Assembly (NCBI GenBank): GCA_963825865.1
Contig: CAWGVG010000015.1
Coordinates: 1-64,000 of the forward strand
Length of the DNA: 64,000 nt
Source: an uncultured Nitrososphaeraceae archaeon
GTDB taxonomy: Archaea > Thermoproteota > Nitrososphaeria > Nitrososphaerales > Nitrososphaeraceae
Direction of reading: 5' to 3'
Shown: positions 1 through 64,000 of the stretch, one piece after another
Numbering within the stretch: position 1 is the stretch's first letter
How the letters are laid out: each line of letters begins with the position of its first letter
The notes under the pieces: generated by a model
What the model was told of the DNA's origin: nothing
The model's input: the letters and a program-made list of their open reading frames with translations, nothing else
Databases searched by the model: none
Position numbers and translations under genes: made by a program

Positions 1-83
1 TACTGCCTAACAAAAATGCGTAGAATGGTTTAATGATTTTGTTCGCTGTGTTTTTAGCTTGGTAAACCAGTATTTAATTTCTG

Positions 84-554
84 GTGGCTACATATACTAC
101 TCTTTTGGACTATGCTTACAAACGTGAATCGGACGCCAATGTGAGGGAAAGAATTCTGCTAGTTAGACGGATCATCTCTGATGGTCAAGATATAGGACTG
201 GTATCTAAAGAAGAACTTCACAGGTCGAGAGCTTGGGCGTACAAATGGTTCAAAAGATTTGATAAAGATGGTTTGGAAGGATTGAAAAACAGACCTAGAA
301 GTGGCAGACCTCCTGATGTACCTGAAGAGAAGCTGTCAAAGATAAGAAGAGAACTATCAGAAAACCCATCAGGTTGGAAGGCTAAGGAAATTATGAACAT
401 AATTCACAAGAAAGCAGGTGTAAGATACCATGAAGTTCATGTCTATAGGCTACTACACAAGTGGGGTTTCAAACCTAAAATACCACAAAGGAGATTTGTC
501 AATACAGCACCAAAAGAAGAGAAAGAAGCGTTCAAAAAAAGGCTGAAGAAATAA
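84..554 (+). CDS. IS630 transposase OrfA (HTH / winged-helix DNA-binding part)
   Basis: WFKRF..GLEGL..RPRSGRP and LLHKWGF motifs typical of IS630/Tc1 N-termini; ends at an A7G slippery run. Confidence 0.9.
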   Translation: MATYTTLLDYAYKRESDANVRERILLVRRIISDGQDIGLVSKEELHRSRAWAYKWFKRFDKDGLEGLKNRPRSGRPPDVPEEKLSKIRRELSENPSGWKAKEIMNIIHKKAGVRYHEVHVYRLLHKWGFKPKIPQRRFVNTAPKEEKEAFKKRLKK

Positions 555-589
555 TCTCAACAAACATCCCTGAAGAAGGATTCACGGTA

Positions 590-1102
590 GTGGTCGAAGA
601 TGAATCCATATTCGTACATGATGCATTGGTTAGAAGAAGGATGTGGACACCAGAAGGAATACGTCCAATGGTAGTAACGACTGGCTCGCATCAGAAAACA
701 TGTGTATTTGGTACAATTACCCTTGATGGACGACAATTATTCAGACAGTACAAGACGTTTGACCAGTACTCCTTCATTTCGTATCTAGGGGAACTCAAAA
801 GAAAGTTTCACAAACTGATCATATTTCTTGACCGAGCACCACAGCATTATCGTTCCAAGAGAGTTAGAGCATATCTAGAAAGAAATAATGATGTCATGAC
901 AGTTGAATACCTTCCAAAGGGATCGCCTGAATTCAGCGCAGTAGAAGAATGCTGGAAACAGGGAAAAGATGATCTACTGGTATCAAAATACTATCCCAGG
1001 TTTACAAATCTAAAAGCAGCTATTGCAGGCTACTATAGGACAAAACACTTCAACTTGAATATCGTCAAATACCTGATGAGAGAGTCTGCGAATTTATGTT
1101 AG
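590..1102 (+). CDS. IS630 transposase OrfB (DDE domain), -1 frame relative to OrfA
   Basis: DES, IIFLDRAPQH, YLPKGSPEFSAVEECW = DDE_3 motifs. Confidence 0.9.
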   Translation: MVEDESIFVHDALVRRRMWTPEGIRPMVVTTGSHQKTCVFGTITLDGRQLFRQYKTFDQYSFISYLGELKRKFHKLIIFLDRAPQHYRSKRVRAYLERNNDVMTVEYLPKGSPEFSAVEECWKQGKDDLLVSKYYPRFTNLKAAIAGYYRTKHFNLNIVKYLMRESANLC

Positions 1103-1495
1103 TAGGTATAGTATGATTCACTTCTTATAATACGGTAGTTATATATCCACCTTGCTACTTTAACATGAACCTCTATCACGACATACTTCCGTCCGTGGAG
1201 ATATGTTGTAATCTAGTTACATAGGGTCGAAAAATTGGCAGATGGTGATCTTAACGAATTATTTGTACCGTTGTTAGGAGCTCTGTTGCCGTTGCCATAG
1301 GTGAATAAGCTGTTTCGATGTAGTGGAGTATATTCCATTGTGATATTAAATGCACCCACTTGTATCAGTGATAGTCCAGCAGGCTATTATCGAAGTTTAT
1401 TGCAACTATAAATTGTGTTGAGTGAAACATAAAAAGACTCAAAAGATTTATTGTCTTTAATTCTCCTGCTTTCGCTTTCGTAGAACTTGCTACTG

Positions 1496-2572
1496 TCATG
1501 GATTTATCACACCTCTACCAAGAATCTTGCCGTCTTTTAGCATTGTCAATGCTTCTGTAGGTTGATCGAGTTTGAATCGATTTGAAACAACTGGTTTGAT
1601 TACTCCTCTTCTTGCCAGCGAAACCAATTCTATCATGTCACTTAGAGTTCCAGTATATGATCCAATTATCTTGTATGCTCTTGTTGGCATGGTGACTAGA
1701 CTTAATTTCAGTTCGCCGCCAAAGAGTCCCACCAAGACTAACCTTGCTCTTCTTCTAAGAAATTGCATATCTGTTTCTACAGTTTTAGAAGCATTGACAA
1801 AGTCAATTACTGCATCTGCACCCAATTTGTTAGTCAACTCCATGATGGCTTTTACAGGATCTTCTTTTTTTGAATTTATAGTATTATCAGCACCATTCTT
1901 TTTTGCGACATCTAATTTCTGATCATCTATATCCATTGCAATTATCTTGGCTCCCGTAACTGCTTTGACAAGTTGTATGGCCATCAAGCCCAAACCTCCT
2001 GTACCAACAATCACAACATTATCATCTGGCTTTAGATTGGCATTTTTTACTGCACCATATGCTGTAAGTCCAGCACAAGATAAAGGTGCACTTGTATCTG
2101 TATCCATATCGTCTCCTATTTTCACTAGATACTTGTAGTTTGGTACCAATACATATTCTGCATAACCTCCATCAGTGTAGATACCCAATGATCTAGGTTT
2201 GTCACACAGATTCTCTTCGCCAATCCTACATGCAGGACACAGTCCTTCCCCTATCCAAGGATATACAAGGACTTTTTCATTTTTGCTAAATCCTTCCACT
2301 TGTTCACCCAAACTATCTACGATGCCTGCAATCTCATGTCCTGGAGTAAGAGGATATTTTACTCCTCTATCCGTAGTTTTTAATGGTTGCCCGTCTATAC
2401 CTTCATAATAGCCTTCCCATACATGGACATCGCTATGACATACACCTGAGGACTGAACTTTAATTAGAACCTGTGAACCTTTTGGCTTTGGTGTTTGAAG
2501 TTCTTGTACTTGTAGAGGTTCATTTACTTTAACAATTCTTGCAGCTTTCATATGCAATGGGTTTAATGACAT
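1496..2572 (-). CDS. adh: Zn-dependent alcohol dehydrogenase
   Basis: GVCHSD, GHE, structural Zn cysteines (CPAC..C), GTGGLG Rossmann motif; intact 358 aa. Confidence 0.95.
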   Translation of the reverse strand: MSLNPLHMKAARIVKVNEPLQVQELQTPKPKGSQVLIKVQSSGVCHSDVHVWEGYYEGIDGQPLKTTDRGVKYPLTPGHEIAGIVDSLGEQVEGFSKNEKVLVYPWIGEGLCPACRIGEENLCDKPRSLGIYTDGGYAEYVLVPNYKYLVKIGDDMDTDTSAPLSCAGLTAYGAVKNANLKPDDNVVIVGTGGLGLMAIQLVKAVTGAKIIAMDIDDQKLDVAKKNGADNTINSKKEDPVKAIMELTNKLGADAVIDFVNASKTVETDMQFLRRRARLVLVGLFGGELKLSLVTMPTRAYKIIGSYTGTLSDMIELVSLARRGVIKPVVSNRFKLDQPTEALTMLKDGKILGRGVINP

Positions 2573-2938
2573 CTACTATTTACGCAATTCTAATTGCAAA
2601 GCATACTCGATACTTCTTACTTTAATAGCGTCTACTATAATTAAAGCCTTAACATGTGGCAAAGCCTGCTAAGTGGAGAATATGTTACAAAATCCATGAG
2701 GAGGAACTATCCTAAAGCACTTTTGTTCTTAATATTTCGATACCCACAGGTTTCAGATGTAATTTTTTTGCTTCCTACAGCGCTCAAGTTTTGGAATATG
2801 CTACATCTGCACCATTGAATCCTTCCGCCTGTGATTTTGGTAAATTGTATTCTTTACGGTCGCCTTCTGGCGTAATTACAACTGCATTTCCTTCTATAGC
2901 ATCTACGTTTCCTACATCTTGCCCCTCCTTAGAGTTAG

Positions 2939-3498
2939 TTAATGATATTTTTCTAATATTTGATTAGTCTTTGATTCACCATCCTTGATTGAATTCCTTA
3001 TGGTTTCCACCGAAAAGTCAGTATTCTCGTACAAGCGTGGGAAAGGCTCATACCTAGTTACGTGAATTATGTCCATTATTTCTGCACCGCGTTCACGTTT
3101 CATTTCAGTGAAAGTATGACGAATGTTTTCAAGTTGTTTTTTATCTATTCTAGCTGGATCAATATTTTTGTCGATTATCTGATAGAGCTCTTCTATATAT
3201 TTCAGATGCAGTACAGATTTCAAATCTGCACCATCAAGATAAGCTTCTCTTAGAATTGCAGTCAATCCAACCAGACATTTCTGTACTCTTCTGGCAGCCT
3301 TTCGTCAATGTATTTTCTGATGTTGTCCTTAGATTGTTCTCTAATATGTGCAATATCTCTAGATATAATTGACCTATCTACTTGCAACACTCTTGCAATT
3401 TCAGATTGATTGCATTCTCCTTTACTTAACAATTCCATTACTTTAGCTCTACGCCATTCAATTTGTTGTTGTTGCATCTTTGAACTCAAATGTTGCAA
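2939..3498 (-). pseudogene. Chimera: N-terminal half of a Nitrososphaera-type HTH protein joined to a patatin-like C-terminal fragment
   Basis: EWRRAKVMELLSKG..QSEIARVLQV..LPEEY, then after a 1-nt shift KCLVGLTAILREA, which runs into unrelated YIEELYQII..ENTDFSVETIRNSIKDGE (recalled as a patatin-family C-terminus). Confidence 0.55.
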
Positions 3499-3854
3499 TT
3501 CACCATGCTCAATTCTTTTGAGTGTTGCAATTTCACGCTAGCGATATTTAGTGAAAGTCATCTTTATTTCTTCTTCTTCTTGATAACCTAATCAAGATGA
3601 TTTTGTAACGTTATCAAACTATAGTAACAACAATAATACTCCTCACCATAGTTTCTTGATGAATACAGACATTACAATAGCACCATCATCTAGTAGAATC
3701 CAACGGATACGGTTAAGGATATGTCGCTATTTGCAACTGGTTTGGTTGGATTTGCTGGAGGAGGATTAGTTACTGCAATGTTCGGGGCATCATTAAGTAG
3801 TTATAGATGTCCACAAATTGCTCTGTGATTGATATACAGTACGATTCTCGAATA

Positions 3855-4598
3855 CTATTTAGTGCTTCCTTTTGTTGCATTCAGGATTAATTGGGCAATC
3901 TCATTTGGGTGGGATACATATGATGCATGGCTAGCGTTGATCGATAAGTGGTAGCATTCATTTGTTTTGCGAAGAGGCGCTGTGCATCAGGAGGAATCAT
4001 GTGGTCGCTGTCAGACACCTGGTACCATGTTGGATGTTGCTTCCAAGCTGGAGGGCCAGATTTTTCAGTAAAAATTGACTGAGTAAATGGCTTCTGCACA
4101 ACTGCCATGATGTGAGCTTCAGTCGCATCCACATCTTGAGCAAAGGCTCCGTGGAACATGTCTGGATTTATGTAAACAAACCCTCCGCTATCTAAAATCA
4201 AAAAGTCTTTGGGGAACTTTGTGACATCGACGAAATTCGAGAGCGATTGACCCTCATCTGGAGCAAAGGGAGCAATATAAACAAGTCCTGTGACGTTGGG
4301 ATTATTATAATGCAGCATTTGTGATCACAAATCCACCGTATGAATGTCCTACGAGAGTTACTGGTCCGCCAATATGGTCGATTGCTCGCTTAACAGTAGC
4401 AATATCATCAGCCGCAGAATGGAGAGGCATTTGTACAGCGATAACTCTGTGTCCTGCTTTCTCTAGAATAGGAATTACTTTGCCCCATGAGGAGCCGTCA
4501 GCCCATGCTCCATGGACTAGAACGATATTCGTAGCGTTTGTTGTCATACTCTGTATTCCTTGAGCTTGCATTAGTGTCTTATTCTCTGGGCTAGCCAA
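3855..4598 (-). CDS. alpha/beta hydrolase (frameshifted)
   Basis: VLVHGAWADGSSW, GHSYGG nucleophile elbow, D..IPP and SH catalytic region, spread across shifted ORFs 4305-4598 and 3887-4318. Confidence 0.88.
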
Positions 4599-5450
4599 GC
4601 CAAAATATGTTTTTCTTTTGCATTTTTGTTTTAATTCTCTTTGTTATCAGCTTGTTGTTGTCCTCTGTTTAACACTTGTTGCTCTTTTTCTTTCGTAGGT
4701 AAATGTACTGGAGGTAGAACTTTCTCAATATCCTTACGCATCGATTCGAGCCAAGTTAAAATGACAACTATTACAACTCCACAATTGAATAGAGTGAGTA
4801 TTATCTAAGCTATGACTTTCGAGTTTTAAACAGCCAGGTGACTTACAATTAGGGCAGCAGTATAATGGCATTTTTGTGAGCTGATCAACTTAAACTGAAC
4901 CAATGTTACTATCAAATGTACTAATTTGTTGTATTAAAATATTGCTAATTTGTATTATTAATTTGCTATTATAATTTTAAATTGCTTAGATGATCGCAAA
5001 ATCTAGATGAAATAAATATGATTGATGAATATATCATTTGACCTTGTTTAAATGATAGATAAGGTCATGAATGCATTGACCTTTACGTTTGAGCCTTCGT
5101 CTAATAAAATGAACTTGGTTTTTCTAGTCCTTGTTTTGCAGGGAGTCCACAAATGTGATTAAAGGCAGCAATATCCTTTAGTTCTTATATCTTCAAGCCC
5201 ATGCTGTCTGCAAATATCAAAAAGTCTGGTTTGTTGTTGTTGCTGCTGCAGCCGTGGATTAGATAACATACTCTTCGCGTTAAGAACCGTAGCTTTCATC
5301 ACCGCTATAGTCTGCAAATTTTAGTCATAGTCTATTTATCGACGTCAACGCTTTGGTATATAGTATTGGTTAACTATTCTACGAGACGCCACACAAGAAC
5401 AGCCAAGCGGTCACGTCAATCAATGCTAAGGTATTTGAGTGTGCTGAACA

Positions 5451-6079
5451 ATGAATTTGAATGAAATCAAAGTAGAGTATGTGATTTCATTTAGCGATGC
5501 TCTTTTTGCATTTTCTATCACTTTTATGGCCTTATCAATTCAGCTGCCAAATTTCCCTGGCGACATCATAGAGCCTGAGTTAACAAGAAGGTTATCTCAA
5601 ACACTAGTACCTAGCATAATTCATTACATAATCAGCTTCCTGGTAGTCGGAACCTATTGGATTAGCTACCATAGAATTTTTGAACATATAAGGCATGCTA
5701 ACGTTACTTTGGTGTGGTTAAACTTGCTATTCTTGCTCTTTATCTCACTAACAGCATATTTTACTGGTCTTCTTACTACGTATGGTACCCATGAAATAGT
5801 TGTAATAACCTTTGCTGGTGTTATGCAGCCTGCACTGGCATTATGTTATGTATAATATGGTGGTATGCTACACGCAATAGACATCTAGTAGATAAAGATA
5901 TACATCCAGATGTAGTAAAATATTTTCTTTTAAGGAGTCTTGCTTCTCCTGTTATTTTCCTCATCTCAATTGGAATTTCATTTATTAATATCCAAATAGC
6001 CCAATTTTTCTGGGCTTTAATATTGCCAGTTGGCATTATAATATACATGAAACATATTCCTCATCTTTCCAAATTGTAG
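5451..6079 (+). CDS. TMEM175-family potassium channel (frameshifted at ~5830)
   Basis: FSDALFAFSIT signature, SFLVVGTYWISYH, WLNLLFLLFI. Confidence 0.88.
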
Positions 6080-6558
6080 TTGTAAAGAATATCAAAGCGT
6101 AGGCCATTTTGGAGAAACACTTGCAGAGAATGCAAGAATCGATAACGAAGATGGATATGCGTTATGGGTAGAGGAGGATTATTGTTCTCTACCAATAGTC
6201 ATGGAAATAGAACACGTGCTGGACAGATAAGTTAGTATCATAATTTAGGCCAGCTAACCCCTACGTCTAAACACCTCGAAAACAACAACCACAATTTACA
6301 AACCAAACCTTGAAGTCACTATTATTATTATGCAAGTAAAGGAAGGCTAACTACTAGACTCAACCTTCCAAATTAAACTGGCATCTTTGGTGGTCAGATC
6401 AAATTTGTTAGAGTCAATGAGCTGTAGTTTCCAGCAGTAGGGATCAATCAGCAGTATTTAGGTATAAGCAATTAAATTCAGTTTAACCAATTTTAAATTT
6501 GCCATTTACAACGAAATGAAGTTGTGACAGAAATTTGATGTGAATACAAATTTTCTAG

Positions 6559-6956
6559 ATGCGATCTGATGTACGACAGATGTACAGCAGACAGGATCTC
6601 ATCGCGAGTTTATGTGCCAAAAGACACTCTGGTCGTGTCAATGTTGTTACTACGAGTATAGACAGAATGACATTTTTAAAGCCTGTATTTATTGGCAACG
6701 CATTAATTCTTTCCGCAAGAATAAACTATATAAGAAGATTTCGGATGGAAGTTGAAGTTACCGTAGAAGTGAAAGATCTGATGATGTAGAAGGGTTCATA
6801 CAGGAACTGCTTTCGTTACGATGGTTGCTCTTGACAAATATGGAAAGCCTACAGAAGTACCCCAATTTAATCTTTGAAGGAGATGATGATAAAAGACGCT
6901 TTCAAGAAGGTGAATCAAGGATGCTTTCTAGGTTAAAAGAGGCTGGCAGAATTTAA
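6559..6956 (+). pseudogene. acyl-CoA thioesterase (hotdog fold), 5'-truncated/frameshifted
   Basis: AKRHSG..VVTTSIDRMTFLKPV, MEVEV, then TAFVTMVALDKYGKP in another frame. Confidence 0.75.
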
Positions 6957-7624
6957 CTTAATGAAATACAAAAGAGTATTACGGTATTTCACTATTTTCC
7001 TGTGGTGGTAGCAGCATTTTAACGTCAGAGAAAAAGCGATTCAGAAGCATAATTCCATTTACACAACATTAGTCTCAAGCTTTAAGGTAAGGACTACGAA
7101 GAAATTTTTCTGCCACCAAAGCGTTAATGTCAGTTTTTTGCTGGCGGGTAACTAGTGGTGATGCAAAATTGACCATTTGCATCAGCGCGAATATCTGACA
7201 TTGGCTAAGTAAGGAATAGTAGCAAAACAACAAGTATAGCAAACAACAACAACAACAACAACAAACGAAATAGTATTCAAGATTTATAGACATCAAGCCA
7301 TCTGCCAATAAGCGTTCATACAACGAACGCTTTCTTCTGATTTTTTATAGTATGTTACAATGCACCTATTTTACATTAACAGAGAGCTGCCGCTTATCTT
7401 TAAAATTATTTGTTGGGGAGATATTATTTTTGATGACGACGATGATGATATTGAATATGATTCTAAGTAAATACACAAGTATCTATCTCCTTGTTCTGTT
7501 AGTGGGGTTATTACTAGGTATACATTATTGTCAATGTCTGATAGGTTAAAATGAAAAATGTTGTTGTTATTATTGTGAACATGGTCATGAAAACAATATT
7601 CTGTTCTACCGTTTTATCTTAGAA

Positions 7625-8368
7625 ATACATGGAGTCTGAGATCACTTGCAAAGTGTCTGACAGAAGAGCTGAATGACATTCCAATCAGTTTCAAGCATCT
7701 TCTGGAGCGAATAATAAAAGATATTAGGTAGTTAGATGCAAAAGACCAAAACTGGAACTGCAACATGGAAGAGGATTATGAAGAGGGAAAGAAGAAAGTG
7801 AAAAACTACAAACAGAAAGCTTTAGTGCTTAAAAAAAGAGGTGATGTAGTAGCATTTGAAGATGAGACTATTATAACACAAAAACCTTGTATCGAAAGTC
7901 CATGAGTTTTGAAGGTGAGCAACAAAGGATAAAACATATGGTAGTAGAAAGAAATTATCAATATACATATCCATGCTATGGCCTGAACAGAAAATGATGT
8001 ATGATTTCTATGACAGAATGGATTCCACCAATACGATCGATCGTCTAGAGAATCTCAAGATAAATATTATGAAAAATGATTGGTGGAAAAAATTGGGCTC
8101 ATATGGGATAATGCTTCATATCATGTAAGCCAAATGGCACGAAAAGATATCAATGCACAGAAAGAAGACTGGCTTACTACAATCCACCTACCAAAGAGAG
8201 CTCCATACCTAAATCCAAATGAAAGGAAAGTAAACCAGAAAATAAAGTCAAATGTATGTGCAAACAGATTCTATGAAAATATCGAAGACAAAAAGCTGCA
8301 GTATCTGAATATTTGGATAGAGGATTTGGAAAATGGTATGACGACATTAGTATGACACTTGACTTATT
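7625..8368 (+). mobile_element. Degraded IS630-family transposase remnant with right end
   Basis: AFEDET, IWDNASYH, LPKRAPYLNPNER motifs in broken frames; ends TATGACACTTGACTTATT, which recurs at ~33023-33040. Confidence 0.8.
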
Positions 8369-8490
8369 CGCAAAGGAAAGAGATGGAAGGATTCTTTTAG
8401 AGATAAGCTAGAGAATAGGCCTAAACGTAAAGATGCTCCTTGAATATAATAGTAATGATACGATGATGATGATGACTGAACTTGCTACCT

Positions 8491-9503
8491 TTACAGCTGA
8501 CCGATCAAATGCATGAGTCGTGACTGCTCATCACCGGCATCTGTTACAGGGACTAGGGCTACATTTAGCTCGTCCAAACCTGCAGCCAAAAGTTCGGTAA
8601 ATCGCGCAGCCACTGTGGCTTCATTTCCTGAGATTACCAAACTGTCTACAAGAGCATCGGGTACCGACGTCTGATCGGATGTTAGCGGGAAACCTGCATC
8701 AGAGAACATTTTGGCATAGAAAGGAAGCTTGGCATAGAAATCAAGCATTTGATGTCCTGCAGCCAAGACAGAACCCCGGTCCTCACTAAGTGCTACTGAT
8801 ATATGTGCAACCAATGGAGGAGGAGCTGATCGTCCAACTGCAGCTGCTGATGTGCGTAAGGCCGGAATTCCAGTGCGAAGCAAATATGGAACAGGACACA
8901 TCCATGAAAGGGCTCCATCAGCGATTTCTCCGGCCAATTGAAATGCCTTCTTTCCTAATGTTGAAATTAACACTGGAATCTGTGCTGTACGTGGGAACGT
9001 CACTATAACATTAAAGAATTGTCCGTGATGATCGACCTTCGCTTCCCATAGCGCAGCACGTAGCACATTCCACATATTCGCGCAGGTGGGCTAACGGCGT
9101 TGTCTGTGGCAAGCCATAGATGCCCTCTATGATAGCTCGATGACTGGGGCCTATTCCAAGGCGCAATCGACCAGGTGCAATATCATATAAAGCAAGAGCC
9201 TGCTGTGCCAGAACGAGTGGATGGCGTGGATATGTTGGCACAATGGACGTTCCTAAGCGTATTGTAGATGTTTTTGTTGCTGCTGCTGCAAATGTCGTCA
9301 ATATGTCTGGCGACCAAGGTGATTGTACCATCCATATTTGTCGTACTCCGGCAGCTTCTGCTGCAGCAATAGTTTTTACTGCAGCCGCCGCATTCGCGCC
9401 ATCCACGATGAGTCCAACGCGTTCTCGTGTTGGTCGCCAGACTTGAGGGAACTTGAAAACCCGAATCTTTTGTCACATTTTCACCTCTGGCTGTATTATC
9501 CAT
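8491..9503 (-). CDS. LLM-class (luciferase-like, possibly F420-dependent) oxidoreductase, frameshifted
   Basis: AEAAG, TSTIRLGTSIVPTYPRHPLVLAQQA, GRLRLGIG, AGEIADG; visibly higher GC than flanks. Confidence 0.88.
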
Positions 9504-9795
9504 CTATCCGGTCTGAGTAGGATTTCATCTTGAAGCTTCACTCAAAATCTACTATTTTAACATTAAAACAGCCCAACTGGTCCTGTTCATTTAATAGCTC
9601 ATCTGCATCTTCTAGTTGGGTTTGCTAATTTCTTTAGCTTTAGAGCTAGTAAGCAAGAAGATGAGAGAAGAACTAGAACAAATTACGCATAATTTACGAA
9701 AAGAGCACAGACGTCGTTAATCTTAATCGTAATAAGTATCTCTATCTCAACTACTCTTGCAAACTTAAAACTTATCAATGCAAGAGTAAAAAACC

Positions 9796-9955
9796 ATGAA
9801 AAAGCTTGAAGGAAAAGTCGCAGTCATCACAGGAGGAAGCAGACGGCATAGGCCTCGCCACCGCACAGCGGTTCGTCAGAGGAGGGTGCCTATGTTTTCA
9901 TCACCAGTCGCCGCCAAAGCGAACTTGATGCTGCAATAAGGCAGATCGGCCTTGA
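9796..9955 (+). pseudogene. SDR oxidoreductase N-terminal fragment
   Basis: MKKLEGKVAVITGGS..GIGLATAQRF..EGAYVFIT, truncated after ~50 codons. Confidence 0.8.
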
Positions 9956-10281
9956 CCGATGGGAAACTAACCAACCAATTGCTATTATTTAGATTGAGTA
10001 GATGTGTTGTTCACACCATTAAGCAACTTCGATGCATCTTTTTTTCCTTGATTTATTAAATCCTTAATAGTCTTGGAAGTAAAATCTGCTCCTTTGCCAG
10101 AAACATGGTTATCATAACCCCTGTGTGGAATTCTTCATCAATGCAAAGATCTCGGAGCAGCTATTAAGGAAATGAGCTCTACTTTTGAACATGTTCACCT
10201 ATTTCCATTTATTGGTTGTCATGTCCTTCCCTCATCTATTTCATACTATCAACGGCAAGAAATCAAATGTGGCAACGATAA

Positions 10282-10600
10282 TTAAAAAACTTGATTTGTT
10301 GTTGTTATTTCCCCAATTTGCTGTTCTTGTTTTCCTTCACCTTCTTTATCGGATTTTTCATCATCATAATCATAATCTGGCCCCATAGATTCTTTGTTGT
10401 CGTCTTCATGGCCTGCTGCTATCTGAAGAAGGAGAATAAGAAGCGAACTTTTTATCTGCTCTTCTTTATCTTTACCTTTGGACTTTTCAGATTCTGATAC
10501 AAACCTAATGGCATCGTCAACTACAGTAGCATTAGTTAATAGTTCAAGCTTCATAGAATAACACCCTTTAGCCAAAGACAATGCCTTGCATCTTTTTTTA
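10282..10600 (-). pseudogene. C-terminal half of Nitrososphaera-type HTH protein family
   Basis: ALSLAKGCYSMKLELLTNATVVDDAIRFVS..TTNQVF; no N-terminus present. Confidence 0.6.
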
Positions 10601-10616
10601 TCCCTTTTTTGACTTA

Positions 10617-12346
10617 TCAGATAACTGGTTTTATTAAAATTACTCCCCAGAAGCGATTACCTAATTCAATTGGCCGATAAATTGATAACATCTTTGTACC
10701 ACTAACTGTTTCAAATGTTGATCCTGTATTTCCCTTTCTTACTGCTTTTACACTGTTAAGATAACTAAGGTCTTCTAATTTAGTTGAAGAGATATTATCG
10801 TTATTTGCAGCTGAAGAAGAAGGAGAATAATCTACTATTGCTGTACCGTTATGATCAACAATAACTATTCTTTCATCATTTGTAAGATCCAAGTTTTTTA
10901 TGCTTCCCTGTATGTCGAGTAAATCTAATATTCCAACCCAATATCCAGAAATGAGTTTATGGCTATTGGTGGCTTTACTATTAGTAGTGTTATTATCTTG
11001 AAGAGCATACACCGGAGTTGCTATCGCTATCGCCGGCGCGTGAATGGAAGCTGACATAAATACTGAACTTATGTAAGTGTTGTTAGTAGCTGTTACCCCT
11101 TTATACCAATCTCTATCAGCATAGTTTAATCTAGGAAGTTGTTTTTGATCTGAAAATGGCTCTCCAAAGTATACGTCTGCATCTGGGGTAAGAAAGTATA
11201 TGTTCCTAGTATCCTTATCTCTTGCCAGAATGTCTTGAGCTGATTTTTCTTTTTGGTAAATCCATATTGGCTGGAATTCCCATGTACTTTTTAGTTATAA
11301 AATTTGCAGATGAAAAATTTTGAATAACAGGATCCTGGCTTGTTATCTCCAAAAGGTTAACTGCATCATGCAGTCTGTTTCTAACCATATCAGCCAACAG
11401 TTTTACGACATTGTGCTGTGTGGCTGTTGTTGTTGTTATTATCATCTTATTTTGTTTCTCAATTGTCGAACTCTGATTTGAAGGAGAAGAATAATGACGA
11501 TAGCCATTCGTTGCATTGTTGTTTATTGTCAAATGATAAGTTGTTTCAAAATCCCATCCAGATGGAAATGCAAAGGAACTACTAATATTATTAGAGGTTC
11601 CTACTTCTGCTATCTTTGTTTGTTGTTGTACTCCTCCTTTAAACACTATTTTATGATTGCCAGGAGAAAGTGGTTTTAAGAAAACCCAATTGCCATCTGC
11701 TATTGCTTGTGTAGTAATATTAGATGGCATTCCAAGGATATTATTTTGAGGCAAAGTAAAATTGAAAGGTGGTGACTGAATGCGATATTTTTGTAGATTG
11801 GGTATAGGAACTCCATCCACACTTGCATTAAGTGTAGTAACTTGGTCCTGAATAATTTTGGCACATACACGTAATTCGGATAATGTCTTAAGCTTTGGAA
11901 ATTCAGCAAAAGAACATTCCGAGTTCAAAATAGGAAATAAGATGGCTTTTCCAGCTGGAATATCACATTTGCGATTAACAGGATGTCCATAGGACCTGCT
12001 AAAAACCATACTGGACCATTTTGCTTTTGAGCACAATTTTTGCCTGTGTCGTCGTATGCAGGGTTGATATTTTTTGGTATAGAATAACCCCATTGCCACC
12101 ATTTAGCAGTCCATTCTCCATAAGTTAGACCATAGGGTTTAGAGTTTGCTGAAAAAACTGCTATTTGGCTATTATTAGCATTATTATCATTAGCACTATT
12201 AAGAAGAATATTTACTACTATTAGTTTGAGACTGAAAAGATAAAGAAGGAGTCAGAACAATAATTGCAGATAAAACCAGTATAGATAGGCATGAATAATT
12301 GCTGTTGTAAACTCTTCTTTTTCTGATTTCTTTTTATTATTTGCAT
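10617..12346 (-). CDS. Secreted protein with PYGLTYGEWTAKWWQW-type N-domain fused to a Cache domain (several frameshifts)
   Basis: Hydrophobic leader; KPYGLTYGEWTAKWWQW; CDIPAGKAILFPILNSECS; ADGNWVFLKPL; C-part NYADRDWYKG, IVDHNG, WGVILI similar to 28231-29118. Confidence 0.7.
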
Positions 12347-12383
12347 ATGTAATTACTCTCCTATACCATACAGCAAAAATTAT

Positions 12384-12922
12384 TCATACCAACGAAGTTA
12401 TTGTCTGCTCATAACTATTGCTATATATCTCTATGGTATTACCAAATGGATCTTCACACAATACTATCTTGTATCCTTTATCTAGAACAATCTCCCAAAC
12501 TTTACTGCGTTGTTTTCCTCCGCTGTATGAAATTTTATGACATAAATCTTCAATGTTGGGATCTGTTATGCAAATATGTGTGAATCCGGATTTCCAATAT
12601 TCAAAGTTCTCCTGACGCCTTTGTGCTTTTGGCTCAATATATTCAAAGATTTCAAATCCTACGTGATTACCTGAACTTAGCCAAGCAATTCGCATTTTCT
12701 TTAATTCTGGACCATGAATATCTCTTACTGCTCTGCCTGTTAGAGAATCATCAGCTACAAATTCTACTGGTCCTGCTATCATATTAAATCCAAGAACTTC
12801 TTTATACCATTTTACAGCTTGGTCTAGATGGGTACACTAACCGCTATGTGATTTATTATCTTGGGATACACAATCGAAGAAGATGATGGTTTTGTAGTCG
12901 CATTAGTCCTGCTCATTGACAT
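12384..12922 (-). CDS. VOC / glyoxalase family protein (frameshifted)
   Basis: INHIAV, AVKWYKEVLGF, GFEIFEY, FTHICI, EDPFGNTIEIYS. Confidence 0.85.
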
Positions 12923-13494
12923 TCTATCTCCTCACACAATAATATCATTTAGCAATTATTCTTAACTTTTTCTTATTGTTTTCATCCCATGTAGGAATAC
13001 ACAATGATGTCACAGAGCACAACAGCTAATGACTCTAATAACAGCAGAGTGGTAATTGTCTTGTTTTGCTTAATCCAAAAGACGTTATGAATTAACTAAG
13101 ATAGGACTGGTTCTTCATCTTCTTTTTATGACAGAGACACAAGTTGAATAATTAATATATGTTGTCTGAACGTATTCTAATACAAGAAGAGCGTAGATAT
13201 CTATGGGTTTGTGTTATGTGCAACCAACATACAAGTACGACAAAACGAGAAAATCAGATTCATAAGTCAGAAAAACACAGAATATAACTTTACGTTTGTT
13301 AGTAAAATAACGTTTATCAACGACGGTTAGACAACGCTAATTTAGATTGGGACACATTCTGGCATTTCATAGACGAATACAAGGAAAGAGCGATCCACAG
13401 TTTTGCAGATTCAGGGAGAAATTATGAGTTCAGGAGAGATTTATTTCCCCTAATTAATATTATATTTGAGAATACTCCATATACTGAGATCGAA

Positions 13495-13668
13495 ATGTCT
13501 CCTAAGAAATGGTTTTTAGGAGGGGTAATATCGCTAGGAACATTTCTAGGACTTATTGATGGAAGCAATGCAATATTCACATTAGGAGGGTCATTGTTAT
13601 CTTTTGCCGGTGCTAGTGTTTGCAGCTGGTTATGGAGCAATTGCAGCACTGGGCAAAGACAAAGATAA
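13495..13668 (+). CDS. small membrane protein (not in ORF track)
   Basis: MSPKKWFLGGVISLGTFLGLIDGSNAIFTLGGSLLSFAG... hydrophobic 57-aa ORF. Confidence 0.35.
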   Translation: MSPKKWFLGGVISLGTFLGLIDGSNAIFTLGGSLLSFAGASVCSWLWSNCSTGQRQR

Positions 13669-13867
13669 AAAATAAAAAACAACAGAATTTTAATCAGTTT
13701 ATTCATATGGTTGAGGAAGGATTGAGTCAAAGTGACTTAGTTTCCAAAAGTACGAACTAAAAATGTTGGAACTACTCCTGTATCGTCTATGTCGCAGAGT
13801 TGTAGTAGTAGCATTAAACACACAATCTTAAGAAATAGGAAAATGGGACCTTAAAATGCGACCTTAT

Positions 13868-15243
13868 TTATGAGGCATGATTCTTTATCCATTCTCCTAC
13901 CTTGGGCCAGAGTTCTCTATGAGCATTTCTTCCTATCATGAGGCCAACGTGTCCTGAGTTAAATTCAATTAGGCTCTTGTCGTGGCTTTCAGTCAATGCA
14001 TTATTAAGGACCTTACTAGACCCTGGTGTTACTAAATCATCCCTTTTAGCCACAACATTAAGGAATGGCATATTGATATTTTTCAAACTGATAATTGTGC
14101 CATGATTATTATTATCGATATCATTGTTATCATGCTCTGCCCCTTCTATCCTCATTTTACTTTTGATAAGTAAATTTTTTTTATAGCATACTCTACAAAT
14201 TCTCTATATATTTCACCAATTATCGGAGGGCTATCGTATAGCCATGTCTCTGTTGCAAAGAATTCTGCTATTGATTCTAAATCATGGGGCTGTTCAAAGA
14301 AGTGGAAATATTTATGGCTATATTCTATAGGGCTTCTAAGGGCAAAGGCAGCATTTAATAACATGCCAGGTACATTTCCAAACGCATCCAAAAGATAATC
14401 TTCCTTCATAGATCTAGTCCAAACAGAAAGCAACGAGTTATCAAGATCAAAATCTCCCGGTGTAGCAATAGTTATCAGATTCTTCACTTTTTCAGGATGC
14501 AGAGTGCATAAATTAGTGCAAGATCACCTCCCCAGCAATAACCAAACAAAGTTACCTTGTCAGATTTTGTGATCTTTCTTATAAAATCAACAGACTTGTC
14601 CATATATCTATTTACAAAATGTCCTATTGTCAGGCTCTTGTCATACGCAGATGGCGTTCCCCAATCTGTAGCAAAGATATCAAGTCCCTGGTTGAGCAAA
14701 TTTCTGATAACACTTACCTCGGGTAAGAGATCTAGAATATAGTGTCTATTTATGAAAGCATAGATTACAAATACCGGAGGAGGAGTATTTTGACTTTGCA
14801 AACTATTTTCTTTTTCGTATTAGTAGTAGAGGTTATGGCCTATCATAACGAAATAGCGAGTACTTCTCTAGCTCGCAAATCTTTTGTGAAGGAGTGCGAT
14901 ATAATGTATCCCTGATCGGCTCCACAAAATCATTATTCCATGTGGAGAATCTGTTAGATAAATGCTGATATGCTTTCCCTATACCGATAGTTTTAGCTAA
15001 CTCTGAATAGCTGGCTATGGTATCTGAAAGTGTATTGACGAATCTTTCTTCCCTGAACTTTTCATCAAAGAGCTTGCGAAATTTGCTTCTTAAGATTTTC
15101 TCTAATTCAGCCAAGTCCTTCCAAGACTTATTGTATTCAGAAATTGTACCAAGATATATTGAATATGCTTCAGCAAAAGCGTTAAACAATTCTGTGTTAA
15201 ATTGTGTTGAGTTTGATAATGCTCTGCTAAAAGCATTAGACAT
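13868..15243 (-). CDS. phaC: Class III PHA synthase PhaC with PhaE-like helical N-terminal extension (four shifted ORFs)
   Basis: YAFINRHYILDL, lipase box GYCWGG, W..DSPPI.GE.YREF, D..V, GHVGL..G..LWP..W. Confidence 0.85.
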
Positions 15244-15836
15244 ATTTATAAAAAATCTATCATATAAGGGAAAAATATGTTTCTATTGTATTGTATTGAC
15301 GATAATAGAGGTTTGTCCATTAGATGTTCTTCTAAGGAAACCCTATTCACGAGTTATTTTAAAGTTCGTAAAAATGAAGAAAAGAAAAATGTTAGTTTAC
15401 ACTTTAATATGAGCACGTAATTGAAATCGGAACTAACATTCAGGAGCATATTCAAGCATCATCTGTCATTCCTCCTATTTTTTCTATTTCACTCATCCAA
15501 CAATCATGACATAATAAATGATCTCTTTTTGTCTCAAAGGCCTTACCGCATTTGTCGCATTTTTTCAACATAGTATGTCATCGTTACGAATGATTCCCTT
15601 GCCCTATCATGAAATGCCCCTCACACTTAACAATTGGTGTTCGAATTTTTAGTAATATCAAAGTCTGTATATTCTTAGGCAAAAGGTAAATCCAGACAAA
15701 ATTAGCCTCAATTAGCTATGGTTATGGATATCATATATCTTTTGAGCGCTAAATACCCTAGTCGTAGACGAGGGAGAGGGTAGCAGAGTAGCAGAGTTTT
15801 TCATTTTGTTATCTGCATAGATTTGAAGTAAGACAA

Positions 15837-16303
15837 TTATTTTACCACCAATACAGGACAATGTGCATAAGTTACAACATGTGATGCAACACTTCCAAGT
15901 AATAGTTTCTTAAATCCTGATTTTCCTCTTGTTCCAATTACAATTAGGTTAATATCATTTTCTTCAGCATAATCTACTATACCTCCTGCTATATTTGTAG
16001 AAGAAATAATTTCTGTTTTTATCTGAATATTCATTTCATTTGCATTACGTTTAACTTTATTCAAATATTTTTCTCCTTCCTTTCTCATTGTTGTCATAAA
16101 CTCTGATGTTTCATGTGGTCCGAATAAATCAACATCAGCACTTATAACATGCAAAGCATAAAGTTCTGAATTATTATATCCTTTAGATAGAGAGATAGCA
16201 TAACTGCTGCATCCATTGAGGCATCAGAGCCATCAATTGCAACTAATATTTTGGAGAATATCGTTTTTTGACTAGCACCAGTAGTAGTAGTTGACATATT
16301 CAT
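15837..16303 (-). CDS. universal stress protein (frameshifted)
   Basis: KILVAIDGSDAS, LIVIGTRGKSGFKKLLLGSVASHVVTYAHCPVLVVK. Confidence 0.9.
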
Positions 16304-16418
16304 TTTTAGTTAAAAACAAGCTCTAATTAAAATTCATATCCTAAAATAATTACTGACATTGAACATAAGCAAAAGTTAGTAAATGCCATTGCCAAGCATT
16401 AATGATGGTTAAGTCTGA

Positions 16419-16610
16419 ATGAAACGTATAATACTTACTCAAGCATTTAATTCAACTCATCCTGATTCTCTTTCAAATCAAATCAATGATTTTTTAAGGG
16501 AAAATAATATTCAGAAGATAATAGATATTAAATACTCTTCATTTAAGAGAGACGATAATACTAACGATTACTCTGCACTTCTCGTATACATAGGAATGTC
16601 AGAGGAATAG
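16419..16610 (+). CDS. small protein, Cse60/DUF2758-like
   Basis: LSNQINDFL..IIDIKYSS..YSALLVY pattern. Confidence 0.5.
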   Translation: MKRIILTQAFNSTHPDSLSNQINDFLRENNIQKIIDIKYSSFKRDDNTNDYSALLVYIGMSEE

Positions 16611-16752
16611 ATAAGCAAAAAGCAAAAGCATACACACGCTATTTCCAAAATAAACAAAAAGTGGTCTGATACCCATAGTGTAAATAGAGCAACGTCTATA
16701 GATGTTCTGTTAAATGAACACAGCCCTTTGGACAAACGAAAATATTGTTTAG

Positions 16753-17320
16753 TTAATGAACAAGCATCACTGGGCAATTTGCATTTTCAGATACTGCACG
16801 AGAAACACTTTTTAAAACTCTTACCTTGGAAATTCCTTTCAAACTAGTACTTCCCATGATTATTAAATCTACTTTTTCCTTATTATTGGCAACATCTATA
16901 ATAACTTCAGCTGGATTTCCTATTACTACTTGGGGATTAACAGACATAGATACTATTGTCCTATCTTTTTTGTTGTTGTTATTTACAGGAATGCTTGACT
17001 CAATTCGTTTCTTCGTATCATCAAGCATTTTCAAAGATTCATTTTTCATATCTTCATATACTTCCTCGAAGAATTTCTTCATAGACTTGCCAGCAAGTAT
17101 TCTTAGCCCAAAGTAGAGATTGGGAATACGAATATGAATTTCCTCTACTATGTGTAATAATATTATTTGTATACTTTCTGTAGTAGTTCCACTTGAAAAC
17201 GAAATATTCAGCTAATTGTATTGCTTGTTGCAATGCATTTTCTGATTGTTTAGAACAATGCAGTTGATGAAGCAAGCCAAAGACTAAGATAGGACTTCTC
17301 TCCGCTAATCTTGATTTGCA
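16753..17320 (-). CDS. universal stress protein (degraded/frameshifted)
   Basis: GNPAEVIID, DLIIMGS, SVSRAVSENANCPVMLVH; broken N-terminus SKQSENALQQAIQLA. Confidence 0.75.
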
Positions 17321-17344
17321 TTGAATTCAATTCCCTATGGCATG

Positions 17345-17674
17345 TCAAGACCCAACTCTTTTCATCTTAGAACCACATTTAGGACATGGAGCTTGTTTGT
17401 GTTGTGTTCCGCAACTCATACAGTAATATTTTAATGAACTATCTCCAAACATTGAAGATGGCGACATTGAACCAAACATTCCTACTCCTCCCATTCCCAT
17501 TCTTTTCATCATTCTCTTTCTCATATAGAAGTTAAGCAAAATGAAAACTCCTATTATCACAACTAGTGAGATGGGAAATGGCACTAACATAGAGATGGTT
17601 ATGCTGATGCCAAAAGATATTCCCAACCACATTATTTGGTTGAGTAGAAATTGCTTGTTGTTATTAGCACTCAT
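17345..17674 (-). CDS. membrane protein with C-terminal zinc ribbon
   Basis: Two TM segments, YCMSCG..CPKCGSKM. Confidence 0.75.
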   Translation of the reverse strand: MSANNNKQFLLNQIMWLGISFGISITISMLVPFPISLVVIIGVFILLNFYMRKRMMKRMGMGGVGMFGSMSPSSMFGDSSLKYYCMSCGTQHKQAPCPKCGSKMKRVGS

Positions 17675-18332
17675 CTTTTTTTATCCATCTAATACTTTCT
17701 GCATTTACCTAATTAAGGCTTATTCGTGCAACTATACAATTCACCTATGTAAGTAGACCAAGTTGCTATTGAATGATATTCACCTGGTACCCAAATTATG
17801 AACGATTTAATGGGTCAGAGGATGCTGCATAATATATTATTATTATAAGTTAGGAAGAGGAATCAAAGGTAGTGGTTAACGCTGTTACAAATGAAAATCC
17901 GATATACGGAATCCAAAAGAAAAGTAATGCAAGAACATGCTACTTACTGGAAAGGTCAGAGAGATGATGGTATAGCAATCGTCTTTGGTCTGGTACTTAT
18001 TGAAGAGGTCCTTGGGGAGTAGGTATCATTGACGTAGCAAATGAATCAGATAGGTCCTTTCCTTTTACAGAAGGTGTAGAGAACTTGCCAGAAGAAAGCA
18101 AGAAGTCTTTGAAACTAGCTGTAGACGCATGGAAAATACGTAGTGGACTTGCACCTTGTGGGAGTCTTTATCCTATTTTCATACTGCTACTATGCATTAT
18201 ATGCAGAAGCAAAAGAAGGCTAATAGTATATTCATTCTGCTACAAAGCCATTTCACATACGGAAGATAAAGAAGCCATTCTTAGAAGTAGATACTTCAAA
18301 TAAGATAACAACTGCTATCATACTATATCATA

Positions 18333-18563
18333 ATGCCAACAGCTTATGTATTAGTTCTATTTGATTATAGTTACCCTGAATCTGAAATTATGAGTCAACT
18401 AAGCAAGTTGCCTTGTATAACAGAAGTGAACAGAGTAGATGGACCGTATGATTTTATTGTAAAGTTATCTGACGATGATATGGACGCAATAAGGGAATCT
18501 ATAGGAAGAGATATGACTAGAATCCGTGGAATACAATCTACAGTAACATTGATTGCAGAGTGA
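18333..18563 (+). CDS. Lrp/AsnC ligand-binding domain protein
   Basis: MPTAYVL..V.GPYDFIVKL..IRGIQSTVTLI. Confidence 0.85.
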   Translation: MPTAYVLVLFDYSYPESEIMSQLSKLPCITEVNRVDGPYDFIVKLSDDDMDAIRESIGRDMTRIRGIQSTVTLIAE

Positions 18564-18722
18564 CTTCTACGCTTTTCAATTCCATCCTTTTTTTAGGAAG
18601 GCCAATTATATGCATAGATTATTGATCGATTTCTCTAGATTCAATTTTCTCTAATCTCTCTTCTAATGACTTTCATACAACAGCGTGTGCATGTATATAA
18701 TTAAAGGTTATAAGAGAATTGA

Positions 18723-19437
18723 TTAATTTTCTAAATACTCGTATACACGATACATACTTTCAGGATCAGAACGAGAAAGATATTTCCATTTTGTTGGATC
18801 GAGATTTACCTCTATAAACTTGCTATTGTTTAAAAAATCTTTATGATTCTGATGATGACAGAAGAATATTGTAAATAAATTCGCCAACCAATACCTGATT
18901 AGGCTTTGCAAGAGAGACAATCTTTGAAGCCAAGCTTATACTGGAACCAATTATATCTATGTGGGCTTTTTCTAAACTCTTTCCATAAAGCACTACTAAA
19001 GCATAGCCATAAGCCAATCCTATTCTTACTGTAATTTCAGGTAAATCATTTGCCTTAAACGCAGGATTAATAACTTCTTTTATGATTTCTAATATTGCTC
19101 TTGAACATTTTAATGCATTTTTACATGCTTTTACTTGATCATATTCTGCAGGAAATAATACAATAACCGCATCACCTTCATACTTGAATACATACCCACC
19201 ATAACCTAATACAGCAATACTTATTTCTTGAGCAAAAGTTTGAACCATTAACGCAAATTTATTCTCTGGTAATGAGAGGCTCATTTCTGTTGAGTTATTG
19301 ATATCTACAAACATAGTTACTAGATTTGTTTTACTGTTTACATGTCTTCTAAGTAATTTTTTGGATTCTTCGGTTGACATGTTAAGCTGAATACCGTCGA
19401 TTAAGGTTTTAGTCACTCTAGCACGAATTTGATCCAA
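18723..19437 (-). CDS. class III adenylate/guanylate cyclase (frameshifted near both ends)
   Basis: MFVDINNST, KYEGDAV, VRIGLAYG, DIIGSSISLASK. Confidence 0.9.
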
Positions 19438-19717
19438 TAAGGGCAGGTTGGTAAAACTCGTAGGTATCTCCTCTCTATATCACTAGTTAAGCAACTTTTA
19501 CTTGTGAAACTATTAGTAACTTTAACTTGGCTATAGGCTTTCAATTTTGCTGATATCATAAGCAAGTATGCCTAACTTTCTAATTAATAGGTGATTACTT
19601 TGTGAATTATATTCCGTATCATCACAAATAGACAAACATCCTACAATTAATATATATGATATGCATCAGAAATCTGTATAGACAGGTTGATATTGTCAAT
19701 GCATTTCATTAATTAAA

Positions 19718-20281
19718 ATGTTAGCTGGAGAGAAAATTAGGCAAATCTTATACTCGGAAATAGAAGACATAGGTAAGGAAAAAATTCAAGCAAAGATCAC
19801 TTCAAACATTGAATCATCCCAAAATTATATTCATGAAATAATGAATGAATGTATTACAAAGACTGACTTATGAATCAAGTGATGATTATGATATAACAAT
19901 TGCAACTTTATGCGAGGCTCTTCTTCATTTTATGCTTACAATTTGTACTTTACCATCAGAAAGAAAAATCCGGGTTAAAAATGATCTTATTCTTGATGTA
20001 ATTATACCAAATTTACAAAGTTTAAAGACAAAACCTGATAGATCAATTATTATTCAAATTATAAAGGATAAGATGGATTTGAATAGAATATTACAATTGG
20101 AATTCTTTCAGCCAAACCATGAAAATATTTGGTTGATATCTGCCAAACCACTTTCAACAACAAAATACACGACATACAGTGTATTCCCGATGCCGGATTA
20201 CATAATTATTCAAATATCATAATAGACATAGAGAACTTTCTAAAAGAAACAGGGGATAAAAGCTTTAGATTCATTCATTAA
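19718..20281 (+). CDS. conserved hypothetical protein (frameshifted)
   Basis: LCEALLHFMLT..LPSERKI..LDVIIP; coding continues in shifted frames at both ends. Confidence 0.6.
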
Positions 20282-20309
20282 CATAAAATGGGTAGGCTAA
20301 GAGATACTT

Positions 20310-20385
20310 CTATCTTCTATTGCGGATATGATATTTTTAGTGACCACTTCACCTTCTCTTATCGCATGCTGTGCTGTAAGGAGAC
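20310..20385 (-). pseudogene. fragment of NAD(P)/FAD-dependent (NDH-2-like) oxidoreductase
   Basis: Reads LTAQHAIREGEVVTKNIISAIE. Confidence 0.45.
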
Positions 20386-20972
20386 TTTTACATAGAAAAA
20401 ATTTATGTAATCTCACAGCTGAAAATAGAGTCTACTTAATTGAGATAGAAGTATGGTTGAAAACGATGTCAAGACTATAAGCGATGCTCTGAAAAAAATC
20501 AATGTTGGTGGAGTTACTTAGCAAGAAAGATCAATGTTAAACCTTCTTCTTGCTTCTTTTCATTCATTTTTGATCAAAAATTCAATTTATCTTCTCTCTT
20601 TCATGCTTTTATGCTAGGCTGCAGTATATCCTTCCTAAGTTAATGAAGAGATTGATGTAATAATGTGTGTTTATTTATTGGCTATTTATTTAGTAGTAGA
20701 TTCTGTGCACTTCATCAATTATAGCAAGTAGTTTATAATATATGCGGAGGAGCCATGGAGAAGAAGGTAAGAGTATTAAATCTAAATTAAACTATAGCAA
20801 TTTTTCTTATTTTAAGTGATTTAGCCTCTCTGAAAAACAACCAAGAATCTGCTCAGTAATAGCTTGGATATTCTTTTAAAATTAAACTATTTTTCCTGAT
20901 TTTAATATAGCAAAAATTAGACTAGATCCCATATGTTATATCTGATATCATTGTAGTTGGCTAAGTATTCTG

Positions 20973-21179
20973 TTAATAAGAGTGGTATTCGATTTTATGA
21001 AGTTTTAATTCTTTAAGGCTTGCAAACAGTCTTTTACATTTTTCACATTTCCATTGGTTTGCTCTTGCCTGTTCGTAAGTAAGATAAGTAGCTTCTTTGC
21101 TCTCATATTTTTTTGTTGTGAAATTGTAGATAGCTGGATTATAGTTAACTTTGTATTTGAGCTTCATTACATCTATCAT
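20973..21179 (-). CDS. small C2H2 zinc-finger protein
   Basis: CEKCKRLFASLKELKLHKIEYH. Confidence 0.75.
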   Translation of the reverse strand: MIDVMKLKYKVNYNPAIYNFTTKKYESKEATYLTYEQARANQWKCEKCKRLFASLKELKLHKIEYHSY

Positions 21180-21643
21180 GGTTTGAGATTAAGGCCTACT
21201 GTCTTAAAAACCATACGTCGATTCTCTAAATAATATTATTTTGTGAAAAATAATATAATCTTTTTCTTAAGACTAACGCGTTAAAAATAGTTATGGTTTC
21301 ATTTACAATTCTGCTGCCAGTATGGAAGTTAACTTTTTGAAGCCCCAATAACATCTAGAGTATTACACGTCAGATGGCACACAATGAATAGAGCAGGAGA
21401 ATTTCTACTGGTTAGTTAAGTTTTTCCTTCGGTATGATTGTTTTTAAATCAATAATTTCGCTAATGGTGTTATGTCATAGTTAGCGATGGCGGGATGGGC
21501 TTATTAAAATAGGTGTTTATGGGTGGCTGTCAAAGGAATAGGTATAACATGATAGGCATTGAATGGAATTGTCTGAGGTTTGATTTCGTTGATAGAAACA
21601 TTAGGTTTAATAATAAATCAAGAAATACTATTAACGTATTATA

Positions 21644-22403
21644 TTGGGCCTCACAAACCGTATTACAACTTTGGTGAAGCAAAAGGTTAACACACTTCTT
21701 GACAGATATGAAGATCCTAAAGAAGCACTCGATTATTCTTATGTTAAACAAAGGGAAATGCTAAACAATTTGCGTAGGAACATTGCTGAAGTAGTAACTG
21801 CCAAAAAACGACTTGAAATGCAAAAGATAAAACTTTGGGATAATATCCATACACTTGATGAGCAGTCCCGACGTGCTATTGATGCAAATAGAGAAGATTT
21901 AGCAAGACTTGCATTAGAACGAAAGAATGCAAATATGTTACAAGTACAAAGCCTGGACAAACAAATAACAGATATGCAGTCGGAACAAGAAAAGCTTGAA
22001 GATACAGAGAAACGTCTGTCAGCCAAAGTTGAAGAATTCAATTCAAAGAAGGAAGTAATCAAAGCGCAATATTCTGGCAGCTGAAGCTCATGTTCGCATT
22101 AAAGAAAGTGTAACAGGAATTTCAGAGGAGATGACCGATGTTGGTATGGCAATGAATCGAGCAGAAGAAAAGACTGAAAAAATGAAGGCAAAGTCCCAAG
22201 CTCTAGATGAAATGATAGATTCAGGTATTCTCACAGATTACACCTCAAATAAAGATGATGTTATTGAAAGAGAATTAGAAGAGACTACAGTAAAAGGATC
22301 GGTTGAGGAAGAATTAGCAAAGTTAAAGGCTGAGAAGGCACGTAAAAAGAAAGTATCATCTGAAGAGGAAAAAGAAGAAGAAGCTGCTCAAGTGGTCCAA
22401 TAA
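21644..22403 (+). CDS. pspA: PspA/IM30 family protein (1-nt frameshift at ~22075)
   Basis: LLDRYEDPKEAL, A..ANREDLARLALERK, KAQYS-AAEA, coiled coil, VEEELAKLK. Confidence 0.9.
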
Positions 22404-22984
22404 CAAGGGAGCAACCTAACCTAATACAAAAAGTAGAGACTCTGATACAACAAGCAAGTAATAATCACAACCGTGTTAATAGCAATAACCGAACATTCTG
22501 AATTCTAAGTACGGGATTCCTATCAAACACCCATACACTAACCAATCACATCATTATTACTTGACAACAACAACAAGAAGGAGAAGAAGAAAAATATGAG
22601 TGATATTGCAGGCAACACGGGAACAATATTTGGAGTAAGATGATATCTAGACAGTGGAAAAAGAGAGACTAGAAAATCAATAGGGGAAGGAGAGAACAGC
22701 TCATAACGAAATATTGACTGAACAATTGGTATGAAAAATCCTCAGGAAGTAGCAAGGAAATACTAAAACATCATATACTTTTCCATAACTGCTCCAATAA
22801 CTGCCGCGACAGTAAGCCCATCTCTACACGAAACCATCATTTGTCGCGATAATAAGAATTGGATCGATCCATGAGTTGTCTAGTTTTTTCAAGAATCCTA
22901 AGGTACATTTCAATGAGTTCGATCTTTTGCTTCTGAATTGCAATATCTTTCTCGGCTACTGTTTCTCTTATTAGGATCAAAAAC

Positions 22985-23263
22985 TTATCTTGAATTATAT
23001 ATTCCGCTCGCTTCTAATCCTATTTGTGTAGATTCTGATTTATCAAAATTAATAGGTTCTGACTTAGAGGGATTAGAAAAAACAGTATGTTCCTTCTGTT
23101 CATTTCCACAATTAACACAGATAATCTTATCTTTGAATCTGACCTGAACTCCCCCACATTTGCTACAAGGTTCACTAATAATAGATCCACCTTTTATAAC
23201 CAACTCAGCTCCCTTCTTAATAGTCGCTGATTCATTAGAGTCTTTTTTTGATTCGTCAGGCAT
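22985..23263 (-). CDS. Sjogren/scleroderma autoantigen p27-like zinc-ribbon protein
   Basis: KKGAEL..GG....PCSKCGG....ICVNCG; likely extends downstream via frameshift. Confidence 0.75.
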   Translation of the reverse strand: MPDESKKDSNESATIKKGAELVIKGGSIISEPCSKCGGVQVRFKDKIICVNCGNEQKEHTVFSNPSKSEPINFDKSESTQIGLEASGIYNSR

Positions 23264-23321
23264 AATAACTAGTGGAGATTAGTCTAATTTCTATTTAACT
23301 TATTCTTGATGTTTATCCATA

Positions 23322-23549
23322 CTAAATATTATTTTCAAGCGTCGTAATATACTCCTTGTAAGCCTTTACGAGTTTTTGATATTGTTGTATAGCTGTGCTA
23401 TATATTTTCAAAAGTTCTTCAGTATTGCTAGTTAACTTAGAATGGTCGGAGAAATCTGATATCTTTTGTGTAATGTCTGCTAATTCTTTTTCATATGCGC
23501 TAATACTGTTCTTCTGTTGAGTTAGTTCGTCTGCTGGATTGTTGGACAA
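23322..23549 (-). CDS. hypothetical coiled-coil protein
   Basis: Heptad-like helical ORF upstream of and co-oriented with the p27-like gene. Confidence 0.55.
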   Translation of the reverse strand: MSNNPADELTQQKNSISAYEKELADITQKISDFSDHSKLTSNTEELLKIYSTAIQQYQKLVKAYKEYITTLENNI

Positions 23550-24470
23550 TAAAGTTAGTATCAGGTTAATGTATTAAAACTACACTGAAAAGTTTAGTTA
23601 TTGGGAGAATAAAAATCGTAATAAAGGTAATAAGCTGGAAGGGGCTCAAAGTTGAGTGATTCGGTCTTTAGCAAATATCCAAGGTATAATTTGCCTGTCT
23701 TACGGATTTATTAAATGAATTGAGTCTTTACATTAATTATTATAGGTACATACAGCCCTGTCGTCGTGTTCAAAAAACCTCAATCCACAGCATCATTAAT
23801 AATGAATCTTCATTCTAGAAAACTTTTATCAAATATTAAAAAGCGCGGAAAAGTACAATACAATATCTGTGTGCGAACAGGATATCTAGTAGGGTAAGAC
23901 TTACGAAATATCTTGCCAGTATGCAGAGAAACCTCGTAGGGTAGGCGAGAGGAACTTTATTTCTGAATAAGGAGTAGGGGAATCTCACTGAACCTACAGG
24001 GTAATTTATTATTATTATAGATGAAGCGTTATTGATAGTATACGAGAGTACATAGAATCCCCAACAGTGGAGTATAGCCACGGGCCGTATATTTAACTAC
24101 ATTCTTTTGCTATTTCGCGAATAGTTTTACCTTGATTATAATAAAGATATTAAAACAAGTTTTTGTTGTGATCTTGTTAATTATCACATCTTTCTTTTTT
24201 GCTATATCTATTAATCCAAACGGCTATACCGACTGCCACCACCTGTTTCCATTTTGTTATCATTGCTCGTGACCAATTACCTCTGTGTTACCATTACTAA
24301 TATGCGAGCTACATATACTACGTGAAAGTTTTTTTGTTAATAAGGGGGTGCTATGACCTGCTGAATTGTATTCTATAAAAGATATCTAAAGTGATATGTG
24401 GTAATAACACTCTATATTATGATTATATAAAACTATTTATATATATATCATATTTAATTGTACTATTGCT

Positions 24471-26393
24471 ATGCTAAGAAAGATTATACAAGCTAGATTT
24501 ACAGTAGCAATAGTAATACTGCTTGCGCTTGTAATGATGATTTCTTCTACATTTTCTGCAAATATTATTGTTGTCTATTCCCAAAAAGCACTAACAAACA
24601 CAGTAATACTACCAAAGAAAGCTACAACAAATACTAGTAATAGTACATCATCGCCGTCACCTTCCATTACATCTCCTCCTAAACTTCATGCTGTTAAAAT
24701 AATATCACCTGTTAAAGGTCAACAAGTGCCAATAGGGAAAGACCTTACAATATCTGGAACATCTATGGATACTGTGAATTCTGGTTGCCAGATAACCGTA
24801 ACTGTTAATCGTGTAAAACCGGCTCAAGTTGCTACTGCAGGTGGTCCAGGGGGACCTGATGATTACTCAAAATGGAATTTTATAATTAGTCCTTCTAAAT
24901 ATACTAATATTAATCAAGGACAAAATAGAATATCAGCTAAATATACTTGCAGTAGTGTCAACACCGGCGTGTTGTCGTCTGATAGCGTAAACGTAACTGG
25001 AGTATCGACATTAGGAGGAGGAGCAGCAGCAACTACAACTACGACTGCCAATGCTGTTTCAGATACTCCTATCATAAAAAAATCTATTCCTGTAGGTAGT
25101 AACGCCACCATCGCAGGTCATAGCCCGAGCAGCAGTAGTAGTATTAGTAAAGCTAACAATAACAACAATGCTGGATCTCATGTTAGCAGTGTATTATCAT
25201 CATCTTCCCACTCTCCAGCTCAGTTATCATCATCAACAACTTCATCAAGAGGAGTGTCAAAACAAGTAAAACCTACTCTCAATTATGAAAATAGTAATAA
25301 TAATATACCAAATTTAAATTCAGACATATTACACATAAAAATAGCATCGCCTCTTGTAGGCCAGTTAGTACCCGTTAGTAGCAATCTTCTTGTGACTGGA
25401 ACATCTTCAGATACTGCTTCTACCAATTGCAAAGTCTATGCTGGATTGAATGGTTATAATTTATATCAACCTGCTATAGCAGCTGGCCCTGGTGGAGTAA
25501 CAGATTATTCTAAATGGTATTTTAAATATACTCCTACTCCTACTGCATACTATGCTATTACACCAGGCGGTAATACATTAATTGCCAAGCTAACTTGTAA
25601 TGGCAACCCAAGTCTGGTAAAATATGCTACTACGGATATTACAGGGATAGTTGCAGGACTACCACCACCGGTAGTCATTGTCCCATCATCATCTGCCAGT
25701 ACGGCTTATACCAGTTATGATCCAGTGCCATCAACATCATCATACACTACCCATTCATCTGCTAAGGTACACAAGGTTCATGATAGTAGCAGTAGCAGTG
25801 ATGGAGGGGCTAAGGTAACGGTGCGCAAAGTTCGTGACAGTAGTAGCAGTAGTGATGGAGGGAGCAGTAAGGTAAAGATACATAAAATACACCCAGTAGT
25901 ACATATCCGATCATCTAGCAATACAGCTCATACCAGTTATGATCCAGTGCCATCAACATCATCATACACTACCCATTCATCTGCTAAGGTACACAAGGTT
26001 CATGATAGTAGCAGTAGCAGTGATACTAATGGTTTAACTAATGATGATAATAGTAATAATGAAAAAATAACTCATAATCATATAACGAGCAATATACAGG
26101 ATAGTAGTAGTGATGTAGGGGCTAAGATAAAGGTACACGACGGCAGCAGTAGTAATAGTGATGCAGGCAGTAGTAAGGTAAAGGTACACAAGGTACCTGA
26201 TATTCATTCATCTGCTAAGGTACACAAGGTTCGTGACAGTAGCAGCGATGGTAGCGATGTAGGGGCTAAGATAAAGGTACACGACGGCAAGGATAATTAT
26301 AATAACAATGATTCAAATGGACTTGCAAATAACATTATTAAAGATGTTAAAAAGAGTCTTAAAAATGGAGGAATAAACGTAGACTTAGGATGA
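24471..26393 (+). CDS. secreted S/T-rich protein with two Ig-like repeats and a His/Ser/Lys repeat tail
   Basis: Signal peptide; two KI.SP..GQ.VP..GTS.D..C..A.GPGG..DYSKW..C domains; repeated KVHKVHDSSSSSD. Confidence 0.8.
   Translation: MLRKIIQARFTVAIVILLALVMMISSTFSANIIVVYSQKALTNTVILPKKATTNTSNSTSSPSPSITSPPKLHAVKIISPVKGQQVPIGKDLTISGTSMDTVNSGCQITVTVNRVKPAQVATAGGPGGPDDYSKWNFIISPSKYTNINQGQNRISAKYTCSSVNTGVLSSDSVNVTGVSTLGGGAAATTTTTANAVSDTPIIKKSIPVGSNATIAGHSPSSSSSISKANNNNNAGSHVSSVLSSSSHSPAQLSSSTTSSRGVSKQVKPTLNYENSNNNIPNLNSDILHIKIASPLVGQLVPVSSNLLVTGTSSDTASTNCKVYAGLNGYNLYQPAIAAGPGGVTDYSKWYFKYTPTPTAYYAITPGGNTLIAKLTCNGNPSLVKYATTDITGIVAGLPPPVVIVPSSSASTAYTSYDPVPSTSSYTTHSSAKVHKVHDSSSSSDGGAKVTVRKVRDSSSSSDGGSSKVKIHKIHPVVHIRSSSNTAHTSYDPVPSTSSYTTHSSAKVHKVHDSSSSSDTNGLTNDDNSNNEKITHNHITSNIQDSSSDVGAKIKVHDGSSSNSDAGSSKVKVHKVPDIHSSAKVHKVRDSSSDGSDVGAKIKVHDGKDNYNNNDSNGLANNIIKDVKKSLKNGGINVDLG
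25708..26024 (+). repeat. 95-bp exact direct repeat inside CDS (25708-25802, 25930-26024)
   Basis: ATACCAGTTATGATCC...AGTAGCAGTGAT identical in both copies. Confidence 0.9.
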
Positions 26394-27137
26394 TCTATTT
26401 GTAGACTCTTTATTCTATACTGCATAAGTTGTACAAATTAAGGCTGTGTTAACTTATCGCACCTATGTAGATATTTAGTCTTTTAGAAATTGGCCAACTA
26501 ATGATTATTATTTCGCATAAGCAGAATTAGTATACTAGATCTTGATTCAACCCCTTTGTGTGTGGTAGTTCTGACTTCAACTTTATGCAGACATGAGTGG
26601 CCAGGGTGGCCATAGTAACTTTCTATTATTATTATTACCAAAATTATTATTACAAAATCTAATCTAAATTACTGTATATTTCATCTTTTCAAACTGCTCT
26701 TAAAACGTAAAATACCCTGTCCACCCCGCCCAGAGCATTCATTCAGCAATTGCCATTATTGTATCAGGACCGTTAGGATTTTCGACCAAATAATAATTAG
26801 TTAGCCAATATCCTTCAGTTTAGAATCGCTTAAACCACATTCTTTGCATTTGTAAATTACTGTCTTTTCCAATTCTTTGTCTGGTAACATTTCTGATCCA
26901 CAACAGGCATATTTCATTTTATACGCAAATGAATGTGGAGTTTTTTAAACATAAAAACTGGATGATCATGCTCTGATATATGGTTGCTGCTACACTATGG
27001 GCACAGTAAAATAACTCATTGAGCTCACAAGCTTAAGACCACTTGATAAGAATATATATAGACAATAAATGCATGCCATTTGTTGAGGTTCGACTAAAAT
27101 AAAACAAAAAGACCGTCGAAATCGTGCAAACAAGGTC

Positions 27138-27713
27138 GTGAGAGAAAAGAAAATCAAAAGGCTTGTTGTAATTGGAGTCATAGCAGCTATAGCTATAGGT
27201 ATTGGTATAGTTGTAGCAACTTCAAAGGTACCATTACAAGCTGGTGCTGTACCAACAATAGATGGAATACAATGTAACCCGTCTGAAAAATTTGTTTTAC
27301 ATAATCATGTGCATATTGATACTTTTATCAACGGTCAACGTTATACTGTTCCATCGCAAATTGGCATTATACCTGAAAGATGCATATATTGGCTACATAC
27401 ACATGACGATTCTGGAATTATACATATAGAGTCACCTATAGTAAAGAATTACACCCTGGGACAGTTCTTTGATATATGGGATAAGAAATTCAATAACTCA
27501 CAAATATTTGATAATGTGGCTAATGGTAAAAATAATAATAATAATAATAACAATAACAATAATACGTTGAGTGTATATGTTAATGGCCAAAAAGTAAGCA
27601 ACGGAGCAAATTATAGAGATATCAAGCTTAATGAACATGACCAAATTGCAATAATTTATGGCAAGCCCCCAACTAGCATACCTACAAAATATGAATTCCC
27701 TAAGGGATTGTGA
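27138..27713 (+). CDS. membrane-anchored His-rich hypothetical protein
   Basis: IDGIQC, HNHVH, CIYWLHTHDDSGIIHIESP, YTLGQFFDIW. Confidence 0.8.
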   Translation: MREKKIKRLVVIGVIAAIAIGIGIVVATSKVPLQAGAVPTIDGIQCNPSEKFVLHNHVHIDTFINGQRYTVPSQIGIIPERCIYWLHTHDDSGIIHIESPIVKNYTLGQFFDIWDKKFNNSQIFDNVANGKNNNNNNNNNNNTLSVYVNGQKVSNGANYRDIKLNEHDQIAIIYGKPPTSIPTKYEFPKGL

Positions 27714-28230
27714 TGATGATAATAATAATAATAATAATAATCTTGATGACGATAATTCAGTTTGAATTGTAGCAACTTGTTTAATCAGCTGTGAATATAT
27801 ACAGCAAAAAATCACAAAATTATCATTAAAAACAACCCTGACGGATGTGGTATGCTAAATCATATCACTAGTGATTTGAGCACAAAATTACAAGAAAAAT
27901 CAGCCGTCAGAGACGTCATAGTATCCATAGTGCTATATTGATATTTACTATATTGTATAGCATATACATCTATACTCCTTTACTATGATCTACTCCACAT
28001 TCTGCGCAGATCCTGTCAGGACACGACATCATAAAATCACTATCAAATACAAATAAATCGTAGTGCCTGTAGCTTTGACTGGAAACAAAACGCTTATTTT
28101 GGCCTTTTGATAAATTATAATCAGATATCATTAACTCTCAGGTCAGATCCCTAGATTGTGATGATAGTAGTACTGTTCTATTTCGGCGTTAGCACATGAT
28201 ACTCTTTTATGTCCACATTTACAATTACAA

Positions 28231-29118
28231 ATGATATTAAAGCCTAGACCTTCCCACATTCTATTGCAGTTTTCATGGACACTGCTTTTACATTTCGAGG
28301 CAACTGATGATTCAAAGAATATACAAAATAACATTTTATTTACAAAAATCGTGGCAAAGAACCTTGAAAACCATATTCAAAAAGCAAGAGCTATTCTTGA
28401 GGTAACAAGCAAATTACCACAAGTAAGAAATATGTCTTATGCTAATTTGCTAAATCAAACATTAAGCACATTACATGGAATACCTCAATATGCAGATAAA
28501 GAAAAAAGACATGTAGCTAAGAACATAATAGATAGTAATAGCGATTTATACAAAATATATTTTATTATGCCAAATGGAGATATGTATTTTCTTGAGCCTT
28601 ATTCTACGCAACAGACTCTTACCAAAAACAACTATGCATTTAGAGATTATTTCCAAGGTGCAATTAAAACAAATGGTACTTATTTAGGAAATGTAATAAT
28701 TGCTACAGCTGCTTCTCATCCCAGAGAAGCTGTGATTGCTGTACCAGTATATTCTCTAAAGGATAATTCTACTATTGCTGGAGTATGGGCTGGTAGTATT
28801 GATTTTAATATTTTAGATAAAGAACTTCAGTCACTCAATATTACATCCTCATCAGATGTTGGTAATGGTAATAATAATACACGTATTGTTTATCTAGATA
28901 GTAATGGACAAAAAATAGCAGATTCTGATATAAATAGAAGTTCTGAATCTTTTGCTAATCTGAATAGTGTTAAGAATGCTATAAACGGACAAGCCGGTTC
29001 AATAACCGATATAGTAAACAATAATACAAAGATGTTAGTAACATATCAGCCAGTCAAAGTATTTCATAACACTTGGGTTGTTCTTTTGATGCAACCAATA
29101 CCACCACCACGACAATAA
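28231..29118 (+). CDS. Cache-domain protein
   Basis: FIMPNGDMY, NYAFRDYFQGA, VIAVPV, YLDSNGQ, WVVLLMQ. Confidence 0.8.
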   Translation: MILKPRPSHILLQFSWTLLLHFEATDDSKNIQNNILFTKIVAKNLENHIQKARAILEVTSKLPQVRNMSYANLLNQTLSTLHGIPQYADKEKRHVAKNIIDSNSDLYKIYFIMPNGDMYFLEPYSTQQTLTKNNYAFRDYFQGAIKTNGTYLGNVIIATAASHPREAVIAVPVYSLKDNSTIAGVWAGSIDFNILDKELQSLNITSSSDVGNGNNNTRIVYLDSNGQKIADSDINRSSESFANLNSVKNAINGQAGSITDIVNNNTKMLVTYQPVKVFHNTWVVLLMQPIPPPRQ

Positions 29119-29531
29119 TAATCAATCAACATTTTTTCTATATATAACAGCTATCATATAGAGCTGATAACAGGCAGTCGTTGTTTAATCTGACTCAAAA
29201 GAGTATAGCATATTGGGTTCGATAGTTTCTAGACCCTTTTCTTTTTTTATATGATAGTGGTAAACAGGACTTAATGAACTAATTAACACACATAGAACTG
29301 ATCCCTATAATGATCTGAACCAATTAAGTAAAAGGTACATGGGTCTTCCTCTTACACCATCCCATTCTTCTATACTATATGTTACAGCACCGATTTACAG
29401 AAAATTAAGTCCGATCTCGCTTTGTAAAAATGGTCATTTGCATGGAACACAAATGCCATTCTTCTCTAAAGCCTTCTGATTTTCTCTTAAGCGTAGTATA
29501 TAATTCTGATACAGGTGAAAAGGTCGGTGAT

Positions 29532-29604
29532 TTTCATGAAATAAAATTCAACGACACAAAAGACATGAGATTTCATGAAATAAAATTCAACGACACAAAA
29601 GACA
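29532..29604 (+). repeat. 34-bp tandem duplication (period 39)
   Basis: TTTCATGAAATAAAATTCAACGACACAAAAGACA at 29532 and 29571. Confidence 0.9.
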
Positions 29605-29938
29605 AAACAAATGTTTCTAATGCGATTGTATCCTTAGCTAATAGTACAGATTACATAAGGGTCTATATGAACATTAGACCTCAGTATTATTATTATCATC
29701 ATGATGATCATCTATCATATTGCTATTACTGACGATCAGATTTGTCATTATATCATTATTATTCTTATATCCTGTTCCTGTTGTGTCTCTGTAAACAGCT
29801 TATAGAATTTATATTTCGCTTCAAGACTTAAAGCGTTCTTCGTTTATCCTATGCCAGAGATTGGCTCTAGCATTTCAAGCTATCTTACCGAAGTTCTAAG
29901 AAACCACCTTTTGTAGTTCTCTCAACCAACAAACTAAA

Positions 29939-32293
29939 CTAACTAAATGTACTAGTGAATGTAGTTTCACTAATTATATCCTTAGCTGGGCTTGGTAATA
30001 CTTCTGCATTATATTTCCTGCCAGGAGCGATAATGATCTGATTAATCTCTTGGTTTTTTGCAGGATACCAGTACAAAAGGAAATTCTCCTTGTCCCATTT
30101 CATTTCAGTGCTAGTGGCCCACACAGTGAACTCAGGAGAGTAGTGCATGTCATAGGGTATGTAAATTATCGTAGGTGCTTCGCATACTTTCCCCTTTAAA
30201 ATAATCGAAGCATACTTTGAATCGATATCAAAAAACAAGAGAGTCGGCTCTGATGAGCTTCGCATAGGATATGGACGTGCAACTACATCTATATTTCGTG
30301 GCTTTCTGTTAGGTCCCAAGAGAGAATAATTCTCCAAATTCCAATTATCCTTACCATCCTCAGTATTATACAGATCATAGTTCCATATAGTAGCATTAAG
30401 AAGAAATGCCTCCAGTTGATTAAATTGCAGGTTTAAGTACTCTCGCACCTGTTCTGCCTCTTGAAACGCTCCAAATTCTGTTAGAAACGGTATGAGTCCC
30501 CGTTCAGTGGCAGCCTGCAGTAGCTGACCAAAAATTATGGGAAATTCCATCTTGTAGGTGTAAATACTTTCAGGAATTTTTACAAACGAGCTGGCAACAG
30601 CCATTGGGTTGTAGTAATGAAATGAAAGAACTCCATTAGAACCAAAGGTGGAAATCGAGGACAGATCCTTTGGTAGATATGTGATCAATTTCTTGGAGAC
30701 GATTTTCCTATCCACTAATGCCTTTTTTATAAAGTCCATATTAAATGACTGCTTTAGTGCAAGTGGGGATGCTCCGTAATTGACTGGCATACCGCCCTCG
30801 CCTGAAGAGATCGTCCAGTCCACTCGAGGTTCAATAAATATAAAGAGCTTGTTGTCGATTTTTGCAATCTCAGAGTTTATTTTACGATAAAAGTCCATAA
30901 GAAACTTGACTTCAAAGTCCTTTTTTGATATCATACCAGGATGGGGCTCATTGAAAGGTTCAATACCCAAGACCGCTGGATGTCCAAGGCCGTCGTTTAA
31001 GGACTTGAAGAATTTGGTGGTTAGCCCAATGGTTTTCTCAAGATGAGTGCGAACCGGGTAGTTTTCAAGACCCTCTTCTAGATTGGTCAAGTCATTTTCC
31101 CAAAATGACTTGAACGTATGTTTTAGTGACTTGTTTATCATGTATTTTATTTGCCACTTTTTGTCAGGAGGAGGAGAGGACTTTGGTGGTCTTTCACGTT
31201 CTTTATTATCTACTGCAAGTGTCCAGTCAGGGAATCCATCGCCTCCATAGGCTTCATTTGCTATGTCTTGGTGGAAATCCAAAATCACGTAAATATTTCT
31301 CGCGTAAAGCTCGTCAACTATTTGTTTCATATATGATAGATATTCCTTACCCTCTGGTAGAAGATCATCTAGAGTTGGGTTTGGTCGAGGTTCTAAAGCC
31401 TTCCATGAAATCAGGAGACGCACAATGTTGAAGCCCAGCTTCTTGAGGAGATCCAACTCCGGCTTTGCTAATTGAATTTCCTTCTTCAAATCAAGTCCTG
31501 ACAAATCCTTGATTTCAAGGGGCGATATAGGAAGATAAGGAGGCAGCTTGCTTCGCCCTGCAAAGTTTACTCCTCGAAAAAGAATGTATCTCCCGTGTTC
31601 ATCTCTGAACCAGGAACCGCTCTTCCATATTGCCTTTGCATCCTTGGCAGAAGACTCGTGATCAATCGTTTCAGAAAGTTTTTCCAAGGAAGTATTGCTT
31701 GAGTCTGTTTTGGAGTAGAGGATGAGCCCCTGACGCCTCCCCATCCTAATCCCGGCCAACATTACTTGTATTCCACTTACTGCTAGCGCTATTGCAGTCA
31801 TTACTAAAAGCAGTGCTAACCCAAGTTTGGGATATGAAAGGACCAAGATAGATAAAGACGTTATCACTATCCCTGTTGCAAGAGAAGAAAAATCGTGCCA
31901 TTCTTCTTCTTCTTCCTTCTTTTTCATGCCTCGGACCATTCTTATGATTCCATTAGCTAGTAAACCAAATCCAAGGAAGATGATTAGCCATTTTGTAGCA
32001 AATTCTGGGAAGAAGAAACCTGATCCAATATAAATGATAAGACCGGCACCTACTCCTATATTGATCAGACGAGATGATTTTTTGACGCCCTTAGCCTGCA
32101 GCCCACTTATAACCCTCTCTACTCCAAGTATTATTAGACCTATTCCAGTCAAGAAAAGCCAAATGTAAGCACCAGCTGCAGTTTTTGCACCGTAAAAAAG
32201 AACTACAACGGAAAGCACTAAACAGATACTGCCTACAGCTATCTGGAAGATCCAGAACCAAGATAACCTTGAAGCAGATTTGTATCTCTCCAT
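29939..32293 (-). CDS. HdeD/DUF308 membrane domain fused to GH5 (endoglycoceramidase-like) glycoside hydrolase
   Basis: About six N-terminal TM helices; FRDEHGR..FRGVN, GFNIVRL..W..LEP, DFHQD, GDGFPDW, NEPH (acid/base), TEFG (nucleophile), RPYP. Confidence 0.88.
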   Translation of the reverse strand: MERYKSASRLSWFWIFQIAVGSICLVLSVVVLFYGAKTAAGAYIWLFLTGIGLIILGVERVISGLQAKGVKKSSRLINIGVGAGLIIYIGSGFFFPEFATKWLIIFLGFGLLANGIIRMVRGMKKKEEEEEWHDFSSLATGIVITSLSILVLSYPKLGLALLLVMTAIALAVSGIQVMLAGIRMGRRQGLILYSKTDSSNTSLEKLSETIDHESSAKDAKAIWKSGSWFRDEHGRYILFRGVNFAGRSKLPPYLPISPLEIKDLSGLDLKKEIQLAKPELDLLKKLGFNIVRLLISWKALEPRPNPTLDDLLPEGKEYLSYMKQIVDELYARNIYVILDFHQDIANEAYGGDGFPDWTLAVDNKERERPPKSSPPPDKKWQIKYMINKSLKHTFKSFWENDLTNLEEGLENYPVRTHLEKTIGLTTKFFKSLNDGLGHPAVLGIEPFNEPHPGMISKKDFEVKFLMDFYRKINSEIAKIDNKLFIFIEPRVDWTISSGEGGMPVNYGASPLALKQSFNMDFIKKALVDRKIVSKKLITYLPKDLSSISTFGSNGVLSFHYYNPMAVASSFVKIPESIYTYKMEFPIIFGQLLQAATERGLIPFLTEFGAFQEAEQVREYLNLQFNQLEAFLLNATIWNYDLYNTEDGKDNWNLENYSLLGPNRKPRNIDVVARPYPMRSSSEPTLLFFDIDSKYASIILKGKVCEAPTIIYIPYDMHYSPEFTVWATSTEMKWDKENFLLYWYPAKNQEINQIIIAPGRKYNAEVLPSPAKDIISETTFTSTFS

Positions 32294-32959
32294 TATGCCA
32301 GGTAGACACTAAAGATACCTTAAATAGTTTCTTAGTCTAAAAAGATAAAGCTTACCAGATCCTTTCGTATAATTAGCGAGGATAGCGTAAATTTTGCTTC
32401 TTAAGGAAAAAGCTATTACTATTAGATTAGGCTTCAAATAAATCCTACTGAAGTATCAGCAGCTACACTCATTCTATTTGCTTTTTTGGCTAGCTTTCTT
32501 CTCCTTATCAGAGAATATCATTATCTTGTTCTTCATTCCAACTATATCTCCTCAAAATTAATTGACAGAAATAACACCGCTAATTTTTCAATTAATTCAT
32601 AGTTGATCATAACTTATAGAGTCGATCTATAACTTAGTTCAACGATATCTCTTGTGGTGCAGTTTCAATAAGCAGTTGAGATTCTTTAGTCTCTAAATCC
32701 CTAATCACATTAATAAGTTCATTACGCATTTTATTTTTCTGATCTAAAATAAGGGATCTTTTTAGTATTGTGCAATTTTAAGGCTGAACCTTCTTCAAGC
32801 AAATAATACTTTATCTGCATACCTGTTAGTTAGGCATGTATAAAAACATGGGCTTTAATAATATTTTTGTGCGCAAGTAATTTAGCTATCTGTTATCTAA
32901 AATAACTGTCATTTTGGTAATAAATAGTTGATATAAAAACAGAGACTGAACTTAAGAAC

Positions 32960-33040
32960 AGAAAGTTGCAGTATCTGAATATCTGGACAAAAACACTCAG
33001 AAGATGGTATAAATACACTAGATATGACACTTGACTTATT
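32960..33040 (+). mobile_element. right-end remnant of the IS630 relative at 7.6-8.4 kb
   Basis: TGCAGTATCTGAATAT.TGGA...ATGGTAT...TATGACACTTGACTTATT matches 8297-8368. Confidence 0.7.
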
Positions 33041-33067
33041 GAGCTAAGATGCCAGTTATCTTATTAA

Positions 33068-33586
33068 CTATGGAGGAGGAATCTTCTGCCCCAACCTAAG
33101 ATCAATACTCAATGGATTCGAAAAATTTGCATTCTTTTCTGCATCAGTAAATATTACATTCGCTTTAACATTTTTTAACGTATTGTTTGTTATAGTAGTC
33201 GCAAGTTTAGATTGGCCTGAAGTAGAATTAATGATAAAACCTTTTGCAAATGAAGAGATCTTTATCAATCTTCCATTGGGTCAAGAAGGGTCTGTAACAG
33301 AATAATTAACAACTACCTTGATTTGATGTGTTTGGTTATTACTTGTAAGTGGCAAGAAATGCGCATAGTTTAGTTTTTGTGAAATCTCTTTACCATGGTA
33401 TGCAAATGCCATATGATAATAATAATTATCATGGCCATAGTTATCACTACTATTTTCTATCATTAATTGTATTTGCTGCTGCATAGGACTAAAGAGAAAA
33501 AGACCAGTACTGACAGTAATTATAGCAGCAGAAAATATTGTTATTATTGTTATTACTGATAATATTACTTTTGTTGTTGTATACAT
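33068..33586 (-). CDS. secreted hypothetical protein (split in two ORFs)
   Basis: Signal/TM helix, HFLPLT..QIKVVVNYS, SSFAKGF, SNPLSIDL. Confidence 0.5.
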
Positions 33587-33668
33587 CAGAGCATCAATAC
33601 CATAAAAAAAGGAGAGAGATTGAAGGATTGTTATTATTATTATTGCATAATAATTGCTTCTTATTGTA

Positions 33669-34037
33669 TCACTGACCCGTAGTTTGATTGCCGCCTGCTG
33701 TTTGATTCATTATTAGTCCCTTGGCATGCAATCTTAATAGATCACTTAGAATCTCTACACCCAGCAAGTTCTTTAGAGTTTCCTTTGCATCCATAGTTTG
33801 TATCTTGTCAGCTATAGCAGCAAGCACTGGATGATTTGACCTTATTTGAGTTATCTTCAATGCTATCAGTGCCTTTGCGATTTTTGTTTGATTTTCTGAC
33901 ATTCCTTGCATTGTTTGATCTTCTGGAGATGTCTGTGCCATTGCAACTTTTAAAGGAATGGTCAAAACAACTGCGCTTAATGATGCCATTAACATCATTG
34001 CAATTCCAAACTTCATTTTATTGGTCGTCATATTCAA
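33669..34037 (-). CDS. secreted hypothetical protein
   Basis: Signal peptide ending AMAQ; helical body. Confidence 0.6.
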   Translation of the reverse strand: MNMTTNKMKFGIAMMLMASLSAVVLTIPLKVAMAQTSPEDQTMQGMSENQTKIAKALIALKITQIRSNHPVLAAIADKIQTMDAKETLKNLLGVEILSDLLRLHAKGLIMNQTAGGNQTTGQ

Positions 34038-35339
34038 AAGGCATTAGGATGTTTAGTATATTTCTATTATGACAATAAAATATAGGTTTAATATACATAA
34101 TGTTTATATATAATTTTTAAAGTAAAATATAGCATACAGTGGTTCGAGATATCAACTAATAATAATAATAATAAAATGACTAATTTGAACGATTTATATA
34201 GTAATTATGATTTAAAAAATAATAATTATAATACTGATAGGTACAATGAAAAGAAGTTACTGAAAAACCTCCCGACATAGATGCTGCCTTTGATAGAAAA
34301 AAGTCAAGAACATGAAGATAATACGGGCCAAGAGCGGGAACAACAAGAGATTCAATATGAAAAGAGTTTAGAAGAGCGTCGACGTAAGAAGAAGATGATG
34401 ATGATATCAGGTTAAGCAAAGAATAAGAAATACCAAAAGAAATGGCTCCTAACTATTCTCTATTAAGAATTCTATGAATTTAATTTTATCAGTTATCATA
34501 TGCAAATATATAATCATCAAAAAATATTTCTCACTTTGCTACATGTTTTAATTCTTATGCGTATATTTGACATGTGCTGTTCTAGTAATACCTCAATTCT
34601 ATCGCTGTTAGGATAACCGAGGAATTTTAGATACCTGCCAAGACAGTAAACATACCTTTCCTTTGTCGTCTCGCTCTTTATAGAGAGAAGAAAATTGTCA
34701 TAAGCGAGAGTACTGATATTATCAATGGTTTTAGCTTCTACTGATGCAGCTTAGCGGCATCAGTAGGTGTAGGTGTAGGAGGAGAAGAAGATGATGATGA
34801 TGATGAATCCATACCGCAGCATATAGACTATATGGCGTTTTATTTAAGCAACTATAAAGTCCAATCAAAGTATATTTATGGGAGCGAAATCCAAGATTTG
34901 TGTTAGGATGCCAATGAGGTATAGGAAGAGCCGGCTGATGAGGCTTTAGAATTTTTATCAGAAATATGATGAGGATTATGAGTTGCCGAGGCATCCTATG
35001 TCTTGCTTATAGATACACTCATCTATTATTTCGTTAAACCTAGCGAAGTTTAACTCATTAGATCTATATGCATGCTTTCTCCTGTATTGTTTTCTTGATC
35101 TCCAATTAGCACCACTCAATCTAAATATTCTGATTTAAACTAACACATTACTTTTGACTAATTTTTCACAAAAAAACTACTATAAAAAATATAATCATCT
35201 GTTCAAAACAATCCAACTCTGTGAGATGGTTAGTTTACGGATATCGCTGTAAGGAAGAGAGCGAATATTAAATAAAGTAAATCTTGCGCATAATTGATAT
35301 TAGCGCTAACTTTGTGTAAGTTGGTGGAAGTCGAGGCAA

Positions 35340-35543
35340 TTGTCAAAGAAAATTCAGATGCCAGGATCTGCACGCACAGGATTGGCATTGTTGTTTGTAG
35401 GAGCAATATTTGTAGGAATAGGAACTTATCTAAATAGAGGAGCACTTTCACTTTACGGACTGATTATGGTTATTGGAGGCTTTTCGTTATATATGATTTC
35501 TTCGTTTGTTGTTACAAGAAAGAGAAATAGGAGAAAAAAATAA
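35340..35543 (+). CDS. small two-TM membrane protein
   Basis: Two hydrophobic helices, basic tail. Confidence 0.6.
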   Translation: MSKKIQMPGSARTGLALLFVGAIFVGIGTYLNRGALSLYGLIMVIGGFSLYMISSFVVTRKRNRRKK

Positions 35544-36136
35544 TTATCAATAGGTTAACTATCAAGTCTCCATAATGCCCAATGTTGAGAAATATACTCT
35601 GTTATCAAGTTAAGTTAATTTAAAACTACTGCACTCTTCTTAGCTGAAAATCAGTAATTAATAGGCTTATTTCAACAATATCAATTTCGATTGTCTATAT
35701 CTTTGTATGTTTCTTATGTGCCTACAGGTTCTGGATTACTAAATGCTATCCAGTTAAAATCCACCACTTCGCCAAAACATGCTGTATCATTCATCCACAA
35801 TCTGAAACCAAAAGATGGTTGTGTGTGATGTTGATAATTGTGTATATTGGCACTGTTAATTGCATCTCCCCTGCTTTCTCCTAAATCCCGTGGAGAGATT
35901 CTAGGGTCTTTACGTTGCTAAAGAATCTAACAAGCTTGGAGTTTTGGTTTTCCTTTTTCTTTTATGTAAAACGATACAACCGCAAAATCTTTGGTAACTA
36001 TTAATTACATGTAATTGACTTACTATCTTCGCAAATCAAAGGAGCATTCACTTACTTTTGAATTGAATCGTGCTAGTAAATTTATTTTCGTTAGAAAGTT
36101 TATATTTTCATCAAATTATATGAGCCTAAGCTAAGA

Positions 36137-37340
36137 ATGAAACACAAACGGGTAAAATTAAGTATTTCAATAGCAGTTGTTATATTTTTAACAGGGTTAT
36201 CAAGTGTATTTATTGGAGCAGCAAAAGCACAACAACCACAACAGCCGTCCCAAAGACAATTGTCAATCTCAGAAAACTTGCCTTCATCATCCTCTTCTTC
36301 TCTTACAAAAATATTCAATCAAGTAGAAAATTCTGTAGTTCAGGTTATAAGTACTATTGAATCAGGCAATAATTCAAATCTGCGTATCATCATAAATGGT
36401 AATCCTATAACGCGAAACCAAACTGCATTAGGTTCTGGATTTGTATATGATAAGCAAGGGCATATTGTGACTAACAACCATGTAGTATCTAATGCCAGTA
36501 AGGTAGATGTAACATTTGTGGATGGAAACACATATTCAGCCAAGGTGGTAGGAAAAAATCCTTATAGTGACCTTGCAGTATTACAACTAACCGATAACTT
36601 CTCAGATGAAAGAGTCATTCCTCTTATAATTGCAAACTCATCTCAGTTGCAGGTAGGACAACAGGCAATAGCTATTGGTAACCCATTTGGTCTTAGCGCT
36701 TCTATGACAACAGGTATTGTAAGCCAAATAGGTCGCTTGTTGCCAACTGTGGATACACCTTACTCTATTCCAAATGGTATTCAAACCGATGCTGCAATGA
36801 ATCCTGGTAATTCAGGGGGCCCATTGATTAATATGCAAGGAGAGGTTATTGGGATGAATATTGCAATTATTTCTTCTAGCGGAGTTAATTCAGGAGTAGG
36901 CCTTGCTATTCCTTCTAATACTATTACAAGAGAAGTACCATCGCTAATACAAAATGGAACTTTTATTCATACCTGGATTGGATTTATAGGCGGTAAAATA
37001 ACTCCAGATTTAGCAAAACGATCAGGTTTGCCGCCAAATTATAGAGGTGTGATGGTAGTCTGCAATTCAAGCTGACAGCCCTGCGGCTAAGGCTGGTTTG
37101 AAAGGATTGAGCAATGAAACTACTAATGCTAATGGTGTTGCACGTTTAGGTGATATCATAATAGCAGTTGATAGTCATCCTGTCAGACAAATAGATAATA
37201 TCATAAATTACATTGATTCTCTTTCTCCAGGGGATAATGTAAAGCTGACAGTAAATAGAGGTGGCAAGATAATGGATTTGACTGCAATTCTACAGCCACG
37301 TCCAGCATCGGAGGCAGCATCCTTACCACCGCCACAATAA
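36137..37340 (+). CDS. HtrA/DegP-like serine protease with PDZ (frameshift at ~37060)
   Basis: GSGF, TNNHVV, DLAVL, QTDAAMNPGNSGGPL; PDZ part GDIIIAVD. Confidence 0.92.
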
Positions 37341-37445
37341 TCACCCCAACACCAACAAGATGGATAATAGAAATCAGTCTCTTGGCTACTGGCTTATTAT
37401 TATTAAAGCAGGCATTCATTTGCTTTAATTCTGCTTTTTCCAGCC

Positions 37446-37497
37446 AATTGGTCAATCAATCATAACAGTTGGTCAACTTTGAATGTTAGTTGGTCAG
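37446..37497. promoter_or_regulatory. three TTGGTCA boxes at exact 21-bp spacing upstream of integrase
   Basis: TTGGTCA at 37448, 37469, 37490. Confidence 0.6.
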
Positions 37498-37616
37498 GAG
37501 CTAGATAGCCGTAAGTAATTAATTATAACCTTTTACGTATCATTATCAATAGTTATGTATACTTTCAGGAAACATTATTAACCTATCCTTTATATGCAAA
37601 GGAAGGATCACAACAT

Positions 37617-39148
37617 ATGCAAAAAATAAAAAATACAGCTATAACAGCAGCAGCATCAACATCAAAGGTTAAAGATCTTGAAATAGAAAAAGAAATAGAA
37701 AACAGGAAGATTGCTTTAGCAACTGAAGGTTTTACTTCTAACATACACAGCTATGGTGCAGCCCTGTTAAAAGATAGATCCCGGTTATCCAGAGAGAATG
37801 CATTGACGATATGTGATTATATAATTGCAATGAAAAGGGAAATTAATCCCCGACTTAACACTATAAGGACTACAATTCAATTTCTGTCAGAACTGTCTAA
37901 GACTGTTGGAATAGATAAGAAGTTTAATGATATGATGGCAACAAATGAAGACATTTTACTATATTTAGACAGTTGCAGAAAACCAGAGAATGATGATCCT
38001 CTTCACAAATGGATTGGGACTTTTAACACAAAACGTATTATTTTATTTAGGTTCTTCAGATGGCTGCAGTATCCTGATGTTGCAAATCCTGATAAAAGAA
38101 ATGAGTTATCTGCAGCAGAAAGGAAACCTGAATGCATAATGGATATTCCAAAGCTAAAAAGAAAAGAAGTTAGTTGTTACAAACCTTCAGATATTTGGAC
38201 ACAGGAAGACGATTTACTATTTTTGAAATGGGTTACAAGCAAACGTGATAGATGCTATCATACAATGTCTAGAGACCTGTCAGCACGTCCTCACGAGATT
38301 TTAAACCTGAAAATAAAAGATGTTGTATTCAAAACTGTAGACACAAAGCAATATGCAGAAGTCCTAGTTAATGGTAAGACTGGGAGCAGGCATATCCCAT
38401 TAATACAATCCATTCCATACATCAAGGATTGGTTATCAAATCACCCAAGCAGGAATAACCCAAAGTCTCCTCTTTTTGTAAGTGTGGGTAAGAGAAGTAT
38501 GGGTAGAAAACAACTTACACGTATGGGATTATACAAGATATATAATGACTATAAACATGTATTTTTTCCCAAGTTATTAGAGATCCAACTATATCAAATG
38601 AAGATAAGGAGAATATCAAAGCCTTACTTGCAAAGCCATTTAACCCATACATAAGAAGACATTCAGCATTAACAGAGAAATCAACTAAACTAAAATCCAG
38701 TATATTGAACCAGCATGCAGGTTGGACCATGAATAGCAGTATGGCACAAAAATATCTGCATTATTATGGTAACGAATCAAGTGAATCATTATTAGAAGCA
38801 TACGGCATTGTTACAAAAGACAATATCCCAATTGACAGATTAAACCCCAAGATATGCCATAACTGTAACGAAGGTAATACTGCAGATAGTAAATTCTGTT
38901 CAAAATGTAAAATGATAATGAGCTATGAAGGATATCAGGAAGTACTAGAATCACAGAAGCAGAAGGAAGACGAATTAAAGACAATCAAAGACCAGCAAGC
39001 AGTAATGAATGACATGCTTACAAAGTTAGTTACAGGTCTATCTAATACTACCGATCAAAACCACCTTAACACACTAGCTCAATCATTAGCTGCATCAGGA
39101 ATATTGAAACCTAAGACGATTAATAATGATAAGGATAAAGAAAGGTAA
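37617..39148 (+). CDS. tyrosine recombinase/integrase with C-terminal zinc ribbon (frameshift at ~38585)
   Basis: SARPHEILNLKIKD, KTGSR, NPYIRRHSALT (shifted frame), HAGW, KYLHY, CHNC..CSKC. Confidence 0.92.
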
Positions 39149-39393
39149 TCAAAATACAGAATAAACGTGTGGGAATTCCAACACGATTTATCTATACTCT
39201 TATTCTATTATTTATACTAAGTGCATATATGCATCTTTTCTGAAAATAATGTTACCAAATATAAGTAACATATGTATATGTTACATTTTTCCCTATTTTT
39301 TCACTATCTTGAATGTATTAAATAATATCACCACTATCTATTACTTCGAATGTGCCAAAGTGCTTAAGTTAACTATAGTCGAATGTAGGATGA

Positions 39394-39564
39394 ATGTCTT
39401 CAAATACATTACAAGTATTGAAAGCACCAAAACAAAAGACGAAAAGAATTGTAGTAAGTGAAATCAACTACAACAAACTGGCCGAGCAAGGAAAAGTTAA
39501 CGAGACGTTTAACGATGTGATCACACGGATTCTAACATCTCAAAAAGACCAAAGAGGAGACTGA
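39394..39564 (+). CDS. small RHH / antitoxin-like DNA-binding protein (not in ORF track)
   Basis: MSSNTLQVLKAPKQKTKRIVVSEINYNKLAEQGKVNETFNDVITRILTSQKDQRGD; I.VS..Y..L..G...ETFNDVI.RIL pattern. Confidence 0.7.
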   Translation: MSSNTLQVLKAPKQKTKRIVVSEINYNKLAEQGKVNETFNDVITRILTSQKDQRGD

Positions 39565-39853
39565 GTGAGTAACGTGACAAAATTATTTCTAGGAGCTGAA
39601 AGAAAAAGAAATGGTCTTAACAGAAACAGTACAGCATCAGCAACAAGCTAGAAAACATATCAAAGTTACCGAACATCCGACCTATTCCATGCTCTAGGAT
39701 CTACAATGATGTTTTTGACACCATTATTGTAGAATGTCAGCATCCAGAACATAATCAATCATTATTAAATAAAAAAAGTAGTTAATGGAGAATTTTGAAA
39801 TCAAAATGTTACAATTAATATCAAATAATAAATAATAATAAAAATAGTAAAAA

Positions 39854-39876
39854 TGGTCGGGTAACCAGCCCGACCA
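39854..39876. other. GC-rich 8-bp inverted repeat upstream of replication operon
   Basis: TGGTCGGG-taaccag-CCCGACCA in an otherwise AT-rich intergenic region. Confidence 0.6.
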
Positions 39877-39929
39877 AGCATACACAAGAACCACAGGCAG
39901 CAAACCACAGGGAGCAGGTTTGTTAAACC

Positions 39930-40226
39930 ATGATTAATAATTATTCAGAGGAAGGCAAAAATAAACTTTCTGTTGATTCTACTAATTTTGGACCTGTTAG
40001 ATTAGCCCGACAGGGAGGAGGAGCAGGAGATCCAAGTAATGACAGGATAACAACTTGTAATATTTGCAGAAACAATGGATTTCCACATGAAGCAATAGAG
40101 TTTGAAAAGGTGAACGGTCGAGTTTTGTCAGATGGAACACACGAAGTCGCATCATGGAAACTGAGGGACTATTTCACAGGTCGAAAGCACGAGCATAGAC
40201 AAAAAGAAATGGAGTTTGATGAATAA
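39930..40226 (+). CDS. hypothetical Zn-binding protein upstream of MCM
   Basis: CNIC..GFPHEAIEF..H.H; ends 3 nt before the MCM start. Confidence 0.65.
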   Translation: MINNYSEEGKNKLSVDSTNFGPVRLARQGGGAGDPSNDRITTCNICRNNGFPHEAIEFEKVNGRVLSDGTHEVASWKLRDYFTGRKHEHRQKEMEFDE

Positions 40227-40229
40227 AAA

Positions 40230-42727
40230 ATGGTAGCAGAAGCAGATTTCCATGATTTTGAAGTTCCTCAAAAACTAAAGGAGCAGAATGTAAAAAGAAT
40301 AGCAAAAGAAGGATCTACAATTCTGGTTCAAATGGATGGTAAAACAGTAAGGTTCGATATTGAACGTGATAAATGTCAAAAGACAATGACAAACTTTGAG
40401 AAGCAGTTAAAATTACTGGGAATAATCAATAAGGATTTCTTAAAAGAGCAAGTCATACTAATCTTAAGTGAACATTGGCCAAATATTATGAATGGTAAAT
40501 CTTCTGGTGGTAATGGTCATCAAGGACAGCAACAGCAGGATCAGGAGAAGCAACAACAACAAGAAGAAGAAGAAAATGGAATACCTGCTAAAGAGGTGTC
40601 CATATCTGAAGCATTACGAATGCATTCGGGTTATGTCAAAGTTAAGGACGGTATGATTTCAGGTTCTAGAAAATTGGAGAAGATGTCAGTTAATACGTTT
40701 TTTGTATGTGATTCATGTAAAATGATAAACAAAATAAGCACTTATTCACGTCCAAAATTTGCATTTGAAATAAATAAGTTAGAACATTCTAATAATACTA
40801 GAAAATGTGCCAACTGTTCTGTAAACACTATACCTACTGAGTATGATAACGATGTAAGAAATGCCATAAAAATAGAATTACAGGATGTAAAGACTTTTAG
40901 TGATTTAGAAAGACTACCAGCAGTACTTTTTGACGACTGTACTATTAACGTTGGTGTTGGTGAACAGGTTGCAGTTACAGGTCGAATTTATAAAATAAGA
41001 ATGAATAACAGTATGGTCCCATTCTTATTTGTAGATACGATTGAATATGAAAATAGAGAAGAGCTGTCTGAAGAACCTACTGATGAAGACATTTTAAAAA
41101 TCAAATCTATAATAAGTAAGGCCAGAGAGGAAAAAATTAGCCCAATTGATATACTGGTTAAAATGTTTGCTTCAACTATTATTGGATATGAATTTGTAAA
41201 GAAAGGATTACTTATCTGTGCTGCAAATACAGGTAAGGATTCTGTAGATAAAAGGCTTAGAATTAATGCATTACTAATTGGAGAAACAGGACTTGACAAA
41301 TCACCATTACTCAGGGCAGTAACCAAATTAGCAGCAAAAAGTAGGTATTGTTCAGCATTAAATTCTTCGATTAGAAGTCTTATTGGTATTGTAGAAAAGG
41401 AAGATGATAATCTTATGTTACGTTTAGGTCCAGTTACCTCTTCTAGTGGTGCTATCTGTGCCATTGACGAAATAGGCCGAATGCAATATGAGGATCAAGG
41501 ACAATTACTGAATGCATTACAAGAAGGTAAAATACCATTTGCCAAACATGGGTTTAACACAGTATTGGATGGTTCTGCTACTTATATCATGTCTGCAAAT
41601 CCAACCCACGACGGCACTTGGAGATATGAGAATAAGATAGAACGTGATGAAATACCTTTGCTGGGACCGTTCCTTGATAGAAATGATTTAGTATTTATAT
41701 TTAGGACTAACCGAATTAAATCAGAAATAATAAAATATGCATTTGATAAGGCCGATATATCAGAAGCAACTTATGCAGAGGAAGAAAAGAATCTTAAATT
41801 ACTAAGAACGTTAACATTCTATATTGTAAAAGGTTCAAACCTTCTTTATCTCATGAAGCTAAAAATATACTTATCCAGTTTTATGCTAGTGTAGCAACAC
41901 ATACAGGTTCTCCTAGATTATTTGATACAATCAGAAATATAGCATATGCTATTGCTAGGTTGAAACAAAAAGATATTATCGAAGTAGAAGATGCTAGTGA
42001 TGCTGTACAATTCTATAATGTTATACTACAACAGTTAGAGGAGATAGTTGTAGTAACAAAAGATCCTAGAGAGTTGGTAATAGAAGAAATCATAAAGATT
42101 CTGAATGGTTCAAAATACCAATTTGAATTTATCGAATTAATGAGAGACGTCTGTAATAGAAATGAGTTTGTTTCTAGATATTTTGGTAATGATTTCCATG
42201 TAGATACTAATAAAAAACTAAGAATGCTTCGAGATAGATTTGTCAAAGGAGGAGTAGATAATAGAATATTGATAGTTAGTTTATCACCATTGGTGTTAGC
42301 TTGGAAGTCTTCTTATGATAGTGATGATAAGGCTAAGGCTAAGGCTAAGGATGATAGTAAGACTGATATCCTAACTGACCAAACTGACCAAACTGACCAA
42401 ACTGACCTACCACTTTTTGACAGATCCCACGAAAATAATGTTATATCCGATGATAATAGTTCTAGTAAAATTGATAGTAATATCCACGATACTGATAAAA
42501 ATGACGATAATAATGATGACCCCTTGAAAAAAGCTCAGGTCAGTCAGGTCAGTCAGGTCAGTCAGACAGGCACTTCAGAAAATACGACTAGTAGAAAGTT
42601 CAAGTGTTTTTACTGTGACTTTTATCTAAGCAATGACGATGAACGTGTAAATCACATAAAGTCAGATCATAACGGCAAACTATCATGGCCGACTCAAGAG
42701 GACTTTAAGAATCGGATGGAGAGATGA
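40230..42727 (+). CDS. mcm: MGE-type MCM helicase with C-terminal C2H2 finger (frameshifts at ~41810-41880)
   Basis: Zn finger CDSC..CANC, IELQD, INALLIGETGLDKS (Walker A variant), CAIDEIG (Walker B), SANP, LDRND, SPRLF..AIARLK; tail KFKCFYC..H...H. Confidence 0.88.
42374..42562. repeat. inverted pair of 9-bp tandem repeat blocks
   Basis: (ACTGACCAA)x3+ACTGACCT at 42374-42408 facing (CAGGTCAGT)x3 at 42536-42562. Confidence 0.9.
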
Positions 42728-43778
42728 TGAATCTAGACGATGGATTAGATTTTATCCTCTCCCATTTTCCAAAAGATACACTATGGCCTAGGAAGATATC
42801 CACAAAGGCAACCGATAACCACCAAAGGTTAGTTTATAGTAAAGAGGAAGCACTTGCATGGTTTAAACTGCGTAACTATCTGGATTGCAGGATTAGTGCT
42901 TATCCACCCGTTGATGCTAGTCCTACTCACCATCGATCTTATTATAATAATGATAGACTTGGACCAGTCTAGGTTCAAGTCACGTCTAGCATTAGACAGA
43001 GCATTAGCTAGGACTTTAGATAAGATCAAAGATACATTTGATCTAGTAGTAGAAGAAAAAGAACAACCAGTGTACTGTATTATGGAACCGGAAACGGTTA
43101 TCATATCTATATCCCAATTGAGTCAAGATATGACTAGAAAGAAGGTCAGAGTTTACCAGATATACACAGGAACCATCTAAACACTTCCTACGGTTTGCAG
43201 AGCAATACCTATCAAATGGAAAAGCCGATCCTGAGCATTACAAAACTGTGTCATTTAAGAACTGCATGCTAAGGGTTCCGGGATTTATTAATTCGAAATG
43301 TGGTCAGCAGGTTAGAATTGTAAACAGATGGAATAATAACAATAACAGCAGAGCACCAATATTTTTACTTCTTGGCAGTTTTCTAGCCTACCTAGTAGAT
43401 CAAAATTCATCTAGTAGACGAATGTCATCAACATCAACATCATATACTAATAATAATAATAATAATAATAAAATCACTTGGATAGAATCACTTTTACAAT
43501 CACCGATATTATTATCAGATGGTAGAAAATACTGTTTATGGAGAATATTAGCACCCTATCTTATCAACATAAGAAGGTTGTCATATGAGCAATCATTTAA
43601 CATTATAATAGAATGGTTAGACAAGTGCAACCAGATAGAGAGAAGATTAGACTTTAACCCAAAGACAAAGCTAAAGGAAACACTTGCAAATGTAGGAAGT
43701 TATTACCCGATTAGCCTAGAGAAGTTAAAGCAAGACAATAATGAATTGTATCAAAAAATGATAGTGGAGCAAAGATAA
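42724..43778 (+). CDS. archaeo-eukaryotic primase fused to PriX-like domain (frameshifted)
   Basis: WPRKIST, DCRISAYP, IMIDLD, GNGYHIY (shifted frame), NCMLRVPG; PriX-like DGRKYCLWRILAPYLINIR..EWLDKC. Confidence 0.8.
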
Positions 43779-43788
43779 AAATAAAAAA

Positions 43789-43980
43789 ATGTCAGAATAT
43801 CTATGGACCGGTGAAAGTGCTTTCTGTCATTGTGGTCATCATATCAAGGATCATACGACTTGGAATTTTATACTAGATCCTGTGTTTGTCTGCAATGGTG
43901 AGGATCACGAAGGTTTACGTAGATGCAACTGCAAGGGATTCGTACCGTATAAAGTAATAGAGGAAGAAAAAGAAGGATAA
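43789..43980 (+). CDS. small Cys/His-rich protein
   Basis: CHCGH...H..C...CNCKGF. Confidence 0.6.
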   Translation: MSEYLWTGESAFCHCGHHIKDHTTWNFILDPVFVCNGEDHEGLRRCNCKGFVPYKVIEEEKEG

Positions 43981-43989
43981 GTAAGTTAC

Positions 43990-44217
43990 TCACTTATGGC
44001 CTATAGGTATATGATAGTAATACTCATCCAAATACTCAGAAATCTGGGTCATCATCCAATGAGCTAACTCACTATCGTCAGAACGTGGTAAACGATCAGC
44101 ATCGTCATCAAGTGGTTTTCTACCCTCTATACAGCCCAATGCTCCAAATATCATGTAAAGTTCTGATTTTGATATACCTGTAATATCAAATTTATTTTCA
44201 TGTTTGCTAATTTTCAT
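43990..44217 (-). CDS. hypothetical protein
   Basis: ATG-start 75-aa ORF with globular composition. Confidence 0.5.
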   Translation of the reverse strand: MKISKHENKFDITGISKSELYMIFGALGCIEGRKPLDDDADRLPRSDDSELAHWMMTQISEYLDEYYYHIPIGHK

Positions 44218-44221
44218 AGCT

Positions 44222-44260
44222 GTTCACTCACTCACTCACTCACTCACTCATTCACTCATT
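44222..44260. repeat. (TCAC)n microsatellite
   Basis: TTCACTCACTCACTCACTCACTCACTCATTCACTCATT. Confidence 0.85.
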
Positions 44261-44292
44261 TTCTTCTTTCTTTCTTTCATACCATTCAATCA

Positions 44293-44613
44293 TTATATAG
44301 GATGTCCGGGATAATGATCAGAATCTGCTCTTATCTTAAATCCAATATTATGCTCATCACAGACCTGTATGACATGTCTCATATCTTCTATATCGAGGCT
44401 GTCATATGGCTGTGATATATATTCAGTTTTTCCTTGCTTTGTTTTTCTTGTTTCAAAATGATTTAAATAATTATGATACTCTAACAATGTAACTTTGACT
44501 TTTCCATAGCCAGCATCTACTTCTCTACACAACCATCTTGGAACCTTTCTGCCTACTACTGCTGTCATTTCTTTGATTTCCCTATAAATTCCTTCAATGC
44601 TTGAACTACGCAA
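44293..44613 (-). CDS. hypothetical MGE protein
   Basis: LNHF..YISQPY..I...S.HYPG pattern; possibly 5'-extended. Confidence 0.55.
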   Translation of the reverse strand: MRSSSIEGIYREIKEMTAVVGRKVPRWLCREVDAGYGKVKVTLLEYHNYLNHFETRKTKQGKTEYISQPYDSLDIEDMRHVIQVCDEHNIGFKIRADSDHYPGHPI

Positions 44614-44993
44614 GCCATGAAATGAAAACAGAAAGAATACCTTAGTTTTTTTCCTTATATATCTATATTTTTATATAAATATATAATACTTCTAATTAGA
44701 GTATTTTATCAATATATAATATGACTAGTAATACTACTACTACTATTACAACAGCATCAAGTAATAATAATAAAGATAAAGATAAAGAAGAGGAAAAGAT
44801 CATTGTGTTTTGTAAACAGAGTAGAGATTGATATGGCAATCTATCAAAAAAGCATGAAGATGTGTACTATAAAGAAACATATGATAGAGAGACAGGGAAA
44901 CCATGCTTTGAAAGAGTATATCTAAAGAATAATAATAATAAAACAAACTAATAAGTTAGTCCGTGCTACCATAGTAATACTAGTTAGTTAATT

Positions 44994-45608
44994 ATGTCGT
45001 CAACAACAATACCAGCATCAGTATTATCCACACTAACAGAGGAAGAACAAAAGAAATATCAAGAGAGATTAGCTGATAAAAGTAAGCCGTATTATTATGG
45101 ATATGATATCGAAAAAGATGCAAATGTAATTGTATATCCAGTCTCGAATGTCGATGAAGGTAAATCAATTACTCTTGATATAGCAAGAGGCAGAGGATTA
45201 CAGCTATATCCAAAAAGGAATATTCAGATAATGAACAAAATAAGAGGCATGGTAGTTGGAATGGGAGGATGTGGTCCTATAGATTCGATCCCCGGTGGTA
45301 TAAAGCAGCTTACAGAAGCTAATAGTGATGAGTTTACTATTAACTACATACTTGAAGACTTAGAAAAAGAAAAGAAGGTAGTCAAGGTATATGATTACAA
45401 GTTAGTTGGACCAGCATGGAATACACCAGACTGGGAGAAACCTCATAGAGAGTATGATCCTATTAAATTCAAATGGTATACGATAGAAAAAGCTGAAGTT
45501 GATGGTGTCCTTGAGATAAAGTGCAGGTATTGTAGTAAAAAGTTTCCTTCAGAACATGACATGAAAAAGCATTTCAACAATAGCCATACCCCACGACGTA
45601 GGGTATAG
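44994..45608 (+). CDS. C2H2 zinc-finger protein, module copy 1
   Basis: CRYCSKKF..HFNNSH; highly similar to 53735-54205. Confidence 0.8.
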   Translation: MSSTTIPASVLSTLTEEEQKKYQERLADKSKPYYYGYDIEKDANVIVYPVSNVDEGKSITLDIARGRGLQLYPKRNIQIMNKIRGMVVGMGGCGPIDSIPGGIKQLTEANSDEFTINYILEDLEKEKKVVKVYDYKLVGPAWNTPDWEKPHREYDPIKFKWYTIEKAEVDGVLEIKCRYCSKKFPSEHDMKKHFNNSHTPRRRV

Positions 45609-45700
45609 TAGTAGTAGTATTATTAGTAGTGCTACTACTATCAGAGCATAAAGAATAAAGCTTTCCTTCATCATTATATAATTTGAGATAATAATCAAAA

Positions 45701-46173
45701 ATGATTGATAGTAATAATATGGCTGAAATGATGAAGGACATCTCAATTTATAATTTGGACCCATATAGGAAGATGGTGAAAAATACTAAAACCGGAGCAT
45801 ACATTATTTGCAATAATTCAACTAATGAAGTGGAAAGTAAAGGAGTGATAAATCCTAATCCTAATCCTCCTCCTGCTCCTGCCTTGAGTACCAGCATCAA
45901 AAAGGTTCTGAGCAAAATAATATTGTTGATAACAGCTTTGCTCTAGAGATGTATGGACTAGTGAATCTATGTTCGGGTAAAACAAGTACTTATGAAGATA
46001 TTCAAACTAACTATATGTCTGCTTATCCTTCTTCTCATCAACAACGTCAATATTTGAAGGGTTCACATCAGCAACAGAGAAATAATAACGTCAATAATAA
46101 TATACTGGCAATAGAGCTGTACGAACAGCTTGTTAACCAGTTTATCGGAGGAGGTAATCATAATGGCTGGTAA
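45701..46173 (+). CDS. Q/N-rich hypothetical protein, module copy 1 (frameshifted)
   Basis: RKMVK..YIICN, ALEMYGLVN, AYP..QYLK, AIELYE..GGGN.NGW; collinear with 54308-54733. Confidence 0.75.
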
Positions 46174-46309
46174 GAAATATAGTAAAAATATCAAACCAAA
46201 AACAGCACCGGGCTTGGAATCGAGTCATGGTCCTTTATCTGCTGACTCTTCGGTAAGTGGTAATCCAACTGTATTAGCTCCTAATAGAAAATCTAAGAAA
46301 GCAAAGTAA
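46163..46309 (+). CDS. 48-aa basic micro-protein, module copy 1 (not in ORF track)
   Basis: MAGKKYSKNIKPKTAPGLESSHGPLSADSSVSGNPTVLAPNRKSKKAK; GGAGGT RBS upstream; conserved paralogue at 54723. Confidence 0.75.
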   Translation: MAGKKYSKNIKPKTAPGLESSHGPLSADSSVSGNPTVLAPNRKSKKAK

Positions 46310-46463
46310 GTAAGGTAGTTAGTTAGCTCGTTAGCTAATAATATGCAAAAAAACGGCATAACTGAGCACAACCAGTTTACATGTACATTGTATATTGTCT
46401 ATAAGATAATATAAGATAATGTATAATATATAATATATTTATGATTGATTATTTATAATATAT

Positions 46464-46599
46464 AATAGTAATAGCTGGATGATAGTATGAGCAAAGCTAC
46501 AACTAAAACACACTTTATTATTATTGTATTATTTCATTAAAAATAGTAATAGCTGGTTAATTGTGTGAGTAAATCTACTAATAAAACACACTTTATTAT
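46464..46599 (+). repeat. two ~58-bp imperfect direct repeats, period 78
   Basis: AATAGTAATAGCTGG...TAAAACACACTTTATTAT at 46464 and 46542. Confidence 0.75.
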
Positions 46600-46828
46600 C
46601 CAACTATCGTAGATTAGCATTTTCTGACATGTTCTGATAGGGTTGGACCATATTTTAAGCCAAAATATAACATATAATAATAATAATATAATGACTACTG
46701 AACTAAAGTTCTGGATTGCAATGCTGTTATTATTAACTACTATGCAATTTGGTATTGCTGGTTTCAGATTTTTGTTATCAAAATAATTAATGATGATAAC
46801 AAGAGAGTATAATTATAACTTGCCTCTA

Positions 46829-47060
46829 ATATACAGCTAGAAGGAATGGATGAAGAGGGAAAAATAAAATAGTAGATAACAAGAAGTTAACTTGCTCCCT
46901 AACATTTGACTTGATTGTTTCTCACTCAGGATAATAGTAATAATATGATATGATATAATAGTAGAAGAATAATAATACTCACTCATTATTATATTATATT
47001 ATTTTATTATCATTATCCTGTCTCTCATTCTTTCCTTCCTTCCATTTCTATTATTATTAT
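46829..47060 (+). repeat. structured long-hairpin repeat, copy 1
   Basis: GAAGGAATG..GAGGGA / AACAAGAAGTTAACTTGCT / CAGGATAATAGTAATA ... ATTATCCTG TCTCTCATTCTTTCCTTCC. Confidence 0.8.
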
Positions 47061-47195
47061 TTACCACTACTACTATTATCTACTACTTCCGTACATAGAA
47101 GGATATGATTTTTCTACAAAGAGATTGATTGTTTCCATTTGAAAGTAAATAAATAAAAAAGAATAATAAAAATAACTGTTTATTAACAAATCTAG

Positions 47196-47933
47196 TTGTC
47201 GTCAGAAGCCGATATTTCTCTTAATTTTCCAGAGAAGAGTATATCAAAGACACCGATAAAGACATCAATAGATGGGTTAAAAAAAGATATTAAATCCAAA
47301 GAAAAAGATAGTTCTACAAAGCTACAAGAATTTCTAAAAAAATACGAAAAAGAGTTCAAGGAAGACCTTGTTTATAAAGGAATAGTCTATGATATTACAG
47401 AAACTGAAGTATTGTATATGATGAAAGGTGCTTTGACATTATATGCATTAAACCTGAATGGTCAGGTGTTAATTGAATTAGCAGGCCTTCTTGAAAGATA
47501 TGCTATTGTATACATAGAGGAATTAAAGTCACTACGTTCAGTTCAACTGTTTTCTGATGGACAACATGCAATTGAGGAAATCTTGGAAAAGAAGTTCCTA
47601 GATGAACTTGCTAAACATCTGATTACGTTAGGATTATGGGATAAAGAGGATTTTAAAGAGGTAGAAAAACTACTTAAAAAACGTAACTACGTTGCACACA
47701 AGAATGTAAAGAAAATCAAAGGAATGTTAAGTTCTAGCAAAAGCATTTCAATTCCTGAAATAGATATTGCCATGTCAGGCTTTGACGTTCTGCAGTTTAT
47801 GTTTATCACAATTCGACTCTTGTTCAAATTAGTTGATAGGTTTTTTATTAAGACTGAGAGGTATAGAATAGCAAAAGATCTTTTAGATTCAAAGATAATG
47901 GATGAATTAGAATATTTTAAAACAACGAATTAA
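47196..47933 (+). CDS. putative HEPN-domain protein
   Basis: All-helical; ELAGLLE upstream and R-x4-H motif RNYVAH. Confidence 0.55.
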   Translation: MSSEADISLNFPEKSISKTPIKTSIDGLKKDIKSKEKDSSTKLQEFLKKYEKEFKEDLVYKGIVYDITETEVLYMMKGALTLYALNLNGQVLIELAGLLERYAIVYIEELKSLRSVQLFSDGQHAIEEILEKKFLDELAKHLITLGLWDKEDFKEVEKLLKKRNYVAHKNVKKIKGMLSSSKSISIPEIDIAMSGFDVLQFMFITIRLLFKLVDRFFIKTERYRIAKDLLDSKIMDELEYFKTTN

Positions 47934-47985
47934 AGTAAACAAAGAAATAATTATTTCCCATTATTATATACACACATACACACAA

Positions 47986-49114
47986 TTATTGGGGATTAGA
48001 CCTTTTACTTGAAAATTTCTTTGTTGCTACCTTCATATGTATATAGTAGGACATCAATATAATGAATATAGTGGTAACAGGTATTACAGCTATAATATAT
48101 GTATATAGTGGGAATTGTATATTGTAAAGTATCAATATAAATGTGTTAGAAAGGGTAGTGTAAACAAGTATTACAGCTATACTATATTTCAATAATGCTC
48201 TGAACCTTTTTTTAAGATATTCCTCCCAATTTGTATTCTTCAGAATTTGTTCTGATAGATATACATACTCTTCATTATAGATTTTTAAGGCATTCTCATT
48301 AAGAGAATGGTATGAGATAATTCTCCCGTCTCCTATTTTCTACGAATAATTCTTCAAATCGTCTATACTCATCAAAGCATAATATCTTTCTCATTCTAAG
48401 TTTCTTAGATTTACTCCAGTCTTGCAATTTGCCCTTATATAGAGAATTTTGATTAAGCATTTTTATAACTTTCATAATCTTCTTTTTTTCTTGTTCCAAT
48501 ATTGAATAATTTCTCACGGTAATAATTGGATTCATTATTAACGTCTTGCCAAAAATGAGCACAAATTCAATTATAACGGAAAGACCTAAAAGAAATATAG
48601 GATTTGATAACGGATTAGGTGGTGAAGATGTAAATGTTTTACGTTCCTCACCAATTTTGGCTGTTGCTTGATTACTTCCATCATCATGATTTGCAAGTAT
48701 AATAAAAGACCCAGTCTGGTCAAATTTTGTAAATTTTATATCAAATGCAATAGAATTATCTCCAATTATTGATCTATTAAAGGTAGCAATTCTCCCTTGA
48801 GTATATGGTGGTAACTTGGTTAAGTCAGTGATAGTTATCTGTTCAGCAGTAACTCCTTCTGGATTAACATTATCTATTTTACCAGGGGGGTCCGTATACA
48901 TTGCTAACCTAACATTTTTTGCCGTTTTTAATCCTGTATTGGTAATTGTTGCATTACCAGATGAATTATCTGAAGATATTTTAATTGTAATATTTATCAA
49001 AGGTTTACCGATAAAGTCATTATACAAGATATTGGCTAAAAATACAACTAGTCCACTACCTATGATAATTGATATAATATTTAAAAGTGAAACTTTAGCA
49101 GTATTCTCTGCCAT
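47986..49114 (-). CDS. membrane protein with Ig-like extracellular part (probably one frameshifted gene)
   Basis: N-terminal TM, ITNTG..AKNV, second TM, C-terminal TM pair in 47986-48192. Confidence 0.6.
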
Positions 49115-49198
49115 CCTTATACTGTTGTTATATTGAACAATTATTTATAGACGACACCAATCCAACTATTGAGGATCAGTCTTTTGCTTCAAGACGAC

Positions 49199-49376
49199 GA
49201 AGGAATGAATGAAGAGGGAGAAATAATAACAAGAAGTTGACTTGCTAATAACATCTTCATTTTACTATCAGGATAATAGTAATAATATGATATGATATTA
49301 TAGTAATGGTAAGCAGAACCAGCTCACTACTATTATATTATTATTATCAATATTGCTATTATCCTGCTGTCTCTTC
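49199..49376 (+). repeat. structured long-hairpin repeat, copy 2
   Basis: GAAGGAATGAATGAAGAGGGA / AACAAGAAGTTGACTTGCT / CAGGATAATAGTAATA ... TATTGCTATTATCCTG..TCTCTTC. Confidence 0.8.
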
Positions 49377-52300
49377 GAAAAGAGACAGGACACAAGTAAG
49401 AAAGCAATTTTTACATGGAGTAAATACGAGAAAGAAATTCCCAGCATAGATGAAATAAACAACTGGTTTAACTCTCAAATGGTAACGATGATCTGTAAAA
49501 ATAACATTGCCATAGTAACGGGCATCATATCCAGACTTTTAGTAATTGACATAGATGGTGAAGAATGCATAAAGCTATTTTATGAGATGGTTCAAAACAG
49601 GTTATCGGATAACTTACAACGTGAGATTGTCAATACACTAGCTGTTAGAACTGGTAGTGGGGAGGGTTTACAGATATATCTCAGATTCAACATTGAGGAA
49701 AAAGAAAACCCTCCAAACTTTTTCTTTACCCCCACCACTTGAACATAAAGAAATTAGAATAAAATGTAATGGTAGTTATGTAATAGGCTTGAACTCAAAA
49801 ACTAAAAATGAATATAAACTCAATTCTGAGGAGAAGAAACTAATTGTATTATTTTCCAAAAAAGAGATTAATGAATTACTTAGGGCTTTAGAACATATTA
49901 AGACTACTACTACTAGTAATGATGGTAATACTGGTAATAGGTACTACTAATAATAGTAAAAATGAACAAACCATCAAATTAGATGTAATCGAAATAGACA
50001 GGAACACAATCGTTAAAGGATTGTTATTCTAAAGGAAGGAGAGATGACATTGTATTTGCATTATCTGGATATTTACATAGAAGATACATAGATTAGCAAT
50101 CTACCATTGAAATTGTAAATTCTCTAATAACTCTATCAGAAGAGGGAAATGATGAAGAGTATAATTCTAGATTAAATGTAGTTCGTAGGACATACAAAAA
50201 GGATAGAAATAGTGATGAAAGTTACTGGACATAAATACTTACTATCAACGTTATCATCTATTTTAGATAAGGATGAAGTTAGAGCAAAACAAATTCTGCA
50301 TTCTGAGATAAATTCAGTAATAAATAAGGCATTAAAAGATGCTGGTTTTTCTTTTAGAATTGTTGATAATAATAATAACAACAATGATGACGATCCACAA
50401 GAAGAGGAAGAAAAAAAGTCAGCAGAAGAAAACAAACTCACTAAAGAACAGATTGATTTTGTCATAAATACAATGAAAAAGGAAGAGCATATGATGAACT
50501 ATCAATAAAACAGTTATTTTATGGAATGGATACTGCTTTTACTAAACGTCCTGCTTCTCATAATGTCAATTCAAAGATTCTGGGTTCAGGTAAAAATTAT
50601 TTGATGGAGTTAGTTTCTAACTATTTTCCCGAAAAGTATGTTATAAACATAAACCACATGTCAGACAAGGCAATTTTTCACAGAGAAGGAATTATGGTTA
50701 GAGAAAATCATGAAACTGGCAAACTTGAACCAATAAGACCTATAATAAAAAACCTTGAATCTAAGATTGAAGACTTACAAGAGCAAATTGAAACTGAAAG
50801 GCAAAAAAATAACAACCCTCCTACAGAAGAAAGTAGAAAACTGATTAAGGATAACAAAAAAAGAATTCAGGAAATCAATGAAGAGATTAAGGATATAGAA
50901 CAACATGCATTAAAGCAAATTGACCTTAACAATCAGATAATTCTCTGCCTCGATACACCACAAGAATCAATATATAATTCATTAATGAGCTTAGTCAGTC
51001 AGGATACTAAAAGAGGACAGAAGTATGAATTTGTAGAAAAATCAGGAATCTGGTAAACTAGGTACAGAAAATAATGTATTAATTGGTACTCCATTTATAT
51101 GCACCAGTCAGGTAATAGATGATACAAAAGGGGAACGTTTCCAAGAAAAGAATAGAAGGTTTACCAATGTAAACCCTGATACAAGTGATAAAAAAATTGG
51201 TACTGCAAATGATATAATTGTATTGCAAGGTGGCTACCTACCAGAAGAGTATGACGAACTGGTAGTAAGTAGATCAGATAAGGAAAAAGCCAGAAATATA
51301 GTCAAAATCATCGTAGCCAAGTTAAAGTAGCATACAAAGCACTTAGGCCCAAAAGAACACGGCATAAAGATTCCATTTGCTCTATCAATATCAGCATGTA
51401 TACCAACGACTCATGTTTGGAGTATGACGGTCACAGATAGAATAATGAAAATATCTTGCTATAATCACAAAAGTAAATATGGATTCAAGGCCAAAACTGC
51501 TAGACGTAAACACAGGTAAATTTTATCCTATATCTACGTACGTGGACTTTAAGGAAACTTTGAATTTAATGCAAGTTGCTGCTAGTGGTGTTAGGCCTTA
51601 CCTTGTAGACTGGTTCAATAATAGATTTCTTTCTGTATACAATGATTTAGGAGGAAAGCCAGATAAGATATACAATGATGATATAGGTAAATACGTAACT
51701 GTATCAAAGGAAAAACGTGCTGGACTTACAACCAAACAGATAGCAGATAGAATTGGAGAAAAGTTTGGAGGGTTAAAACTAAGCACTAAGGAATGTTATG
51801 AAAAAGAACCTAATACCTCTAATTAATCTGGGAATAATAGACCATATCGAAAGTGAGATAAGGAGAAATCAGCATATCTATTTTCCGGTCCAAGAAGATA
51901 CCCATCTATTCCATATTTTTGATTAAAAAGCTGGCCTAAAACTAAAAATACCAAGTCTTGAAAGATTTCCTAGTAAGAATTTTCTGAAATCACAATTTGG
52001 AATCTTGTCAAAGTCATCGTTTTTGGGGGGTGATATTTTTGAAAAAAATATTTCTTCATATAAGTTGGTAGATGTTGATGGGTCAGAGATTACAATAGAC
52101 CAATTGATAGAAAAATACTTTACAAATCCCGAAGAATGCTTTGTTAAAACATACAAAGAAGATTGAAGATAACACTAGCAATAAACAAGATAATAATGGT
52201 AATGGTAATGGTAGCACCTTAGAGACTTTGTTAAAATTAAAAGCAAGGCTACCAGCAATATACTATATCAAAGTCAGATTTTGATGAAACAAAAAAATAA

Positions 52301-52549
52301 TTTTTTTTCTCACCCTTCTGTAACGATGACTTTTACGAGATTCTCTAACAATAATATAGAAGAATGTAAACAGAGGAAAAGCAAGAACAACAAGATCCTG
52401 TAAATACTGCTAGTAAAAAGTTCAAGTGCTTTTATTGTGATGAATATTTCTATAGTAATGATGTATTGAAGAAATCACAGAGAGCAGTGTACCATCCTGA
52501 TAAACGTCTAGACTATCCTACTCCAGAGGACTTTGATAATCGAATGGAG
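49377..52549 (+). pseudogene. bifunctional prim-pol fused to P-loop ATPase/helicase, C2H2 tail; heavily frameshifted, 5'-truncated
   Basis: NIAIVTG..LLVIDIDG, VRTGSG.GLQIY, GSYVIG, GRRDDIVFALSGYL, GSGKNY (Walker A), KFKCFYCD tail. Confidence 0.75.
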
Positions 52550-52717
52550 TTATAGGGGAGCAGCTTTTCGTGAAGCTACTTACTAGAACCAAAATAGGAC
52601 AACACAAAAACCATATACCATTTTATGCTGTCCTAGTCATGATTTAGAATGACAAAAGAGATTGTTATTTCAAACAATAAAAGCATTTTTGATTCTAGTG
52701 AGGTGTGTAAACTAAAA

Positions 52718-53254
52718 ATGACACCAACAGAAGTTATGAATGCTCAAACATTTGGATTTTCTGTCATAACTATAGCAATAGCAGTAGCATCTGCTATTGT
52801 AGGTATCTTGTCATTCCACTATAATAGTAAGATGAATAAACTAAACTCATTAGTAAAAGCCTTCGAGATTATTAAACGATAATGCTCATAGAAATGCTAG
52901 AATTAGGCTATATAGAGTAGCAAGAGCTTCCACACCATCACAGACAGGAAGCACACTTAAGATTGTTGGGTGTAGAAGACAAAGATCTAAGAACTATAGT
53001 CGGAGAATCTGAAAATATGGTATTGGCAGATTTTGATCAGATGGGAACTTTAGTTAAAAACAAACTTCTTCCTGTAAACGAATTTCTGAACGTTTATTGG
53101 AATACTATTATATCAACCTATGAAATAATATACACGAACGATAAAAGAGATTCTCTATAAGGATTTTGAATTTCTTATATGCTAAGGCTAAGAGCTCAGA
53201 GACGAAAAAGATCCAAATAAACAAATTCCATTGGAAAAAGAAATTTATCGTGTA
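52718..53254 (+). CDS. DUF4760-like membrane-anchored protein (frameshifted)
   Basis: N-terminal TM, then LADFDQMGTLVKNKLLP..FL..YW..II, Y..FEFL. Confidence 0.5.
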
Positions 53255-53270
53255 AAGCTTTTCGGTACAG

Positions 53271-53624
53271 GTGCAATGTAACCAACAAATATCTATTGGA
53301 AAAACCCAAACTATTAGTGTAACAGTCAGTGACTCTTTTGAGGCAGTATATGGTTTTCCGTATGGCAGTGTTGGAAATGTGTATAATGCTGAAGTGTGTG
53401 TCAAAGTATCTGATAAGGAATCAGAAAGTTTGGTTATTTCATTAGATACACAAAAAACTGATGTACATGGTAATACTGAATTTCAAGTATCAATAACAGA
53501 TAGCTACTTCAAAGTTGGAAAGACGTATAATGTTAAAGCCTTTATATCAGCAAAAGGTTATCGAAATTCTGAATCAGGATATAAAGTATTTTTTACTGTT
53601 AACAACTCTCAGGACTATATCTAA
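53271..53624 (+). CDS. Ig-like beta-sandwich hypothetical protein
   Basis: Beta-rich; TDVHGNTEF, YNVKAFISAKGY. Confidence 0.5.
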   Translation: MQCNQQISIGKTQTISVTVSDSFEAVYGFPYGSVGNVYNAEVCVKVSDKESESLVISLDTQKTDVHGNTEFQVSITDSYFKVGKTYNVKAFISAKGYRNSESGYKVFFTVNNSQDYI

Positions 53625-53734
53625 TATATCTATATTTATATATACAGATAATACCACTATCATATGAAAAATAATATGACGACTGTCATTAGTAGTATAC
53701 GTACTAGTATTGATAAGGATGATAAGATTGCATC

Positions 53735-54205
53735 GTGTTTGCTAAAATTTGCAGAGACAGATACGGTCTTAATGAGGCAAGAGGAAGAGGACTACAGCTA
53801 TATCCAAAGAGAAACGTCCACATAATGAACAAGATTAGAAGCATGGTAGTTGGAATGGGTGGGAGTGGTCCTATAGATTCTATCCCCGGTGGTATAAAGC
53901 AATTTACAGAAGCTAATAGTGACGAATTCACCTGTAATTATATTCTTGAAGATCTGGAGAAGGAAGGAAGTGTAGTAAAAGTATATCCTGTTATTAAGAC
54001 TGGTCCCGGTGATCCAAGAGATAATAGCTATTTTGGTCATCCTGTAAAGGAATATTCAAAGACTGGTTACAAGTGGTATACTCTACAACGAGCTGAAGCC
54101 GATGGTGTTCTTGAGTTACGTTGTCGGTATTGTTCTAAAGTATTCAAGACTGATAAGGAAAGGACTAAGCATTTCAACAATAGCCATACCCCACGTAGGG
54201 TATAG
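53735..54205 (+). CDS. C2H2 zinc-finger protein, module copy 2
   Basis: ARGRGLQLYPKRN..SIPGGIKQ.TEANSDEF..CRYCSK..HFNNSHTPRRV. Confidence 0.8.
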   Translation: MFAKICRDRYGLNEARGRGLQLYPKRNVHIMNKIRSMVVGMGGSGPIDSIPGGIKQFTEANSDEFTCNYILEDLEKEGSVVKVYPVIKTGPGDPRDNSYFGHPVKEYSKTGYKWYTLQRAEADGVLELRCRYCSKVFKTDKERTKHFNNSHTPRRV

Positions 54206-54307
54206 TAGTATTATTAGTAGTAGTAGTACTGCTGCTGATATCATAGCATAAAAGATAAAACAAACTATCTTCATTATATAATTTGAGATAATAATCAAAA
54301 ATGATCG

Positions 54308-54733
54308 TTGGCAGATATCTTGAAAAATATAAGTGTGCAAGATCTAGGGGAAGGAAGGAAGATGGTGAAGCACACGAACGGCAGTTATATAATATGCAAT
54401 GGGAACCAGATCGAGCAAAGAGGTTTTGTAAATCCTGATCCTCCTGCTGCTACTCAGTACCAACAACAGCAACATCAATTGCAAAAAGCTACAATTCAAC
54501 GTAATAATAGCAATGCCCTAGAGATGTATGGATTAGTAAATAAGATAACTGGTAGATCGGACATTTACGATAATATTGAAACTATGACTACTGCTGCTTA
54601 CCCTCATCAAGGTCAATATCTAAAAGCATCAGAACAGCAACAAAGAAGTAATAATAATAATAGAAATGCAATCGAGATGTATGAAATGATTCAAAGCTTG
54701 TTCGGAGGAGGTAATAACATCAATGGCTGGTAG
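54308..54733 (+). CDS. Q/N-rich hypothetical protein, module copy 2
   Basis: Intact 141-aa paralogue of 45701-46173. Confidence 0.8.
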   Translation: MADILKNISVQDLGEGRKMVKHTNGSYIICNGNQIEQRGFVNPDPPAATQYQQQQHQLQKATIQRNNSNALEMYGLVNKITGRSDIYDNIETMTTAAYPHQGQYLKASEQQQRSNNNNRNAIEMYEMIQSLFGGGNNINGW

Positions 54734-54866
54734 TAATAAGAAGAAGTATAATATCAAACCCAAAACAGCACCGGGCTTGAATGCAAGTCACTCCCCTTTA
54801 AGTGCCGATTCTATAGGTGGTAATCCTACAACTATAAATCCACGAAAAGCCAAGAAACCAAAGTAA
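54723..54866 (+). CDS. 47-aa basic micro-protein, module copy 2 (not in ORF track)
   Basis: MAGSNKKKYNIKPKTAPGLNASHSPLSADSIGGNPTTINPRKAKKPK; GGAGGT RBS upstream. Confidence 0.75.
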   Translation: MAGSNKKKYNIKPKTAPGLNASHSPLSADSIGGNPTTINPRKAKKPK

Positions 54867-55356
54867 AAAGTTAGTTAGTTAGCTCGTGTATTATATAATT
54901 ATATAATAATAATAATAATTATAATATGATATCAACAAGAACGAAAAAACAGGATAAAGATAAACAAAATAATAAAGAAGCTATTGTTATAGCAGCAATG
55001 CGAGCAAAAGAAATTATGGGAAAAATACTTTTCTACCGACAATCCTATGATTAAATTTGAATGCTTGAGTAAGCTCCACGATCTCACATTAGACTTAGTA
55101 AACCTACAATATAGTGCTTACATGCAGAATTATAATTTTGATCATATCAAGAAATCTTCATCACCATTGAAGAGAGGTTATAAGCTTTCTAATTCACCTA
55201 ATACTAGGATGATACTAAGCAGGTTTATCAATAATAATGATGAGGATCTTCGATAACTATTAACACTATTCGTGTTAATAATAGCACGATTTATCAACAC
55301 TTTTAGCTACTAATATCATAATAGTAATAATAATAACGACAGAAGGAAGAAAGAAA

Positions 55357-55905
55357 ATGTCAAAGCTAACAAAAGAGCAACGTGAGGAACTAAAACATCT
55401 GGTACTAAATGGTATTGTCCATCATTTTACAATGTCTGAAATCCAGCAGTATATACTACAGAGCAAGCTAAAGACACAAATCAGTATTGACTATATCAAG
55501 CATCTGAAACTAGAATTAAAAAAGGATTCAAAGAAAGAATTAGATTATCTAGCTAAAGACAGATTTGCTTATACCCATTCTATATTCTTTGAACGACTTG
55601 AAGAGCTAAAATCATATCAAAGGACTCTGCATAATATAGTTTTGAACAATCAAGATAAACCAGAAGCACAGGTTAAGGCAATATCTGAGTTGAAGGATAT
55701 CACATTAGAGATTGTAAACTTGTATCAAATGTTACCTGTTATAGTAAGCAATCCTGGAGTACATGTAACTACTGTAGTAGATGATAATAATATTAATATT
55801 AATAATAATAATAATTACTCTACAAGAACAACAACAGCAACAATAAAACAACATCCAGACGGCTGCAACTGTACTGAGTGCTATGATCCAGAAGCAAAAT
55901 TCTAA
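55357..55905 (+). CDS. HTH/helical protein with C-terminal HxxxCxCxxC
   Basis: N-terminal HTH-like region, helical bundle QVKAISELKDIT, tail HPDGCNCTEC. Confidence 0.65.
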   Translation: MSKLTKEQREELKHLVLNGIVHHFTMSEIQQYILQSKLKTQISIDYIKHLKLELKKDSKKELDYLAKDRFAYTHSIFFERLEELKSYQRTLHNIVLNNQDKPEAQVKAISELKDITLEIVNLYQMLPVIVSNPGVHVTTVVDDNNININNNNNYSTRTTTATIKQHPDGCNCTECYDPEAKF

Positions 55906-55923
55906 CAGCAAGAATAAAAGGAG

Positions 55924-55952
55924 ATACAGTATAAAAGGGGATTATACTGTAT
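55924..55952. terminator. perfect 11-bp inverted repeat at CRISPR trailer (terminator or recombination site)
   Basis: ATACAGTATAA-aagggga-TTATACTGTAT followed by a T-run. Confidence 0.55.
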
Positions 55953-55956
55953 TTTT

Positions 55957-56316
55957 ATGTCAATCCTACCATAGTTCGATTCAAACAAGGCTCAAACGTG
56001 CCTGGTACTGCTGACTTATATCCCTTTCAATCCTACCATAGTTCGATTCAAACGTTCCTATCTGTACTAGTCCCTGGTGTTCCTGCTTCCTTTCAATCCT
56101 ACCATAGTTCGATTCAAACTCTTTTTTGTAAATAATCTGGGAAACCTGTTATTTCCTTTCAATCCTACCATAGTTCGATTCAAACATAACAGCAGATATT
56201 CTAAACGTTCATTATGCTTTCTTTCAATCCTACCATAGTTCGATTCAAACTTTCTGCTGTTGTAATGCCTGCTCCTGTTCTATGATCTTTCAATCCTACC
56301 ATAGTTCGATTCAAAC
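55957..56316 (-). CRISPR. CRISPR array: 6 x 30-bp repeats, 5 spacers of 35-37 bp; no cas genes in window
   Basis: CTTTCAATCCTACCATAGTTCGATTCAAAC at 56024, 56090, 56156, 56221, 56287; degenerate ATGT- copy at 55957. Minus strand reads GTTTGAATCGAACTATGGTAGGATTGAAAG with a class-1-like ATTGAAAG 3' handle. Confidence 0.97.
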
Positions 56317-56450
56317 TCCCTACTAATACATCCTAAATACACCCTTTATCTATAAACTTTCAGGGTCAACCTCCGATAATGCATTCTCTTTATAAATGCT
56401 AACCATTTTCAGAGGCATAATAAAAATTATATAATGAAGGAGGATTTAAA
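56317..56450 (-). promoter_or_regulatory. putative CRISPR leader
   Basis: AT-rich non-coding stretch on the side opposite the degenerate repeat; contains GTCAACCTCC and TTTATAAA boxes. Confidence 0.65.
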
Positions 56451-56485
56451 AAGTCTACACCTCTTAATGCTGGATTGAGGTTAAG

Positions 56486-56779
56486 ATGTCATCTCCAACC
56501 CCTAATCTAATCGAATGGCCAGCCCTTTACCTTATTGCCCAAGTTATAGGGTTTATAGTAGCAATAATAGTGATATTAAAAGTTACACATGATATTACCA
56601 AGAAGCTTACCAGTATAGAAAAAGATGTTGAATATCTCAAAAATACCGTAGAAAAACATACAGAAAAACTAGAAGAATTCACGTATACATATAAGGCAGA
56701 CATATTAGTCAGGCAAGCTCTAGATAAAGCTGAAGAAAAGAAAAAGAAAGAAAGAGAAGGAGAAAAGAAGAAAGAATGA
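56486..56779 (+). CDS. TM + coiled-coil small protein
   Basis: One TM helix then heptads; overlaps the next ORF (ATGA). Confidence 0.65.
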   Translation: MSSPTPNLIEWPALYLIAQVIGFIVAIIVILKVTHDITKKLTSIEKDVEYLKNTVEKHTEKLEEFTYTYKADILVRQALDKAEEKKKKEREGEKKKE

Positions 56780-57039
56780 GCAGTATTCCAATAGACTACA
56801 GTAATGAGAAGATGGATTATTTAATGAAGAAGATGTATCTTCATATGCTGACAAAAGAGGAAGCAAGGGAACTTATGCTATTGGTAGAAAAGGAAAAACA
56901 AAAAGCAGTAAAGTATGATGACAAGGAATACCAAGAAATTTTGTCTGGTTTACTGGACTCATTGAAGATGTATATGGCAGGAAAAATTAATCTTTATGAG
57001 AGCAGTATTGTTGATAGGTTGAAAGTTTCAAACGTCTAG
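56776..57039 (+). CDS. small helical hypothetical protein
   Basis: Translationally coupled to 56486-56779. Confidence 0.6.
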   Translation: MSSIPIDYSNEKMDYLMKKMYLHMLTKEEARELMLLVEKEKQKAVKYDDKEYQEILSGLLDSLKMYMAGKINLYESSIVDRLKVSNV

Positions 57040-57152
57040 TAATCGGTTATCATTAATGTATATCATGTTTATCATCAAGCAATCCATTATCACCGAGAAA
57101 CAAAGAAAAAGAAATAATTAATTATTACTTGTCTCTATTATTGTGATTCGAA

Positions 57153-57458
57153 ATGACAAATAATAATAATAATAATAATAATATAATAATCGTCGATGTT
57201 ACAGTTGCAGACAACCAGATTCGAGCATTGAAACCAAAAGATGAATATCAAACTATGTTAATGCCAAATACTGATACTGAAAAATTATTATGGTGGAATT
57301 CTGTAGATCCAGGTAGGCTTAACAATCGTCTCTATGGCACCTTGAAAGGCCAAGCATTGAAGAAAGCACAGAAATTAGTTGATTCTCAAGGATCAATTTC
57401 TACGAGTGGAGAATATGGCAGTATAGAAATTTCAGAAGAAGATTTTATTCCACTTTAA
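57153..57458 (+). CDS. hypothetical protein
   Basis: ATG-start 101-aa ORF. Confidence 0.5.
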   Translation: MTNNNNNNNNIIIVDVTVADNQIRALKPKDEYQTMLMPNTDTEKLLWWNSVDPGRLNNRLYGTLKGQALKKAQKLVDSQGSISTSGEYGSIEISEEDFIPL

Positions 57459-57639
57459 AGTAAAAAATAAAGAATAAGAAAAATATAATATAATATAATA
57501 TAATGTCTAAATAAAATATCAATCAAAGTATAATTATAACTTGCCTCTCAAAGTATAATTATAATTTACACCATATAGGATAAACGTAAATCAATCAGTC
57601 TTTTGCTTCAAAATATAGAGGGGGTTATACTGTATTTTT

Positions 57640-57780
57640 ATGTCAATCCTACCATAGTTCGATTCAAACTAATTAGTGCACTTACCTCTACATTCAAGAC
57701 ATCTGACTTTCAATCCTACAATAGTTCCATTCAAACGTTTGAGTCAGCCCTAATGCTATTTCTATATGTAATTCCTTTCA
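57640..57780 (-). CRISPR. second, truncated mini CRISPR array (2 repeats + 6-nt stub, 2 spacers)
   Basis: Repeat 57640-57669 (same ATGT- degenerate form), 37-bp spacer, repeat 57707-57736 (2 mismatches), 38-bp spacer, CTTTCA stub at 57775-57780. Confidence 0.88.
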
Positions 57781-57828
57781 CTTGATAAACAAAGAAATAA
57801 TTCCTTATTACTATTATAGCCTAGAGGA

Positions 57829-58752
57829 ATGAGCCATATTACTGAAGAACCGTTTTCAAACGAACTTTTCTCTGCAAGGGTACTTCCAACTCTTTTACTG
57901 ATTGTTATGCCATTTGCTTGGGGAATAATATTGCCATATCTTTTTCCAATTTTTCATTTTCACCAGAGCATAGTTATACCAACAATAGGCAAGCACCCAG
58001 TAGTTCCATTCGATTATCTTACTATTGTCATTGTCTTTCCTCCGGGACTTCTTTTTTTCATGTTTTATTATCATTATCGTTTAGCCTTTGCTGACAACTA
58101 TTTTGAAAAAAGAGGTTACCAAATTGCAATTAACGAATATGATTACATAAATAAAGTTCTATATATTGAAGTTGTGCTAATAATTATCTTAACACTTCTT
58201 TTTTATACTCTTCCTCCATCCATGAAAGAAGGCTATTTATCTCCATTACTAGGAGATGGATTTTATTTCCTACAGGCAACATTAATTATTACTGTATACA
58301 ACACGTTCTTTACTTTGAGCTTTTCATATGGTCAAAGAGATTTTAGATTTGAATTTGCAAAAGCCTGTATGAATGTCATTGAAAATAAGAAAGATGAAGT
58401 TAATAAAATCTATTACTTAATGCTAGGATTAGACTCATACAACAAATTCCTCAAAAGAAATATAAAACTTCAGTTTGATGATACAATGGTTTGTTCAAAA
58501 ATAATCTCATCATCTGAGAAAAATCAATCACTTAATTTGATAACTGCATCCTTTAAAGATAATGATAAATTAAAACCAGTTAGTTGCCTATCTAATATTA
58601 TAAAACTTCCTGATAAGGGACAATTTTTGGTAAAAAAACCATTAAAGGGTAAGATAAAAGATGCTGTAACAATTCTAACGGCTATAATTCCTATAGTAAT
58701 TTCGATACTTCAGTTGATGTTTCCAAAATATTTTCAAATGCTACTCAAGTAA
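57829..58752 (+). CDS. multi-pass membrane protein (cargo)
   Basis: About five TM helices, DFRFEFAKAC, GLDSYNKFLKRNIKL; intact 307 aa. Confidence 0.75.
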   Translation: MSHITEEPFSNELFSARVLPTLLLIVMPFAWGIILPYLFPIFHFHQSIVIPTIGKHPVVPFDYLTIVIVFPPGLLFFMFYYHYRLAFADNYFEKRGYQIAINEYDYINKVLYIEVVLIIILTLLFYTLPPSMKEGYLSPLLGDGFYFLQATLIITVYNTFFTLSFSYGQRDFRFEFAKACMNVIENKKDEVNKIYYLMLGLDSYNKFLKRNIKLQFDDTMVCSKIISSSEKNQSLNLITASFKDNDKLKPVSCLSNIIKLPDKGQFLVKKPLKGKIKDAVTILTAIIPIVISILQLMFPKYFQMLLK

Positions 58753-58868
58753 GCAAAAATAATTATGCTTGGAATATTTTTAACTACCCTCTTATGCAGG
58801 TATAGCCAAATTATACAAGGACCGATTAATTATATAATAAGAAAGGTATACTAAAAAATAAAAACAAG

Positions 58869-59095
58869 TAAACAAAGAAATAATTATTTCCTTGTTGCTA
58901 TTATACAGCTAAGAAGGAATGAATGAGGGAAAACAAATAACAACAAGAAGTTGACTTGCTGAACATCTTCATTTTACTCTATCAGGATAATAATAGTAAT
59001 ATGATAGTAGAGTAATGGTAATCAGCTCATTATTATATTATTATTGTTATCCTGTTCCTTCATTCCTTCCTTCCTTTCTATTTCTATTATTTACT
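58869..59095 (+). repeat. structured long-hairpin repeat, copy 3 (most complete)
   Basis: Outer arms 58913-58931/59055-59073 and inner arms 58983-59012/59026-59054 pair with G-U-type mismatches. Confidence 0.85.
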
Positions 59096-59207
59096 ATCAT
59101 ACATTGAAGATGCTTAGGTTATGCACAATATATTCAAAAATTTCCAATCATCAATAGCTTCTACTTGATCACTTTTAACTGACAAATTCATTGTTTCACT
59201 GAGTAAT

Positions 59208-60927
59208 TTGGCAACCTCAGCAGCATGCCAGTATAAAAATGAATTTTATGTTGACTTTACATGTGACCAACCCACCAGAGACACAGAAAGCAAATTCTGT
59301 ATATTTCATGATACAAATTATCTTAAAGACGATAACTATGATAAACACAAGGAAGAAGTAACAAAGAGATTTGAAGATAAACTATCAGAATATTCTTCCA
59401 AAAACATGCCTTTGAAATTTATAGGCTATTGTTTGCCAGAGATTTCATTTAAAGATGAGAAATTTAGTGAAGAGATTCACTTTAATGAAGCCACGTTTTC
59501 TGGAGTAGCAAACTTTGATGGAGCTACATTCTCCAAAAAAGCTCACTTTGATGGAGCTAAATTCTCCGAAGAAGCATACTTTAGTTATGCTACATTCTCC
59601 AAACCAGCTCACTTTTCTGGAGCTAAATTCTCCGAAGAAGCAAACTTTTCTGTAACCAAATTCTACGAAGAAGCAAACTTTTCTGTAACCAAATTCTACG
59701 AAGAAGCAAACTTTTCTGGAGCTACATTCTCCAAACATGCATACTTTTATAGAGCTACATTCTCCAAACGAGCAGACTTTTATGGAGCTACATTCTCCAA
59801 ACCAGCAGACTTTTCTGGAGCTACATTCTCCATAGCCGAGTTTGAAAAGGTCAGGTTCGTAGAGATAGCCAACTTTGATGAAGCTGAATTCAAGGTAGCA
59901 GAATTCACTGAAGTTACATTTTCTAAAGAAGCTAATTTCATTTATGCTAAATTTTCAAACTTAGATTTTTCTCACACTAAATTCTTAAATGAAGTTCGTT
60001 TTTCAGAAGAAAAAAAAATAAAAATTTTTGATGGTGAAACTTTATTCAGATACACAATTTTTGAGCAGCCCAACAAGGCTATATTTGATACAAATGATTT
60101 ATCCAGGGTATCATTTGCTGGTAGTGACATATCTAAGGTAACTTTTACAGATAAAGTAAGGTGGGGTGGAGATGACGGTCTGAAGGTGATTGAAGAAGAA
60201 TGGTTAGAAAAATTAGGAAAGGAAAAGAAGCTAGAAAGTGAACACGAACAAGAAAATGAAATCAAACGAATAAGCTTGGACCTTGTATTATATGTATATC
60301 GTAGGTTAAGAGAGAACTATGAGTTCAAACTCAAATTTGACGAAGCAGGTAAATTCTTTATAAAAGAAATGGAATTAAAAAGAAAGTACAGAGAAGCTCC
60401 TTCACTATCTGCTGTTTTCAAACGTAAATTAATTAAATTCCTTAAGAAATTAAAACTTGTAAATGCTAATGTACAAGAGCCAAAGATTGAATATGTTCTT
60501 AAACAAAATGGAAGACTCAGAAGACATTTCTCGTTAACTGGTTTGTATTATCATCTTTCTACTTATGGTGAAAGCATAGTTAAACCAACTATAATTGGTG
60601 CAATAACGGTTGGACTTTCAACATTGTTTTGGCTACTTCAAAATAATCCAACAGTCGAACCTTCTATTTCTTTTATTGCTAATAATAAATTACATATGGC
60701 TAAAACAGACTTCTGATTTCATTAATGCTACTCAGATTTGGAACAATACACATACATTGAAGGCTTTTGAAAGAAGTCTTGCAGATTTTCTCCCTTTGCT
60801 TTCATTACCAGGTGATATCAAAGTAGGAGTAATAGATTATGTTATCAAAATAGTAGGTGGTGCTCTTACTTTCGGTCTTCTTCTAATAGCTTTGAGAAGG
60901 AAATTTGAAAGAAAATATACACGTTAA
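59208..60927 (+). CDS. pentapeptide-repeat protein with C-terminal membrane region (frameshift ~60670)
   Basis: N-terminal C..C..CIFH, many A.F..A.F repeats, YRRLRENYE, AGKFFIKEMELKR, YGES, IALRRKFERK. Confidence 0.9.
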
Positions 60928-61018
60928 TTACAGCCTATGCAACAATATTTAGTTTAATCAATTTCTCTATTTTAATAATTATTCAAAAGACTTGGTTCGT
61001 TGAGATCAATCATGAAGC

Positions 61019-61258
61019 TTATTCATCCTTATCAGCTAAATCAGTAGTAGTACTGGTAGTATTAGATTTATTACTATTACCGGATTTAGATTTCTTCTTC
61101 TTCTTATCCTTCTGTATATATGGAATGTCAGTCAGAGTATTTGAGATATTATCCCGGCATGTAATAGCCTTGTGGCTTGTGTCAATGCTATACATAAGAT
61201 CCATCAATGGTTCAGTATCTTTATTTCTGTCTAGGTCTTCAATTGACTTTCTTGCCAT
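61019..61258 (-). CDS. hypothetical protein / fragment
   Basis: Short ORF with K/S-rich tail. Confidence 0.35.
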   Translation of the reverse strand: MARKSIEDLDRNKDTEPLMDLMYSIDTSHKAITCRDNISNTLTDIPYIQKDKKKKKSKSGNSNKSNTTSTTTDLADKDE

Positions 61259-61314
61259 GTTGTTATTATTATAATATTATAATAGGACACTTTTATTATT
61301 ATAGATATATAATC

Positions 61315-61533
61315 ATGACAGCAGCAGAAGTAGAGCCACAGGAAGAAGAAGAAGGACCGTTATTTACTAATTCATATGATCTACTAAATACAATATTGGA
61401 TGACGTAAATACTCTAGAGCATAAATGTAATAACACCAAGACAATCGGTGATGTTGTAATGTTTTGGAACAAGTCAAAATTAGATTTATTTAAAATATCA
61501 ACCGAATTGGAATTGCTGAAAGTGTATTTATAA
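61315..61533 (+). CDS. hypothetical protein
   Basis: MTAAEVEPQEEEEGPLF... within ORF 61207-61533. Confidence 0.4.
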   Translation: MTAAEVEPQEEEEGPLFTNSYDLLNTILDDVNTLEHKCNNTKTIGDVVMFWNKSKLDLFKISTELELLKVYL

Positions 61534-61725
61534 GAAGGAAGATAAGTCAGGTCTTTGAAGAAAATATAATTTTATAATATTTATAATAATTATATAAAAA
61601 TCATATAATTAAATTATATAAAAATTATATTCTTGGAATATTAGTGATTTTAGTACTAAAGATAACTTCTTTAGTAGCAGTAATAACATAATGTTTCCTA
61701 TAGGCTTACATATTCAATAGATATG

Positions 61726-64000
61726 TTATTTGATATAAATTGCAGGTTTGAATGGTCTAGCAGACTTTGCTTTTAATCCAAGATCACGGTTTTCTGGTAA
61801 ATCATCTTCTTCATTCCCTTCCTCTCCTCTTGCTTCCTCCTGATAGACAGTTATGTGAGCCTGAGAATTTCCACTTTCCAAAGACAATAACATTCTAGCA
61901 TCATTTATAGGAAATATTTCATCAAAGTTTGCTGCCTAGTTTCAGTCTTCTGTTTCTTGCTTCAATTGGAGATGATAGAATGTCTTCTATTATTTTTCTT
62001 ATCAAGTTTGGATTAGTCTTTGCCTTTGTAGCTGTTTCTCGATCCTTGACTAGTTGTTTCATAATGTCTCCAAAGTTAGTTTTGCTTTCCAATAACATAG
62101 TTGCAAGAATCTTTTGATAGATTTGCAGTTTCCAACGCGCTGAAGTATAAATGACTATTTTTGTAGGAGTTATGCTAGTAACTTTGACAATCTTTTGTAG
62201 ATCGGATATCAAATTCATAATTAGCTCTTCTGATTCTTCTGCTACTGGATCGTTTTTATCTTCATCTACTATTGGCCAGCCGGCGAAAATAATAGAAGTT
62301 GTTGCTGATGATGAGGATGATGATGATAAGGATAAATTATCCGTACTGCCACCAATTTTTTCCCATACTTCTTCACTTATAAATGGCGCAAATGGAGCGA
62401 GCATCCTTATGCGAGCATCAAGAAACAAAGACAAGGTAGCGGCAATAATATATTCTCGTCTTTTGGCTTTGACTCTCTTCTTGTACCACTGCAAGTCTTG
62501 ATCAAGTGAATATAGTATAAGGTGTAATGCTTCTCTCGCTCTTAATTTCTCCATAGATATTGTAGTATTTGCAATAGTGTGCTGCAATTTGCTGATAAGC
62601 CATCTGTCTTCTAATTCCATTATTGTTTTTGGGACTTGTGTTGGTGTCTCTGCTTTTGGCTTAGTCTGATCCTGCTCTTTCTTCTTAATCGAGTACTCTA
62701 TTGCCATATCATAAATATCACATAGCTTGGACTGAATTCCCTTAACTGCATCAAATGAAAAATCAGCATCCTGTAAAAGCTCTGCTGAGGTCAGTATGGC
62801 CACACGAATTGCGTCAGCACTATGCTCTTTGATAGCAGCACGCAATGGAATAATATTTCCAAGCGATTTTGACATTTTTTTTCCTTCCATTAACACAGAT
62901 CCATTGACGACAATTTGCTTAGGCCAATTTTCCTCCTCAAAAATTGTTGAATGGTTAAAAATAAAAAATGACAAATGATTTGGAATTAAGTCTCTCCCAG
63001 AATGTCTAGCATCTACAGGATAAAAGTAGGAAAATTCGTTTCTTATCTGCTTAATTGATTCTGTAGAGATTTTGCAATCTGCAGCAACCTGCATGTTATC
63101 GCCCTTCCCCAATAGAATAAAATCAAAAAAAGAGTCCTTTAGATCATCAGTATTAATGATCGCATTATTAACATTACCATTAAGATACTTTGCAAGAATA
63201 TAGTACGCCATATAAATAACAGAGTCAGAGAGACTTTCGATAATCCACTCGTGATCCCAAGGTAATTTAGTACCAAGTCCTGATTTTCTTGCACATGCCC
63301 TCTCTCTTAACCAATCAATTACGTAGTTGAATTCCTGTCTAATTTCTTCTGGGACTATGATCATTGAGTTAATACATTTATGTGCTAAATCTTTCCATTT
63401 CTTATCACCATAATTTAGAAACCATTGATCATTCAACAGTTTAACCACACACTCAGTGCCACATCTGCATCTAACAGGTTTGTTTATCAGTTCAAACATT
63501 ATGTCAGCAGAACCAGTTGCAATAATTTCCTTCTTTATCTTTTCTTTTGCCTCATATACTGTCATACCTGCATACTTACCAGTATTTTGCGACATTTTTC
63601 CACTGTAAAATTCATAAGAGTATATCTCACTAGTGGCCTTTTCTAGTTGCGGATCCTGTTGATTCTTTATATTGAATTTCTTTATGATTTGCGCTGCAGG
63701 TATCATATTTTTATTATTATTAATGTCGCCAGAGTAGCTTTCTGATTCAATAATTGTTATAGGTTTTAGTTCTGCTACTTTTAACCGGAATTCATTATTG
63801 TTATTAATAGAAAGATCGTGTTTTAGATCTTCCAGAGCCTGATAATCATACGGGGCGTGTGCCGGAACAGACATTACAACTCCTGTGCCACTATCAGTAT
63901 CAACAAACAGTGCAGGATACAATGGAATTGAAACCTCTTTAATTGGGTCCTTAGCATATTTGCCGATTATTTCTTTTCCCTTTAAGGTAGACTCTATTGC
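61726..64000 (-). CDS. leuS: leucyl-tRNA synthetase, archaeal type (5' part outside window; frameshift at ~61930)
   Basis: GTGVVMSVPAHAPYD editing motif, GLGTKLPWD, IESLSDSVIY, SGRDLIPNHL, KMSKS; C-terminus SARPFKPAIYIK ends at 61726. Confidence 0.97.

Follow-up and report, generated by a model that had tools for sequence, protein, structure and literature searches.

What is the ~200-nt hairpin that recurs three times in a mobile-element island of this uncultured Nitrososphaeraceae archaeon: a structured RNA, a site that acts at the DNA level, or a relic? An earlier note on the window, by which we mean the whole 64,000-nucleotide stretch analysed, had proposed either an undescribed structured ncRNA or 5′ leader, or an attC-like folded recombination site. 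Our analysis lends some support to the RNA half of this proposal and none to the attC half. We favour the reading, at a rough probability of 0.45, that the hairpin is a structured RNA specific to the island, made on its own as an sRNA or serving as a 5′ leader; the element would be the promoter-proximal, transcribed portion of a + strand RNA from an archaeal integrated mobile element. This reading gains support from the better fold of the + strand, from the helix differences between copies 1 and 3, and from an upstream module whose predicted start site falls at the foot of the helix.

Sequence reading, a repeat finder (families D14 and D17), a MAFFT alignment and a covariance model located three copies on the + strand, at 46838-47046 (copy 1), 49197-49378 (copy 2) and 58911-59081 (copy 3), confirming that a ~200-nt hairpin stands before three different genes. 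Mean column identity in the alignment is 71%. The covariance model scores copy 3 at 175.3 bits, copy 2 at 169.4 bits and copy 1 at 156.7 bits (E-values of 1e-27 to 1e-31), while reverse-strand echoes reach only 24-42 bits. Distances of 2.3 and 9.7 kb, filled with many genes and two CRISPR arrays, separate successive copies, which occupy the most AT-rich stretches of the island (GC 0.29-0.31). No reading frame conserved among the three copies was found.

The hairpins, ~170-210 nt long and AT-rich, are built on a common plan: an outer purine/pyrimidine helix whose arms are inverted repeats of ~18-20 nt, a bulge of 50-66 nt, and a long AT-rich inner helix spanning 26-45 bp. A 19-nt side motif sits inside the bulge, where it would form a 4-bp mini-hairpin; it is identical in copies 2 and 3 and differs at one position in copy 1. 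Reading and alignment of the sequences agree with the earlier description of outer arm, side motif and inner stem, except that copy 2 retains only ~10 nt of the 3′ outer arm. The label "G-U-rich" was overstated, as G-U accounts for ~10% of the pairs. Copy 3, which is complete and the most regular, has an inner helix of 26 uninterrupted pairs, 4 of them G-U, and a helix drawing confirmed that the inner helix of copy 1, complete and the longest, exceeds it on both arms. Low-complexity, AT-rich sequence makes up the inner helix; in such a DNA palindrome, slippage and arm-to-arm copying could maintain pairing without selection on an RNA. Homology between copies 1 and 3 extends beyond the helix by ~30-45 nt upstream and ~20 nt downstream, which means that more than the palindrome was duplicated. 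Rearrangement has left copy 2 as a relic that runs into a decayed prim-pol gene. Its left junction lies exactly at the foot of the outer helix, beside a CRISPR-leader-like sequence whose 18 nt at 49175-49192 recur unchanged at 57594-57611; its right junction falls within the 3′ outer arm, which is cut after ~10 nt and joined to the prim-pol remnant. Counting a comparison with contig C42 described below, three rearrangement junctions fall at or inside outer arms, suggesting a DNA-level property too.

The genes next to the three copies differ. Downstream of copy 1 lies a 245-aa ORF (47196-47933, + strand), earlier called HEPN-like; an R-x4-H motif is indeed present, but the ORF has no match in Pfam, NCBIfam, PADLOC or PDB, so that it is HEPN-like by motif only. 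Its nearest named Atlas cluster is DUF4145, a family carried by only 12% of the cluster members. Relatives occur in 22 of 200 family genomes, and the four closest loci have no hairpin. Beside copy 2, the decayed prim-pol gene (49353-49950, + strand) is split into two overlapping frames (49353-49742 and 49657-49950); its PF09250 match (E 5e-8) covers profile positions 23-103 of 158, in line with the 5′ truncation reported before. Just upstream of copy 3, a gene at 57829-58752 (+ strand) encodes, on translation, a 307-aa multi-pass membrane protein. Its frame opens only 3 codons before the ATG and its homologues align from residue 4-23 onward; among 200 family genomes, 29 have relatives, and contigs C42 and C19 carry paralogues. 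Downstream of copy 3 comes the pentapeptide gene noted earlier (59208-60716, + strand; PF13576, E 7e-37), coding for a 502-aa protein with a C-terminal hydrophobic segment; none of its paralogues on several other contigs is accompanied by a hairpin. The two are separated by a 114-nt module (59103-59216, + strand) that is 85.6% identical to C6:42107-42224. Since the module on contig C6 has no hairpin upstream, the 3′ limit of the element lies at or before 59102.

The surrounding island appears to consist of two related elements placed one after the other, in which copies 1 and 3 hold equivalent places. A gene module at 44988-46331 is repeated at 53726-54887, both on the + strand, with 68% nucleotide identity over 1193 columns and products that are 48-67% identical in amino acids. 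At the left of the island, a tyrosine-recombinase-like gene (37617-39148, + strand) matches PF00589 with an E-value of 8e-4 and 19.6 bits, a score below the 27.1-bit cut-off. A box-I-like stretch lies in frame 1 and the RRHS...Y region in another frame from ~38600; the description of the island as integrase-bearing thus holds for a recombinase-like gene, but one whose frame is broken. This gene has many paralogues genome-wide (65-81% nucleotide identity). The island also encodes an MCM-family helicase (40230-41894, + strand; PF00493, E 2.4e-29) and a PriX-like protein, and it contains CRISPR arrays without cas genes; no Cas1 was found in the assembly. Contig C62 carries an 83% identical MCM paralogue, in an island that has no hairpin copy.

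Copies 1 and 3 directly follow a common sequence module, a putative archaeal-type promoter made of an A/T box and a conserved initiator-region block. The predicted module before copy 1 (46806-46839, + strand) aligns with the one before copy 3 (58866-58912, + strand), with 57786-57828 and with contig C42. Over its first 22 nt it matches 57527-57548, within the mini-CRISPR array 2 leader, at every position. An extra A/T-box part, at 47933-47958 (+ strand), lies directly 3′ of the stop of the 245-aa ORF and equals 58866-58891 in 26 of 26 nt. The module therefore occurs at 46806, 47933 (partial), 57527 (partial), 57786 and 58866, plus C42, and a hairpin stands behind two of these. The module also occurs, with the same GGAATG, where the 307-aa gene starts (57829), within the mini-CRISPR array 2 leader and at C42:36502-36520, in a paralogous island that has the module and no hairpin. 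In the predicted promoter of the 307-aa gene (57786-57831, + strand), the ATG of this GGAATG is the start codon. The new observation is that copies 1 and 3 stand behind a module that elsewhere probably drives the 307-aa gene and forms part of a mini-CRISPR leader. In archaea, the TATA box is centred ~26-27 bp upstream of the transcription start. By this distance rule, transcription would start at ~46838/9 for copy 1, where the first paired G is 46840, and at ~58908 for copy 3, where it is G58913, that is 1-5 nt ahead of the first paired base. Applied to the 307-aa gene, the rule predicts a ~4-nt leader and hence a near-leaderless mRNA.

The hairpin is restricted to this island and is known from one genome only. 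Beyond the three copies, which lie on one contig within 12.3 kb, none was found in the 4.98-Mb assembly (82% complete), and no relative was found in 237 genomes of the same family, in plasmids or phages, or by motif scans of viral, genome and metagenome contigs. Rfam 15 gave 0 matches at or above the gathering threshold in the whole 64-kb window.

All three copies fold far better than dinucleotide-shuffled sequences, and the + strand is favoured. RNA minimum free energies of copies 1, 2 and 3 are -62.6, -51.5 and -60.4 kcal/mol on the + strand against -55.2, -46.2 and -48.0 kcal/mol on the - strand, an advantage of 7.4, 5.3 and 12.4 kcal/mol. The corresponding z-scores are -5.8, -5.2 and -8.0, with 0 of 200 shuffles folding as well. 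DNA energy parameters narrow the strand gap of copy 3 to 3.8 kcal/mol. The ratios of G-U pairs to A-C mismatches, the equivalent of G-U pairs on the opposite strand, are 6:2, 5:2 and 6:0 in three copies that are not independent of each other. Neither the predicted 5′ region of the 307-aa mRNA nor that of the C42 transcript folds in this way (z of +0.4 and -2.4, respectively). As these regions also bear the promoter module, the rod belongs to the element and not to the module.

Copies 1 and 3 were compared over 51 modelled pairs, in an alignment fitted to the structure and thus biased toward pairing: 37 pairs are unchanged, 8 carry one-sided changes and are kept through G-U, 2 have changed on both sides and still pair, and 4 are broken in one copy. 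Identity is 85/102 in paired columns and 41/66 in unpaired ones. With no relatives beyond one genome, covariation is confined to the three copies, and this check, named in the earlier note, gave no support: the 2 double changes are not significant, a figure reached by 139 of 500 shuffles.

We propose that the structured RNA would be formed as follows. The island-specific promoter module, with its A/T box ~26 nt before the helix, would start transcription 1-5 nt ahead of the outer helix, and the first ~20 nt of the RNA would include an AUG, whose counterpart in the sister promoter copy would open a near-leaderless mRNA. The 5′ nucleotides would pair with a pyrimidine tract ~170-200 nt downstream and close a rod, in which the outer helix is followed by the single-stranded bulge with its 19-nt motif and by the inner helix. 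With its 5′ end and AUG buried, the RNA would be non-coding, and the exposed bulge would be its likely recognition surface for a protein or another RNA; any regulatory role is putative. On the 3′ side, the RNA may end in a T-rich tract after the helix, as an sRNA, or continue as the 5′ leader of the next gene. No run of at least four Ts follows the helix, which makes a terminator doubtful. Copies 1 and 3 would be counterparts in the two tandem elements, and copy 2 a rearranged relic.

It is rather unlikely that the hairpin is a functionless neutral relic, in which an inverted duplication gave a palindrome that was copied with tandem duplication or integration of the element and kept paired by slippage and arm copying. 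The confinement to one genome, the non-significant covariation, the low-complexity AT-rich inner stem and the visible decay of copy 2, alongside the decayed prim-pol and integrase genes, are all in keeping with such an origin. However, copies 1 and 3 have diverged about as far (71% identity) as the neighbouring duplicated genes (68%), and yet both remain near-perfect rods. Pairing was kept in 8 of 12 one-sided changes, where a rough unselected expectation is a quarter to a third, and the bulge motif is almost invariant.

We also regard as somewhat improbable a role in DNA recombination, in which the palindrome and the repeated promoter module would be a preferred crossover or breakage point that swaps cargo between related elements, by homologous exchange, by hairpin-stimulated illegitimate events or through a recombinase acting on a folded strand. 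Both junctions of copy 2 fit this view. Alignment of the C42 island with the window breaks off after the first 12 nt of the 5′ arm and picks up again 2.2 kb further on; between the 307-aa gene and a small - strand ORF, the two islands therefore carry different cargo. Moreover, the module 3′ of copy 3 occurs on C6 without the hairpin, and the promoter module is repeated at least five times in the island. But C42 is a single comparison pair and its right-hand junction has no hairpin; any repeated sequence would be expected to gather junctions, attC core sites and an integron integrase were not found, the one nearby tyrosine recombinase gene is frame-broken, and double-stranded recombination leaves the G-U bias of the + strand unexplained. 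A close described parallel is the PeSL (promoter-early stem-loop) cassette of T4-type phages, which, according to PMC2839356, combines a strong promoter with a stem-loop, is repeated in a variable region and mediates such shuffling; PeSLs are also treated in PMC4122927. Both systems are promoter and stem-loop composites repeated in a mobile genome, each beside a different gene of unknown function. Differences between related genomes map to PeSL modules, which also give rise to circles; here, one paralogous island, C42, diverges 12 nt into the 5′ arm. The PeSL stem-loop is short and GC-cored, precedes its promoter and terminates transcription of the gene before it, whereas the present hairpin is ~170-210 nt long, AT-rich and downstream of the promoter, in whose own transcript it would lie; the host is an archaeon and the sequences are unrelated.

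The two ideas could be joined, although we find this quite doubtful: the rod would be the founding example of an archaeal mobile-element RNA class, and the same sequence would mark cargo-exchange points between co-resident elements. With similar reserve, a leaderless-mRNA-derived 5′ end locked in a helix would display a conserved single-stranded motif, and the cargo would be defence-type genes and mini-CRISPR arrays.

A role in replication seems improbable, whether as an origin hairpin or as a structured primer RNA made from a promoter, one for each copy of the element. The stem-loop origin of plasmid pRN1 lies near its prim-pol gene and ColE1 replication is primed by a structured promoter-driven RNA; here there is about one hairpin per tandem unit plus one beside the prim-pol remnant, in the most AT-rich stretches of an island that encodes MCM, PriX-like and prim-pol proteins. 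Repeated initiator-binding boxes were not seen, however, copies 1 and 3 lie 5-17 kb from the MCM gene amid cargo genes, and the related C62 island has no copy. In layout, the hairpin also recalls structured leaders and sRNAs of plasmid replicons and type III toxin-antitoxin loci, in which a promoter, a structured untranslated RNA and a T-rich tract precede a gene possibly harmful when over-expressed. It differs from these in having no tandem RNA repeats, ToxN-like toxin or identified antisense partner, and in that the downstream genes differ between copies.

An attC-like cassette site is not supported. The length of the hairpin is roughly double that of a typical attC. When the three copies and their flanks were scanned with regular expressions on both strands, no R″ (RYYYAAC) or R′ (GTTRRRY) core turned up inside any element; the sole match begins at the first base of the copy 2 flank, ~37 nt outside. 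The recombinase-like ORF, whose frame is broken, matches no NCBIfam family at E≤0.01 and thus no integron-integrase model, and short cassettes in an array are lacking. A better explanation for copies 1 and 3 is that they mark equivalent places in the two tandem elements. Like the attC sites of integrons, including archaeal ones (PMC9668308), the hairpin is an imperfect palindrome with a preferred strand, cargo neighbours and a tyrosine recombinase in the island; unlike attC, which lies at the 3′ end of promoterless cassettes, it stands upstream of genes and behind a promoter-like module.

That the hairpin is a MITE, a non-autonomous transposon with terminal inverted repeats, is hardly tenable: the outer arms and the size would suit one, but only three copies exist in 4.98 Mb, within 12.3 kb and in one orientation, no target-site duplication or direct repeat flanks the arms, no insertion sequence has matching ends, and elsewhere the arm motif (≤1 mismatch) occurs only as scattered 14-mers, the one exact match lying inside an open reading frame. 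A retron msr-msd was set aside, as the 82%-complete assembly has no PF00078 (reverse transcriptase) match, and so was a CreTA-like system: for the 6 spacers and 2 post-array stretches, no match exceeds 22 nt anywhere in the genome and none lies in the island, and Cas1 is missing from the assembly.

The island itself resembles the cryptic integrated elements of Thaumarchaeota, which, according to PMC6563490, carry MCM or prim-pol replication modules and stand-alone CRISPR arrays; here, too, an integrase, MCM, PriX-like and prim-pol genes, cargo and CRISPR arrays without cas genes are found together. The words hairpin, stem-loop and MITE are absent from the main text of that paper, in which the element has no described counterpart. 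The present evidence comes from one genome and will carry limited weight unless relatives of the element or transcripts come to light. Hardly any work has addressed the non-coding portions of archaeal mobile elements. If it is an RNA, the hairpin would be a rare candidate for an RNA with a regulatory or structural role in an element of archaea presumably of the soil ammonia-oxidiser type (the marker genes seen are archaeal), and an example of a leaderless-mRNA start turned into a closed helix. As a preferred crossover point, it would instead show how cargo is shuffled between elements in a common host, and if both hold, it would be an archaeal counterpart of cassette systems, independent of integrons.

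Sequence reading, a repeat finder, an alignment and a covariance model trained on the copies themselves concur on three hairpin elements on the + strand of the island, at 46838-47046 (copy 1), 49197-49378 (copy 2) and 58911-59081 (copy 3). The overall architecture of the element is one long rod. The outer helix, in which a 5′ arm rich in purines pairs with a 3′ arm rich in pyrimidines, comprises 17-19 pairs and is separated from an AT-rich inner helix by a bulge of 50-66 nt located on the 5′ side only. This bulge carries a 19-nt motif that contains a 4-bp mini-hairpin and is identical in copies 2 and 3, with one base changed in copy 1. In copy 3 the inner helix runs through 26 pairs without interruption; in copy 1 it is longer, at about 45 pairs, and has small defects. 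Folded as RNA, the + strands of copies 1, 2 and 3 reach -62.6, -51.5 and -60.4 kcal/mol (z of -5.8, -5.2 and -8.0; 0 of 200 shuffles equal), far better than shuffled sequences, and lie lower in energy than the - strands (-55.2, -46.2 and -48.0 kcal/mol). With DNA parameters, copy 3 gives -25.9 for the + strand versus -22.1 for the - strand. Since the methods agree and the folding stands out against shuffles, the long-hairpin observation of the earlier note is confirmed, with corrections. The description as G-U-rich is an overstatement, G-U accounting for only about one tenth of all pairs; the outer arms pair as proposed in copies 1 and 3, but copy 2 lacks most of its 3′ outer arm; and the extent of the element has to be qualified, as the similarity between copies 1 and 3 continues past the helix on both sides. 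A strongly folding stretch at 61.1-61.3 kb was considered as a further copy and rejected, being a divergent intergenic and coding region. Another strong fold lies on the - strand at 52480-52760 (-74.8 kcal/mol, z -5.0), just after the fragmentary second copy of the gene next to MCM; its sequence is unrelated to the element.

Copies 1 and 3 have homologous upstream sequence, in which an A/T box gives way to a conserved block extending to the foot of the helix (46806-46839 and 58866-58912). This putative promoter module also precedes the 307-aa gene (module 57786-57831, gene 57829-58752), where the ATG of a shared GGAATG serves as start codon; the frame is open for only three codons ahead of this ATG, and homologues align from residue 4-23 on. 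Partial modules lie directly after the 245-aa gene (47933) and within the leader of mini-CRISPR array 2 (57527). In archaea, the TATA box is centred some 26-27 bp ahead of the transcription start. Applied to the 307-aa gene, this spacing would give a near-leaderless mRNA with a leader of about 4 nt. By the same rule, transcription would start at about 46838/9 in copy 1, where pairing begins at 46840, and at about 58908 in copy 3, where it begins at 58913. The predicted starts thus lie beside the first paired bases, and the helix would begin at the 5′ end of a + strand RNA. Neither the 307-aa mRNA nor the equivalent locus on contig C42 of the same assembly is unusually structured in its 5′ region (z of +0.4 and -2.4). 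This paralogous island has the promoter module and then other sequence instead of the hairpin. The slot concerned (C42 ~36000-37000, locus L008) contains, in this order, the 3′ portion of a gene of the 307-aa type (89% identical in nucleotides), the module, some 330 nt of different sequence that may hold an ORF of about 60 codons, and the same small - strand ORF that the window has at 61019-61258.

We favour, at a probability of roughly 0.45, the reading of the element as a structured RNA specific to the island, which may be a small RNA in its own right or a 5′ leader. The earlier proposal of a structured ncRNA or 5′ leader thereby stays the most likely one, with folding, strand preference and the promoter module in its favour. 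Such an RNA would be transcribed from the shared promoter module and closed through pairing of its own 5′ end; the helix would bury the AUG that serves as start codon downstream of the sister promoter, and the conserved bulge may act as a recognition surface. A coding function was rejected, no frame being conserved among the copies. The mini-ORFs starting at the shared ATG (8, 11 and 11 codons) are not convincingly conserved, and that of copy 1 is interrupted by an in-frame 9-nt insert with stop codons.

The island extends from a tyrosine-recombinase-like gene (37617-39148) to just short of the oppositely oriented gene of a class I aminoacyl-tRNA synthetase (61922-63922), and no direct repeat of at least 14 nt common to its two sides was found that could mark att sites. 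Self-comparison revealed a module of three to four genes present twice (44988-46331 and 53726-54887; 68% nucleotide and 48-67% protein identity), and likewise two occurrences of a fragment of the gene following MCM, so that the island has the appearance of a tandem of two related elements. Within these, copies 1 and 3 hold corresponding positions, 3′ of the duplicated module and of a shared non-coding stretch, and the second unit has the CRISPR arrays and the 307-aa gene as extra insertions. Copy 2 lies between the two units: its 5′ flank matches a piece of the mini-array 2 leader (18 of 18 nt), and its 3′ outer arm ends after about 10 nt, fused to a prim-pol gene (49353-49950) that is frame-shifted and lacks its first ~22 domain positions. 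That each copy stands upstream of a different cargo gene is true on paper, but the arrangement makes better sense if each related element has one copy and the remaining one is a rearranged relic. A second reading, which we hold to be possible but clearly less likely, takes the element as a recombination-prone boundary between modules. Three rearrangement junctions at or in the outer arms speak for it, namely both sides of copy 2 and the divergence between the C42 island and the window, which separate 12 nt into the 5′ arm and rejoin 2.2 kb later. The RNA and boundary readings are not mutually exclusive.

The neutral alternative, a palindromic relic, is held to be about as likely as the boundary reading, and was weighed against the pairing itself. 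The ratios of G-U pairs to A-C mismatches are 6:2, 5:2 and 6:0 in copies 1, 2 and 3, the pooled 17:4 being an overstatement because the copies share ancestry. Overall identity between copies 1 and 3 is 71%, a divergence similar to that of neighbouring duplicated genes, and 85 of 102 paired columns are identical between them, against 41 of 66 unpaired ones. Among 51 modelled pairs, counted on an alignment fitted to the structure, 37 show no change, 8 have a one-sided difference that G-U pairing accommodates, 2 are changed on both sides but still pair, and 4 are broken in one copy. By a rough reckoning, pairing kept in 8 of 12 one-sided differences exceeds the quarter to third expected without selection. 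Covariation in the three copies is not significant, as the 2 pairs changed on both sides are reached in 139 of 500 shuffles. Moreover, AT-rich low-complexity arms can stay paired by slippage or by copying between the arms of a DNA palindrome. We regard these comparisons as modest evidence that the folded + strand may have been under selection.

The island encodes an MCM helicase, a PriX-like protein, the decayed prim-pol gene, a pentapeptide-repeat protein (59208-60716), a 245-aa protein with an R-x4-H motif (47196-47933) and the 307-aa membrane protein. A replication element is an improbable reading of the hairpin. Cryptic integrated elements of Thaumarchaeota are described with similar gene content and may hold stand-alone CRISPR arrays; the main text of that report does not mention hairpins, stem-loops or MITEs (PMC6563490). 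A MITE is very improbable here: instead of genome-wide dispersal with target duplications there are three local copies with homologous flanks, no duplication and no parent element. The attC-like cassette site of the earlier note is not supported, since no copy (0/3) has core sites, no integron-integrase model matched, there is no cassette array and the position relative to the genes is wrong; archaeal integrons are described as arrays of short ORFs interspersed with attC sites, with an IntI bearing a special domain (PMC9668308). A retron was rejected as no reverse transcriptase was found in the 82%-complete assembly. The two CRISPR-like mini-arrays (55958-56316, 6 repeats of 29 nt and 5 spacers of 36-38 nt; 57641-57736, 2 repeats and 1 spacer) have about 25 nt of their leaders in common and stand on the island without cas genes, related repeats occurring on C42 (two), C44 (one) and C46 (one). 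A CreTA-like system was rejected, as their spacers match nothing in the own assembly and Cas1 was not found in it at 82% completeness.

Several neighbouring features were observed in passing. The recombinase gene is split, by a frameshift or an assembly error, into a frame with a box-I-like stretch ending at 38654 and a second frame from ~38600 with an RRHS...Y catalytic region and, after it, a stretch with four cysteines; its family recurs on many other contigs (65-81% nucleotide identity). The MCM gene and the next gene (40570-42723) have an 83% identical copy on another contig (C62:186167-188376), and the genome therefore has at least one further element of this replicon type, which is without the hairpin. 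A stretch of about 250 nt 3′ of the pentapeptide gene (60742-61003) is found on at least 9 other contigs at 74-95% identity and seems to be the conserved tail of a multi-copy pentapeptide-gene family. A 640-aa ORF at 24471-26393 matches no Pfam family and has several internal direct repeats of 40-115 nt.

We searched widely for relatives of the element. In its own assembly (4.98 Mb, 62 contigs, 82% complete), BLAST and the covariance model returned only these three copies. BLAST against 200 family genomes gave only low-complexity matches of 21-65 nt (best E 5.9e-6), with none at E<=1e-6 in all 237 other family genomes examined; the covariance model had no match in 150 family genomes or in 40 relatives, of which 16 belong to other families within the order. 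One of the family genomes counted (G076) is unpublished, and nothing positive is claimed from it. Nothing related turned up in Rfam, and plasmid and phage collections gave no match. Four exact-motif scans of viral contigs returned 0, 1, at least 119 and 0 stretches, and on 81 retained viral loci the covariance model matched only twice (E 0.31 and 0.71). Two scans of genome contigs gave none and 10 bacterial stretches, the latter unmatched by the model, and a scan of metagenome contigs gave 11, with a top score of 22 bits versus 157-175 for the true copies; the two best appear to be protein-coding. The few motif matches are chance, several falling in apparently protein-coding sequence or unrelated bacteria and failing the model. 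The hairpin is absent from the four closest loci encoding relatives of the 245-aa protein, and promoter modules from all 60 family-genome loci inspected (L031-L050, L185-L224). Long hairpins of other sequence and comparably low GC were not detected in the related islands of C62, C46 and C42 by a k-mer screen that is insensitive, missing copies 2 and 3 and recovering copy 1 only off-centre. Four DNA sequencing runs compared with the window contributed only short contigs in small shares. In two of them, rhizosphere metagenome runs of one study, contig depth in the bin 48808-49408 is 44-50 versus 0-3 elsewhere, which may reflect pieces touching copy 2 or a low-complexity match. Within the range of these searches, the element has no relatives outside this island.

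All evidence comes from one genome. The element there is real and well folded, has a plausible signal for transcription and is confined to a single island. Among described systems it comes closest to the PeSL, a promoter/stem-loop cassette of T4-type phages, which is reported to be repeated beside orphan genes and to mediate modular shuffling (PMC2839356). The stem-loop of a PeSL is a short terminator upstream of the promoter, whereas the helix described here lies downstream of its promoter module; the likeness to a PeSL is therefore partial at best, and the element does not belong to that family. The sequence family is new, while the theme of repeated regulatory cassettes in mobile genomes is already known.

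Follow-up and report, generated by a model that had tools for sequence, protein, structure and literature searches.

Two CRISPR arrays without cas genes in integrated mobile DNA of an uncultured Nitrososphaeraceae archaeon

Integrated mobile elements of Thaumarchaeota carry stand-alone CRISPR arrays (Krupovic 2019, PMC6563490). The parts of that survey on which we draw also describe cryptic integrated elements that bear cas genes, those of the MCM type carrying CRISPR loci, and report that spacers of cas-bearing thaumarchaeal elements match another provirus. A second precedent is provided by SPV1 and SPV2, portogloboviruses of Sulfolobales, whose mini-arrays have host-like leaders and target sibling viruses, as set out in the sections of the report used here (Medvedeva 2019, PMC6858448).

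The window analysed here, 64,000 nucleotides from an uncultured Nitrososphaeraceae archaeon, contains two cas-less arrays that partly resemble each of these systems. As in the thaumarchaeal survey, the host is of the same class (the genome encodes archaeal AmoA), the arrays lie inside integrated mobile DNA with an MCM-type carrier, and the repeat belongs by sequence to a type I-B family. However, the arrays described there, of 69 and 96 spacers, are borne by conjugative elements and have repeats identical to those of a cas-linked host array that they match (PMC6563490, in the parts cited above). In contrast, the window arrays have 5 and 2 spacers, no conjugation genes were found in the insertion in the searches made, and the assembly contains neither a cas operon nor a cas-linked array. 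The arrays share with SPV1 and SPV2 the lack of cas genes, a promoter-bearing leader resembling those of cellular arrays, leaderless stand-alone repeats alongside, and homologous arrays that occupy corresponding positions but differ in their spacers, implying spacer turnover. Whereas the viral mini-arrays have one or two spacers by definition, array 1 has five and array 2 has two; the viral carriers meet active host Cas and reciprocal sibling targeting is shown (PMC6858448, same sections), whereas the window arrays are carried by an integrated element of non-viral appearance, no Cas is detectable in their host, and no such target was found.

Two other kinds of locus are also comparable. Orphan or decayed chromosomal loci in relatives (genomes G014 and G031) have the same repeat family and leader motifs, but they adjoin chromosomal cas genes or pseudogenes, whereas the window arrays lie in an insertion with no cas remnant. 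CreTA-type modules and repeat-like RNAs lie in or beside cas operons and have spacers partly complementary to a promoter. The degenerate or truncated repeat-spacer-repeat units in array 2 and on contigs C42 and C46 recall them, but the window arrays have no cas operon and no self-match of at least 18 nt above chance. The window arrays are one more case of a phenomenon already described (Krupovic 2019; Medvedeva 2019); what is new here is the I-B repeat assignment, the leader of array 1, the insertion, a cas search across the whole assembly, the fruitless search for spacer targets and the finding of paralogous elements that lack an array.

Anatomy of the two arrays

Array 1 (55957..56316, minus strand) comprises six 30-nt repeats, starting at 55957, 56024, 56090, 56156, 56221 and 56287, and five spacers of 37, 36, 36, 35 and 36 nt. 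The terminal repeat (55957-55986) is degenerate, its plus strand starting with ATG and not CTT, while the remaining five are mutually identical, with 0 mismatches across 150 nt. Array 2 (57640..57780, minus strand) is leaderless and decayed, with two repeats and two spacers. Its terminal repeat (57640-57669) has the same sequence as the degenerate terminal repeat of array 1, and its second repeat (57707-57736) has 2 mismatches in 30 nt; the spacers lie at 57670-57706 and 57737-57774, and the final CTTTCA (57775-57780) is a 6-nt remnant of a third repeat. With up to 3 mismatches, the 27-nt repeat core occurs eight times in the 64-kb window, where 100 shuffles gave an expectation of 0. Repeat-to-repeat spacing in the arrays is 65–67 nt, and both consist of regular direct repeats in the 23–47 nt range with unique spacers of similar length; sequence comparison detected no mutual similarity among the seven spacers. 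These are genuine CRISPR arrays in integrated mobile DNA. The original prediction, made from the sequence alone, had proposed two real arrays, the first with six repeats, five spacers and a putative leader, the second with the same trailer and degenerate terminal repeat, two unrelated spacers and an end after CTTTCA. The shuffles, the coordinates and, for array 1, leader homology bear out this description.

On the minus (functional) strand the repeat reads GTTTGAATCGAACTATGGTAGGATTGAAAG, so the trailer was named correctly and the leader is the segment at 56317-56399. We assign the repeat by sequence to the type I-B family typical of Nitrososphaeraceae. On a metagenome contig (L091) a repeat identical at 30/30 positions adjoins cas1b-cas2 and a leader, and in two relatives (G138 and G078) repeats with 1–2 mismatches lie directly beside complete I-B operons (cas6-cas8b-cas7-cas5-cas3-cas4-cas1). 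The exact repeat had 0 matches in the genome collection, and the repeat had 0 matches in IMG/VR.

Aligned with cas-linked leaders, the leader of array 1 (56317..56399, minus strand, ~83 nt) contains a TATA-box element, GCATTTATAAAG, at 56388-56399 and a conserved motif, ATCGGAGGTTGACCC, at 56363-56377, and is G-rich at the end adjoining the first repeat. The TATA element and the GGAGGTTGACCC motif are common to this leader and the cas-linked ones, the same elements preceding cas-linked arrays in G138, G078, G031 and contig L091. Leader homology starts where cas2 ends in L091 and G138, and soil contigs match the portion at 56339-56399. Judged by these alignments, the leader is complete and typical of the repeat family, and its TATA element predicts a promoter.

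At the other end of array 1, the trailer (55936..55956, minus strand) and the terminal repeat together form a 51-nt block (55936-55986) that is duplicated at 57619-57669 with 98% identity, the copies differing at 1/51 positions. An 11-bp hairpin (55924..55952, arms 55924-55934 and 55942-55952) has a folding energy of -20.5 kcal/mol (z -3.5; 0/200 shuffles equally stable) and would precede a U-rich run in the transcript of the array, making it a possible bidirectional terminator. The start of the duplicated block falls within the hairpin loop. The trailer of array 2 (57619..57639, minus strand) has 1 mismatch to that of array 1 and no hairpin, and no leader was found for array 2 by comparison with array 1 and cas-linked leaders. 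Outside the 51-nt block, local alignment of the array flanks gives no similarity. Only two copies of the trailer exist in the genome, both in the window; no metagenome contig contained an exact match to a 25-mer from the trailer, and 55000-58500 matches no Rfam family.

The two arrays have in common a degenerate terminal repeat and a 21-nt trailer but differ in their spacers, a pattern that speaks for homology of the arrays and for distinct histories of their spacers. This part of the original prediction stands; its further claim, that the arrays came from independently evolved sibling elements, describes only one possible origin. An equally good fit is a duplication with subsequent spacer turnover or deletion.

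The mobile insertion

Synteny with relatives places both arrays in a mobile-DNA insertion of 26.2 kb, at about 35554..61716. The host genes that flank it are adjacent in 5/5 relatives examined (five genera), with no array or cas gene between them, and the homologue of the ORF at 35310-35540 lies 200–400 bp from the 3' end of LeuRS in 5/5. DNA homology to these relatives ends at or before 35553 and returns at or after 61717. The insertion encodes a tyrosine integrase (37617..38654, plus strand; weak Pfam match, phrog_1 at 8.5e-8) with more than 20 paralogous matches across the genome, an MCM-family replicative helicase (40230..41894, plus strand) that is 78–87% identical to a paralogue on contig C62, and a PriX-like primase subunit (43248..43778, plus strand) identified by domain search. 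In one relative (G107), a PriX homologue lies ~1 kb from a 5-repeat array. A Prim-Pol fragment (49353..49950, plus strand) represents a second replication module, which suggests a composite element, and an internal duplication (44994-46170 / 53735-54733) points the same way; the insertion is probably composite. Neither att sites nor ends of the element were detected, direct repeats joining both ends being of low complexity only, so the insertion is not established as one single element. No tRNA was found in the window or the insertion, and no virion genes were recognised in the insertion. The prediction had placed the arrays on a mobile element and had set against this a decayed chromosomal CRISPR-Cas locus. 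The integrase, MCM, PriX and Prim-Pol genes and the adjacency of the flanks uphold the placement; because all five relatives have adjacent flanks and no cas operon at the site, the comparison speaks against the chromosomal locus.

The immediate neighbours of the arrays also have mobile connections. A 182-aa ORF with no assigned function (55357..55905, plus strand) stops 31 nt before the trailer of array 1. It has seven paralogous genomic loci, one of them beside the C62 MCM element, and one soil contig, in run X1, joins a 41-nt match to its 3' end to a trailer of the array-2 type, with the joint at 55896 / 57594. ORF calls place three small plus-strand ORFs between the arrays (56486-56779, 56776-57039 and 57153-57458), and a paralogue search showed that paralogues of the last adjoin integrase genes elsewhere in the genome (contig C21). 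On both sides of both arrays, paralogues of the neighbouring ORFs occur at other integrase or MCM loci.

Four paralogous elements are present in the genome (on C62, C5, C27 and C46:4-11 kb), and the repeat is absent from all of them. The 182-aa ORF had no relatives in genome contigs, and none were found in IMG/VR for the MCM and integrase of the element, whether single proteins or alignments served as queries. The suggestion of an element family with guide cassettes of its own is therefore not upheld: the four paralogous elements are repeat-free, and no relative was found in IMG/VR or the genome collection.

cas genes, scattered repeats and spacer targets

The assembly comprises 4.98 Mb in 62 contigs and is 81.8% complete; frameshifts in essential genes limit the quality of gene calls (for example, the cellular MCM gene is split into three ORFs). 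As originally stated, no cas gene is recognisable in the 64-kb window. Searches with five Pfam family models (Cas1, Cas6_C, DevR and RAMP families) gave 0 matches in the assembly, and tblastn with 14 Cas proteins of two relatives gave a sole match, a 69-aa Cas6 fragment (C18:51028-51240; 59–64% identity) beside a repeat that has 7 mismatches. Remnants of Cas1 or Cas2 were not found in the assembly, nor any cas remnants within the insertion (35554-61716). The HtrA-like gene at the left end was considered as a link to the C18 cas6 remnant and rejected, since this protease family has at least eight paralogues in the genome. The part of the genome missing from the assembly could contain a cas operon; no repeat was found at contig ends, where a collapsed array and cas locus would be expected.

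No further CRISPR arrays were found elsewhere in the 4.98-Mb assembly, although solitary or stub-flanked repeats are scattered on C42, C44 and C46. The C44 unit is flanked by genes for a transporter and a rhodanese, and a solitary repeat that follows the cellular MCM gene on C46 is present in 0/19 relatives. The original prediction had called for a search for the same repeat beside a cas operon elsewhere in the genome; the assembly offers only the Cas6 fragment near a degenerate repeat. With that fragment as the sole cas trace, borrowing of host Cas proteins is impossible with this assembly.

Within the family, 200 relatives were surveyed. Repeats were found in 48/200, Cas1 in 24 and Cas7/DevR in 9; neither a Cas1 nor a DevR match was found in 36/48 repeat-bearing relatives, a figure that overstates cas loss, as PF01905 missed G179, where the array is flanked by cas6, cas5 and cas3 homologues. 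Individual relatives show a cas1 pseudogene adjoining a 2-repeat array (G014), a Cas7 fragment adjoining a solitary repeat (G079), a Cas6 fragment adjoining a degenerate repeat (G000), and an array with effector genes but without Cas1 (G031). Four soil or rhizosphere runs contained only short parts of the locus (repeats, leader motif and neighbouring ORFs), and none of the four covered the window spacers; the runs listed as containing this sequence included no RNA run.

In the genome itself, blastn-short of the spacers returned only self matches and alignments of at most 22 nt, in agreement with the absence of a self-target noted by eye, and partial self-complementarity of at least 18 nt did not exceed chance. 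In GenBank phages, blastn of 55900-57800 gave only chance matches (E = 0.6), none within a spacer. No credible target for the seven spacers was found in 200 family genomes; five spacers were queried as 60–61-nt references, whereas for spacers 4 and 5 the search was weak, as they were sent with the intervening repeat, repeat matches dominated, and four candidates per genome were scored. The best were a 24/36 match of spacer 2 to a housekeeping region of G032 and a 23/36 match of spacer 3 to G095, the latter with an exact core of 21 nt; both were rejected as partial and chance-like. A further 0.87 Mb of fetched loci gave no spacer match. As no spacer target was found, a role of the arrays in competition between mobile elements remains an analogy.

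Origin and function of the arrays

The reading that we prefer, with a probability of about one half, is that these are captured I-B arrays that need Cas in trans, array 1 being intact but unarmed and array 2 a decayed sibling. The arrays are cargo of a mobile region of ~26 kb, integrated and probably composite, of the MCM/PrimPol type. As a cassette, array 1 is complete, with a promoter-bearing leader of ~83 nt, five identical repeats plus a degenerate one, and a hairpin trailer. We infer transcription from the minus strand and cleavage of the transcript by Cas6 into crRNAs with a ATTGAAAG 5' handle, which would guide I-B Cascade/Cas3. Because array 1 encodes none of Cas6, Cascade or Cas3, it would act only when Cas is supplied in trans; it appears unarmed since no such supply is seen, the truncated cas6 near a degenerate repeat being on another contig. 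Most likely, array 1 was acquired fairly recently from a Cas-proficient background. As a point against the reading, its perfect repeats could result from youth alone, selection being unnecessary. Array 2 would be its homologous, leaderless and decaying sibling.

It is also conceivable, though rather unlikely, that the arrays are active now, as in the model of the original prediction: I-B Cas would come from the 18% of the genome that is not assembled or from a co-resident element, and array 1 would supply guides against competing mobile elements or viruses. The intact leader and perfect repeats of array 1 and an assembly that is only 81.8% complete would allow this, and the precedent is strong in the parts of the two reports cited above, in which mini-arrays with host-like leaders target sibling viruses (PMC6858448) and thaumarchaeal integrated elements bear stand-alone arrays (PMC6563490). 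However, neither five family models nor 14 proteins of relatives detected a cas gene beyond the truncated cas6, no repeat stands at a contig end, and 7/7 spacers have no credible target in the genome itself, 200 family genomes or GenBank phages. We consider it likewise rather unlikely that both arrays are pure relics of an element that once had a full I-B CRISPR-Cas system and lost its cas genes, with no present or conditional function. Such an origin of stand-alone arrays has been proposed (PMC6563490, same parts), and the truncated, leaderless and mutated array 2, the decay series in G014, G079 and G000, and the 36/48 repeat-bearing relatives without Cas1 and DevR matches (an overstatement of cas loss, given G179) are consistent with it. 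Array 1 is not decayed, however: its repeats have 0 mismatches in 150 nt and its TATA element and leader motif are intact, while the trailer copies already differ at 1/51 positions and the array 2 repeat at 2/30; nor does the insertion hold a cas remnant.

A decayed chromosomal CRISPR locus of the host, later surrounded by mobile genes and never itself mobile-borne, would account for the missing att sites and element termini and for small orphan arrays in non-mobile contexts such as those on C44 and C46. It is made very improbable by the adjacency of the flanking host genes, with no array or cas between, in 5/5 relatives from five genera, by the integrase- and MCM-locus paralogues of the ORFs around both arrays, and by the location of the cas6 remnant on a different contig. 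We regard as equally improbable a non-immune role, whether as a Cas6/Cascade decoy in new hosts, as a substrate for recombining with host arrays or as a source of cr-like regulatory RNAs. CRISPR repeat-like regulatory RNAs have reportedly been described in one study, which would count in its favour. So would the solitary or stub-flanked repeats on C42, C44 and C46 and in relatives, and the stand-alone repeats described on archaeal viruses and plasmids (PMC6858448, in the sections used here). Yet no self-complementarity of at least 18 nt exceeds chance, the arrays adjoin neither cas nor toxin genes, every part of an ordinary array is present in array 1, and 0/19 relatives share the solitary repeat that follows the cellular MCM gene.

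A broader proposal, quite unlikely in our estimate, is that guides and effectors are separately mobile in Nitrososphaeraceae, with leader-array cassettes of ~0.5 kb travelling on cas-less integrated elements. Such cassettes would extend from the cas2 end to a hairpin trailer, and would be armed only on meeting a host proficient in Cas or an element that carries cas genes. The proposal would account for the finding of repeats in 48/200 relatives, compared with Cas1 in only 24 and Cas7/DevR in 9. The shared terminal repeat and 21 nt, the homology that ends in the hairpin loop and the soil-contig junction would then be traces of cassette movement between elements.

Under the preferred reading of captured arrays that depend on Cas in trans, the unusual feature is the apparent loss of Cas machinery from the resident host itself, which means that the cassette would currently benefit neither party. 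If array 1 is functional in trans, a soil ammonia-oxidiser would join the short list of archaea with cas-less arrays on mobile elements. As a single locus with no target found, it is a modest, well-documented example and not a discovery. The repeat and cas counts at the family level are the more interesting lead: among 200 relatives they suggest that orphan repeats are far commoner than cas loci in Nitrososphaeraceae, an excess that could stem from frequent loss of cas genes, from mobile cas modules or from gaps in the assemblies.

Two arrays with a shared terminal block

Eight copies of a 27-nt repeat core were found in the window at three or fewer mismatches, compared to zero expected from 100 shuffles. 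They form two arrays. In array 1 (55957..56316, minus strand), 30-nt repeats start at six positions, 55957, 56024, 56090, 56156, 56221 and 56287, with spacers of 37, 36, 36, 35 and 36 nt between them. Five of the six repeats are identical; the first in plus-strand coordinates is degenerate, with ATG in place of CTT at its plus-strand start. Array 2 (57640..57780, minus strand) consists of a repeat with the same sequence as this degenerate copy (57640-57669), a spacer (57670-57706), a repeat with 2 mismatches (57707-57736), a second spacer (57737-57774) and the stub CTTTCA (57775-57780). A 51-nt block, comprising 21 nt of trailer and the degenerate repeat, is 98% identical between the arrays (55936-55986 and 57619-57669), and local alignment found no similarity of the flanks outside this block. 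On the minus strand the repeat reads GTTTGAATCGAACTATGGTAGGATTGAAAG and ends in ATTGAAAG, the 8-nt sequence typical of the 5' handle in archaeal type I/III repeats. This orientation places the degenerate repeats at the distal array ends. The original prediction had described the two arrays in this way, with degenerate repeats terminal and distal, and both its anatomy and its orientation are borne out. The repeat folds weakly (-4.3 kcal/mol, z -1.5), and no Rfam family matched in the array region.

Upstream of array 1, on the minus strand, the leader contains a TATA element, GCATTTATAAAG (56388-56399), followed by ATCGGAGGTTGACCC (56363-56377) and a G-rich end. In a leader alignment read without the G122 row, which had wrong coordinates, the order and spacing of these elements are kept before the cas-linked arrays of relatives G138, G078, G031 and G003 and of L091, a metagenome contig; the same elements precede several small arrays in relatives. 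In L091 and G138 the end of cas2 lies a few bases at most from the TATA element; the window therefore keeps the whole leader, and its homology to cas-linked loci starts exactly at the would-be cas2 end. At the other end of array 1, an 11-bp hairpin is predicted in the trailer (arms 55924-55934 and 55942-55952; -20.5 kcal/mol, z -3.5), with a U-rich run after it, and 0 of 200 shuffles equalled its stability. An array 1 transcript would terminate there. The duplicated 51-nt block begins within the loop of this hairpin; the array 2 trailer is missing the second arm and has no comparable fold. Array 2 is also leaderless, and the promoter region of a plus-strand ORF (57829-58752) lies upstream of its stub. 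The trailer was found nowhere else in this genome beyond the two window sites, and a trailer 25-mer had 0 exact matches in metagenome contigs.

The insertion around the arrays

A homologue of the small ORF at 35310-35540 lies 200-400 bp from the LeuRS 3' end in 5/5 relatives from five genera (G009, G010, G007, G002 and G003), and DNA homology to these relatives ends at or before 35553 and restarts at or after 61717. Therefore, the intervening ~26.2 kb, which holds both arrays, is an insertion. None of the five relatives has a cas operon or an array at the insertion site, and the earlier placement of the arrays on mobile DNA stands. Larger ORFs between 37.6 and 60.7 kb are for the most part on the plus strand and include a tyrosine integrase (37617-38654; more than 20 paralogous matches genome-wide), an MCM helicase (40230-41894), a PriX-like protein (43248-43778) and a Prim-Pol fragment (49353-49950). 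Paralogues of the ORFs adjoining the arrays (55357-55905, encoding 182 aa, and 57153-57458) occur on other contigs next to MCM or integrase genes. GC content is 0.29-0.33 in the distal half of the insertion, compared to 0.35 for the contig; no att sites were definable and no tRNA target was found. An internal duplication (44994-46170 and 53735-54733; two diverged ORF pairs, 52-67% amino acid identity) and two replication modules, MCM/PriX and a separate Prim-Pol, point to a composite insertion, built from two or more related elements.

Ahead of the integrase gene (37445-37500), an (A/G)TTGGTCA(A) motif occurs three times, and a 38-nt stretch with two copies recurs with 89% identity at three other loci (twice on C21, once on C4). 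The motif region could serve as a binding site or origin specific to the element. A 502-aa pentapeptide-repeat protein (59208-60716), with several paralogues in the genome, is encoded at the insertion's distal end; its gene contains a 33/66-nt tandem repeat (59507-59832).

The original prediction also held that this element family carries its own guide cassettes, a linkage for which we found no support. Paralogous elements of the same genome (C62:178-194 kb, with an MCM 78-87% identical to the window's; C5:74-80 kb; C27:65-78 kb; C46:4-11 kb) contain no repeat copies at up to 7 mismatches. Searches of the genome collection and IMG/VR recovered no relatives of the 182-aa ORF, the MCM or the integrase, and a repeat scan of IMG/VR was empty. 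Among 21 small arrays or solitary repeats sampled in relatives (19 loci plus L056 and L057), 14 have no homology to the window's element, 6 adjoin cas genes or cas fragments and 1 (in G107) has a homologue of the window's PriX-like gene ~1 kb away. Linkage is not refuted by these data either, because close relatives are lacking: this genome is the sole representative of its genus in the collection. A hint of such linkage is given by a soil sequencing run, X1, in which a 227-nt low-depth contig joins a 41-nt near-identical match to the 3' end of the 182-aa ORF (55856-55896), via 55 other letters, to 57594-57647, which comprises the array-2-specific flank, trailer and repeat start. The contig is unlike the window beyond this point, and the arrangement is absent from the window. 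This one low-depth contig suggests that, elsewhere, an array-2-type cassette neighbours a gene of the 182-aa ORF's family.

Cas genes and repeats in the host and its relatives

The window is the leading 64 kb of contig C15 in a 4.98-Mb assembly (62 contigs, 81.8% complete) that encodes archaeal AmoA, identifying the organism as an ammonia-oxidising archaeon. Pfam models for Cas1, Cas6_C, DevR and RAMP had no match in the assembly, and the cas3_core model returned sub-threshold helicases only. Queries with Cas1 and Cas2 gave no match. With 14 Cas proteins from G138 and G078 as tblastn queries, a single match was obtained: a 69-aa fragment of the Cas6 N-terminus (C18:51028-51240), 59-64% identical to the Cas6 of those relatives and the sole cas trace in the assembly. 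It lies outside the window, has a 7-mismatch repeat copy ~15 bp away (region C18:51028-51285) and adjoins an HtrA-like protease gene. This remnant and the otherwise empty searches indicate that the host formerly had a I-B locus, lost as assembled; with 18% of the genome missing, we make no firm claim of cas absence.

A k-mer scan found no further arrays in the genome, the remaining periodic regions being coding low-complexity repeats, and there were no repeat copies at contig ends. Stray copies include a two-repeat unit at C42:5025-5122, in which each repeat is followed by the same 8 nt, with a partial copy at 6109. Solitary repeats occupy host-gene intergenic regions at C44:35322-35351 and C46:55932-55961; the latter directly follows the cellular MCM gene and is missing at that position in 19/19 relatives. 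This MCM gene (C46:53778-55864) is broken into three ORFs. In the window, adjacent ORFs likewise mark split genes (3887-4598, 8491-9406, 13868-14801, 36137-37340 and 61717-61922); genes in pieces include an alpha/beta hydrolase, a luciferase-like oxidoreductase, a PHA-synthase-like gene and HtrA plus PDZ, and the LeuRS C-terminal end seems to run on in another frame. These splits suggest indel errors of the assembly and are therefore weak evidence for pseudogenes. An IS630-like transposase (HTH_32 plus DDE_3 over two ORFs) is present at 84-1102, with an extra DDE_3 fragment at 8080-8355.

Of 200 further genomes sampled across the archaeal family, 48 contain the repeat family (three or fewer mismatches), the unpublished G076 among them, and some of these have 30-90 copies. 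In G138 and G078, arrays directly adjoin complete type I-B operons (cas6, cas8b, cas7, cas5, cas3, cas4, cas1). On L091, cas1b and cas2 are accompanied by a leader and two repeats identical to the window's at 30/30 positions, a variant seen in none of the sampled genomes. Cas1 was detected in 24/200 relatives (22 above the curated cut-off) and DevR/Cas7 in 9/200. Twelve of the repeat-bearing relatives have a Cas1 or DevR match and 36 have neither, a proportion that overstates cas loss, given the low sensitivity of PF01905 (DevR) and the fragmented state of many genomes; G179 has no PF01905 match, yet homologues of cas6, cas5 and cas3 flank its array. Solitary repeats of the family, and small arrays without cas genes, are nonetheless common in the lineage. 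A stop-broken cas1 pseudogene lies beside a two-repeat array with leader in L056 (G014:C1 ~2297800-2299190), an array beside cas6-cas7-cas5-cas3 has no Cas1 match in L057 (G031:C1 ~1744800-1751600; a single-contig genome), and a solitary repeat adjoins a 31-aa Cas7 fragment in L099 (G079:C160). These loci are a decay series of I-B loci, with visible intermediates.

Origin and function of the arrays

Array 1 is best read as a complete type I-B cassette, competent for transcription, that has been captured within integrated mobile DNA. Its anatomy, its homology to cas-linked loci, the insertion around it and the absence of cas in the assembly are direct observations. Array 1 would be transcribed and processed, would work solely if Cas6, Cascade and Cas3 come in trans, and was presumably acquired recently. 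Most likely, it is unarmed in this organism. Array 2 would be a homologous sibling that has lost its leader and is decaying. The common degenerate terminal repeat and trailer indicate shared ancestry, and the differing spacers point to separate spacer histories in Cas-proficient backgrounds. The idea of independently evolved sibling elements is one of several candidate origins; tandem arrival of two related elements and a duplication followed by spacer turnover and deletion both fit.

No credible spacer target was found in the own genome, in agreement with the lack of a self-target noted earlier, or in GenBank phages, the 200 family genomes and 0.87 Mb of fetched loci; one of the 200-genome searches was a weak test because repeat matches crowded the scoring. 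The best partial matches covered 24/36 positions, in a housekeeping region, and 23/36, including a 21-nt core; both fall short of the customary 70% full-length threshold and were rejected. The searches thus yielded no PAM.

CRISPR arrays on four integrated elements of Thaumarchaeota are described by Krupovic et al. (2019, PMC6563490). Two of these elements are cryptic and encode complete I-B cas suites, and spacers from one cas-bearing element match another provirus; the other two are conjugative and have stand-alone arrays of 69 and 96 spacers, whose repeats are the same as those of a cas-linked host array. The mini-arrays described by Medvedeva et al. (2019, PMC6858448) are carried by viruses and have 1-2 spacers and host-like leaders; in sibling viruses they occupy the equivalent position, differ in their spacers and target one another. 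The window arrays resemble these on paper. Of the defining features examined, two were not found here: a matching Cas-proficient host and spacers matching related elements. We therefore class them with the known cas-less arrays on archaeal mobile elements and claim no demonstrated case of inter-element warfare. The original prediction is sustained in part, as to real cas-less arrays in mobile DNA. As such arrays have already been described, the newness of this case is modest. For this archaeal family it raises the prospect, which we consider improbable, that guide cassettes move independently of effector modules, both being mobile.
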